Source: Cercozoa sp. M6MM (lineage: Eukaryota; Protista; Endomyxa: Ascetosporea). Taken from it: a stretch of DNA of 64,000 nt. The notes under the pieces are model-generated. The model saw nothing but the letters and a program-made list of their open reading frames with translations. It was not told the DNA's origin and did not search any database. The stretch lies in NCBI GenBank assembly GCA_040357565.1, contig JBDODJ010000014.1, one strand, 5' to 3'. This document shows positions 1 through 64,000 of this stretch, piece after piece. Both the position numbers and the translations under genes were made by a program. Within the stretch, counting starts at the first letter, position 1. Each line of letters starts with the position of its first letter.

Positions 1-3000
1 AGGTGCTGTTTCTGCTCTCAGGGGTGTGTCCGATCAGTCGACAGGGTCGCCAGCAGAGAGTTCCTCCGAAAGTCCTCGTGCCTTTGTTGTCGAATCCATC
101 GATGATCATCAGTGGACGGAGGATGGCTCGGTCGAGGTAGCGCCCTCGACATTGTTATGCACACCTTCCCTTGTGCTTGGCAGTCACCGCCCGCTTTTTT
201 AAACTGTAGGTGTTTGTGCGTTGGGCGGGATACTCGCTGGACGAACGAACCTGGGAACCGCTGAACGAAGAAAACCGCAAGCTGCTCGTCTATCGTGACT
301 ACTACAATTCTCGTGCTGTGCTTTCCCTCTCTTTTGCTTGTTCTTTTGGTGGACACCTTGAGAGTTTTCCTTCTTGGTAGAAACTCGACGTCAGACCACT
401 GCCGGAGCCTCTCACCCCGGACGAGGTTGACGACCTCGAGGAACTCCAAGACCTGGACAAGACCATCGAGGCAGTTTCCGTGGAGGCAACAGACGACGAC
501 AAGACCATTGACGCCACGACCGTCGAAGCCACCGAAGACGAAGAAACCACTGTCACCTCCTTGAAGCAACAAGAACGACCAGTGCTGCTGCCCGTCGCTG
601 TGTCGAAAAAACGCACACCAAAGAAGCGAACACCAAAAAAAGTCACCCCGAAAAAGCTCATGCCAGAGAAGACGGTTTCAGAAAAGGTCACGCCGAAGAA
701 GATCACACCAAAGAAGATCACGCCGGAAAAGACTGCCGAAACACGACAAATGCCCAAGCCGCAAAAACCGGTGGCCGAAGTGAAGAAACGACCGCGCGGA
801 AGGCCACGCAAGAATGCCGTCGCCGCCGTTGAGACGGCGAAGCCAAAGGCGCCCGCGCTGCGCGAACCTGAGCAAAAGCGTCGAAAGGTACAGCTCCAGT
901 TGGCTCTTTGTGTTGTCTGTGTCTGTTGTCTCACTTGCTTTCATGTCCGCAGACACACCGAAAGACGAGTTTCCTGACGAACATCAAGTCCTTCCGGTGT
1001 GTCTCGCTCTACGGCATTGTTGTGTTTGTGTGTGACTCAACGTGTGCAGGCAAGCCAGAGGCAAGACAGTGGCGGCCAACTGCAAGCAATACGTAGACTG
1101 TTCTTCCTGGCTTGCTTGTAAATCTTGTATAGCGTCTCTCTCTTTGCACAGTTACGTGACTCTATCGCACTGAAACGTCGACGCGCCTCACAACTGCGCG
1201 GTCACCGCGTAGCCATGAACATTCCCGGCGCAGTCTTTGGACCCGACGTTGGTACAGTTTTGTTGCTGTGCTTTCGGTGTTGTCTGTGGGTTGATTCAGT
1301 TGCTTTGTGTGTCTTGAATCGACTTGTCACAGGCCTGTCCATCCGAAGCGAGATCATGGCGGTGGCATACGACACGATGTGCGTGCTTAAGCGCTGCAGG
1401 AAGATCTGTACACAAGTTGTCCTTCTTATGGTAGTGTCATATGTATTGTTTGTTGATTTCTGTGTGTTTGTCGGCGCAGTGGAGGACCGGAAAAGGTTGC
1501 CGAACGAGCCAACGAAACGCAACTTTGTGTGGATGCTGATGGAGGTGCTTGAAGTGCTGCGGCGTGCGATCGACGTAGCCTCTGCACACACTCGCCCGCC
1601 TTGCTTTACCCCCACCTCACCCTCTTGTCTCTAGGTGGCAAGACGCACACAGTCGAACTTTGACCGAGTTCAGAACTTTGGCCTGCTGCACCAGTTTCTG
1701 GCCGTCTGCATCGTGCTTAATCGTATCCTGAGGGTTTTCTGTCTGACGGGGAGGGTACGGGGTAGAAGTGTCGATCGCATGCACCCTCAGACCTGTCGAT
1801 GCCGAAGTGCGAGGTCGTGCACCAGATCCAACAGGAAGAGCTGGTGACTCAAATGTTCGGCGAGCCGGCCAAGTACGAGCACTTGGTGCATCTGGCAGGT
1901 ACCTTTGCATACATGCACTATATCTATCTATATACTTATATATATATACTTATATATATATATTTTTTCAACTTTTTGTATACTGTGTCTACTCAGAGTC
2001 GGTGGTGTGCGCCGTGTCGATGGTGCAGCTGCTGGACGCGCTGAAGTGGCTGGACGTGCGCAAGCAGCTGTATGAGCTAAGCATGGACTTGAGTCTCAAG
2101 AATCTGCGCAACCTGCTGCCGCGCGGACGAACTCGCATGTGCCCTCTGCTTAGCCCTACCTGAGGTGGTGGCTAGTACAAAGCGTGTGCACATGTGAACA
2201 GACAAGCCGCAGTGCGCGAGTGTATTTTGTCGACCATGGCGATCCAGAGGTACTCTCCTTGCTGCTGTTGTTGTTGCCTTGCAAGTACACTGAGGGTGTA
2301 ATTGCAGCAATCAAGTGCGACTCCCCCTGTGTGTGATGGAACTGGATGACCTCAAGCAGTCGTTCGGCTTTTGCGTGCCCGAGTATAGCTACGGCGACCT
2401 TATCGACAGCGACGATGACGACGACCAGTCTGACGACTCGTCCTCTGAGTCGTCCGATGATGACTCGGATAGCAACAGCAGAATGAGCAGTCTGAGTGAC
2501 TCAAACGCTGCCGCTCTTGTCCAGTCGCTGATGATGGACTCGCCTGTCCCTGTCATGCAGTACTCGGTCCGTCTGTGCATCCTTCTGTGTTTATGTGTTC
2601 TCTCTCTCTTATTCAGTGTGCCTGCAGGGTCAGAACGAAAGATGTCGCAACGCAAACGTGTTTCGCTCAATTTTGGTGCCGTTTGTTGTCTTCCTTCCCT
2701 ATGTGTGGTGGTTTGATGTCTACACAATGTCACAGAGCAAGAAAATATACGTCTACACTTTCGGCAAACGGAAATCGGACGCAAACAAGCTCATTCGACT
2801 GTCGCTGGTGCGAACCTTTTCCACCATGATTCCCACATAGTAGCTTCCCTCTTACCCTTCTCCTTGCAGCCGTTCAACGACGAGGACTTTTTCGACATGG
2901 CTCGCGCACTTGCGGCCGATAGGGTACTGCGCGCATGTCTCGTTGTGTGCCTTTATTGTGCGTATGTCTTTTCTTTGTCTATGTCACTATATTATTGTGG

Positions 3001-3276
3001 ATTGTTTATCACGTGTTCACATGCAGAGAGAGCTAGGCCCGTTGGCAGTTGCCATTCTGCAGAACGCGAAACTGCGCGAGGAACTCGAACTTACGGGTTC
3101 GTTTCGACCCAGTGTCGCTGGAGGTGTCCTTTGCTTTCCTACCGAAGATATGTCTTGGCAGAGGAGGAGTGCCAGGTGGCATTGAGGCGGCACCAGTCGC
3201 ACGGCGTTCCGCTGAGCGGTTTTCAGGTTTCAGTCGCTCTGGCTGCCGTGCCTCTGAGTGTACTATTTCACCTATC

Positions 3277-3337
<61 letters not shown>

Positions 3338-3357
3338 NNNNNNNNNNCACGTCTCTG

Positions 3358-3388
<31 letters not shown>

Positions 3389-5525
3389 GTTTTTGGATTG
3401 AATGCAGCCTCCTGCGTCGGCCAACCAGCGTGTTGCCATCGTATCGCAGCAACATGGTACTTTTGTACTCCTTCGTCTTGTTTTGTACTGCCACCGGTGT
3501 TTGCAGTTCAAGGCGTCACACACAGCGAAGACAACGGCGTCGAGAACAGTGCGCGAATCGTACGTGTCCTCTTGTGCGTGTGCGTGTGCGTGTGTGTGTG
3601 TCTGCGTGTGTGTGTTGAAGCATACGTGAAAGCCTGTCTCTCTGCAGACGCGACTGATGCCGGCGATGCGCAAGCTCGCAGATCGCGCGCACGGCCGCTT
3701 TGAACTGCACGTATCAGATCGCGAGGCCTCGGACGAGCAGATGAAGTACGTGCACGACGACGCCTACGTCGAACACCTGCCCAAGAGTACAGTCAAGTCT
3801 ACTTTAATATGGCTCCTATCCCCTTATAACTATACTACAGTCTGGTGGCTGGGCGGCTATGACGAAAAGAAGAACAGCAAGGAGGAGTCCGAGTGGACGG
3901 AGCGCGTCAAGGCACTCATCGGCGACAGAGAAGTCCGGGAGGGCGAGATGCCCACTGTTGACCAGGTCGTCCGCTGCATTCGCAATGTAGTTTACCCCCA
4001 ATCCCTCTATGCCTTGTGTCTTACCTATCAACCTTCTCCCATTTGGCAGGGTGCCGGTGCTGCCCTCGATGCACTCGACCTCGTGTGTCGCGACAAAGTT
4101 CGCAGGGCTTTTGGTAGCTTTGCTTTGTTGCCTGAGCTAGAGAAGAAGGCAGTATAAGGAATGGTCTGATGCAGCTTGCATTCGACCACCTGGACACCAC
4201 TGCGGTCGTTCGAGAATCTCATCTACCGAGCATGGCTGTATCCTTTCCTCCTTTAATCAATTTATCCTTTACCCTCTTACCCACTATGTTCTCATCCCTT
4301 CTCCCAGTCTGCTACGTAAACAACGCGGCACTAGTGGCTCGTTACGCTCAACTCACCTACGAGAATGTATGACAGTACTACTCGGGGCGGTTATGTCTCT
4401 ATGAGTGTGTCTTGCGTAGGTGAGGAAAGTCGCCATCATCGACATCGACGCGCACCACGGCGATGTAGGGCTTGCCTTGTCCTCTATACCCATCTGTGTC
4501 CGCTGTCCTCTACCTCGCACCCATGTACTCTCCAGGGCACGGAAGAGATTTTCGAGGACGATCCGACCGTGCTGACGTTCTCGCTGCACCTGTCGGAACG
4601 TGCCACTCCCGTGAGGAAAAACCGCCTGGCCGATTTTTCGTTCAACCGGAACTGCGCGGCACTGCGGGTAGTCTCTTTACCCCCCACTTACCCCCTCCCC
4701 ACACTGCCACCTTTTTGCACAGTCCAAGAGAGAGTACAAGTACTGCGACACGGACCCGTCGTCACAGGTGCCGCCGAAACGACGCGTGCAGGACTGGCAG
4801 CCCGTGTGGAACGCCTTCTTTCCGTTCAAGTACCTTCTCTGCCCTCTGTGTATGGTGTAGATGCTGTAGGTAAACACTAAACCTACCTGGATTGTACACA
4901 GAGAGAACACGGTGTCACTCAACGATCGCTCACGCAACGCCGTGGTCGAACTCGACGTCTACACCGAGCCTGAGCAGTTTGTAAATTTGCACCTTTCCAT
5001 CTGGGTATCCTTGCCTTATCCCACACCCACCCTTGGTAGTCGGAGCAGTGGATGACACGCTTCCGCGCGGAAATACTGCCGGCCACGCGGCAGTGCGCGC
5101 CCGACCTCATTGTGATCTCCCTCGGTCTGGACGCGCGTCGGCACGATGACGTAACCGAGGAAGCTCTTGGGTACTTATTTCTACCCTTTTAACCCCTGCC
5201 TTTTACGCCTACCTTTACCCCTCTTCTTCCTGGTAGTGAGCGTGGTCTAGAACCGAAGCATTACGCCAGTATGGTGGCTTCACTGTGCGCCGTGGCACAG
5301 GTGCCTTGTTGTTAGACTGAACTCTTTGTCTGGCATGTATGTGTTTTTTTGTAGGACGTGTGTGACGGCAAGGTTCTCATGGTGCTTGAGGGAGGCTACG
5401 GCGAGGTAGCCTTCTCTGCTCATAGGTTGCTTGGCCATGTAGTTACTTGCTTTCTTTTCCCGAGACAGGAAGGCATCGTGGAGTGCGCCGAGGCCGCCGT
5501 TCTCGCACTGGCCGTGCACGATTGA
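1..5525 (+). CDS. Chromodomain + TPKK repeats + AT-hook + class II-like histone deacetylase, one spliced gene (~32 introns, 5' end outside window)
   Basis: Manual GT-AG splicing keeps one frame from the chromodomain (AFVVESIDDHQW..VE|VFVRWAGYSLDERTWEPL, ~75-275) through KKRTPKK repeats and KRPRGRPRK to HDAC motifs ACIRPPGHH, GFCYVNN, IDIDAHHGDGTEEIF, PDLIVISLGLDA and VLEGGY. Stop TGA at 5523-5525. Confidence 0.85.
3279..3337. repeat. (CA)n microsatellite in an intron, followed by a 10-N gap and (CT)n/(AT)n
   Basis: Directly visible. Confidence 0.95.
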
Positions 5526-5903
5526 CAATGTTCACGTTCACTTTGCTGTAGTTTCCGTCTGATTCAGATTCTGCGCGTACTGTACATAGAGTATCGTTAG
5601 GTTCCCCCGTTGTTACTGGGGCTTAATGGCCGATGGTAATTGAGTTGGCGTAAAGAGAAGAAGAAGAGATCAGATTCCCTGGTCGAGAGAGCCCTTCTTT
5701 GAGTTCAGCTGCAAAAAGCTTGCTCAAGGCTTCCCTACTCAAACACAGGTGTTCCACAGTCTGGACTGAAGCTCAGTAGGTCATGATACCAGCGAACACA
5801 TTTCAATATCTTCCACACCTCTCTTGAGGATTTTTGTAAGTTGCAGGGTTGCTTCCGCGAGGATAATGATGTTCGTTTTTACAGTGGTCTGTCTCTCTTT
5901 GTG

Positions 5904-8900
5904 TTACAGCATGAACCAGTTTGACAAGTCGACGCGACACAACGTAGGATGATGTGGGTGTTGATCGACGTCGTCGTTCAGTTCTTGTTGACTAAGTCAA
6001 GTCATTTCGCGTTGGAACTGAAGGTGACGAACAATTTTTAACTGTTCTCGGACCAGGCTTTGCCCAGGGCCGCTGCGTCTGCTACTTCTTGAAAGGACGA
6101 ACGCTTACAAAAAGAAAGACACCGTACGCCCATGCGCTTCGCTTAGTCGAGTCTTGTATGTACCATGCGCTTGTTACCCACCCCAGGATTGGTACACAGG
6201 GAACTCCTGGTTTCTCAGCAGACGGAACTACTAGAACTACTAGTACACTGACAGGAAACCGGCGTGAAACTGGTGCCGTGGGATCTGTTCACGAGCTGAA
6301 CTGTGACAGGAAGGCGTCTGTGGAGGCATCGTCGGACTCGGCACCACCGTCACGGTGTCCATCGGTAGGTTGCGGAAAACTCACGTGCACGTAGTCGTCA
6401 GCGACACCGTCGTCGAGTCGCACGGCCCGGTCAAACCTGTCAACCACCGAGTCTGCACACAATACCAAGACAGGTAAGGAACATGCCCAACAACCCACAA
6501 TCAAAAGCAGAGGGGAGGAGTACTGGAGGCGAGCACTTCGAAACTCCGCGGACGCGTCGCAACGTCGAACGAATCCTCCGGCGTTCTTCGCGGCTTGCTG
6601 TGTGTTACATATCAAGGTCAGTTTTGGGTCCTAGGGGGGGGGGGGGGTCAGCTGATACCTTGATCGGAACTCGGTAATATCAGCGAACGATGGCGATTTC
6701 GCACGATGCTGCTAGGGGGTAAGGGGGCGGAAGTAAGAAGTAAGAGAGGGGGTAAGATAGAGGCTACCACGCGTTTCTTGAGACTGCGTTTCGACTGCGC
6801 TCGTCCACCCGACACCAGACGGCACCTCCTGTGGTCACACACGAACAAGGTAGGTCGTAGGTAGCAGTAGGAGGCAGTAGTGACAGTAAAGGGTAGGGCA
6901 GGAGCAGGGAGGGAGTACTGCCAGCGGTCTTTGGACAGGTTGAAGTCGACACGCAACACGGAGCAGTTGTCGATTTTGGCCACGTCCTTTGGCTACGATT
7001 AAGGGTGCAACATTTGGGAAATTAAAGGGGTGCAACACGGAGATTAAGAGAGTGCAACAAGGTTAAAGGGGTGTCGACACAGGGAGGAAATTAAGGGGCA
7101 GGAGAGCGAGACTACATCGGTGTGCGTGAGTCGTGCCTCGACGTACTTGAAGAAAGAGCTGTGTCCGACCTGTACTCTCCAACACAACCTTGTTCATAGA
7201 CAGTACACCAAGGTAGTAGACAGATAGTATTGCAGGTACGCAGACGATGCTCTGCCGCGACGCGATCAGTTCGCGCCGCATCACCGACAGAAACTTGTCT
7301 CTATGGGGGGGGGGGTAAGATGGGAGCAGGGGGTAGAGGTATGAAAGGTTGAGGGTAAGGGTAGGGGGTAGGAGTGGGATAAAGCGTACATTCTGCGCTG
7401 CAGCGAGGTTTGCGATTCCTTCTGCGTCACTGGGTGCTTGGGCGGCCACCCTACACAAGAATGTGAGTACCGACCATACACATATATGACAACAACAGCA
7501 CTACAGTGCTCCGGATCCATGCCGTTCTGCGCACTCTCGTCGCTCTCAATGTCGCTGCTCTGTCGGGGGAGGGGTGANNNNNNNNNNNNNNNNNNNNNNN
7601 NNNNNNNNNNNNNNNNNNNNNNNNNNNNNNNNNNNNNNNNNNNNNNNNNNNNNNNNNNNNNNNNNNNNNNNNNNNNNGGGGGGGGAACAGCAGCACACCG
7701 TGGTAGGAGATGCCGCACGACTCAAAAAGTGCGTCTCAAAGTCGCAGTGCTGCCTGTTGAGCACGGGGGAGGGAGAGGGGTAAAAGAAGGATACAGGGGG
7801 GGGGGGGGGTTATTTCAGACAGGTACAGGATGTGCCGCATCGAGTAGAGTCGACTCAGCTGCGAGTATGGCGTGCCGACGTCGCCGATCGACGTGCGCAT
7901 CTCGCCCATCCTACGCACGGTCCAGTTGTACGGTCCAGTTCCATGGTCCAGTTGTACAGTCTCGTCCATTTTGGACAGTGCAAAACCCCCTTAAACACAA
8001 GGTACTCTGGCAGCACAATGAAGCGACGCAACTTCTCGTTGGAATCACTCGGACTCTTCTTGGGCGTTTCACTCCTAGAAAAATGAAGTACATGGATGTG
8101 GGTAAATGGCAAAAGATACAAGTGATCTGGCGTGCCGATCAGCACTTCGTAGGCCGTCTGAAGTGCCCGACAGAAGGGCGACACAAACACCTGTGTGCTT
8201 GCCGAAGCGATCAATCATGACAGACTTGACACCTTGGGAGACCGGGAGTTACCTTGCACAGCGAGTCAGTGCTTGGAGGCCAGTCGGCAGTCTCTTCATC
8301 TGAACTCTCTCTGGGGGGGGGGGTAAAGGAGCAGGGGAGCAAAAGACAAAGGTACAGCTGCTGCATCCACTGGTGTCGGAGTGCCGTGGCTACAGCCCAG
8401 CCATCCGGATCGCTCAGGTGCGGATCACTGACCCACTTGTGCACCTGAATCTTGCCTGTCCAAGCAAAGATATGACACAACTTGACCCCTTTGCCCGAGG
8501 ACTGTGGCTAACCTAGCAAGTTGTTGATCGACGGTGCGTGCCGAATGAGAAAAAGCGAGGCGACCTTGTCTCTGGGATCGTCATTTTGGACCTCGTGACT
8601 GGCCTAAGCGACAGCTCACACCTCAAACACATTGTGCGCTCTACTGGCACTCGGTTAACCTCAAGATACCGTAAAAGGCCGAATAGATACTGTTATGTCA
8701 TTAAGGGTGTCGACCAGGGCGAAAAACGCGCTTTCGTTTTCGATCGCGTAGACTCGTTCCTGTAGTACACAAAGCTGGTGTTTTCTCGTTTCTGAATAGA
8801 TCTCTGAGCCGACAGCAGCATACCACTTCTGCGGGTCGGGGACTGTTGCTGCGTGGCGAAGAATTCGGCCGCTCGAAAATGCCGCCTTCGGACGCAGGAT

Positions 8901-9450
8901 CCGTGATCAATCATGCTGCGTAGTCACGCAAAGCAGTGTTACCAGTGTCGATCACGTGCAGTTCTTGGGTAAGATCATCGAACAATAAGGTCAAACAGGA
9001 GCTACTGACGTCCTGGTGGTCCTGCAAGAGTGACACAAATCATTCCACTTAGCAAATACAACAAAGACAGCGATGTCCTGCAGTAGAATGACGACACTAC
9101 CAAGGGAAATAAATAGTCGCGCTGCAGTCGCGACGAACGCGAGATGCGCAGCACGTGCCTCACCGACTGGGAGCAACAGTGTATTGGCATACATACTGTG
9201 CAGTGCGACCAGTCGGTCCAATGACTCAGGCAACTGGGCACGATACCAATTCGGTGGTATGCCTCTCGACACTGAGGACACGCGTGTCTCCGCTCGCGTC
9301 CGGTCGAGTGGCACTTACTCGCGTTAGCACATCCTACAACATAACTCTCTGCTCAGGCGACCCCCATCCGTAGCACGTGACCACCTTCAGTTTTGGAAAA
9401 CAAACCACATCAACTTTTCGACGCGCTAACTTCTGCACAAACCTCTCCAT
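5904..9450 (-). CDS. Histidine phosphatase superfamily (phosphoglycerate mutase-like) protein, multi-exon
   Basis: Minus-strand exons give LFLIRHAPSINN (RHG/A motif), DPHLSDPDG, FVSPFCRALQTA, IVC|VGHSSFF (second His) and IDNCSV. Start (MERFVQK) and stop (...NWFML*) are tentative. Confidence 0.75.
7578..7677. other. Assembly gap (100 N) flanked by G tracts
   Basis: Run of N inside a G-rich intron. Confidence 1.
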
Positions 9451-9623
9451 ACTACATACACGCGTTGGACGACGGCAAAACTGTGACACAAGGTTTCCTG
9501 CCTGGCAGCCGTGATCCCAAAGATAGCCCACAATTTAGTTAAAGGTTCGATACAAATACTGATCGGGCCTCAGAACGAGCTACACACACTCTAATAGTGT
9601 CGTATCAGTGTGGCGAACCTGAT

Positions 9624-11286
9624 ATGACACTCCAAAAGGCAAAATCATCAGCTGCGCGAAAGCTGGCGGCGAAACGCCGTGGTGAGTCCGCACGGAAGCT
9701 CGCCGTGAAAAAGCAGCAGCCACAGTCGGAGCAATCAAAGAAACCAGCCGAGAACAGCAGCACCGATGAACCGAAAGACAGCGCCGTGGTGGCGAAGTAC
9801 TTGAACAAGAAGGAGGCGCGCAAGCATGCCGCCAAGGCACGACAGAAGCGTCAACAGAAGCAGGTGCTTTTTGTACCTCTGTTGCGTCGTCTGTTCTTTT
9901 GATTATCGGGATTTTTCAGGAGCGACGTGCTGCCCGGAAGAAGGAACGAAAGGAGGCGCGCAAACTGGCGCGACAGCAGCAGCAGCAGCACTCTGAGCCG
10001 AACGAGCCAAACGAGCCGGTGGATGATCCGCGTCCGAAAGGTGAGCCGACATGACTTGTTTTCTTCTTCCCTTTTGATCACTCACAAACTTTTTTGCACA
10101 GTGCTGATTCGACTGAAGAAGAAGGTATCATGCACACCGCTTGTCTTGCTTGTCTGGATACTTGTCTAACACCCCCTTAAACACAGAGTCCAGAAAGCGA
10201 GCGCAGTGCCGACTTTGACGAAACTGTTGTTGCCATGGTTTACCCGCTCTCTCTGGTTCCCTTGTGCCTAGAATACGTGCTAACCTTGTCTTCTCCATCT
10301 GCAGGACTGCGAGTTCGTCGGTGTCGGTCCGCTTGGCGCCACGGACGCTCTGGCGCGCGCTTCGGTACCCACCCCCTCTCCCCGTGACCCCCCCGGGGGC
10401 CCCCCCCCCCTGTCGTTCAGGTGGTCGACTACGACGGCCGCGTGCTGTACGACTCGTACTGCCGTCCTCCCGAGGCGGTACCTGGCCCCACATGTGCCAC
10501 GTGTGACCCATGTGGGTGATGTGACCCTTGTGACCACACAGGTCGTGGACTTCCGCACGGAGGTGAGCGGCGTCACACCGCGTCACCTGAAGAAGGCGCC
10601 GTCCTTCAAGCAGGTGCAGCGCGAGGTTCAGAAGGTCTTGCAGGACAAGGTACCGTTATACCGTACGACCGGACGTGCCCCGTGTCGTGTGGATCCCATG
10701 CCTGTGTGTACTGTGACTCAGGTGGTCGTGGGTCATGGTCTGTCCAGCGACTACTCGGCACTCATGCTGACCCGAGATCGACTCAAGATTCGCGTATCTT
10801 TCTTCTTCATAATCCCACCTACCCTTGACCCTTGAGAGTTGACATGCGACAGGACACGTCGTTGTATTCGGGTCTGAGGGACCCGGCTCACCCCAGAAGG
10901 GTACCCAAACTGGCGCACCTGGCGCACAAGCACCTCGGCATCACCATTCAGCAGGTATATCTCCACCCAACAACGAAAGCTAGCTACCTGGAGTGACTGT
11001 ACACTCACGAGTGTCTTATTTGTGCTCCTGCAGGGCACGCACTGCAGTATCCAAGACGCGCGTGCCGCTCTCGGTCTATACAAGCTGCACCGCAAGCAGG
11101 TAGCACACTGCTAACTGAGTAAGTGGGGCAGGGGGACTTATATCTTGTTTGCGGCTTATCTTGTTTGCGGCTCAGTGGGACGCCGAGTTGCGCCGCCGCC
11201 TGCAGATGCGTCAGAACAAGATCAAGAAGCGCCGCGGCCAGACGCACAAGATGTTCGAACTGACCGACCAAGAGCTTTATGGCTAA
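9624..11286 (+). CDS. REXO4: RNA exonuclease 4 (DEDDh 3'-5' exonuclease, REX4/REXO4)
   Basis: Basic N-terminus, then DCEFVGVGP, ARASVVDYDGRVLYDSYCRP, VVDFRTEVSGV, VVGHGLSSD, IRDTSLY, HCSIQDARAALGLY. Stop TAA at 11284-11286. Confidence 0.9.
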
Positions 11287-11618
11287 CTGGGGATCTCACT
11301 GGTCGAGATTGCTTTATCGTCATTTATTTCTCGTTGGTCTGGCTTCGTTCCTCGTCGAATGATAGTGCGCCATAGTGGAATTCAAGCTATGGCTGAAAAC
11401 CAAAGAAAACCATGCAGCCGCATTAAGAATTTCCTCTCGTCGTCATTTCTTTCTTGTTGGCCAAGTGGGCGCGAAACAATCATTCTAATTTGTGCGTGCT
11501 GAGGTTGCTCTTGGTGCAAGTACTTAGGTTTTAGGGACGCGTGGGTGAGCAGGCACATTGCTGCGCTCAAAAATTAGGAGCCACGTGCTACGTGCACCGT
11601 GCAATACAATTTGCAGCG

Positions 11619-14600
11619 ATGTCGGGCATTGTGACTTTTGCCACCGATGTCGTTCTCTGGTGCCGCTTTACTCGGCATATATGGATTTTCTTGCGTGTGT
11701 CTTGATGTCGAATACTGTACAGGCCTACTGTGATGGGTGCGGCCATCGCGCGGCCTTCTCTTTCTTCAGTGGGTTGTCCATACCCCCCCCCCAGCCTCTT
11801 ATGTATGTGTGGTATAGGCGCTGTACATGGCCATAACGGTGCTGTACTTTGCGTTCGGACGGCAACGAGGCGAGCCGAACTTTGTGGTGGTAGTGTCACC
11901 CTTTCTATGTCTCTGTATGGTGCATGTGTCATGTGTCGGTGCCTGCAGTACAAGCGACGAGCCACGGAACCGGTGCCGACCTGGACTTGGGCACTCCTGT
12001 TGCTGGTCGCTTTGGGCACCTGCACGGCCCATGCCGTTCTGCAGACGCTCTACGCACTCGACGAAATGGGTAGACTCCTATCCCCCGTTATCACTCCCTG
12101 CATTGCCCTATTACCCTCGCTGCAGACGGTCCCAAGTCGAAAGATGACGTCCTATGGCAGCTTGGATACCTCCGCGTGGACGAGAGCAACTGGGCGGTAC
12201 TACCTTCTCTGTGCAGTACCTGTGGAGACACGTGTCTGTGTGGCTGGTGAACAAGCTTGTTTGGGCAGAGAGTGCTCGTGCCGGACGTGGCCGTGGCCGT
12301 GGCGACGCTGCTGTTTTTCGCGCTGCAGCGCCGCTTCGTGCCGCGGCAGTACGACCGACTGTCTGGCGTGGACCAGCAGCCGCTCATGGGTACATGTGCC
12401 GTCTCTCTCTCAGTGTGCACGTGCCAGTGGGACACGTGCCAGTGGGACACGTGCTCATGTGGTACCTTGTAACTGAGGCAGGCAACGTGGCCGACCTCAA
12501 GCCGTGGCAAACCGATCTGTCGCGCTGGCGTCCGTCGCCATCCTTTTTGATCTCGGTACACATGACCACAGGTTTCAGAGTGATCGATCAGTCAATCGAC
12601 CGGTTAGTCAGTGATCGATCAAAGTGACCACACTCTAAACTGGACAGGTGATGGCGCTGTTCTTTGCGGCTGCCGTGCTGTCGCCGCACGTGCTGTCGCT
12701 GCCCTTCTTTGCCGTCGTGTGGCCGCTGCTGATCCTGCGTAAGTTGCCACGTGTGTGCTGGGTGGCTGACTGACCACGTGGGTGGCTGACCACCTAGGTA
12801 CCTGAGTGACTGACCACGTGCGCAGGCGCCGCGTGGCCCGACCTGCTGACGCGCGTGTCGACGCGCCGCGCGCAGTTCGCATTCGCCGGTGCTTTCGCCG
12901 TCTTCATCGTCGCGCACATGTATCCTCTGCCACGTGCTCACTCATTGATCATAGACTGGTCACTGAGTGGTCACTGCGATCATGAGTGACCACTCTGCTC
13001 TGTGTATGTTGTTGGTGTTGGTGTTGGCAGAGTCTTCTGGATGCTGACGCAGTTTCCCTTCTTCAACCAGGGCGTAGGCTTTGCCCCCTCCCCATTTACC
13101 CTCTCCCCCGTTACCTTGTTGCCCCCCGTTGACTCCCGTTACCCCCTTTGACCTGGGCAGTTGTCGGGCCGGCAGGTGCGACTGCTGGGCGTGGTGATGC
13201 TCTTCGACGACGACGCCGATCGCAACGGCGTAACCGTCACTCTCATTGCGACAGAACTCACTCCCTTAACCGCCACTCAGTTCGGTGAGACCACGTGTCT
13301 CTGTGTGTGCAGGAACCGTCGCGCACGGTGCCACTGGTGGCGCAGATCTGCGTCGAGGTTCTGCTGCTCGCCGTGCTGCTGCAGTGGCGGTATCTACCCC
13401 CTCGCACGTGCCAACTAAGAGTGTGTGACATGTGCCCACTGAGAACACGTGGCAAGTGGGACACGTGCCAAGTGGGACACGGGCTAAGTGGGACACGTGC
13501 CAACTGAGAATGTACATGCGGATGTGCATGGTATAGGTATCACATGCGACCGCCGCGTCGCCGTCTGTTCGGACAGGTGTGCGACGAGGACGTGCCGACC
13601 GATATTGTACTGTCCCGCTTAATTAAGTCTGCGTGGTCTCCCCTTTAACTAAGTCCAATGTGGACGGTACAGGTGGACCGCGAGGAGACGCTGCAGTCGC
13701 AGGTGCGCACTTTCGTCAAGAACACGCTCATCGAGCCTGGTAGGAGTTTTACCCCCCCCCACACACACACACACACACACACTTCTGTAATACCCCCCTC
13801 TTACCCCCTCTTACCCCCTCAGTAACATCGCTGGTGCGTGAGTACGGGTTTCGTGCCATCCAAGTCGCGCTGTTCGTGGTAACGTTTACCCCCCCCCAAC
13901 TCCCATCTTACCCGTCTTACCCCCACCCATCTTACCCTCTGACCCCCCATACAGGTGTGCTTCGCGACTGACAGCGGACTCAGTCTCGGTCTCGTGCTGC
14001 TCTTGGTACTGTGAAACTTCATTTTACCCCTTTTACCCCCCTTTTACCCCTTTTACCCGCCTACTCTCGTGTTTGTGTTGGGCAGTTCGTGTCGATGTAC
14101 CTGACGCAGAAGCAGTTCCGAAAGATCGTGCCGTTGCTGGTGCGTACACAATGTGTTTAAGGGGGTGCAACGAGGGTGGCTACAGGACATGGGTAGTTAA
14201 GGGAGCTGTCAGTAGTTAAGGGGGTTGTGTTTGTAGTTCATGTACGGTGCCGCCGTGGCTCTGGCGACGTTTCTGTTCGAGATGCCCGAGGTACTGTGAC
14301 ACAGACACGTGTGACCACCCACTGCTGAGGGACCACGTGACCACTGTGACCACTGTGAGTGACCACTGTGAGTGACCACGTGCTTGTGTGTACACAGGTG
14401 ATCATTGGCGAGGCCGACAAGGACACGAAAAAGTACGAACTGCTCGAGAAACTCGGTCTGGAGCAGCGGTAGCGTTTATACCCCCCTGTTTACCCCCCCC
14501 CCCCNNNNNNNNNNNNNNNNNNNNNNNNNNNNNNNNNNNNNNNNNNNNNNNNNNNNNNNNNNNNNNNNNNNNNNNNNNNNNNNNNNNNNNNNNNNNNNNN

Positions 14601-17600
14601 NNNNCTGTTTACTCCCTGTTTACCCTATTTTTACCCCTGTCGACCTCTTTTCCTTCCCTGTCCCCCGTTTACCCCCTTTACCCCAGACCGCTGGCGTTCC
14701 TGCACGAGTGCGTGGTGTGGCTGCCGCTGCTGATCGTGGCGCTACACCTGTCGCTGGAACGACTGCTCCGCTGGTACAATGGTCGATCACTGTGTGGTCA
14801 CTCTGACTGACTGACCCACTGAGCTGAATGATCGGTCACACGCGCGCCCGTGTGCAGGGGCGAGAGTGCCTCGGAACTCCACTTGCTCAACGAGGCTGCT
14901 CTGACGGTACTGGACGTGTTTTACCCGCTGTTTACCCCCCTGTTTACCCCCCCCCCAACAGTTGGCGCTGCTGGACGGCGACTCGCACCGCGTGGCCGTG
15001 TTTCTGCAGCGGCGCGCCGACCTGGTGAGTGCGCTGCGAGTAACGCCGTCGGGCGACACGGCACTCCACCTGGCTCTGCGACGACGTCGACGTGCCTGCG
15101 TGGACCTGCTGGTTAAGGCTGCGGAACAGTCGCCGGACATGCGACTGCTAGACCCGCGTGCCGTCAATAGCGACGGTGACACGGCCATGACACTGGCTCT
15201 GCGACTCGGCTTCCACGCCGTCGCACGCCGACTCTACCGCCTCGATCGACTGCACTACCAACGCACACCGCACGCCTGTCTCCTCTGGCAGGTACCACCA
15301 GTACCACTTTACTCGTCCGCGCGGATTAGTCACCTGTGTGTAGCCGCATGAAGTCGCCATGAAACGCGTCGACACTCTCAAAAAGTGCGGCGTCGCTTTG
15401 CAGGAGGTACACACGCCCAAAGCTGTTTCGAAAGGCATTTCTTCGCTTTGCTTTGAGCGGATTTCAAAATTCGTGCTTTGCTTTGAAGGAAATTTCGAAA
15501 TTCCTGCTTTGCTTGATTGCTTGGAGCATAATGTCGTAAATACCTTGGACAGGACCGCGTGGTGCTCGCAGTCGGCGACGCGGCGCGTCAGTTCGCACTC
15601 GACGTGCGAAAGCAGGTGCTTTCTTGTTTCTTGATTTTTAATTTTTTGGCAGTTTGGTATTTGTAGCGTCTCCGCGCGGACGACTTCTTCGTCAACACGG
15701 GCGCCGTGGACGACGAGTTTGACCTGGATTTGGACGATGTGGGCTCTGCTTACCTATTTACTCTTTTTAAGCCCCCATTGGACTGTCGTTTTGCCCACCA
15801 TTTTACCTGCTCCCTACCCTCCTGTGCCCCTTTCCTTTCCCTTACCCTTACCCTGACTTCATCCCCGCAGGGCGCATGCGTGGACATGCTGGCGGCCGGC
15901 GAGTTTTCGGAAACGCGCGGCCACACGTGGTCCGAGTCGGTGCGACACGCGGTACGCGGCGCCGTAGCGGTGGCCAAAACAGTGGTACGATCACTTGTTA
16001 AGGGGGCGTTTGTGTTAAGGCGGTATTGTTAAACGGACGCTTGATTAAGGAGGTGTCGGTTTGATTAAGGCTGCGTTATGTGTGTGTCTGAACAGGCATG
16101 GAACCACGCGCAGAAACTTGTGTTGCTGCTGCTGTTTTTTGCTGCCATGGATCGACGTGATGCCATGCATGTAGCCTCCTTTTACCCCCCCTGTTTACCC
16201 TCCTGTTTATCGTCCTGTTTACCTCTCTGTTCGCCTTCCTGTTTACTCCCCCTACCCTCCTATTTACCCCCTCCCCAGGTGGGCTACTTTGCGAGTTTCC
16301 TGCTCTTCTTTCTGATCGGTCGGCACGTGACTCTGACGCGTCGACTGTGGCCGTGTCTGCTGCTGTACTGCCAGCTAGGTACTCGGACAAGAACAAGGTT
16401 GTTGGCATGTGTGCACAAACAAGGTTGTTGGTGGGGCAGTGTGTGGCACCATGTACCTGTGGTTCGTGTGGGACCCCAACGGTCAGCGCACCGACCTGCC
16501 GCAGCGACCGCCTTCGTGGCAGCGACGTCTCGGCGTCGACTTTGGCCGCATGACGCTCGCGCAGTTCGCCGGTAGGCTTTACCCCCACCTCCCCCTTAAC
16601 CCACCCTCTCCCTTAACCCTACCCTCCCCCTTAACCCCTCGCCCCCCTTAACCCCTCGCCCCCTTAAACCCCTGGCATACAGGCCTGTCGCTGGCGGTGC
16701 TGTGCGCCGTGTTCGCGCAGATGCTGGTGTTCCGCAGTCGGCACCAGGCGGCGCTGCAGCAGCGGCTACAGCAGTCGCACCCGGTGTACGTCCAGTTGTA
16801 CGGCGTCCATTCGTACCGTCCACTCTGCCCTGCCTGTGTCCATTTGTACAGCTGTAGCCCCCCAATTCTTTACCTTTTTTACCCCCCCCCCCCGCCCGGA
16901 TAGAGACGTGCACGTATCGCTTGAGGCACTGGCTTGGCGCAAGGACCGCGCCGCTTCGGTACTGACTCTCAGTGTGTCCAGATGGACCGACTGATTGTAG
17001 CCATGTTGTACATGTGTGTGTGTGGTACAAATGGACAGGAGCGTGGTCGCAAGTTGGCCAGTGTTTTCTGGAGCTCGGTGGCCGTGCTGGCAGCGGTACT
17101 CGTTGTCTCTTCTATATTGATCGACCATGATTGATCGTATAGTCACTGATCGATCATATGGCCACTGGTCGATCGTATGGTCACTATGATCGATCATAAT
17201 TTTGATTCTGTTTAGGCTCCGAGACACGGGCTGTCGCTGCTGCTGGCCTACGCGGCGCTGTCGCTCGGCGCGACCGTTGGCGGCGTCGCCTCGCTGCTCT
17301 CGCTCGGCTACCTCGTCGTCTTCGCGGCCGCGCTGGCGTAGCCTCCTCTTCACCCCCTCTTTACCCCTCTTTGCCCCCCCCTCTTTACCCCCTCTTTACC
17401 TCCCCTTTTTACCCTCTATACCCCTCTTACCTTCCCCCTTGAGGCAGTATGCACCGTCACCGGCACGAGCGAGTGCTGCGCTTTGCGTGGCTGCTCTTCG
17501 TGTGCTACGCACTGGGTACAATCTTGCTGCCTTAAGTAACTAATTAAGGGAGTGTGTGTAGCCGTTCTGCTGCTGCGATATGCGGCGCAACACGACGCGG

Positions 17601-20600
17601 CGTTCGACTATTTTGTGCGTTCTTTCCTGTTTGGTTAAGGCTGCGTTCTGGTCTGTTTAGTTAAGGCTGCGGTCTGTCTGTGCAGGCGTCCACTTTGTCC
17701 CTTAAGGGCTACCACTGCGAGGCAGACAATCCGGACAGGTACTGCGCCTACGACGACAAGGACTGGACGCTCGAAGATCTCGGACTCGTGCGCGCCTTTC
17801 CGATGCACCACGATGCCGATGGTAGCTTTACCCCCCCATACCCCCTTGTTTACCCCCACCCCCTACTCCCAGGTGGTTGGTCGCTGTTCGAGGTGCTGGT
17901 GGTGCCGATGTTCGTGGCGGTGCTGCTGGTGATGCGTTGGCGACACATGACTCCTGACACCCCTGTGAGTGACGGTGGTGTCACTGATCCCAGTGACGGT
18001 ACGACTGATCCCAGTGACGGTACGACTGATCTCAGTGACGGTGCCAGTGACGGGACCAGTAACGCTGCCAGTGACGGTGCCAGTGACAGTGCCAGTGAGG
18101 CACGTGCACCGTCGCGCGTGAGCTACGGACAGCGCTTTCTGCGGCGCGTGCGGCGTCGCGTGGCGCGTGTGCTGCAGCTGTCGGCGACGCACGCCACGGC
18201 TCTGGCCGTCTTCGCCTTTGCCTCGGCTCGGTACGTCTGTACCTACTGAAGGGTCCATTTGTACCAGGTGGTCCACTTGTACCGTTTGCAATAATTGTTA
18301 CACAAAACAGGAGTCACCTGGAGGGTCTGCTGGAGGTGACGCTCGTCGTGGCGCTCTACCTGGGCGCCGTGTCGCGTCGCGCCTTCCTGGTACCCTCTGC
18401 ACGTGCCATGGTCACCTCGGTGGTCACCTAGGTGGTTACTTGGCTGGTCACTGGGTGGTCACTATGGCACGTGTGTAGTTGAAGTGCATGGCCTCGCTGT
18501 CGTCACTGGCACTGCTGGCGCAGTACACGCGCCAGGTGACGCCTCTGCGCGCCTTTAACAACAGGTGCCACTTCATTAAAGGGGTGTCGTTTGGTTAAGG
18601 GCGTGTTGTTGGGTTGGTTAAAGGGATGTGTATGTGGACACAGCTACCTGGACTGGTGCGGTCTGCGCGACTTTGCCTCCGAGTACTCCGCCTACGAGTC
18701 GTGGCTGCTGGTACCGCTGGGCACGTATGTGACTGGACTCTTCTGGGGGTCACTGGGTCACGTGGCTGACTGGCACGTGTTTGACTGGGTCATTGGGACA
18801 CTGGGACACGTGTGCGCAGGTCGGTACGGCGGCGGCGCTGGTGGTGACGACGGTGGCCACGGTGGCGACTCGCTGCGTCACTGCGGTCGTCGTTGATCCC
18901 AGCAGCAATCAGAGTGATCGCGCCGATCACACCGTCGGCACTGATGACACCGTCAGTGACAGTGACACCGCTAGTAGTGGTAGTGACAGCGACACCGTCA
19001 GCGACACCGTCGACAGCAAGCACGTGGCGTCGACGCACGCCTCGATCAATCGCACGCACCGGTACACTCTGTCTGGCCATCTGGACCGACCTTATGGTCC
19101 ATTTGGACCAACCCTGTGTGTACTGGAGTGACCCTGTGTAACCGTCCATCTGTACCGACCATGCCGTCCCGCTGTAGTGACCGCAAGCGACGCAGACGAG
19201 TGAGTCAATTCACGCGCTACCTGCGCTACGTAGTGCGACACGCCGCGCACTTCTTTGGTACACCGCTCACGTGCCAGACACGACCAGTGTCTCAGTTGGC
19301 ACGTGCCTCAGTTGGACATGAGTGCACTTGCTCCTGTGTGTGTGCAGGCATCGAACTGGCGCTGCTGACGGCACTGATTTGTGCTTTCTTCCGCAACAAC
19401 GCGCTGTCCTGGCTGTACTGCGAGTTTACCCCCACCCCATCCCTTTACTCCCACCCCCCTACCCCAGTTATTTCCGTTACCCCCTGTTACCCTCCCTCCA
19501 TTACCCCCTACCTACTTACTCCCCCAGTTACGTCGGTATGACTGGCGTCTTTATTCTGCGAGGACGGCGTTCGCTGCGTCAGTTGTAGGGCTGCCCCTTT
19601 AACTCTGACTGTGTTGGTCCATTTGGACGATGGACTGGACTATGGACTGGACGGTGGACTGGCTACTGTGCAGACTGCCGACCATGGTGGTGGTGACGGG
19701 ACTGTCGCTGATCGGGCAGTTCTTCGTGTCGCTGCGAGACACGCCGTTCGAGTACCCGTGGCACGCCTGGGCCTCGCCGCTGGAGCGCGAGTGGCTGCTC
19801 CTGGATGGCTACAAAACCGGTACAATCCGTCCATATACTATATATATATATTATATATGCAATAGTAAGTATAGTATGTATATAATAATATAAATGTCTG
19901 TATCGATACAGGTGACCTGTGGTGGGACTACTTTGCCTTTTTGTTCGCCATTGCTGCCACCGGCGTACCGCGGCCTCCGGTACCTTGGCCTCGTCAATTT
20001 GTACCTCGGGCATTTGTACATGTACAATTGGACAGGAGCCGCACGAGTTGTCCGAGGAGCAGAAGCGAGCGACGCAGCGGCTACTGCTCAGTTCGGTACA
20101 CACAGTTCCATCTGGACCGTGTCCCTTGTCCCGTGTCCATCTGGACCGTGTCTATTGTACCGCCCATTTGTACCGCCCATACTGAACGTATGTGTACAGA
20201 CGTCGGTGTCGCTAGTGCTGGTGTTCGTGGCGGCGCTGTGGAACGTCGACTTCCTGTCGCTGCTGTACCTGGGTCTAGGTACACCTGCCACGTGTCACGT
20301 GTCACGTCTCTGGACTGAGTGACCCAGTGACCACCTGACTGAGTGACCCAGTGACCACCTGACTGAGTGACCCTGACTGAGTATGTATGTGTGTGCACTG
20401 CAGCCATGTGGCTCCTGTTCGCCGAGTCGAGTCGCGCCAGGTGGGCCAAGGTGCACTGGTGCAACCTGCTCGTCCTCGTGCTCGGTACCTCTTGCTCCAG
20501 CGGTCACTTGACTGTGAGTGGTCAGTCTGACTGTGAGTGGTCACTCTGACTGTGAGTGGGCATTGAGAATGGGCACGTGTGTTTCTGTGTGGTCACAGCC

Positions 20601-22381
20601 ACCGTGTTCCAGTTGCCGTGGATTCCGACGCCCGACCTCGTGGACCCTGTACTCGCACACTGTTGGGGATGTAAATAAGGGGTAAAGAGGGAAGTAAAGG
20701 TATGTTGTGTCGTGTGTGCAGGACCAGGAACTGTTCCGTGGCGCCGCTTGGAGTCGGTAAGTGCAGAGCTTACTGCCCTAGTTATTCTTACCCCCCCCCC
20801 CCCTACACCATCGGTGCAGAGTGATCGGACTGAACAAGTTCTTTGTGCGTTCGCTCCCACGTGACGAGCAGACACTGCGTGTCGACCCGTTTGGTACCAC
20901 CCTGGCATGTGTCCCTGGCACCAGTGCAGAGTGGTCCTTTCCCTCTGAGAGAAACGAGCTGACTGGTGACTCACTGGGGCAGGACCACGTGGCGTGTTGC
21001 ACACGCTCGTCATCTTCGTCGTGGTCGATCTGCAGCTGCGACTGCTGCAGTCGACGTGAGTTTTTACCCCCCTCTTGACCCCCTTGACCCCCTCCCTTTG
21101 ACCCCCTCCTATCCCTCTTACTCCGACAGGAGTGCCCGACGTGCCATCCAGCAGGAGAGAGATGACATGCGGTATCGTACCCTCCCTTAACCCCCCTATC
21201 AAATGTGTGTTTGTGTGTGTGTGTGTAGCAATAGTCCCGTACGCGCGGTCATGTCGACTTTGCTGGCCAATGTACCTTGCTTCTTTTACCCCCCTGCCCC
21301 TTTGCCCTTTCCCCTTTCCTCTTTGCCGTCTACCCCGTTACTTTACCCCTTTACCCCTTACCCCGTTATTCCTTCACCCTTTATCCCTTGCCCCTTTACC
21401 TCTCTACAGCACGAGCGACGTCGACGACAGGCGGCTCAAATCTCGGCGAAACGTCGCATTTTGGCCGTATCTCTTCTGTTTTGTATTTGCTGTGTGTGTG
21501 TGTGTTTTTTTGTTTGTTTATTTTCTGTTGTTGTTGTTTTGTGTCCTTGTATTAGTTGTGTTTTTTTTTGTGTCCTTGTTTTTGTATTTTGTTGTTGTTT
21601 GTTGTTTTCTCTTCTCACCTGACCCTGCTGTAGGAACTGCGCGCACTGCTGCACACGGGCGACGGTAGTTTTCTCGTTCCCACTGGGGCACCGGTCGTGT
21701 CACCAAGCACGTGCTGACTGAGCGTGCTGACTGAGTGACTGAGCACTTGCTGGCTGAGCACATGCACTGTGTGTAACACGTGCGCAGGCGACAAGCAGGT
21801 GGTCGAGTCACTCGGCATTGCTAAACTCAAGTTCAACGACCGCGAGCTATGGCCGGTGCTGCTCTTTCCTACTGTTATTCTTGAGTCTGACTTAGAGGGC
21901 AGATCCGCGAGGAGTACGTCCGCGCGGACGAAAACGCACGGCACAAGCGAAACGCAAGCGCTGTCATTTTGCAAAGCGAGGACGACATCGCGCGTGTCGA
22001 GACGGCCGAACTCAGCGTTGGCGCTTCCAACGGCGCTGCGAGTGGTTAACCCCCCCCCCCCCTACCTTCCTCTGACCTTCCTTTGACCTTCCTCTTACCC
22101 TTACCCTCGCTTACCTCCAGAGGAGTACGAACATTGGTCGGACAAGGCGGCGCATGTCGACGTCGACGCCGACGGTCGCATTGTCGCCTGCAACGACAAG
22201 TTCGCCAGTAAGCTTATCTATCTGTCTTTATCTTATCTCTGTGTATAGTTAGTATACTACCGAACACATGGATGTCTGTGTGCTTTTTAGAGATGGTGGG
22301 AGTCACTGGCGAAGCGGTAGCATATGCTCTGCACCGTCTGTATGTGTCTGTGTGTCTGTGTGTCTGTGTGTGTGTGTGTGT

Positions 22382-22429
<48 letters not shown>

Positions 22430-24809
22430 CTGTGTGTCTGTGTGTCTGTGTTTGTGCGTGTCTGTTTGTGCGTGTGTGTGTGTGTGTGTGTATGTGCGTG
22501 TGCGTGTGTGTGTGTGTGACGAGGGGTACTGATACAGGAGGGCGGCGGTGCACGCAAGGTGCTGCTACGCAACATGCCGTTGACGGAGTTGCTGCCGCTG
22601 TTCAACGATGCGTCTGGCCCGTACCTTTTTACGCAAGGACAGGAAACTCTGGACTGACATGTCAGTTAACTGACATGTGTACGGCATTAACCACAGGTGC
22701 GAGCTCTCGAAATCCTCGGGCAGCAGCGTCAAGGTCTTCCTGCAGCTGCGGTCGCTCCAGACATCTCTCCAGGCACCTCTGCGCCGCGTCTACGTGCTGC
22801 CGCAGCGGTCACTGTTGCATCGAGTCGCAAGGTCCGCGCGGAGGTGGCTACACGCGCGACTAGTCGACTCGGTCGACTCATCACTCTTTGTGCGCACGGT
22901 AGCTCTGTTGCTGCGTGATCTTTTGGGACAAAAGATTGATGGGTTACCTATATGTGTGTTGCAGGACAATGCGGAGCTGCAGGAGATGGTTGATCTGGCT
23001 CGCTTCGCTGGTAGTCGTCTTTCCTGTCCTCGTGTGCTTGTGTGTGGTGTCGAAGCAAGGCTGGTTGGTTCAACACTCAGAGATGGCACCGATGGAACGC
23101 GATGACGAAGCTTTCGCAGCCGAGAGCATTGCTGTGCCTCTTTTGTTTCTCTATGCTGTGCTGTGTAACAAGCGGTGTGTGTGCGATGACAGGTGAGCGC
23201 CCGTCGCAACGTGCTGAGTAGTCTCACCGTCCGCGTATTGCCTCTGTGTGAATGCCAGTGTAGGGAGGGGGATGTGCACCTGTGTGTCGCAGTCCATCTG
23301 GCAGTGGCTCACTCTGTTCGGCCGAGTGCTGCGGTCGCACACGGCCACACTGTATCCATCGCTGTCTTGCATCCCCTGCTCCCAGTATGTTGGATGTGTG
23401 TGGTAGTGTGACAGTGTTCCTGTGTATGGACGTCTTGACACACCCTTCGCTTCTGTAAGAACACATCATTTTGATACCGAGAGATACGATTGGTTGCATG
23501 TGCTGCCGACTCAGTACGCTGCTACCGCTCGTTCTGATTGCGTGTGCTGTCGTCCTGCCGTGTGGCAAGGGTGCTTCCTGCATTCCTGTCGCCTTTTTGC
23601 TTCCTGCTGTGTTTAGTTTGTTCGTTTGTGTACTTGCTGTGTAGGAGTCTGGCGATCGCTGCAGCTCCTGCTGATTTTCGTGGTGCTCGTGTCGTTCCTC
23701 GTGCAGCTTACCGTTGTGTGTGAGGTGTGCCGTTTTTCCCCTGGTCCTTTCACACTAAGCTTCGCACAAAAACACCTTTTCCAGACCTCTGGCGAATCGC
23801 TCGCGCTCACGCCCCTTGCGTCGTGTCTGCCGGCCTTCAATCTCGAGGAGGTACTCTCCCTCTCGAAACACAAACTGGTGTGCTTTAGATCTCAAGTTGG
23901 CTGTCAGGCGAAGGAAATGTTTGGACTCGAGGGTGAAAAGCGCCAGCCACTCGCTTTTGTGCGACAGGTAGCTTTTGCTCAGCCTTGTTTGCTCTTTGAA
24001 ATGTGTGCATTCCTTTCAGGTTTCGTGGAACAACCGACTTGGCATTTCAAAGGCTCCGCGCGGACAGGCCTTTTGGTTTTATTGCTCTGTTTCTTCAGTT
24101 TTGTGTTCTCTCTTGAACAACCGTATGATGACAGGTATTTCTGCGCATGGAAGCTTCTAGCGCTACTGGCGCTGTCCTGGCACCAGCAGGTTTGATTTTT
24201 CTATAATGGTGCCAGTTTGGGCTTTTGTGGTACTGACTTGGGTTTGTTCGCACAGTCGCTGAAGCGCAAGGGCAAATGGGACGCCGAATCTCTCGTTCGT
24301 TTTAGCTTGTTTTGGTCGTTTAAAGTAGTTTTTTGTGCGATTTTTGGCTTTGCTGGCAGCATGACGACTACGCCACAGTGCACTTCTGGTACAGTTTGCT
24401 GCATGTGCGTTTTTCTTTTCTACTGACTGTGCTATACGTTTTTGCTTGCAGGCACAGCACGAAGGAGAAGGAAAGCGAGCGGCGACGCCGAAACGCGGCG
24501 GAACGACTGCAGTTGCGAGAGGTGCTTCTTTCATCTTGTTTCGTCATGTTTTTTGACAGTATTTGGTGTTGTGTCAGAACTTTTTGGCGGCCACGCAGCG
24601 CCGACAGCGTCAACAGGATGCTCGTGTACCCTTCCTATTCTTGAGGACATAGTTGTCCAAACGGACCGTGTATGGACCTGGACCCTTAAATGAACCGTCG
24701 CATTTCGGCAGATGACGGATGCCGAGCGTGCCGAGGCCTTGGCCTTGCTTCGGGCCGATGATGCCGATCTGCGCAAGTACACTTGACTCTGTGTCCTGTG
24801 TGTACTGTC

Positions 24810-24858
<49 letters not shown>

Positions 24859-24868
24859 NNNNNNNNNN

Positions 24869-24929
<61 letters not shown>

Positions 24930-25261
24930 GTATATGTGTGTATTCTCAGAGAGTCGAAACGCAGCTTGTGGCGACGCCTGTTTCCAAGACAGCTGCGCGA
25001 GAACTTCTTCGCTATTGTTGCTTGCTTTTACCCCTCTTTTGTACCATCTTACTCCCCCGTGTCTGTGCAGTCACCGACCGACTTTGACGGCCGCGTGTTG
25101 TTCGACGTCAAGCCCGGTCGTGATTGGTGCGCTTCCGCGCGGATACAGTCTTGTGTGTGTGTGTGTGTGTGTCTGTGTCTGTGTCTGTGTCTGTGTCTGT
25201 GTCTGTGTCTGTGTNNNNNNNNNNTGTGTCTGTGTCTGTGTCTGTGTCTGTGTCTGTGTCT

Positions 25262-25293
<32 letters not shown>

Positions 25294-25405
25294 TTGATGG
25301 GTTCGCTGTAGGTACACGGCCTTGTTTCTGATCGAGCTGTGCGCCGCCATCGTGATCCTGTACAGCTTACCCCTCCCACCTTATGTGTATGTAGATGAAT
25401 GTATG

Positions 25406-25474
<69 letters not shown>

Positions 25475-28400
25475 GTAGCTTCGGCTACGCCGCTATGACG
25501 GCACCTGCGACGAACTGTACCTTCCTTACCCCCTTGCCTCTTTAGCCCTTACCCCTTACCCCTGTACCCTCCTGATCGCAGCGAGCACGACCGATGCTCT
25601 AGCGCAGAGTCGTTTTTCGGTACCCCCCTCCCCGTACGTATGAGGTGTGAAACGTGTGCACATGGACAGGGTGGCATGGTTCTGTTCCTGTTCCTGCACA
25701 TTGCCGTCATGGTGTGCGAGCGGTACCTTTTACCTCCCCCTGCCCCGACCCCTGCCCCTCTCCTTACTTCTCTTTCCCCTTACCCCGTACCCCGTACCCC
25801 GTAGATGGATCTTCCTGCGCAAGTCGCTGGTGGGCAAGACGCTACTGACGGTCTTGACTTTCGTGCTGTTCGCCTCGCTGAGTGTGCTGTCCTGGCCGGC
25901 GTAGGCTCTTCTATCTGTGTGTCCGCGCGGACGGGAACAGATACAATATTATCTGTGCAGTCGCTCGCGTCGACCGCTCTCGCAGAACGGAACCGCGCAG
26001 TTCTTCTTCTTCCTCAAGTTGCTCTACTGGTGGGTTTGCCCCCTCGTTACCCTCCCTTTTACCCCCCCCCCCCCCCTCAACCCACGCAGGACGGTGTCGC
26101 TGTGGCAGCTGCGTGACGGTTACGTTCTGTTCGATCCGCATCGGTAGTTCCCTTTACACCTTCAGTGGGCACGTGTGTGACCGAGTGTATCTGGGCAGCG
26201 ATCGTATCACGCGCGGCTTTTCGACGGTGCGCAATGTGGTGTTCATCGCGTACCGCGCGCTGCCCTTCGTGTTCGAGTTGCGCACTCTGCTGGTACACTT
26301 GGACTGCCTAGTTTCTAGGTGGCAGTAGGTAGTAAAGGCAGGTACTGAGGGGCAGGTGCTGAGAGTATGTCTGTGGTGTGACTGGACAGGACTGGGTGGC
26401 GATGGACACGACACTGGACCTGTGGGAGACCTTCAAGTTAGAGGACGTCTTCGCGTCGATCTACTCGTACACTCACTGACCACGTGGCCAACCAAGTGAG
26501 TGACCACCTGGGCAGGGTCAAGTGCGGTCTGCAGGGTCAAAATCCCGTCGACGACGAGCTGCCGCGCAAGCGGTACAGTTCCTTTGCCCCATTTACCTCC
26601 CTGACCCCATACCCCCCCCCCCCGGACAGAGGCCAGATCCAGACGCAGGTGACCAAGTACACCAACGGCGTGCTCGTGTTCGCCGCACTCATGACGCTGC
26701 TGCTTGGTAGACACGCACTACTGACCACTGGCCACGTGACCACCCACTCCATGTGACAATCGATGTGACCACTCGGTGTGCAGGCCCGCTACTGCTGTTC
26801 AGCACGGCGAACCCTGCGCAGCACGTGAACCCAGTACCCTCCTTTTATCTCATTACCCTCCTTTTACCCCTTACCCTCCTTTTACCCCTTACCCTCCTTT
26901 TACCCCTTCCCCTCCTTTTACCCCCCCCCCCCCTCCGACAGGTGCGAAGCGCGCGCCTGCAGGTTGACATCATCGATCTCAAGCAGTCCTCGCAGGTCGA
27001 GTTGCTGCGCATCTCGTCTGGTACAAACCAGCCTGTCTCCCTCTGTCCATATGGACGGAGTCTGTCCTGGCCCGTGTGTCCATTTGAACCGTTGCTGGTG
27101 TGTAGCCACTCTGATTCGCGAAGCCACGACGGCCGAGAGTTCGCTGCTAGGACGCTATGTACCTTCTTCCTATCTCACTTGACACGTGTCTTTTGTGTGT
27201 GTGACCGCTGGAGTGACCACTTTTGGCACGTGTGTGACCACTGGAGTGACCACTTGGCACGTGAGCAGCACTCGCTGAGTGGTGACAAGCCGGCCTCGAT
27301 TCAGCGCACGCAGCTCGTGCAGTCTGACGAGTCGCTTTGGACGGTGCCTTTTACCCCCCCCCCCCCCGTCCTCTTTACCCACCCCCCTCCATGTGACAGG
27401 TGGCACCGCCAGCACGTGCCGCACTGCTAAACGGTCTTCGAGGCGACGCTGGCGTAGGCTTGCCCCCCCCCCCCATCTTTGCCCTATTGTGTATACTCGC
27501 AGAACGGCATCGATGAGAGCAAGCCGCGACTGCGCTGGACGGTATTTTTCTACTCTTTTCGAGAAAGTAAGAGGGGTAAAATGGGGGGGGGGGGGAGATA
27601 TACATGCAACACAGCTGGCCTTCACGCGCGAGGAACCGGTCGGTTTCGAGACGGTGGACACGCAGGTCGAAATGACGCAGCCTCTGAGTGCCGCGCAGCG
27701 ACTTGCACTGGCCGACGTTATCGATCAGGCGCAGACACATGTACCCTCCCTCAGTCAGACAGTCAGTGACCACGTGTATCTCAGTTGGCACGTGTGCAAT
27801 CACTGTGTTTGTGTGAGTGACTGCAGGTGCAGGACACGCTGCTGCCTCTGCGCGACGGCAGCGACTGCGACGAGCGGACCGCCTTGCCGCCTGCTGGTAC
27901 CTTTGGTCACAGTGGGCACGTGCCAACTGACCCCCAGTTAGCACGTGCCAATGCCCTCACTGATACATACACTCGCAGGCTCGACGTCGGAGAGTGCGTG
28001 GCCGCTGTGGTTCCGACTGCCGGCACATGGCGAACCGTCGCTGCTGACTGCCGGTACACATTTGCACTTGGGTGAACACGTGTCTGTTGGTACCAAGAGA
28101 GACACGTGCGCGCAGGCACTCCGGTGCGGTGCCTACGACTGCGTCTGCAGACTGATGCTGTCGTACCCTCTTGTTCTTACAGGGGTTAAGATGGGGTAAT
28201 CAGATGGGGTCACTGTGGTCAGTCGCGTGGTGAGTATTGGACACTTGCGGATGCGTCGACCAGTACAGGCGTTAGTTTCCTGACGGTACCAGTGTGATCA
28301 ATAACTCTGACTGGGTGACCATCCCAAGTGAACACCTTCTGTAGGTGTCGAACGAGGTGCTGTCGTCGTCGCTGTTCGGACTGGCCAACCTCGACGTGAT

Positions 28401-28955
28401 CACGCTGTACGTCACCGTTGTTCTCACCGTTGGCCGCTTCCTGCGACAGATGGTGCGTTCACCCTACCTCTTACCCCCTCCCATCCCTTACCACTCTTGG
28501 TGTAGGTGGCGGAGAAGCTGCACCAGATCGTATACGAGGACGTCATGAATGCCGACTTTATCTTCCGTCTGTGCATGGGTTCCTTACATACATAGATATG
28601 ATATATTATATATATATATGTATATGTGTTAACTCTATGTGCACGGGCAGGCATCTACCTGGCACGCGCTCAACGCGAGTTCCTGCAAGAAGAGCACCAT
28701 TTCCGCATTCTGATTCGCATCTACCGCGACCCGACTCTGCTGCTGCTGCTCACGCGGCGTCGCGACGGCGCAGGTGCCTTACCCTCTTGATATCTCATAT
28801 CTAAACATCCAATGTATCTATATATATTTATATTAGCAGAAGAAGACACGCGCTTCGACGACGCCGACAGCGCCTCGTCGACGGCTGTGCTGTCGACGAG
28901 TGCTGCCGCCTCGGCCCAACAGCATGACGAGGACTCCAAGAGCGACGACGAATGA
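11619..28955 (+). CDS. PIEZO: Piezo-type mechanosensitive ion channel (~100 introns) with inserted ankyrin repeats and PAS domain
   Basis: Repeated 4-TM units, the PFEW signature YRALPFVFELRTLL|DWVAMDTTLDLWETFKLED (~26250-26450), outer helix GPLLLFS, inner helix VITLYVTVVLTVGRFLR and CTD GIYLARAQREFLQEE..LIRIYRDP. Stop TGA at 28953-28955. Confidence 0.95.
14505..14604. other. Assembly gap (100 N) after a C tract inside a Piezo intron
   Basis: Run of N. Confidence 1.
14858..15291 (+). other. Ankyrin-repeat segment (2 clear plus 1 degenerate repeat) within Piezo
   Basis: AALT|LALLDGDSHRVAVFLQRRAD, SGDTALHLALRRRRRACVDLLVKA, VNSDGDTAMTLALRLGFHAVARRL; spliced in frame to flanking TM exons. Confidence 0.85.
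17965..18100 (+). repeat. Exonic Ser/Asp repeat (SDGTTDP / SDGA units) built from AGTGAC motifs
   Basis: Repeats of CCCAGTGACGGTACGACTGAT and GCCAGTGAC in the open Piezo frame. Confidence 0.8.
22121..22800 (+). other. PAS domain within Piezo (four exons)
   Basis: Spliced peptide KAAHVDVDADGRIVACNDKFAKMVGV..VLLRNMPLTELLP..CELSKSSGSSVKVFLQLRSL..RRVYVL follows the PAS pattern (D-x-D-G-R-I-x-x-x-N-x-x-F-x-x-M/L-x-G ... L-T-E-L-L-P ... K-x-G-x-x-x-x-V). Confidence 0.75.
22340..22517. repeat. (GT)n-rich intronic microsatellite
   Basis: Directly visible. Confidence 0.95.
24812..25473. repeat. Cluster of intronic (GT)n and (GTCTGT)n microsatellites with two 10-N gaps
   Basis: Tracts at ~24812-24925, ~25153-25293 and ~25407-25473. 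Confidence 0.95.
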
Positions 28956-29094
28956 AGCGCAACCGAACGGCATCGGAACTAAACTGTGCTCGCGCTCGCG
29001 CTCGGTCAGTTTGCTTCAGTTGAATTACCTCCGCTCTTTTCTGTAGTAGTTTAATCAGCCCTTCCTAAACTGCTGCGTTCCGTCTGTTCAGATT

Positions 29095-30802
29095 TTGATC
29101 AAGCTGTATCGGGTGCAACGTCAATGTGTTAAGCTGGCTCAGGTTGAACTCCGATCAATCGTTCGCGCGTGCCCGCTTGAAGATGCTCAGATCGGAGCAA
29201 CTCAGATCTTGATTGCGCTCCTTGGAAGTCGTGGGAAGCTCAACTCCGATAGTGCTCTACAATGCTGGTACAATGCTGGTGGTAGGCGCCATTGAGCGTT
29301 GGCTGAAGTTGGCGCAGATGGTTGTGACCAATGCGATGGCCGATTGTTCTGGAGTGCTTGCTGGTCGGGAACAGGTGGGCAGACGGGGATGATTGCGGGG
29401 ATGATTGCGTCTCACGTGCGAGTCGTGACACAAAAACGTTGCAACGATGCTGATGATTCACGATCGGGCGATCTCCAGTTCTCTGACAGGCGCTTCGTGC
29501 AATTGCCGCTGCGTCTGGCCTGGTCTGTGCAGGAGCTCCGCCTGCATTCGTGGATCGGTATTCGACCCAACAAGTTCGACTTCATTCCAGTTTTCTGAGC
29601 TCGTGCGTGCGGCAGTGATGCAGAAGGATGATATAACTCTGTCGCGGCTACCTCCATCGGTACGAAATATCGGTATTGACGCCTAGCGCTTCATTCTCTC
29701 GTTTCCGACTCTTCCTTTTAGCAGGACTTGCTCGCTGTCGCTAGTGTCGACTGGTAACTTCTTTAGTGTGTCACTCGGCTCCCAAATTGCTTTGAACTCA
29801 AGTGTTTATTTTACTTAGGGAGGCAGAATCGAGGCGGATTTGCGTCGACCAGCTGCCTGACTTGCTCTCGTCCTCTGACACCGGCGCGAGGAGGATACCT
29901 CCTCCTCGGCCCAGGGTGCTGGGTGACCATGAGCATACCAGCCGGCTCGTCCAAGGACAGAGTGGTCAGCGAAGCCCATGTGCTGCGCAGCAAAACACCA
30001 ACGCGGACCTCGTGCAGCTACGCAAGCTGACAACGCGCGAGCGCGACGAACTCAAGTACTGTGGCCGACTATCATCACCTCAGTGCGTCGGCTGTAGAAA
30101 TATCTCGATTTATGCTTAGTTGATTGATTTGATTCGCTGTATTGGGTGCCTTTTGTTTAGGTTCGCCGGCACCTTGGCTGAGTCGTCCTCGCACTTGCCG
30201 GAGAGGGTGCTAAATCGGTTGCGTGTTTGGTACTGTCCTGCGGTACGTTGTCCCACTGATCTTTTGAGTCAAATCAACCAACTGATCTTTTGAGCTGCCG
30301 ATAATGTTTGCGTCCTGTAGCTGCAGAGGTACTACTTTGACTGCGAATGCGAAAAGCGTCGATGCTCGCGAAATCGCTGTGCCATTGTGGTAAGCTGTTT
30401 CAGGCATGTGCGTGTGACCGTGTGTCTGTGTCACCTGGTCGACTGTGCAAAGGCCCACGCGTGTCGACATGATCGTGGCGATGAGTGCCTCACCTGCAAA
30501 GAGTGCTCGAAGACGTTTCCTTCCATCAAGGTAGGTCTGTGTTCCGTCTTTCTTCCCAAGGACACGCAATCAGAGTTGTGTTCTTGGCAGGCACTGAACG
30601 CGCACTGCAAAAGACACGTCAATGAGCGTCGTCGCCAAGTCGAGCACGGAGCGATCGAGCACTCTGACGAAACAGCTTACTTGCCTGAGCGTAAACACTG
30701 CTTAAACCTCTGCTGCGGTTGTGTGTTTATAAGAATTTCCGGAGTCTTCGTGACTACTGCACTTTTGTAGCCACCGACTGTCTGCCAAGCTTGCATACCT
30801 AA
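29095..30802 (+). CDS. C2H2 zinc-finger-containing protein; 5' exons uncertain
   Basis: Spliced CKECSKTFPSIK|ALNAHCKRH preceded by a Cys-rich segment; probable stop TAA at 30800-30802. Start not resolved. Confidence 0.5.
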
Positions 30803-31235
30803 TTTCCGTCTTAACCGTCACCTTTTCTGTCTTGGTATCTCTGGATCTGTGGCTTTCAACATTTTTGTCTTGGGTGTGATGTGTGAACTGCGTGCCTTCA
30901 GTTCAGTTTCGAGTTGTTTCGTGCCCGGCTGAAGTTCACTTTGATTGCATCGTAGCCGTCTGAGTGATCGGATCGACTCGACGTAGTTGCACGGCACATT
31001 GCACGTGCATTTTGTGTTTGTTTGTTTCCCATGTCAAATATCGTAGAGCGAGCAATATGCTGAGAAGAAACAATAACAGTTGCCATTTACGAGCCGAAGG
31101 AGATCGGCCAGAGAGGGCAAATGACTCGAAACGAAACGCGAGGAAAGGTTTGAGCGAGAACAAAAAAAAACTACAGCTAGCACCTATGCCGTAACAGCGT
31201 GGCGGTCGGTACATGGATGAGCCTGCCGGAGAAGT

Positions 31236-32375
31236 CTACTCGTAGATCCACTGGGCAGTGCAGAGACCGTAGTCGCAGACCTCGTCCTCCTTGAACCAGA
31301 ACTCGAGCTCCTTCTTAGCAGAGTCGACACTGTCCGAGCCGTGGATGACTGCAGCACAGACACCCAGTAAAATCACAAGCCATTCAACACAAAGCAGCAA
31401 AAAAACAGGGCAGGGCAAGCTCACTGTTGCGGCCGAGGTCGAGCGCAAAGTCGCCGCGGATGGAGCCGATCGGCGAGGCGAGCGGGTTGGTCTCACCGAG
31501 CAGCTTGCGGCCGGTCTTGATGACGTTCTTGCCCTCGAAGCACATGCACACGATCGGGCCCGACGAGAAGTACTTGGTGAGGCCGGCGAAGAAGGGCTTA
31601 TCGGACAGGTCCGAGTAGTGCTGCTGAGCCATCTCGAGCGTCGGCTGCACCATCTTGAGGCCGACGAGCTTGTAGCCCTTCTTCTCAAAGCGAGCGATGA
31701 TCTCGCCAACCAGCTGTCGCTGCACGCCTGTTATCAGCACACACACACGCACATACATCAACAGTGCCTTCCTCACAGAGTATCAGCAACACATACCATC
31801 CGGCTTGATGGCGATGAAGGTGCGCTCGGCGTTCGTGCCCGCGACACCAGCCAGCGGCACCTCTGAAGCATTTCGGGGTTAGTAGTAACAACGACATACG
31901 ACAAACAACAGATGGGGTACCCGCGGCCTCAACGACGCCCGACGACACGTTGAGGTTCGGCTTGGTGACGTTGAGGATCTTGTCGTACAGCTCGCGCTCG
32001 CCCTTGAGCGACTCCCACTGCTGCTCGGCATCCCAGATGTGCTTCGGCTTCAGGTTCTCGCGGTCCATCAGCTGCGACACCAGCGTGCCGGCGATGTGGA
32101 ACGGCAGGTACAGCGCCACGAAGCCGAAGATCGTGAACGCTGTGCGAGCACAAAAAAAAACAAAATTACATCGCGATCAGAGAACATTTCATAAAAAAGC
32201 CAGCGCGAACACAAAAAGCTAAACGGATCGGAGAAACGCAACAGGCATGTCAGCACCCGAGTGGACCACACTGACATCCCTGCAGCGTCTCTGCAAAAGA
32301 AAAGTTGCACGCAGCGAAGAGGAGCGGCGGTGACTTACGCCGGCGGGTGATGCGGTTGAGCTCAACAATGGGCAT
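31236..32375 (-). CDS. NDK: Nucleoside diphosphate kinase with N-terminal hydrophobic extension
   Basis: [10 protein letters not shown]|[47 protein letters not shown]|VIHGSDS, ending WIYE*. Confidence 0.95.
32231..32292 (-). promoter_or_regulatory. Long RNA hairpin in NDPK intron 1
   Basis: Transcript-strand arms AGAGACGC-UG-CAGG-G-AUGUCAGUGU and GUGCUGACAU-G-CCUG-UU-GCGUUUCU pair with several G-U wobbles. Confidence 0.55.
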
Positions 32376-32541
32376 GACTGTGAATACTCTCGTGCTGGGC
32401 AACACTGTCGAGCGGTGCGCTTGTAGGCCTCAGTTACTTTATATTTGGTCGTTTTGTACAGCTTTGGACACTATATGCAGCTTTTCCAAAAAAGCTGCAG
32501 CCTGTGGGGCGACATCACGTGCCCAAGCGTGTGAACACGAT

Positions 32542-33224
32542 ATGGATTTTCTTTTGGACAGCGAGGCGAGTCGGAAACTGCTTGCAGAGCTTCGATCGGA
32601 TGCCAGGAGGTGTGCTGACCAACAAGTCGGTCCAGAGATTCTTCTGTTCATTGTTTGATCGTGTTGGACAGGATAAACTGGACAACACTCGGCAAGAACG
32701 TTGGCATTCTCCTGTTCTGTCTGCTCGTGCACCGAGTGGCATTCGTGGTCGTTCTGGCAGTAGCGGTGATTAGGCACTTTGAGGCCATCCGGCGGCACCC
32801 GTGGACACGCGTCGCTCTGTTCCTTGCCGTTGCCGCACTCTACAGTTTCCTCATCTCGGGTGGCATGTACTCCATCATTCGAAAGTCGCCTGCCCTTCAC
32901 CGCGATCGCTATGGGGTAGGAACCCTCTCTGTCTATGTGTGTGTCGAACACTGCCATCATGATATTACTTGGACATAGCGCACCAGCTGGCTCGCACCGT
33001 CCGCACGCGATCAGACCAGCACAGAGGCGCGAGCATTGTCCATGTTGGTGGCTGCTTTGGTGACCTCGCTGCTGGCTCTCTTCTCGAGTCGGCGCGGCGG
33101 CCTGCTGGCATCGCTCGGAGTGCCGGCCGTGGTGCCACTCGCCTCCGTGCTGATCCTGTCGGCGCAGCTCGTGATGACCTACACTCGCAAGCAGCAGCTG
33201 TACCACTACGGCCTGCTTTGGTGA
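32542..33224 (+). CDS. OST3/OST6-family oligosaccharyltransferase membrane subunit lacking the thioredoxin domain (DC2/OSTC-like size)
   Basis: TM segments, LISGGMYSIIRKSP, WLAPSARDQTSTE and C-terminal YTRKQQLYHYGLLW*; two introns. Confidence 0.7.
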
Positions 33225-33361
33225 TTTACTTAACGAACTGAATTAATTGTTGAACTGTACTACACACAGTACTGTACAGTAATGCTCTGCCATGAGTCCG
33301 ACCCGCCCTATCTAGCGTACAGAACCCCCAGCAATAATGATTGGGCCAGGTCGGACAATGG

Positions 33362-34753
33362 CTAAAGCTCGTCGTGCACGACAACAGCTGCGCGATTCGG
33401 AAGCAGTGACAGCAAGAACTCGATGAGACGCCATAGTTGCCCTCGGAACACTGCAGACACACACGTGCAGGTTTTTTGGAAACATTAAACAAACTAAAGT
33501 ACCTCGACGCAGAACGACAGAAAAGCAGCACATGGCAAAGAAGCCAAATGCCAGGAACACCTGTACACAGTTGAGTTGAAGCACCTCTCCATGCGTGACA
33601 CTGTTTTGCTCTGCAGAGTGCTACCAAAGCAGCGTCGGTGAGTCGTCTTCGGTGCAGCTTGTTCACCTTTTTTTGTCCTCGTCGGAGCGAGGTCTGGCCT
33701 TGCTTGAACTCGGCCGCTGCTTGCGACATGGTCCGCGTCGAGTCGCCTACCGGTACACACACACACACACCACACACGTCATACTGCCCCTTCGGACGTA
33801 GACGATGCGAGTCTACCCAGTGCAGAGGCGGCATCGTGCGACGCGCGAATCTGCTCGTTCATCATGCGCGACACTCTGCGCCAGACGAAACACGAGACAA
33901 AATTAAAATACTCGAGTCAATGCAAATACCACAAAAAGAAATTGACAGGCAAACGAGACAAGAAAGTACAAGAAATCAGAAAAATACAGAAAATACAGAA
34001 ATACAAAAAAAAAACAAATGAATACAAGAAATACAGATGAATACAAGAAAATACAAGAAACTACACGAAACACAAGAAAATACAAGAAATCACAAGAAAC
34101 TCAGGAAGATACAAGAAAATTGAGACCTGCGCATGGAAATCGTCAGTTCGCGCGACCGCTGCGCCGCGCGTTTCGCCGAAAAGTTCGCCGTTTTTTCTGC
34201 CGTCTTCGCCGACGAGTCGGAGCCGCCGCGACCGCCGCGCAGCAGTTCCGCGCGGACGTCAGACCGTACATGCGCTTCGTCCGCGCGGTGGTGTCGCCGG
34301 CGGCGCTCTTGCTCCGCGCGGAAGCGTTGTTGCAACCGTTTCACTAACGCCGTTTGCTGTGCAGTCTGTCGTTTCAGACTGCGTTGCATGAGGGGGTAAG
34401 AGGGTGTAAGGGGCAAAATGGGCAAGAGGGGAATAAAAGGGAACAGAGGGGGCGAAGGGGAATAAAAGAGCTCCAGGATACTCCACAAGCTTCTGCTGTT
34501 CGATTTCGCCGGTCGAGAGTTCGTATGCAGCGTCCGCGCGGACGTGCAGCTGCTGCGCACGCTCGGCAAGTGCTCGCAGCAGTGGCGCCAATCGACGCAG
34601 CGAAGAACTGCGGTCGCGTATGTGATCATCCGCGCGGACCTGCTGGCCCAGTGAGTGGTCACTCAGCGCGTCCAACTGCGTGTGGGCACGTGACACATCT
34701 CCCACGAGCTCGGCCAAGTCCCTAAACAGCGACTTGGCATCTAAACCTGCCAT
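33362..34753 (-). CDS. SEC20: ER SNARE Sec20/BNIP1 family
   Basis: Coiled coil, then KVNKLHRRRLTDAALVALC|VFLAFGFFAMCCFSVVLRR TM, with a luminal tail ending VHDEL*. Confidence 0.8.
33880..34125. repeat. Degenerate AAATACAAGA tandem repeat filling a Sec20 intron
   Basis: Recurrent AAATACA(A)GA units on the + strand. Confidence 0.8.
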
Positions 34754-34925
34754 GGACTCGCTCAATTGCAGTTTGTGACACTTGTGCACACAAGTGCGCC
34801 TCTAAGTTCGCTTGTCAACTGGCGATAGCTGGCGCTAAATAATTCTGTATCAAAAACTTCATACTGTACAGGCTATGCATTATCCTGTCAAGGCCGAGCA
34901 GCGACATACTCTCTTCGATGCCAAG

Positions 34926-36238
<1,313 letters not shown>

Positions 36239-36535
36239 CGAGATATTGCTGCTGTATCCTCCCCTAACGACTCTGGCATGAACTCCTGCTTCGCTTCTAC
36301 GCCGACTGCCGCGCAAGAAACGCAAACCTCATTTCAAGGAATGCGACACTGACTTGTACTGTACGGCGGACCGGTAAACTTCACAAGCAACGTGAGTTTA
36401 CTGATCATTTGTTCTTCGATCGGTCCAGTTTGTCCATCCAGGACCAACGACAATCATGTTAAGGGTGCGACAAGGAATTATGTGCGAGAGACTCGGCAAA
36501 GCAATTAGTAGTTTAGGACAGTGCCGAGGCAGGAC

Positions 36536-38236
36536 ATGCGATTGTTGGGTAGTGTTCTGGCTCTCGTGGGCGCCGCCCAAGCGGCAACAACACAGAAGAC
36601 GCTGAGCGCAGTGATCGCCGGCACAAAGGATGCTTTTGTGACGGCGTTGCCGCAGGCTTTGTGTGACATGCCAACGTTGTCCGAAATCTCAGTCAGAGGT
36701 GCACTTCTTATGTTTGACGTTTTGTTGAAAGCTGGAGAAACGCTGCAGTTGACGAGTGCGGTATTTGGTTTAAACTTGATGTCGTAGCCAATCGACTGAC
36801 TTCGCACAAGTTCGCGCACGCAGGTGACGAAGTCGGCAAGATCATTGCCACCACGTGAGTTTTGGCTTAGTTTTCACCTTTAGCTTGTTACAAGCTTCCT
36901 TAAATCTTTGCTTTCATTCTTGAGTTTTCATTCTTGAGTTTTCATTCTTGAGTTTTCATGCTTGAGTTTTCATTTCATGAAAGCAGCGCGGGCCAGGAGC
37001 CGCGACTCTTTGGCGTGCTCGTGCAGGACGGCGTCGAGTCTTTGGACAAGCTCGTGGTGCCGGCGGCGCTGAGCGACCTGCGCTGCCAGGCGACTTTTGA
37101 TGAGGAGGACCTCAAGCTGGCCGATGTGCGCGATGCTCTTCGCGTGGCACGTCGACGCAACGCGGCCTCCATCGTGGGTGCCGGCGACGTCGCCTTCGCC
37201 CGTGAGGCGCGCGCTTCGCCGCGCATTGTTGACGACTCAGCCCACTACGACAAGGTGGCGCCCACCTTTGCCGCCACCGCTGCCGGTCGCGATTCCGACG
37301 TAGCTTTCTCTCTGCCTTGACTGAGGGGGGCTGCTTGTATCATGCTGCTTGACAGATGGTGCACAGCATCGACTACCGTGCTAGCAACGGCGAGGATGTG
37401 CACAGCAAGCAGACGACCACGCAGGTGGACACGCGACTGCAGGCGGCGGCACTGCCGGTGACTGTGACCATCACGGACGGCAAGGTGGTTGTCAACAACG
37501 GCACTGTTTCGAGCACGCCAATGCAGCGCTCGCTGTTGGCACCCTTCCTCGCCGAGGTTTCTGCGGCGTACCTTCTCTGCTTTGCTTTGGATTCACAGTC
37601 GTCTTGCTTTGTTCGCCATGTGTCTGTGCCTTCAGTCTGGAGGCGATCGAGAAACTCGAGAGTCTCGATGCCGCCAAGTATACGTCCAAGCACCCGCTGT
37701 CGTTCACGCTGGCTTTTGGTGCTTTCCGTCACTCTCCATGTGGATTCCTTGGGAGTTCTTTATCAACGTTCATCCGCAGTGCATCTGAAGGACGCCAAGA
37801 CTCACATCAAGGCCTCCGACGCCGCGCTGCTGGATGATCTCGCCGTGGCTACCAGTAAGTCTGCCTGCACACATATACGTTTGTTGTAAAGATAGGACAC
37901 ACGTGTGGTTTCAGTGTCCGAGGCACTCAAGGTCGGTAACGCCAAGTTCGGCGACTCGGCGCTCTTTGTCGTCAGCGCTGCCGACTTTGAAATCGTGCAC
38001 GAGACTCTGGATAAGGAATCCGTCGAGTACCGCACCTTGGTCTGGACGTCGCTTGCTCTGTACAGCGTTTTTTCTTTCTGGCCCTGCTGATGCTCTACCC
38101 GAGCTGGCGTTTGCTAAACAGGGCGGTTGCCGCGTACTTTGCCTTCTACTACGTCGCCTACATGCCGCTCGCCAAGGACTCGCTGCTATTTGTGCCGCCG
38201 TCGCTTCTCGAGCAGCGTTCCAACAAGCGGTCGTAG
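36536..38236 (+). CDS. V-ATPase accessory / (pro)renin-receptor-like type I membrane protein (ATP6AP2-like)
   Basis: Signal peptide MRLLGSVLALVGAAQA; C-terminal YRTLVWTSLALAVAAYFAFYYVAYMPLAKDSLLF resembles the ATP6AP2 TM plus M-x4-DS-LL/II-Y tail. Confidence 0.6.
36915..36972. repeat. 14-bp tandem repeat (CATTCTTGAGTTTT) x4 in an intron
   Basis: Directly visible. Confidence 0.9.
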
Positions 38237-38632
38237 ACTGACGATCGTTCCGTTCGGCTTCGATTTTCCGTTTCTTTAGTTGATCAGACTCGCGATCGCA
38301 TCGGGCGGGCCATAGCCCGAGACTTTCGTTTCAAGTTTCCGTCGCCAACGTTTACTGTAAACCAGGACCAGAGTGAGAGGGGACTGCCCCAATGACGCAT
38401 GGGATGTTTGACGGTTCGTGTCGCCAAGCTTACGTTACGTTCTTAGAAGACTGAACTCATTAAACGATCGTCGAAGTCGAAGGCATCTCCTAAGGAATTA
38501 AACGATTCACCGCTGCAGTTTGTAAATACCGGTAAACTGAGAGAGTCACCGCCGCATCTCCGACCGTCGGGTTCTTTGTTCGGCGAACTCTCGCCGACTT
38601 TCGATTAAATTACACTCAGATTTTCATTTCCC

Positions 38633-41600
38633 ATGGTTGTGGCCCGCATCGAGAGGCAATTAAAACGTCTCCATGATGCGGTTCAACGTCTCTTCGCTCG
38701 GTATGGAGAATTGGTAGCGAGGTAAATTACTGCTCACTTTTCTGCTTGGTCGATAGCGCTGTGCTGTCCAACAATGTGTTGTATTGTAGACACCCACGGA
38801 AGACAGTTTTGTTTGCAATCACGCTCTTTCTCGTCTGCAGCCTGTACCGATATTTGAGCGGAGGCTTCATGCTCCGACTGGATAAAACTATTAATTGCAC
38901 TCCCTCTCCTACATTTAGAGGTTGGATACGTTTTGAGGAGGAAGATGACAGCGAAAAGCTCTTCGCGCCGCAAGGGAGTCGTGCAGTGTAAGCGAAGTTC
39001 TGGCATTAACAAGTTTTCAGTACCCCCCCCCTCCATGGCATCTGCTCAGGCGAGAGTTCGATGAATTTCGACAGCTCTTCAGCTCGGAAATGAATCCTGT
39101 CACTGTGTAGTTTAACTTATACCATTTGTACAACTGCCTGTGACCCAGACTGGATCATTGCCTTTTGTGCATATAACTACAGTGAAGGTGGCACCTTTTT
39201 GATTCGCATGCGGGAGTCGCAGCCACTCGACCTCCTCACGGACGAAGCTATGTGGCGAATGATTGCTGATTTGTACTTTCGCATACGCACCTTGTATCGA
39301 TACGTTTTGCGAGGTGGTGTTTTGGTTGAACTTACTTTTGTTTTCGGCTCGCAGTGATGAAGCGTTGAGAACCGACCGATTCGACGGGAGCTACACTGCC
39401 ATGTGTCGCCTGGAAGGTGGCGCTTGCGAACTTATCAATCCTCTGACTCAGTTTCTCTCACAAAGCGATGCAAACCAAGCACGGAAAACCCCTATGCTGT
39501 CCCCACTGTCATTGGTCGACCTTCCTGCTGTTGTGTCCGCGCGGAGGTTCTGCTCGCCAATCTACCGAGACGTTTTAGCTTTACGAAACAGGGCCACCCA
39601 GACGGTGATAGCTCATGAAACAACACTTCCTGACGCGCAATGTCCCACGGGAATGAAGATAGGCGACGCTGTGGCGATCCTCGTTTCCTGGCCGATAAGT
39701 GCACCTTCTTCCAACGACGATGCGACCCTCGATTTTGCGCGCTCGGTTCTCGACTACGCTCTCGAGTACATCAACTTTCAGTGTAATCGCTATGGTACTG
39801 AAAGATACAGTACCAGCTGAACGTTTTTCCAGTGAGTTCAACTTCGAGCAACGTGCCCCGCGGCCACAAGTATTTTTCGCAAACGATGCCGCTTTCTCGC
39901 GTGAGCTGGTACCTTTAGTGTCATCGTGTTTTAGTGTCGTTGAATTTTACATCCCCCAAATGAAAAGGGCTCGGCGTTAACCCGCGACCTGTCATTTTTC
40001 GCTCTTTCCTTTGTGCTTCTAGCTGTGTTCACGTCAGGAGCCTTTTCGACTCGACGCTGCTGTAGCAACGCCGAGTCACGGAGCTTGCTCGCGGGTTTGG
40101 ACATTATTGGAGGACTTTTGTCCATCGGAAGTACGTTTCCTTTGACAATGCTTCTCGGCGTGAAGTTCAACACAGTGGTGGTACAAATACCCTCTTTCTC
40201 CATTTAACCGATACGCTTTCGCTTTTCTAGGGATTTCTGCCTTTTGTCCTGTTGGGAATATCCGTCGACGACACCTTCAGTTCGTTTTGCCTCGTGTTCC
40301 CTCAAACAAAGAAATTTTGTTTCGTTTGAGGGATATATTAAACTGGCTGGATCTTGCCCAGTTCTAACGCACACTCTGATTCACGTCGACAAGAATCACG
40401 ACGGATTTGGCGTAGAAGCGGACGACAGAAGGACCCGCGGAGAGCGTGTATTGTCAAAAACGCTATATTTGAGTGGAATTTCTGTCCTGCTTACATCTGC
40501 AACGGACTCCCTTGCTTTCGTGATCGGTGCTTGGACTACGAGCTTTTTAGCCGTGAAAAGCTTTTGCTATTTCGCCGCAGTCGGTGTTTTGTCCTGTAAC
40601 TTTGACTACTGGAGGATCTTTACCTTTCATGCAGGCACAGCATTGGACTTCGTGTTTCAAATCACGTATTATGCTGGCTTGATGTCGCTCGACGTGGAAC
40701 GAAGGAGTCTCAACAAGTCGTGTTGGTACCTAATAGCACTGTTTTTTCGACCGTCGCTCAGCAGACAGAGGCCTGAGAATGAAGATTCTTCCTCCGCTTC
40801 GACTTCTACTGTTTCTACTTCTACAAGCTCCAACTCCTCTCAATCTGCCCAAAACGTGCCAAGTAAGAGCGAAGAAGGGTTCAGCAGTAGCGAAAGTAAC
40901 AGCGAGAGAGAAGCAGTTGAAACCAATGACGCATCCTCAAGCGGCGAAGGAGAAGACACAGTTTTCACTGCCATTGAGCGGTATCAGACTGTTTCTTCAT
41001 GTTCAAAATAGAGCAAACCGAAGTCTGAAATGCAACTTGTGCAGTGGAACCGAGTTCAGTCTTTCGCGGAGATGGCAACGATTCATCGAAAAGGGCGTCT
41101 TTCGCTACGGTGTGCTGCTACACCTGCTGGTTTTAGCAGCTGCCGTCATCGGACTCATCGTGACGCCTCTGCAGAAGGGACAGGACGTTCAGCAACTCGT
41201 GCCTTTCGATTCTTTTCTTCGCGACTATTTTGATGCGCTCGAGGAGTTGTTTGAGAACACCGGTCCGCCTGTTGTAAGTCGTTCTTTTACAGTATATTGG
41301 TGGGTATACACTCACAGCAACCTCAATGCACAAGCATGAATACGTAGGACGTGATCGCCAAGCAACCTGCACTTTGGAACGAGAGCGCGCGGTATCTATC
41401 ATGATCTGTCATTGGATTTGTCAAAGTCGACCGAACCGTCTGAGTTTTCCAGAAATGAATGGCGCAGGCTCCAACGGAACTTCCAGAAACTTGACACCTG
41501 TACGACCAAGTTTTCTTCAGCTGCTCTAAGTACAGTGAGGAGAAGTTCCTTTTGCAGTCATACCGGAGTCGTTGCGTTCTTGGCTTGATGCGAGTATAAT

Positions 41601-43308
41601 AATTACTCCCTCTATTACAGTTCAATACAACAGAACAACAGGGCGTTTACATGTGTGCTATTTGCGTCGTAGTGGTGCGCTGGAATCGACAGACCATGGC
41701 CTTCAATGGGAGCTCTATTGATGGACTACCAACGGAAAGAACGACCTTCCATGCGCTGACTCGGCAGTTCTTGAACGACAGTACTACAGTTATCAACGGT
41801 ACCGTTGGCAGTAGTTTCGTCGAAGACGCCATATTTTCTTCGACAGATGACACGTACAACGCGTTTTCGTCTTCAGTTTGAACAAACTGTTTTTTGATTC
41901 TGTTTTAATCCAGTGTTTATGCTGTCATAACCAGAATTTCCGTGGCGAGGTTCACAATTCAGACTGTCACAATTGCAAAACCGTCTTTACGCCGTGAAAT
42001 CCTCGGTGACTCCTACGACACCATTGACGCTTTCAACAAAGTTGCTGTAAAATCTTCAGTTCTTCCTTGTTTCCTTGTCAACTGAAGCTCTTCGAAAACA
42101 TGTTTCCACGCTCAACATATACACAGAGTTTTCAAACGCTGGCAGTTAGCGAGAATTTGTTCAAATTCTTTGAGTCAGATGTCATCGTTGCGGATCAAAC
42201 GATTCTGACACTCGCGGTACTCCCGCTTGAAACATCCTCGGGGGATGATAACGTGTCTTGTCTTTTTTGTGCCAGTTGCTCATTGTGGCGGTGGCTTTGA
42301 TCTCCTTGCTCTTGATCTCTTCGCTGTTCGTCTTCCTGGCGGTTCTCGTGTACCTAGCTTCAGTCGACATTTGTGGTGCGATGCAGATGCACACAGTGTC
42401 CCCTATATATCTTAAGCCTCACGTGCGTTCTTGTCAATTCTCTTTCTGTGTAGTGTTGGGCTTTATGGCCTACTGGAACGAACCACTATCCACTGTTGGG
42501 CTGATCACTTTAGGTACAGTCCAGTCAGTACTTGTGGCGATTCATGTCTGCGGTTGTCGTTTGTTTGTGCAGTGATGTCGGTCGGGTTTTCAGTCGATTT
42601 GTACCATTTCCACTGCGAACATCTGTACTGTCTATGTGTAAGTTTCCTGTGTAGAGTAGCGCACACTGCACTGGCCTACGTCGAAACGCCGGTTGGAGTG
42701 ACGTCTCAGGTACAGTAAACTTACAATACACTGGCAGCGTGCAAATTAAAACTGTTTCCTTGCGAAACTGTCTCCACAGGCGACAACGACACACCAGCAA
42801 CGACAAAAGCGAGCGCTTTTCTCAATGGCCAAAGTGGGAAAACCTGTCTGTACCCTCTCTCCCTTTTTTCCTCTACTCTGGAAAGCTGTTCTTCCTTAAC
42901 TTTATACTCTGTGTGCATCCAAAAAGTGCTGTCGGGCGCTTCTACCCAAGTCGCAATCTTCCCTTCCGTTTTCTCTCTGTCTCCCATCTTTCGCTCGTTC
43001 TTTCGGATCATGAGTTTAGTGGTACCTCACAACTGGAACATGACCGAATCATGAGTTTACTATGGGCTCAGATCGGGCTGGGACTGTTGCACGGGCTGGT
43101 GTTTTTGCCGTCTTTTTTGTCGTGGGTAGGACCAACAACGCGTGCGGTTCCACCGGAAGAAGTTAGTGGCTCTGATACCACAGACAGTACCGACAACAGC
43201 GAGAGTCAGAGCAGCTTCGGCTCTGTCACCACAACGACGCGGACTCAAACTGAACTTGACGCGCCGTCGATGCCGACCGAGGCTGAGGGTCCAGGAAGAA
43301 AAATGTGA
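38633..43308 (+). CDS. Patched/NPC1-family sterol-sensing-domain RND protein (PTCHD3-like, no NPC1 N-terminal domain)
   Basis: ARHPRKTVLFAI N-terminal TM, EKLFAPQGSRA, LLGISVDDTF, GISVLLTSATDSLAFVIG, LVPFDSFLRDYF, SVGFSVD..AH, GLLHGLVFLPSFLSWVGP. Confidence 0.9.
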
Positions 43309-43612
43309 TTGTTTACGGTGTCATCCGTCCATCTAAGCAACCAGTGACAACTTAACCACGACTAGTAGAGGACGAGTGCTATTTAACTACTGATAACTAC
43401 TGTATATTTCGACAAGGATATAAACTTAAGTTTAGTTGTTTTGTTCTTGACAAACCGTGACGTGACGTGCCTTGCCTTGCCTGTACGAAGAGTCCGACCG
43501 GCATTGACGTGCACAAGCTTCGCAGTTCCAGGACGCATGACTGCGAAGAGGGCCCAACGCCAAGCACGCAGATACGGCCGTAGTAACAGTCAGCGCAAGG
43601 CTGCAGCCCAGT

Positions 43613-46600
43613 ATGTGGTGGTTGTTAACGTCGCTCGTCGTGACGAGTGCATTCGCGTCCTCCTCCGGAGCAAGATGGCTCCAGTACGTTCGCAAAGTGA
43701 CGGAACCAAATGACTTCGATACCGTAGAAGAAAAGTATTGCTGGCGTTTTGGGCCGACGAACGTTACAGATAGTACCGTACTGTACCGTAAACTTACTTT
43801 GTTGTGCAGTGGCATGTTCGTGTGCCGTATTCCGCTGACACTGCGACCACCAGCGAGTGAAAAACAATCTAATCATGGAGACCTGGTGTACACTAATATT
43901 CCCGTGCAGGTTTGCTCGGCTCTAAGAACAGATATAGTGAAGTGCACACGTTGTACCTTCAAGTTGCTGGACTGTAGGTTTGGCAACCCTGGGTGTCCAT
44001 GAAGCTGCACTTCAGCACTCCGCACTTTGTTGTCCACGTAGGGTTTGTCCTTGCATCTGGAGGCTAGGGTATGTAGCAGGTTTGTAGAGTGCGAATTTGC
44101 TGTTGACGACCAACTTGAACACGGAGAAGTGCATCGAACATGCCCAAAAGACCATGCGAAACATCAAGCATCGTGGCGGTGATAAATTTATGTCCAGGCA
44201 GGTGTTTAAAAAGAGTACTGAGACTATACAATCTGCAGGCATACGGACACCAACGCAACCTGCCCTGGAGAAAGCAGGCCGCGAGAACGACATCCTGGCG
44301 TGGAAGTTCCTCACCTCGCCAGAACGTCGGGTTGATTCTTTGTGTCCTCTGCCTACTGTATACTGTAGCCACTGTTTGTAGGGCTGGATAGCAGCGGCAG
44401 CAGGGAGTCTGTTAGGCACACTACTGCACGCGCCGAACAAAGAGACCCAAGGGTCGACAGAGGACGAGGAGTACACCCGCATTAACTATATGCTGCGTCG
44501 CTGCAATCTGCACGAGTTGAACGCACGTGTCACCGACAATGACACTGCTGATACCGACGGTGTCACTGATATTGATGGTGACATTCGCACATGCGCCAAA
44601 ACCGTGGCGGCCACTGCTGCACTCGTAAAGGCCTCGCTGGTACAGCACGGAGCTCTTGCTGCCTACATGTGTACCTCCCGACTGGAGGATGTGTCGGTTC
44701 GCAACAGGTATCGCGACTGGCGCTGGCGATAGAAACGCTGCAGAAACCGGCAATTCGAAATACCGCACAGCTGCGACACATGTTTTGTATCGAACCTGAA
44801 TGCTTACTTGTACAGACTTACTCGACACCTGACACAGGCCAGGAAGATACTGACACGGACTGCAAGCACTGGGTTGATCTCGACGGTATTGATGCCGTCG
44901 GCGAACTGCTTGAACTGCTGGCAACAACTACCAGCAGGAAGGACGGACGTCTCTACATGCGCGAGAAGAGAGTCGGCGAGGTCAAGGTGTGTTTAACCTT
45001 TTTCACTCTAAGTTGTTCAAGTGTACTGGGACTGCTGCGTAGGCCAAGATAGACGTCGGGTACCTCGGCACCCCCACAGTGTCACAAAGTAACATGCTCA
45101 TGCATCAACTACGCCAGATGGCTTCGCAGGTAACATACCTTTTGAGTTAGTAGGGAATAAAATGCGTGCCTGTGCGCTCAGGGATTCGCGTCGCACCGCG
45201 TTGTGTCGGCAGTTTACGCGCATGTGTTAAGCACTCTCGAAAAACACCGTCTGCACGAGCTGGCATCATCTGTCGACACCTACGACGTTGCCATCTCGCT
45301 CATTCAGCACCTTGCACATGTACCTTTGTAGTCTACCTCTGTACGTCTGATACTGAGGTGTGCCTTTGAAGAAAGAGATCCCGGCGGATGTGGATCACGA
45401 GTGGATACGACAGGCGTCGAAACTCCTACCGATAGACACGCACCAGTTGGTACTTTAGTGCCCTTGCCCCTCTGCCGTTTTACTTCCTTTACCCTCAGTT
45501 CGAACCGAGCGAGGAGATGCCAGAGCGAGAGGAGACACTCGACGCGATCGAATCGATAGTGTCGGTGCTGCGTTCCTTCAGCGAGACGGCTCAGCGACTG
45601 ATCGATCGTGCCAGTCAACTGGTGCCTGTACTCACGGTACTGCCCTCCTTCACCTTCAGTGTTGTCTACCAACTCTTGTCTAATGCACAGAAAGACATGT
45701 CGCCACATGGGGTCCGTAACTTCTTGGTACTACTTGAGGTGCTTAGACACGGTTGTTGATTGACTCAGCGAGAGGACACAACACACGCCGTTGTGAACAC
45801 TGCCGCCTCGACCTTTGTGAAGGCGTGGTTCCTCTTTGTGATGCCGCAGCAGTTCGACACTCTCGATGAGTACAATGTGGTACCTCTTCTTTTATTTTTT
45901 GGGATTGAGAGAGTCCGGCTCGTCCAACAGAGCGACTTGCTAGCTACGCACTATCCGGGAGAAACTGAGTTGGTACACACTGTTTTCTTCTGGGGTTTGG
46001 AGGGAAGTTATAGAGGACTATGTCTTTGGTAGTTGCCTTTGGTGGAAGATACGCGAAAACAAGTGATCGAAAAGACAGCGTTTTTGCTGGTTCTGTTCGA
46101 TGTTGTCTTCGGGGACCAGGACACCTCCGACGAGGGTGCTTTCTTTCTGATATTGTATTCACATCAGTATTCAAAGCCACACTGCACAGAAGAGGCAGAT
46201 GTGTCGGCACTGATGCACTTGCTGCTGCAGTGCTTTGCAGAGACACAGCTGCGACTGATGACAGAGTCGAGGTATGTCCCAGAGTTAGTGTTGGTAGAAT
46301 CTACTATGTATGTGTAGAGAGAATTATCTACCACTGGAAAAATTGCACGACGCCCTGCCTGCAGCCATGAAGACAGCTCTCTGCAAACTGCATGTGCACA
46401 TGCCACTTGGTCTCTTTTCACACCTTGACCCCCTTCCCTGCGTACAGTACTTTGACTGTACCACAGATGCCCAGATCACAATGATGTTCTTCTGCGAGGT
46501 CGACACTCCTCTCTTAACTGCTGTGCGAAAGGACCACGTCTCCGTATTGCCCGCCTATTTGGATACCAGTTGATTTCTTTTCTTTTGACAAGTGTTCTCA

Positions 46601-48832
46601 ATAGGCACGTCAAGCCGTCGAGCAGCTGCTTTCGACTGGCACTGCTGCCTCCTCGGAAGGTTGGCTGCAGGAAGCACAAGAAGTGATGGACTGGACACGT
46701 GACACGATCGCACGGAAGGATAACCTCGACTCGGTCGCTCAGTTGCAGAATAGGAAGGGTAGGTGTCTTGTGGGACTCTTTTTTTTTTTGTCGGGCTAGG
46801 CTTGTGTTCTCGTGACAGTGCCAGCACAAGCAATCTACCTCGCTTCGCTTGCTGCACGCAAAGTTGTCTCTGTAGAAGTAGACGCAGGTGTTTTCTGAAG
46901 TTTTTTTAAAGGTAAATATCAAAGACTGAAGTTGCAGAGGAGAGCGACGTGGTGCTAGTGCCGCAGTTCATTGTCGATTCCACGAGTGTTCCGGCCAAGG
47001 AAAACGACTCTCATGTAGTATTTCTTTTTGCTGTGATTCTTGTTGAATCTTAACAGTATGCAAACTATTTAGTTGCAAGTTGACTTTCTGGACGAGCTGC
47101 TAGCCAGTGAAGGAGCCACTACGAGGTACAATGGGTTGCTTCCTGTCTGTATCACAGAGGAGAGATAGTGTAGATGGCTGGCTCGGCACTTGTATCGTCA
47201 TATGTGGCGTCGCTATGCTGTCATGGTACCGAGTGTGTACCAGCCTGAGTTGTCTTTCGGTCGACGCACTTCTTGCAGGGAGCTGCGAGAACAAATGTCG
47301 ACGACGTGCCATGGAAGGACGTTCTCATTGGCTCCTCACTCTATGCAGCCTATGCTACTGCCCACTTCTGTACCACCGCATCGTCCTGACTTGTACGTGA
47401 CTATATCAAACACTGCTTTGGGTAGTGCACACTCATCACTACCTGACGGAGAAGGTGACAGCGGAGGCTGAAAGCGGGATCCGCGAGGCCAGTCAGTTGA
47501 TCCTGCAGTCGATCGCTTCAGCCGCACAGAGTTTCGAACTTTCTCTGCCCGAGGACTCACGGCAAGGCCTACACGACATCCTGTCTGTGCTGACATCTTC
47601 TGCGGTAGTAGACTTTACATCCAATGCAAGCACAGTTTAACCTCTGTATGAGCCCCAACAGAGTCCAGCACAGGTGCAAGAAGCCACCAGTCAGTTGATA
47701 GAGATGGTTTACGCCGACAGAAACAAGGGGGACAAGACAGATGCTCTTTCGAACGTCAAAACACAACTTTTCGCGGCACTCAACTCTGCTGCGACAGTGC
47801 TGGCTGTGTCGAAACAACTTGAAGCCACCCAAAGCAAATCGACGATTATGCTGCCAGCTGTGGAGTGGGAACACCTAAACAAGATCTTCGAATCGCCGTG
47901 GTCGCAGGAGGTGTTCCATGCTTTCATATTTACCACTAATGTGTCGTGCCCCTTTGAGAGTAAACTTTAATGAGTCGGTTACAGGAACTGAGAGCCATTG
48001 TTGGATCCAAGTCGATGCAGCGACTGCAGTTGCCTCTCCCGGAACCCCATAAGTATAACTGACTCCTGTGCGATTGTACCAGACTTCAACAACAAAAGTT
48101 GTCTCGTAGACATCAACTGCTGCCGAGCACAGCTGTGCTGTCCCTGATGCTTCCACTGAAGTTGGTGCACACATGCGTTCTGCTGCCGAACGAGTACAGT
48201 TCGGGCGACCCGAACGCAGAGACTTCGCTGTCTGATATGATGACAATGATGCTGCAGATGCAAGGTACACTGACATTTGCTTGCCACCAGCTATTAGCTT
48301 TGCGTACATCGTTTATATCTTAGGACGGTCGATGGGTCTCTCGAACAACCCACTCTTCAGCAGTATGTCGGACAGTCACATCAAGAAAGGTGCCAGTTTC
48401 GGCACAGTTTCGCTGACGTGGCTCGACACTGCCGTTGCGACCAGCGACTCGCCCGGGCTGACCACTGCCGCACCAGTGACCGCCATGCTGGAAGAATTCG
48501 AAAGAGTGAAGGAAGTCGCAACTACCCTTTTAAAAGGATCCCACGAGGCGGCACGAAACCTTCGCAAGCAGCACTCGTCTGTGCGAGAAAAACGCTCCGA
48601 AAGCACAAGCTTGTCGTCTTGGCCACGGGTTGCCACGAGCTGGCCAGTGCAGTCTCTGTTTGCGCTGCTTCTGCAGATCTACATCGCATTCGCCCATATT
48701 TTCGCTCAAGGATGGCAGCTCTTCTCCCAAGCGCTCACTTTCCGTGCCGCATCACCGCCAACTCCTGCAAACTCTGGCTCACAGTCAACCAGCGTTCAGG
48801 AGAATCGGGAGGACATACACGACATCGACTAA
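43613..48832 (+). CDS. Large orphan protein with predicted signal peptide and C-terminal hydrophobic segment
   Basis: Start MWWLLTSLVVTSAFASSS, a chain of spliceable exons, and a last exon with VQSLFALLLQIYIAFAHIFA and stop at 48832. No family motif recognised; may be more than one gene. Confidence 0.45.
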
Positions 48833-49027
48833 GGGAATTTATGCTATTGTACAGTAAACAAGTCATAGTAGACGCGAGCGTCCAGCTTCTTTGCCAATCT
48901 TAGTGTATCCAACTGACGATTGACTTCCCAGTTGGCATATTTATAAATTGAAGAAACGTCCAGCTTTGACCGGGACTCGACAAATTCCACACTAGAATCA
49001 AGCCCATTGCTACCCTTATTGCGCCAA

Positions 49028-52000
49028 ATGGAATACCAAGTTGTCCAGCCAGAGCTCTGGGCCTTTTTGGGCCCTGGGCTTCTAGATCGGCGAGAGGTCA
49101 GTTTTGTCTGTTTTCGACCCATTGCGTGGTTCAGTTGCGCTTACTTTAAATCGCCAACTGAAGTTATGTACGCTTGCACTGTTGATCTGCAGCAAGAAAA
49201 GGCACATGTCCAACTCCTCAGTCGCATGAGTCAGCCGCAAGTGTTTCTCTTCTTGGCTAAAGCAGCTTTGCAGAGTCTTGAAGCAGCTGCCCTGTCCTTC
49301 ATGTCGGAAGAAGACCAGTGTAATTCTGTCCTCGTGCAGTATCCCTTTTTACTGCCTGCAATAACAGATCGTACGCACGAAGCTTCCTGCCAGTTCTTAT
49401 TAAGTCAGTGCGCGTCCCACGTGTCCACCTGCAGAGAAGAAGAGCTACATTTAGTATTGCAAGAGGTACAGTTTCTCGTAGTTCCAGACACGCGAAAGAT
49501 ACTGAGTATTTTGTGTTAGATACAAAAACTTGCACCCACCGTAAGGTTTCAACAGAACGTGGTCACTTTGTTTTTGTGGACCCGCTCGACTGCTGCGACT
49601 CAAAGCACATTTTTGCGCTTGCTGTGCGCACTTACAAAGAAGCATCGTGGCAGTGATTCTCTTTGCTCCTTGTGCGAAGGTACTTTGTTATGCAACTCAA
49701 GCTCACCAATGGCAAATTTAAAGCAGAAAAAGCGATCGGGGAAGGCCCGAACGCAAGCTGCGACGACGTGTTGGCTCTCTTCGTCGACGCTTGCATGGAA
49801 TCGTGCGATATTCATAGTGGACACTTTCGCTTCTCTGCCGTTCGAAATCTTACGTTGATTACTCGAGAAATGTGTCCCGAGTTTGTGGTACAACAAGTTC
49901 CTTGAGTTTTTATTTTGCACTCCGACGATGCGCACTTTTGCTTCAGGGTACTGGTCGAAAAGTCGATGATCAAGTCAAGAGGATGCAAACGCGAGCAGCG
50001 ATCAATTTTCGAGATTACCTCTTGAAAAGTACGTCACTGACCGTTTTTGCAGTAGTTCTTTGGGGCAAGTTCCGTGTGAAACATAATTATGCTCGGTACT
50101 TGCAGTACCCTTCGCGGTGGCACTGAGACTAATCAGGTGTTGTTTTGAGCATGCTGCCGTCATTCAACAGGTATAGTAAGTTATTTGTTTGTTTCAGTAT
50201 CAATAGCGTTGTTTGGTTCAATTTTGTTGTAACCTTACCGACTAGATGAACTGTAACCCTGAAAACCTTCTCATCGAAGCCTTCGAGCTGCTCCACGCTT
50301 GCTTTGAATTCGACTTCAGTTGCGTACATGGACTCAATTGCGTTTTTATTTCAAGCTGACCTGCCTTTGGGCAGATGGGAGAGGTATCGTCGGCGCTATC
50401 GCGAGGAGGAGGCACACGCAGCTCCTTCGTTCCACCCTCATGGTAAAATTACTGCTACAACGAAATTAAAATCAATCGATTTGCGCCACTCAAAATCTTA
50501 ACAGGAAGCAAGTGTATGAGCAAGAAGTAGGAGCAGGACAGAGAACTGTGATTGAGTACATTGCGCTTGCCGTCCAGGTACGAATCCATCACTACCAAAA
50601 GAGTTCGGTATCTCAGTTGTCATGACGCAGGAAGCAAGACGAACAAAGGAAATTGCCTTGCGAATGCTGTCGTCGTTCGTTATCTTTCGGCATGGGTTCG
50701 GACCCTACGCAACGCCAATTAAAAGGTGCACGAACCCTATTGTTGTATAATTTGACGTCAAGTGTACACGACGTAGAGAGTGCATTCGAGTGCTGGACCG
50801 TGCTCTCGTGGGAGCTGCGACGACCACCGCAGCAAGCACTGAAGAAGTCATCGAAAACACCGAGGCTGGATGTGACCTTTTGCAAATTCTGTTTCGTGCC
50901 GCGAGCTTCCGAGATTACGCTGCGGTGTTTGGCCGCGAAGAAGGTGGTCTCGACAGTTCCTACCGTGTTTTCGACTCCGTCGCCACCTTCTGCGATCATT
51001 CGCTATCTCTGTGGTACCGAAAAAATTACGATTCATGACTAAAAAATGTATATCTTGGTTGGACGTACCCTCGACCATGTAGCGAAAGAATGGAAGCAGA
51101 TGAGATCAACAGCGACGTTTGTATGCGAATACAAAAAGAGATCCTGGTAACAAGAATTTTTAAGGAACAAGGTATTCAATATTGAAAAAGCAGAGAGCGA
51201 TGTTTGCTCTGAGTCGAAATATGCACACAAGCACACTCTCGGTGTTCCATCCTGGGTCGCTCGACTTGTTTGGCATCACATATCACCTGCTTCGACAGAG
51301 TGCACAGTTCCCGCAAGGTTGGTCATCAGCGCAGATGTAAGGTTCTTGTATCTTCCGTCGATAAACGAACAACTGGCGATTCGTGCTTTGTCAGACTGGA
51401 TCTTCCAAGCGCACGCGACTTTGTACAAGCCGTGAGAGCAGAGGTCACCGGCGACATTGTAAATTTATCTCCTGGCGGGCTATACGCGTTGAGAGGCAAC
51501 TTGCGTGTTTACGCACATTTCTGATGCAGACAATAAGCGGATGGCAGGTCCCAGTGGTGGCGACACACTGTGCTGCTAAAGTGCTTGAGCGCTTCCTCCT
51601 CAACATTGTGCGGTGCTCTAACGTCGTTCACGACATCAACACCGATAGATACGCTACGCTAGAGCAAGAGCTGCTCGCCAAAGACAGCGAATTTCACGAA
51701 GTCGAGGAGCATGGCGTCGAGCCGGAGATGAGTTTCAAAACTCCTTCGTTCCTGGTAAATTATCACCTGTCCAGGATTTAGATGCGGTGCAGAGTTCAGA
51801 AACCTCCTATAACTCATATTAGGAAGCGTACGGCATAGACGTTGACACTTTGTCGCTGCTTTGCAATGCTTTCGCCATCTCGGGTTGCAGCTCTCGCGTC
51901 GCCGCCATCTTGTGTGGCGTCGTTCGAGAGGTACGGAAACGACCAACTAGCATCCTTCAGTCAGCATGTGCATTCTATTAGGTTGTTTTGCATGATGTGA

Positions 52001-55000
52001 GCGATAACGACGACGTGCAACGTGCTGATCATCACTTCGCACTACTCTTGCATATCACAAGTGCAATGGTACGCGTGTCATACTCTCACCAACCTCGCAC
52101 CTTGAACGTGTACTGTCACGATCGCTCCCGGAGTGTAGCTACGGCACCCCAGCAGTTCGGTGCCAACGCCTCTGTTTCACGCAGCGGAGCAATGCTTTAG
52201 CGCCAGTTCTGATGTGTTCTCAATGCTCGCTCGTCTCCTAGAGCAAGATAGGTACTGTTCATACTTCTACGGAAGCTATTCTCCACGCAGCAGCTTTACC
52301 CGACCCTTGTAGTCGCATCAGTGTGCTCATGCGCGGCACATGTATGGCTGTTTGCGACCTTTGCGCGGCCATCTTTTGGAGAGTCGAAGCTGATGATGCC
52401 GGAAGTGTGGTTGTTGCCTTGTCAGGTGCATAAGAACATAATACCATTGTCCTGAAATCCTAAATGACCAACATTCAGGAAACTCGTCACAACCGGCCGA
52501 GCACTTGGTGCGCATGGCGGGGTCGGTTCTTCTCATGCTGTTAAGGCACGGACCTCCTCTAGCTCAGGCTGCCGCTTCCAAAGTAACTGAAATTACATTT
52601 AAATTTCACTTTGATCTCCGGTCAACATCTATGTCCTGCAGGTGTTTTCAATCGCTGCAATGCTGCACTACTCTCCTGCAATGTGCCGAAGCTCACGACT
52701 GTACCCTTTGGCACCGACACTCGGTATCTCACAATGCCCTTACTGGTTCCTTGCAGATTCGAACTGGGAGGCTTCGTACCCGCCTCAGTGCTTCTCATTG
52801 GAAACCAAGTCGTCGGCTTTAGCTGCCAAGAGGACATTCATGAGTTGGAGAAATCAATAACTCATATCGACTTCACGGAAGATATCATAGCGATATCCGA
52901 TACATTGTGCACTGTCCTTGACCGCAACTATGTACTATCTTCTTGGTAACTGAATTAAGTTATTGACAGGAAGTACGACGACACGGAGGACAAGCAAGCA
53001 AGTCTGGTATATGTGTCGCACATCTTGCTTGCTTGTCCAGATATTGCGTGGAAGTTTTCGCGTGCTTGTAGCACATCCGCCCTTCAATGATTCCGATGTA
53101 CATGGCGCGGTTTGCTGCATCTGTGAAGTTGACACCTGCAGCTCTACCACACATCAAAAATCTGCATCGGGTATCCAATACACTGCCGGCGACGCATTGT
53201 GCCCTTGGTCTTGATATGTGTGCTTCTGTATGTGTAGGCACTAACGCAACTTGCTTTACTACACGCGATACAGCAGACGATGCATCGAGAGGGCGCGTTC
53301 GTTGAGTTCCTTCAGTCCTACAGCACACGCGCATACTTTCAACCTGAGTTTGAGCAGCAAAGCGTATGTTTTCGCATCTATTTTTGTATTTACACGTGCA
53401 TATCGCACAGGCACAAGACCGAGCAAAAGCCACCGCAGAACTTTTGCACGACTGCACGACAATCGCGCACTCGATTTGTTCCGTGGAATTTCAGTTTTGC
53501 GACCACGCTTTCGCTGAATGGCTGCTCAAGGATGCCGATTTGGGTATCTTGCTCGCTGTTTCAGTTGTTTAAGTGTGTCGAGTTTTGAGTCTTCGTTGTT
53601 ATTCTATGCAGTGGAAACGACGCTGCAATTGCTCACCAACGCTTCAAACAACGAAGTGTGCTCACACGAGTTCGCGCAATTGTTGTACGCGCTGTTCGGC
53701 TTCCTGCAGGCGCTCGCCGTGTGTCAAAACAAAGGTCGCTTGCCATGGACGGCGAGTGGCTCGCCGAGCGACTCCGAAAGTGTCGAAAGTGAAAACGTCA
53801 TTGAAAGTGACGCCAATCGCGTGCGATTCAGGAACTCTGGCGTTGACTTCGATTACATGCATCTACTGCTGGTTGGCCGAGCTTTCTCACTGACTGAACT
53901 TCACTCTTGCATTCTCCTTGTTCAGTTGATAGACGCTGCCGCACGCGCGTGTGCGGCCCGAGTGCTGTATTACGAAGTGCGGCAATGCTTGCAAGAAGCA
54001 CAGGAGACGGACGAAGAAGACGATGAGGAAGTCCTTAACGAGAAGTACAGAGCTTCTCTTTGCCACAACGAATACGAAATATCACCGTTGCTTTTGACAC
54101 ATTCAGCCCCGACTCATTGTTTGCGCGAAACGAGAACTTCACGCAGCAGCAAAGGTAATTTTTGGTGCTGCGCAAATACCGAATTACCAACTTGAATGCA
54201 GGAGAGAACGGCGTCGCCGCTTTGCCCTCGCGCGTCGAGAAGTCTCGCTTTTGTTAGTTTGTTCTACGAAAATACTAACCAACTAAAACAGGTTTGTTTG
54301 AAGACTGTCGTGTTGTGCGTCGGTGGCGTCCGTGTTTGACGGTAGCTTTGGCGAGCACATCCCGCTGGGTGCTGCCATCTACTGCAGTCGGGTAGGCGGT
54401 CACATCACTGCTGTATTGGTGATACTGAACTGTGTATTGTTGGCGAGCAGAAGACGAGCTCTGAAGAGTCGATTGGCAGCGGCGTTGAGCAGTTGACACG
54501 CATGCTGTTGCTCATGCCGATGCAACATATGGCCACGATGTTGCCCGACCAACAGTGGTATTAACTTCATGCCCATAAGTGTACAACTAATCGCAGTCGC
54601 TGTGCTCGTAATTTAGTTTCAACGTGCTGAGCGCCTTCTGGCTTGTAATATTCGGCGTGTTCTCTGAGTGCTTCAAGTCGCTGCTTAATGTCACGGCGGA
54701 GGACGACGCCGGTGGCGACCCACTGATTCTCAAGTACGTCGTCCCCGATCTGCGCACACTCGCCCTGCAGGTTTCCGTCGACGCGCCTGCCTCGGTACTG
54801 ATTTTTTGCCTTGCTAATCGATGGAACTGCTCACACCGGGCCAGCAGGCCAACCAGCGCGTGCGACAGAGTGCGCGTGCAGCCATGCTGGCCCTCATGGC
54901 CGCCTCGCGCAACTGCGCCGAACAACACGTCGCACACCCAGACACTTTCTTAGTATGCTTGTGTACATGTGTTGAATGCGATTTCGTCGAATTTGTGGCA

Positions 55001-55749
55001 CGTGCAGACACCGTGCGAGAGAGTGACCGAAGAGGCGGCACGAGTTGCGTTGCTGGCTGCACTTGACATTGTGCAGAACACTCCGAGCGCTGAGTGGCCC
55101 GGAGACAGACACGATCGGTCGAGTTGCAGCGATGACGATGAGGACGAAGACGAGGACGATAATGACCGCAACAATGCTGCCAGCGAAGAAGTAGACGACT
55201 CGCAGTTCGCTTTTGTGTGGCGCAACACTCGACTCCAGCTGGCAGGTGCGATTCTGGTGTTCGCATCTGTCACAACGCCTTCGCGGGTACGAGAACTCGT
55301 GCAAGAGTCTGCCAGGGTACCAACCTCTGACCTCTTAGTAACCTACGTACCTCTGCTTTTAAACAGGGCATCGGACCCAACATGATTGCGTTTTTCGAGC
55401 GACTGTTTGCCGACATTCCGCGCTTGCTGAGGTAAACTTATAAAGGTTTCACTACTCTTCTTTCATTCGAATACATCGGCACTCACCTGCAGCCGCAGGA
55501 ACGACCATGCCGCGCATGTACAGGCGAAGTTAAGACAATTAAACCGCCGGTACATTACGCATTTCACATCCTGCTGTCGCAACGACATGGAGCTCGTCTC
55601 CACGGTAATTTTCCCCTCGCTTTTCATTTTAAAGTACCGTTTACTCTGAGGGTGTGCAGGAGGATGTCGCAATCGATGAAGACACGAGCAACACTGCAGG
55701 AGACACCGAGTCTGAATCAGACAATGATGATAGCAGCGCAATGGTGTAG
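49028..55749 (+). CDS. Large helical-repeat protein, divergent exportin-7/RanBP16-like karyopherin
   Basis: RAAINFRDYLLK..FAVALRLI and LLIEAFELLHACFEFDF resemble exportin-7 motifs (recalled as ASSFRD..L..IF and CLNFDF). Leu/Ala-rich helical exons with acidic loops; stop TAG at 55747-55749. Confidence 0.5.
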
Positions 55750-55862
55750 TCAGGAGTATTCCCGTCAAGTCCATTCGTTCAGTTTAATCACTTTTAGTTC
55801 AACTTTCCGATCTACTATGGAACAATAAATTCATACCCAAGGCCCACCATAGCCAGAAGTGA

Positions 55863-58560
55863 CTAGTCTCGCCGCTCTTGCACCGGCTGCTCTTGTACCA
55901 GGTCGCGATCGCGCTCCGGTGAGGTTCCGGTGACGGTGATGTCAATGAGCGGCGCACTTGGCATGCCCGCCGCGATTCCGGCAGATGTAGCCGCAGCGGG
56001 CGCGACAGCTACGCCTGGGTGCGCCTGTGCAGTCGCACGTGTCGTGCGAGTGGCATAAGCAGTCACCGTGACTGGCATCGGTTGTGGCGGTGCTATTGGC
56101 AGACGCACCGACGCTCGTGTCTGGAGCCAACGTATCAATTTCCGCTCGACATGACCAAGAGGGTAGTAGCGACAAGGACTTACTACCTGCGGAGGCTGCG
56201 GTTGTCGATGCTTAGCACGCAAGCGCATCAGTTTCTCGTGCTTCTCGCCGCGTCGGCGTCGCTTGAGCTCCTGCGATACCTACACACACGACACAGTTGA
56301 AAGCAAAGACGACTGCGACGGAGCCGAAGTATACCCGGAAGGACTGCACTGGGAAAACCGGCAGTATTTGTGCTCCTTTGATCTTTGGGCAGTAGATACG
56401 TGGGTCAGCGCGCACTGTGACACAGTGATAACGAATTTACTCATCGCAAAAGATGAATCCAGACAAAGTTGCCGTGTACCTTTCGAGCGATCCAGCCAGT
56501 ACACACGCGGGTGCATTGAGTGCCTGCTCACGGAGGGGTACGTGTATAACACATTTTCTCCCGAGAGACACACTACAAAAGTACCGACAGCTCTTGCCGC
56601 GAGCGCACTCGGGATCACCGCAGTCGCTTTTGAGTGTTCCGTGCTTCATCATGCTCTTAATGATGCCAGGTTTGACACTAGTCACCTTGTTCATGATGCC
56701 AAAGGCCACACCGTCGTCGCGCGTGAATGCCCCAAACTCCGCCAGCAGCATCTGCATTGATGGAAAACGTGTAGAACTCCGCCAGCAGCATCTGCACGTA
56801 TCGCAAGAAGAGTGAACATCATTACAGCCAGCGAGGTTTGTTTCGGTGCGTAGCTGGTTTGCCGACTGAGCACATGACGTGTTGCATATCTTAGGACAAA
56901 AGATAAAGTGGAAAAGCACTTTTGCGAAGCACGTCGCGGCAGCGACAACGGCGACTCCTCTTCGAATTCGTCTTCGTCCTACAAGAATATTTCGACATAC
57001 TTCATACCGGCTTGTGCTTGTGCTGCGCAAACACGGTGTATTCTTCAACTTACGTACTCATCCTCCGGTTCATCCTACACGCGCAGAGATAATCCAACAG
57101 AAGAGAAAAAGCTGAAAGAGAAAACTACAAGCAGTTGCGAGTGCTCGATGGGGGCTCGGTTCTCGTCGTTGATGCTGCTGTTGGTACTGTTGTTGGTGCT
57201 GATGCCAGCGTTGCTGTTGACAGCGGCAACCGTGGTGGTGTGTCGTCGACTGCGACGAAGCGCGTACACTTCGTTCTCGACTGCAGTGAAGTTTAGTGTA
57301 GTAGTTGTGATATGTATCATGGGGGTACAGAGAGCCCAAAGCTTACAGTGCACTGGATGCAACGTAGCACTCACTGGTTCACGCACGCGCTCCAAGTCTC
57401 CTGCATGCGCACAGGATCAACTACACTGACGCACTCAATGACATTTAAATACCCAGCTGGACGACATGCGAGATGCCTGGTGTGAGTGCCTCCTGTATGC
57501 ATACCGTGGTATCTACTACATTCCCTGTGGGCTGAACACTGTACATTTATGCCGGACGGCACGGCAACTGTCACTGTTGGTATTGAAGTGCGAGCACGCT
57601 TATCTTCCCTGCTCAGAGTATAATATATATATATATATATATATATGTGGCATAGTATATCTGGAAACGTTGTACCGGTCTTCAGCATGCGGATTCGGGC
57701 GTTTCGTGCCAGTTTCAGCTGTGTCAAACAGAGGTAGACTGATACGTTGTACAGGTGGTAAGGCTGGTACGGTTGAAGATGGCGTCAATACTGCCAGTCG
57801 GCGACAGTATTGTTGGCCCACTCTACACACTCACACACACACGCACACAAAGTCACCTCGCTACAGTCAGTGCATGCCTGATGCAAGCTACTGCATGTTG
57901 GTGCGCCAAGCGTGTGTCGATGTGCAGGTTGCCTTTCTTGCTGCCTGCACATCGCAGGATACTCGACTACATTGGCCCGCGTCATCTGAGATGTACCATT
58001 GCTGTTCTGACTGGGCGCAGCCAACTGATGCGGTGTACTGATGTGTTCCTTTAACTTCTGCACGTCTCGCTCTACAGCAACATTTGCTTCCGTGACTTCA
58101 ATTCCGACAATGACATAATGGGTACGGAGTCCTCGTTGCTGCTCCTCCAGTTGAGTCATTCGTTGTCCTACACACGCCCACTTTCGAGAGAGTGTTATTC
58201 TGGTGCTGAGAGAATGTGTACCGATGGAAGAACACATGTCGGAGATGAGCGTCAGTTGCGTCAGAATCTGCTGCTGTCCTTGTGACTAAAAGAGGACCAG
58301 GCAAACAGTCGGCAAACTTTAGCGCACAAGCGAACCTTCTTTAGTGTCAAAGCCTACCTGGTTCTGCGCCAACGTGTGTAGATGGTGCGCTTGACGCAGA
58401 TGAGCTTGTGCTCGCAGCTGCTGGCCCTGTAGCTACGGAAACAGAAATACCCTTCCCAAGTAGGCAGCGGAAATCGAACTTACGAGACTCATGACTTGCG
58501 GCTGCGGCGCTTGCGACGCCTGCTGGTTCTGCATCAACGACGGCTTATGGGACATCAAGT
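55863..58560 (-). CDS. Hypothetical low-complexity protein with one CCCH-like motif
   Basis: Q-rich N-terminal exons, spliced DCGDPECARGKSCRHSMH and a Pro/Ala/Thr-rich last exon. Start not resolved. Confidence 0.4.
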
Positions 58561-59284
58561 GGAGCGCCGAGTGTTGTGACTGCGCATATGTGGTATACAC
58601 GCCAATAACAGCAACAATGGGCAAAGCAGAAGCTGCGGGGGAAGAAGCAAGACAAATCACAGAAAAGTTGGTCACATTCTGCAACGGATTTGGTGCCTGC
58701 ACTGACAGTTCAACTCAACACAAACGAAACAGCCGTCCCGCAAAAATTCGCACCGAAACGAGCGATGGCGACACAAGGGTCGGCAGTTGGCTCGGATACT
58801 GCTGCTGCGACATTTTTGTTTTTTGTTTTCGACTGACTTCTTTTTCGGTGACGGTGACCAACCTGATCGCGCCCGATCACAGAACAGACACAGAACCAAA
58901 AAGACTCTTCGACCGTACCTGGGACTACTCACGCAGTACACGCTGCTCTGTAGTGCACGCGCTGGTGCGTTTGAGTTCCGCAATTGAAGGGACCCAGTCC
59001 GGAAAACCGCCCCGAGACTTGCAGCTTTGAAGCTGCCTGGGCCGTGGCAACTATAAATTGACCTCGTGTGCCGACAGAAAGCACCTCTCTCTCTCGGGTC
59101 GCCCGGCTTTCTGATCAATGGTTCTGATCGTTGTGGATCAAGGGACTGACTGGTCAGTTTGCCTGTTGGTCCATGGTGCCCCTGTACCGTACGTTTGGAC
59201 CAGCCCTGTACAGTAGCCGCATGCCCCTGGCCGGGGTTGGGCGTGCTAGTGTGTATTCTGGGCATTCTGGTTGTGCTATCAAAG

Positions 59285-61058
59285 ATGGGCGGTGTCATAT
59301 CGCTGTTCCGCCGAGATGTGCGTTGATTTTTGCTATTCATTGCAATTCTGATCGACGTGCGTGTGTGGCTTTCTCCATGTGGCTTTCTTCATGTGGCTTT
59401 CTCCATGTGGCTTTCTCCATGACAGGCAGGGATGTCGGCGCTCGTGTCGAACTACGACGAGCAGCTGCAGCAAATCGCGCAGGAGATCGAAGCGAGGCAC
59501 GAAAGCAAGCTGCGCACGAGAGCGCGTTGGCGCACCGTGGCCGTGCTGAGTGTGGTGCTGCTTGGCGCCTGCGTGCTGCTGACGGCACTGCTGCTGTACT
59601 GGCGCTCGCGACTTGCCAAACACGGAGCTGTGGCTGCACTCGTGTGTGCTGTGGTCTGGAAGTTCGCGACACTGTACGCGCAGTGGCGTGTGCGTCTCTT
59701 TGACCGAGGGTAGTATGGGACATGGGACGAGGTTGTATTGTATTTCTTTGTGAAGTGCAAGAAATTGGAGGGTTTTGCAGAATTGCGTCGCTAGGCGATA
59801 TGCGCGAACGAAAGCTGCAAGAGCGTACTCTTTGTTATGCGTGTAAGTTTCAGATGTGTACTGCTTTGCGTGTGTGCAGTGGAGAAACTCACGGATTTCC
59901 GCAAGCTGCGCGCCGTGGTGGCCAAGCACCGTGGCGTCGCTCTCGGCTCGGCCAAGTCAAAACAACAACAACAACAACAACAACTGCAACGACAACAAAC
60001 TCCGAGTGCACAGACTGCACAGCAGCAGCAGCAGCAGCAGCGACAACTGTACCTGCAGAGACAACGACAGCTGCAACTGCAGCGACAACAGCAACTGCAA
60101 CAACAGCAGCAGCAACAACAACAGCAACAACAAAAGCAACCCCAACAACAACCTCAACAACCCCAACAACAACCTCAACCACGCCAACAACAACCTCAAC
60201 AGCCCCAACAACAACCTCAACAGCCCCAACAACAACCTCAACAACCCCAACAACAACCCCCGCAACAGCAGGCGTTCCCGATGAATCCGGAGGCACAGCA
60301 ACTGTCGAGTCAGCAGCGCCACTCACTCCAACTCAGGGTGAACGCCAACCTGCGCAATCTGGGCCGCGAACCCCTGTCTACTCGCGAGGTACCTTCCTTC
60401 CTGTTCTGTACTGTACTGTCCTGTACTGTCCTGTACTGGCTGTACAAACACCCCGATCTGCAGAAGAACACATTCGATCGCTTCACGGACTGGGTGATGC
60501 ACGAAGGACCCTCGCGTCGCACGGCGCTCGTGTGCGCCTCCTGCGGCCGGCACAACGGTCTCATGGCGCATGCACTCGCTGCGCAGACGCACTACCAGTG
60601 TCCGCATTGTTTGGTACACACCATCTGTTGTACCCCTCTGTCCTCTAGGTGGTTTCGTTTACCCTGCCTTTGTGTAGAACTACAACGGTCCCAACGGCTA
60701 CATCACGCCACTGCAGTGGAACGCCGTCATGCAGCAGCGACAACTTCGCGCGCAGCAGCAGCACGCCGCGCTGCAACAACAGCGACAACTCCAACAGCAG
60801 CAACAACTCCAACAACAGCGACAACAACAAGAACAGGAGTCAAAAGAAACCGACTCTGCTGAGAACAAGGAAGGCCCGACTCCAGAAGTCAACTCTGATG
60901 ACGCCAAGAAAGAATCGCAAGCTGCACACACACTCCACGAAAGTGACCTCCGAGACGAAAGCGAAAGCGAAGGCGAAAGCGAAGGCGAAAGCGAAAGCGA
61001 AGGCGAAATCCCAAGTAACGAAGCTGACGAAAATGAACAGGATTCCGACAGCAACTGA
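59285..61058 (+). CDS. LNPK: Lunapark ER-junction protein with long polyQ/QP insert
   Basis: MGGVISLFRRD (myristoylation-type start), coiled coil, two TMs, then TFDRFTDWVMHEGPSRRTALVCASCGRHNG...YQCPHC zinc ribbon and an acidic tail. Confidence 0.9.
59364..59421. repeat. 14-bp tandem repeat (GTGGCTTTCTCCAT) x4 in lunapark intron 1
   Basis: Directly visible. Confidence 0.9.
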
Positions 61059-61323
61059 TTTAAACGCCAATTCGCGCTGTATTTGTCGTTTTTACTGATA
61101 TTTCCTAAGCGGGCGGTAGACACGGCCATGCTCTTGTGACCCACCCCAGACCGGTGCAGACTAACTAACTTTTACTGATATTTCTGGGACAACGAAGCGA
61201 ATAGCACGGGCAAACGGATGCGTGATACCTGTAGTTGAGTACGCAAGTTATCACGCGGGTGTTCAGCCCCAGAGGCGCAGCCTACTTAAACAGACTTATT
61301 TTGCGTATACAACCCAGTAGGAG

Positions 61324-63008
61324 ATGTACACGGGTGCCAGAAGTGTGCGCGCTCTAATCAGGTTGGCGCAGTTTCGATGCGCGAGCAAGGTTTGCGGATC
61401 TGTAACTGTTTTGGAAAGAAAGACGCACCCGTTCCTGTTTGCCTTAAGCAGGATTGGAAGCAGTCCGTGTTGCAAGTGCACCGATCGGGCTTCAACGTAT
61501 CTTTGTTTTTGTGGAGTGCTTGACCTGTAAATCTATAGCACGCATATTGACAACGTTGTGCTTTGTCTCCTTGCAGCCGTCGCGCGACCTGTTCTGGAAC
61601 ACAGGCAACGTCGTCGAGAGTTCCGGCAGTGCCGTCGTTGTCGACGTCGATGTCAATGCGAAGTACACCGAGAGCGGCAAGCCTGAGGTGTGCGCCTTTG
61701 CTTTTACTCTGCTGGATCCTGGGTTCCTTCCTTGTTCAAGCGCGTATCTCCCGTAGAAACAACGTACGCTACTTACCTGTGCGCACGTCGTTGCGAACTC
61801 TCGTACGGCAAGCTTTAGGCTTTGCTCCAAGTGTTCGTGCCGCTATCTTAACTGTCTGGACTGGTGTTTTAGGCTTCTTGTGGATCGACTCGAAGAGCGG
61901 TGCTAACCATGGCGTCGGCACTTCTGTGCCACTGAAGGTGTCTCTTTTTTGGTGTGTGTGTGGTTTTCATTGATCGGGTGTGCCTTTTTATCCTGAGTTA
62001 ATCTTTCCCCAGGTCATTGCCACGGCACATGAGATCGACTTGGCTTTATTGACTCCTGATCGTAGCCTTCTTTACAGGAAACCAGGACACTTGTTCTACA
62101 GTAGCCTGCTGTGGGAGTGTAGTGGGACCCGACACTGACGCAGCCACGCGTGAGCTCGTCGACCGGTTTTTCGAAGAGCAGCTTGCGCCGGCACAACTGG
62201 CCGGTTCGATAGTTCTGTAGTTCAGTTCGGTTGGGCTTTGTGATGTGCACACCGAGTGCGAGTACAGAGGAGCTGCCGAAGCGAGGCGAAAAGTGTGTTG
62301 TCGTTGGCTTTCCGGGCGGTGGCTCAACACTCTGCGTCACCTCTGGTACACCCATTTCTGCCTTAGCAACTTATGTGTGAGAAGTGCATTTTGCAAGGGT
62401 GCCAACTGAATAGGTGTCGTTAGTCGCGTGGAGGGTGTTCACTATGCGCACAGTTGCGGCAGTCACCTCGCCATTCAGGTTGACGCTGCTGTCAATGGCG
62501 GCAACTCTGGTGGTAAACCCCTCTATCTTTATCTGTATATATAAATATATGTATATATAATATAGTACAATATAATATGTTATGATGCATACAGGTTAGT
62601 TTAACGTTCTTTACAGGTGTTCTGGCCGATACGAAGAGCGACGCAGTCACCGGCATCGTTCATCAAGGTTTCTCGGGCTCCGACTATCAGGTAGGACCCT
62701 TGGACTCATAGAAATCAACATATATATATATATATAATATATGTATTTATCCCGTATCAATATTAGAACAATGGCTCGGCCATTCCGACCAACGTGATTC
62801 GACTCTTCCTGGACGCTGTTGAGAAGGGCGACCTGCAGACGCCTGAGATGAACGAGTGGATCACCGACTTTGGCCTGCCGGTAGCCTCTGTGTCCAGAGT
62901 CTACTCTTAAAGCTGAGCGTTGGCTGTTGGTGCAGACCTGGATCCCGGCTTGGTCGGCACAGCCGCTGCTCGATGATCCTCTGCTGCGCGAGAAGCTTGT
63001 ACCGCTGC

Positions 63009-63062
<54 letters not shown>

Positions 63063-63683
63063 TGTATCCATTTAGGGTGTGCCTAACGGTGAGTGGGCGC
63101 AAGCAGGCGTCGTGCTGACCCGACTGAGCAAGGCGTCCAATGCCTACCGACAGGGGGTACTGCCAACAAATTCATATATATATATATATGTATATATAAA
63201 TATATATAGCTATACTGGTGAATTTTGTGCTCAGAAAGTGAAAGAAGGCGACGTGCTGCTGCAGGTGGACGGACACACTGTCAGCAACGCCGGCATGGTG
63301 ACACTCGAGGTGTGTTTCGACCGCTTTGTCCCTTGAGGGGGTTAGGTACACGGTGTGTTTCAGGGAGTGGAGAACCCGGTGTTTGTGAGAATTCTCACTG
63401 CTCTCAAGTACCTTCTTTCTCACTGGAATAAACTGGACCTGGACTGGACTGGACTGGACTAAATCTGGACCAAACACGTGTGTAGAAAGCCGGGCGATCT
63501 GATGAAGTTCAAACTCTGGCGTCCGTCCGAGCAACGCATTGTGGATGTGCGTGTTTACCCCCCCCCTTCACTCCACCGCTTACCCCTGTCTGTAGGTCGA
63601 ACTGGAGGCCGAGCGTGTCAATCAGTTCGCGCTAAACTACGAGTACTCTATTCTGTCAACACATACTCCGCCTTCCCCACTGT

Positions 63684-63750
<67 letters not shown>

Positions 63751-63760
63751 NNNNNNNNNN

Positions 63761-63814
<54 letters not shown>

Positions 63815-64000
63815 TGTGTGTGTGTGTGGACTAGTACGCTGTTGCTTTTGTAGACACGACCGACCGTCCAGTTGGGCTTGCATTGGCGGCTTTTTGTTCA
63901 CGCGTCTGTCGCTTCCCTTCGTCAGCTCTGTACTACTACGCTTATGCTCTCTTCCCCCCCTCTTTGGAGGAGAGTACTCGTGCTTTGTGCCTTGTAGAGA
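61324..64000 (+). CDS. Deg/HtrA trypsin-like serine protease with PDZ domain; probably mitochondrial; 3' end outside window
   Basis: Arg/Ala-rich presequence, SSGSA, LLTCAHVV (His), EIDLAL (Asp), VVGFPGGG, GVVSRV, IQVDAAVNGGNSGG (Ser) and PDZ-like VKEGDVLLQVDG. Confidence 0.9.
63690..63828. repeat. (GT)n intronic microsatellite with a 10-N gap
   Basis: Directly visible. Confidence 0.95.

Follow-up and report, generated by a model that had tools for sequence, protein, structure and literature searches.

The Piezo gene of the marine amoeba Lemnamoeba sinaloensis (strain M6MM; Cercozoa sp. M6MM) carries, in the cytosolic loop between a beam-like helix and THU8, four real coding exons that encode a module of ~90-100 amino acids (residues ~1712-1813). 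This module is probably a strongly diverged and shortened descendant of a PAS domain, standing as the positional counterpart of PAS-B, the PAS domain closest to THU8 in the environmental Piezo protein P0004. A PAS origin of the module is likely: the N-terminal part shows a resemblance specific to PAS, and P0004, which belongs to the same Piezo clade, has above-threshold PAS domains in the same loop. The observations on which this reading is built are the gene structure, the position of the module, the PAS-specific signature at its N terminus and the PAS architecture of P0004.

Gene structure and Piezo identity

The Piezo gene, the single one found in L. sinaloensis M6MM, lies in the window, by which we mean the whole 64,000-nucleotide stretch of DNA analyzed (Table 1). 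A HMMER search with one exon as query retrieved the public 2792-residue protein (P0001), and the 107 exons of the window, when spliced, give a translation identical to it, with 103 of the 106 junctions resolved as GT-AG; in being split into this many exons the gene is unlike animal Piezo. The four exons in question (22121-22207, 22291-22316, 22538-22620 and 22697-22898; P0001 residues 1712-1844) are already contained in the public model MHM6MM_001113, all have an AG acceptor and a GT donor and are in frame, and GC3 distinguishes the coding frame of the exons (0.81-0.82) from the remaining frames (0.36-0.67), in agreement with the sequence-only reading, which had described four canonically spliced in-frame exons. 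The peptide given there corresponds to residues 1724-1798, and its model is revised in that exon 4 ends at 22898 (donor GTAGCT) and not at ~22800, and the public model has an extra beam exon of 14 amino acids (21229-21271). Support for the predicted splicing of the module exons comes from the public funannotate model and from the alignment to PAS profiles, which spans both micro-exon junctions. No paralogue of exons 1 and 4 was returned by searches of the organism's own genome, and a word-based search with the ORF at 22674-23102 gave no match.

P0001 is a true Piezo, as had been proposed, since its THU9-anchor, cap, inner helix and C-terminal domain match curated profiles and solved structures. 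Pfam places Piezo_THU9_anchor (PF24874, 203.9 bits), Piezo_cap (PF12166, 143.6 bits) and PF23188 (27.9 bits) on the protein, and the Piezo1/2 chains in the PDB match it with E values of 1e-52 to 1e-48. The C-terminal 600 amino acids are homologous to those of animal Piezo1 and Piezo2 (e.g. PDB 5Z10, 6B3R and 6KG7; E ~1e-52), and the shared elements are THU8, the THU9-anchor, the cap, the inner helix, the C-terminal domain, the anchor motif PF(X2)E(X6)W and a long charged helix after TM28. In P0001 the anchor motif reads P-F-V-F-E-L-R-T-L-L-D-W and is encoded at window positions 26263-26398, with one intron inside. Where P0001 departs from the animal proteins is in the PAS-like module of the beam-THU8 loop and in ankyrin repeats of the distal blade, neither of which is present in any of the 10 insect Piezos scanned.

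Layout of the beam-THU8 loop

The module follows the beam region and precedes the penultimate four-transmembrane unit, where the sequence-only reading had placed it: in an alignment of 16 Piezos residue 1575 falls inside the Pfam Piezo_TM25-28 region of an insect Piezo, and downstream the Pfam THU_Piezo1 match (THU8) covers residues 1906-2060, with THU9_anchor beginning at 2174. The end of TM28 and the beam-like helix align with P0004 residues 1299-1409 (BLASTP E 6e-6), the first 60 residues without a gap. Across Piezos the loop from beam to THU8 varies from 211 to 889 residues, and its lengths of 248 in P0002, which has no PAS, 331 in P0001 and 478 in P0004 fit the presence of zero, one and two inserted domains. 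The second part of exon 4 lies outside the module, and motifs comparable to its ARRWL and DSSLF stretches occur at a comparable distance from THU8 in P0002, which is without PAS, and after PAS-B in P0004; the ARRWL helix is predicted with a pLDDT of ~77 when exon 4 is modeled alone with AlphaFold2. The SLFVRT stretch (residues 1839-1844) was considered as PAS strand I and rejected, as the motif occurs outside PAS in P0004, and a loosely similar stretch is found in P0002. Residues 1685-1706 of the linker exon were likewise considered as the remnant of a first PAS and set aside, with an hhalign score of 8.5 that was equalled by 71 of 100 shuffles.

Table 1. Features of the L. sinaloensis Piezo gene and of its beam-THU8 loop, in window coordinates
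Feature	Coordinates	Strand	Remarks
Whole Piezo gene	11619..28955	+	107 exons, 2792 aa; public model MHM6MM_001113 (NCBI), P0001
End of TM28 and beam-like charged helix	20983..21664	+	Five exons, residues ~1560-1642
Loop-motif exon, KF.D.ELWP (residues 1656-1664)	21788..21855	+	Motif common to P0001 and P0004
Linker exon before the PAS-like module (residues ~1665-1711)	21903..22044	+	Exon map
PAS-like exon 1 (residues 1712-1741): N-cap, putative strands A and B, and the beginning of helix C	22121..22207	+	GC3 0.82; PAS profile alignments begin at 1726
26-nt micro-exon (residues 1741-1749), continues the PAS S1-box motif	22291..22316	+	Needed to join exons 1 and 3 in frame
PAS-like exon 3 (residues 1750-1777): loop rich in Gly, short central helices	22538..22620	+	GC3 0.81 vs 0.48 and 0.67 in the other frames
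Exon 4, first part: putative strands G, H, I (residues 1778-1813)	22697..22805	+	By eye, hydrophobic pattern only
Exon 4, rest: conserved Piezo loop helix (ARRWL...) and D-S-S-L-F motif, outside the PAS module	22806..22898	+	Similar motifs in P0002 and P0004
Helix leading into THU8 (GRVLRSHT, residue 1901)	23293..23351	+	Aligns with GRYIFSHT of P0004 and ..SHT/AHT of insect Piezos

A PAS signature at the N terminus of the module

The earlier proposal of a PAS domain holds for the N-terminal part of the module, and for the presence of PAS in the same loop of P0004, but no profile reaches its threshold and the C-terminal half gives no signal. On the spliced protein, three PAS-clan models of Pfam match residues 1726-1751 only (PAS_8 13.4, PAS_9 13.2 and PAS_4 12.4 bits; E 0.08-0.19) and align in register at profile positions 7-38, all below their gathering cut-offs (21.8, 27 and 23.1, respectively), so that no PAS-clan profile stands above its gathering score in P0001; an NCBIfam scan of the protein gave no PAS match either. 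The signature of the S1 box (strand A, strand B and helix C: D.dG.I...N..F...G) is present in register in the 23-26 N-terminal residues that the profiles match. A comparison by hhalign of residues 1712-1820 with three good PAS domains (from P0004 and C275) scored 22.4 in the correct register, over 27 columns only, a value that none of 100 shuffles reached (mean 10.6, sd 1.8); elsewhere in P0001 the highest-scoring window gave 16.4. In pairwise Smith-Waterman alignments with P0004 PAS-A, P0004 PAS-B and the C275 PAS the module falls in the right register with z ~0.1, no better than shuffles. Exon-by-exon Pfam and PDB phmmer searches returned no PAS match because the exons are too short, and a search with P0001 residues 1705-1860 among 5.8 billion proteins for a homologue of the module returned P0001 alone. 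The genome also contains genuine PAS genes that share the N-terminal S1-box pattern (on C275 at 6076-6381, minus strand, and on C1616 at 2399-2548, plus strand). Unlike the module, they score 30-43 bits on PF00989, and the match on C275 takes in nearly all of the profile (positions 10-109 of 113). No greater closeness to the Piezo module could be detected for them than for any other PAS, so neither is an obvious donor.

For the S2 box and strands G, H and I, neither a profile nor an hhalign alignment extends beyond residue 1751 of P0001. A PAS fold is a five-stranded antiparallel sheet with flanking helices, ~100-110 amino acids long; in P0001 the strands placed by eye span ~91 amino acids, counted from A through the final one, and the module is ~15-20 amino acids shorter than a typical PAS with a central region rich in proline and glycine, which fits the shortened central helix that had been suggested. 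We infer that the whole module may still fold as PAS. AlphaFold2 models exon 4 alone (a fragment, with no alignment and without partner strands) as all helix, with a pLDDT of 61, where strands G and H had been placed by eye, and a complex prediction of the module (1712-1850) with the beam (1570-1664) scored 0.00, which counts neither way. CRAL_TRIO fragments recognized on exon 4 alone (Atlas, 0.87) were below the recognition mark and are taken as noise. Residues 1724-1813, read directly for the ligand residues that mark cofactor-binding PAS subfamilies (LOV, heme-PAS, FAD-PAS and PYP, the last with its Cys), show no LOV motif (the Cys of NCRFL), and their short central region, rich in Pro and Gly, lacks His; by eye, no flavin-binding signature was recognized in the module.

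PAS domains in a related Piezo

P0004 is a JGI/IMG environmental protein of 2407 amino acids, automatically named 'PAS domain S-box-containing protein', and the architecture that combines Piezo with PAS is therefore not unique, since this one database protein shows it. Its PAS domain (residues 1582-1652) lies just upstream of THU8 (1789) and is above cut-off (PF00989 43.3 bits, E 4e-11; PAS_4 30.6; PAS_9 30.0), and an ankyrin match is found at 429-503. Among the 16 Piezos, matches to the PAS clan and to Ank at E <= 1 occur in the same two, P0001 and P0004, which carry their ankyrin repeats at an aligned blade position, and the other 14 are without a PAS match. Together with P0002 these two proteins form one clade (support 89/96). 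P0004 resembles P0001 in its KF.D.ELWP and D[SH]SLF motifs and in having PAS in the same beam-THU8 loop, with 24 amino acids between the last putative strand and D[SH]SLF in P0001 and 26 in P0004. It differs in that by eye it has two PAS domains in tandem that carry acidic insertions, as against one shortened, sub-threshold module, and in that its C-terminal identity to P0001 is only ~30%; its PAS-B also has a His-His pair in a long central helix. The literature search yielded no paper on PAS in a Piezo, in line with the earlier remark that no described example was known; P0004 in JGI/IMG already shows the combination.

Alternative explanations

That the micro-exon or its neighbors are mispredicted, being left out of the true transcript or read in a different way, is most improbable: the 26-nt exon is indeed the shortest of the gene, and the 221-nt intron directly behind it, made up largely of GT repeats, is the gene's longest, but the GC3 frames of exons 1 and 3 can be joined only by an exon whose length is 2 modulo 3, the interval between them has one sensible acceptor only, the PAS profile alignments pass through the micro-exon to end at residues 1748-1751, and the annotation pipeline behind the public model drew on transcriptome reads (PMC11069148). 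We consider it very unlikely that the resemblance is due to chance, with a lineage-specific loop segment that acquired a short S1-box-like motif unrelated to the PAS of P0004. Every PAS score in P0001 is sub-threshold, pairwise similarity to P0004 is not significant and the loop is hypervariable among Piezos, which would all suit such an origin, but three PAS-clan models fall in register on the same residues, the hhalign score is unmatched by shuffles or by other windows of P0001, and it is the ankyrin-bearing P0004, and none of the 14 other Piezos, that has a real PAS at this site.

Two further alternatives accept PAS ancestry. An ancestral loop PAS may have decayed in Lemnamoeba to a non-folding, non-signaling loop or helical spacer in which the S1-box region alone survives, a credible though unlikely outcome that would account for profile matches limited to residues 1726-1751, for the short module with its Pro/Gly-rich center, for the helices without strands in the AlphaFold2 model of exon 4 alone, and for one domain in P0001 vs two in P0004. 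Against such decay are the strong codon bias and the open frame kept over four exons, a hydrophobic alternation compatible with three strands, and the preserved spacing to the conserved downstream motif, and the exon-4 fragment model is itself of low confidence with its partner strands missing. It is, conversely, doubtful that the module is a true sensor, binding a ligand or cofactor or sensing redox or light and gating the pore allosterically as part of a polymodal Piezo. PAS is conserved in the same loop of two distant Piezos, the loop holds the elements that in animal Piezo1 couple the blades to the pore, and the His-His pair of P0004 PAS-B sits, speculatively, where heme-PAS proteins carry their ligand; but P0001 has no LOV-type Cys motif, no His in its short central helix and no flavin signature by eye, and many PAS domains bind nothing. 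The reading that we prefer remains a diverged, shortened PAS descendant encoded by real exons.

Possible function and significance

In animal Piezo1, the beam, latch and clasp couple the blades to the pore, and to our knowledge the beam-latch-clasp loop in animal Piezo structures holds no recognized signaling domain. A parallel is offered by the KCNH channels (EAG/hERG), which are likewise ion channels with a cytosolic PAS module, although their channel fold is unrelated and their PAS is N-terminal rather than in a loop between transmembrane units. The eag-PAS of KCNH usually has no cofactor and tunes gating through intramolecular contacts. As the module of P0001 has no recognizable cofactor site, its role, which we infer entirely and by analogy, would most likely be in protein contact or conformational coupling: it may hang on the beam-latch-clasp region as such a unit and may tune gating or localization, much as eag-PAS tunes KCNH, rather than sense a small ligand. 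A wider proposal, that a protist Piezo subfamily with blade ankyrin repeats and one or two loop PAS domains couples a chemical, redox or partner signal to force transmission, and so comprises polymodal Piezos, we regard as rather unlikely.

The question of a PAS-bearing Piezo is testable in L. sinaloensis, since the amoeba is culturable and has a chromosome-level genome (PMC13746701). If the PAS assignment is true, two distant protist Piezos conserve a PAS at one loop site and also bear blade ankyrin repeats. In a channel family usually regarded as pure force sensors, they would then be the first natural examples equipped with classical modules for signal input and for binding of the cytoskeleton or of partners. 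They would also serve as a natural experiment for learning how gating is controlled by the post-beam loop, and could be a scaffold from which ligand-tunable Piezos are engineered.

Gene identity and gene structure

The gene that contains the four exons considered here is a Piezo. Its protein, P0001 (MHM6MM_001113, 2792 aa, encoded on the plus strand at 11619..28955), is the sole protein that a HMMER search of 1.84 billion representatives returned for the 36-aa inner-helix exon, and carries the NCBI title 'MAG: hypothetical protein MHM6MM_001113 [Cercozoa sp. M6MM]'. The Piezo1/2 chains in the PDB match its residues 2146-2752 with an E of about 1e-52, and the Piezo anchor motif, split by one intron, can be read directly in the window, in addition to the Pfam matches in the table. 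This is the only Piezo found in the M6MM assembly apart from weak Piezo_TM1-24 or anchor-like matches elsewhere (E 0.003-0.4; C53:63520-63891 (+), C449:1384-1638 (-), and C365:12104-12343 (+)), which could be noise or belong to another, highly divergent Piezo-like gene. Strain M6MM is a marine amoeba from fish gills belonging to the Apofilosa (Rhizaria), with a draft genome of 23.67 Mb, 52.8% GC, and on average 10 introns per mRNA, which was annotated by funannotate (train, predict, update) with transcriptome reads in the pipeline (PMC11069148); it has since been described as Lemnamoeba sinaloensis, for which there is a chromosome-level assembly (PMC13746701).

When mapped onto the window, P0001 resolves into 107 exons (median exon 68 nt, median intron 76 nt) that translate to the protein exactly when spliced, and a script resolved GT-AG at 103 of the 106 junctions. 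Runs of N, representing assembly gaps, occur in introns at 14505-14604, 24859-24868, and 25215-25224; they adjoin simple repeats and are bridged by the public gene model, and an unusual load of simple sequence repeats is reported for M6MM in the 2026 genome paper (PMC13746701). Between 21000 and 24000 the exons are short and GC3-rich, and alternate with short introns rich in pyrimidines or GT repeats. The sequence-only reading had proposed four canonically spliced in-frame exons, and AG acceptors and GT donors are indeed present at all four; each is in the public model, and the peptide proposed corresponds to residues 1724-1798, but exon 4 extends to 22898 and a further beam exon had been missed. 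That exon is supported by the BLASTP alignment of P0001 with P0004, an environmental Piezo of the same clade, since the first 60 aligned residues run through it without a gap. GC3 in the coding frame is 0.82, 0.81, and 0.81 for exons 1, 3, and 4, compared with 0.36-0.67 in the other frames, and 0.62 in the 8-codon micro-exon. With exon 1 ending in phase 1 and exon 3 beginning in phase 0, the two can be joined only through an exon whose length leaves a remainder of 2 on division by 3, and 22289-22290 is essentially the only acceptor between them that could serve it. None of the 107 exons is shorter than the 26-nt micro-exon, and the 221-nt intron that follows it (to 22537) is the longest of the gene and consists almost entirely of GT-type simple repeat.

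Features of the M6MM Piezo (P0001) and of the PAS match in P0004
Feature	Protein residues	Window position	Basis or remark
Ank_2, distal blade	P0001 498-585	14858-15291	Pfam, 33.8 bits, above cut-off
Beam exon missed by the sequence-only reading		21229-21271	14 aa, mid beam-like helix; public model
KF.D.ELWP		21835-21855	common to P0001 and P0004; beam-THU8 loop
PAS-like module	P0001 1712-1813	22121-22207, 22291-22316, 22538-22620, 22697-22805	exons 1-3 and first part of exon 4 (which runs to 22898)
ARRWL... helix and D-S-S-L-F motif	P0001 1826-1841	22842-22890	loop motifs downstream of module
THU_Piezo1 (THU8)	P0001 1906-2060		Pfam
THU9_anchor	P0001 2174-2416	26200-26292, 26390-26479	Pfam
Cap	P0001 2468-2749	28336-28458, 28626-28757	Pfam
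PAS in P0004	P0004 1582-1652		PF00989 43.3 bits (E 4e-11), PAS_4 30.6, PAS_9 30.0; all above cut-off

Position and fold of the PAS-like module

In an alignment of 16 Piezos, P0001 residue 1575, at the end of TM28, is matched to residue 1272 in a Spodoptera Piezo, which is inside the Piezo_TM25-28 match of that protein (1112-1392), and P0001 residue 1906 aligns with its THU8 start. Together with the Pfam positions, this places the module between the beam region and THU8, where it had been located from sequence alone. The loop is hypervariable, with 211 to 889 residues across the 16 proteins. In animal Piezo1 the loop after the beam comprises the elements that couple the blade and beam to the pore: the latch, the lateral-plug segment, and the clasp.

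The direct evidence for PAS in P0001 is weak but specific. Exon-by-exon searches of the module against Pfam and the PDB gave no matches, NCBIfam found no PAS in P0001, and on the whole protein PAS_8 (13.4 bits, E 0.078, residues 1726-1751), PAS_9 (13.2 bits, residues 1726-1749, profile positions 7-30), and PAS_4 (12.4 bits) are all below cut-off. These three PAS-clan models match the same residues in register, with coverage limited to strands A and B and helix C, and their alignments cross both micro-exon junctions, which a gene predictor would not produce by design. Pairwise Smith-Waterman comparison of the module with PAS domains gave scores no better than shuffles, though the expected register was picked. 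With hhalign, residues 1712-1820 compared with an aligned set of only three good PAS domains (P0004 A, P0004 B, and C275 from the same genome as P0001) score 22.4 over 27 columns in the correct register, which none of 100 shuffles reached (mean 10.6, sd 1.8), and other 109-aa windows of P0001 score at most 16.4. The proposed PAS domain is partly supported, in its N-terminal part; nothing aligns to PAS past residue 1751.

The end of the module is fixed by the downstream motifs. The ARRWL part has a counterpart in P0002, a further Piezo of the clade that has no PAS, and the D[SH]SLF part recurs after P0004 PAS-B, which assigns both to the Piezo loop and not to PAS. Along with KF.D.ELWP, they are short conserved motifs of the clade within an otherwise hypervariable loop. 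The distance to the downstream motif is 24 residues from the putative last strand in P0001 (about 1805-1813) and 26 from the last strand of P0004 PAS-B, and from strand A through the last putative strand the module would measure about 91 aa. This length, and a short, Pro/Gly-rich central region, agree with the shortened central helix described previously. A low-confidence AlphaFold2 model of the isolated 67-aa exon 4, made without an alignment (pLDDT 61), contains two helices, one of which covers putative strands G and H, and this weakens the case for an intact PAS sheet in P0001, though it does not decide it. An Atlas search with exon 4 produced CRAL_TRIO leads only, all sub-threshold.

Related Piezos and other PAS genes

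With the 607 conserved residues at the C-terminal end of P0001 as query, 15 Piezos with precomputed domains were identified. One is P0004, a protein of 2407 aa encoded on a 13-kb contig (JGI/IMG) and given the automatic name 'PAS domain S-box-containing protein', with THU8 from 1789, i.e. 137-207 residues downstream of its PAS matches, and ankyrin repeats at 429-503 that align with those of P0001. By eye, it contains two tandem PAS domains, at about 1410-1575 (A) and 1582-1727 (B), each with an acidic insertion: in PAS-A about 40 aa of low complexity following helix D, and in PAS-B 34 acidic residues (1667-1700) between strands G and H. The long central helix of PAS-B (1630-1650) has a His-His pair at a possible heme ligand position and, speculatively, this domain might bind a cofactor.

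Among the 16 Piezos, PAS-clan matches at E <= 1 are confined to P0001 and P0004, as are ankyrin matches, and the other 14 have neither, indicating that the two domains travel together; the other Piezos scanned, as listed, are from insects (10), Diphylleia (2), and a green alga (1), with P0002, P0008, and P0019. In a maximum-likelihood tree built from the C-terminal part, P0001, P0004, and P0002 fall together with support of 89/96 and an unsettled interior branching. Their beam-THU8 loops of 248 (P0002; acidic low-complexity, no PAS), 331 (P0001), and 478 residues (P0004) fit what would be expected of zero, one, and two inserted domains. Bona fide PAS genes of the M6MM genome are found at C275:6076-6381 (-) (PF00989, 43 bits) and C1616:2399-2548 (+) (30 bits); they appear to be mutually paralogous, each beside a similar upstream helical-repeat ORF, and show no detectably greater similarity to the Piezo module than other PAS domains do.

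Possible role of the module

Full-text literature searches turned up no published account of a Piezo with a PAS domain, and the 2026 M6MM genome paper (PMC13746701) does not mention Piezo, which is in keeping with the novelty originally claimed, but the architecture is already present in one auto-annotated database protein, P0004, and is therefore rare, not unique. Neither a LOV Cys motif nor a central-region His is present in the Lemnamoeba module, which favors a protein-contact or structural role, on the model of the eag-PAS of KCNH channels, over ligand sensing. At the level of sequence, there is a Piezo clade with PAS-type sequence in the loop after the beam, and a folded module at this position may alter gating or recruit partners.
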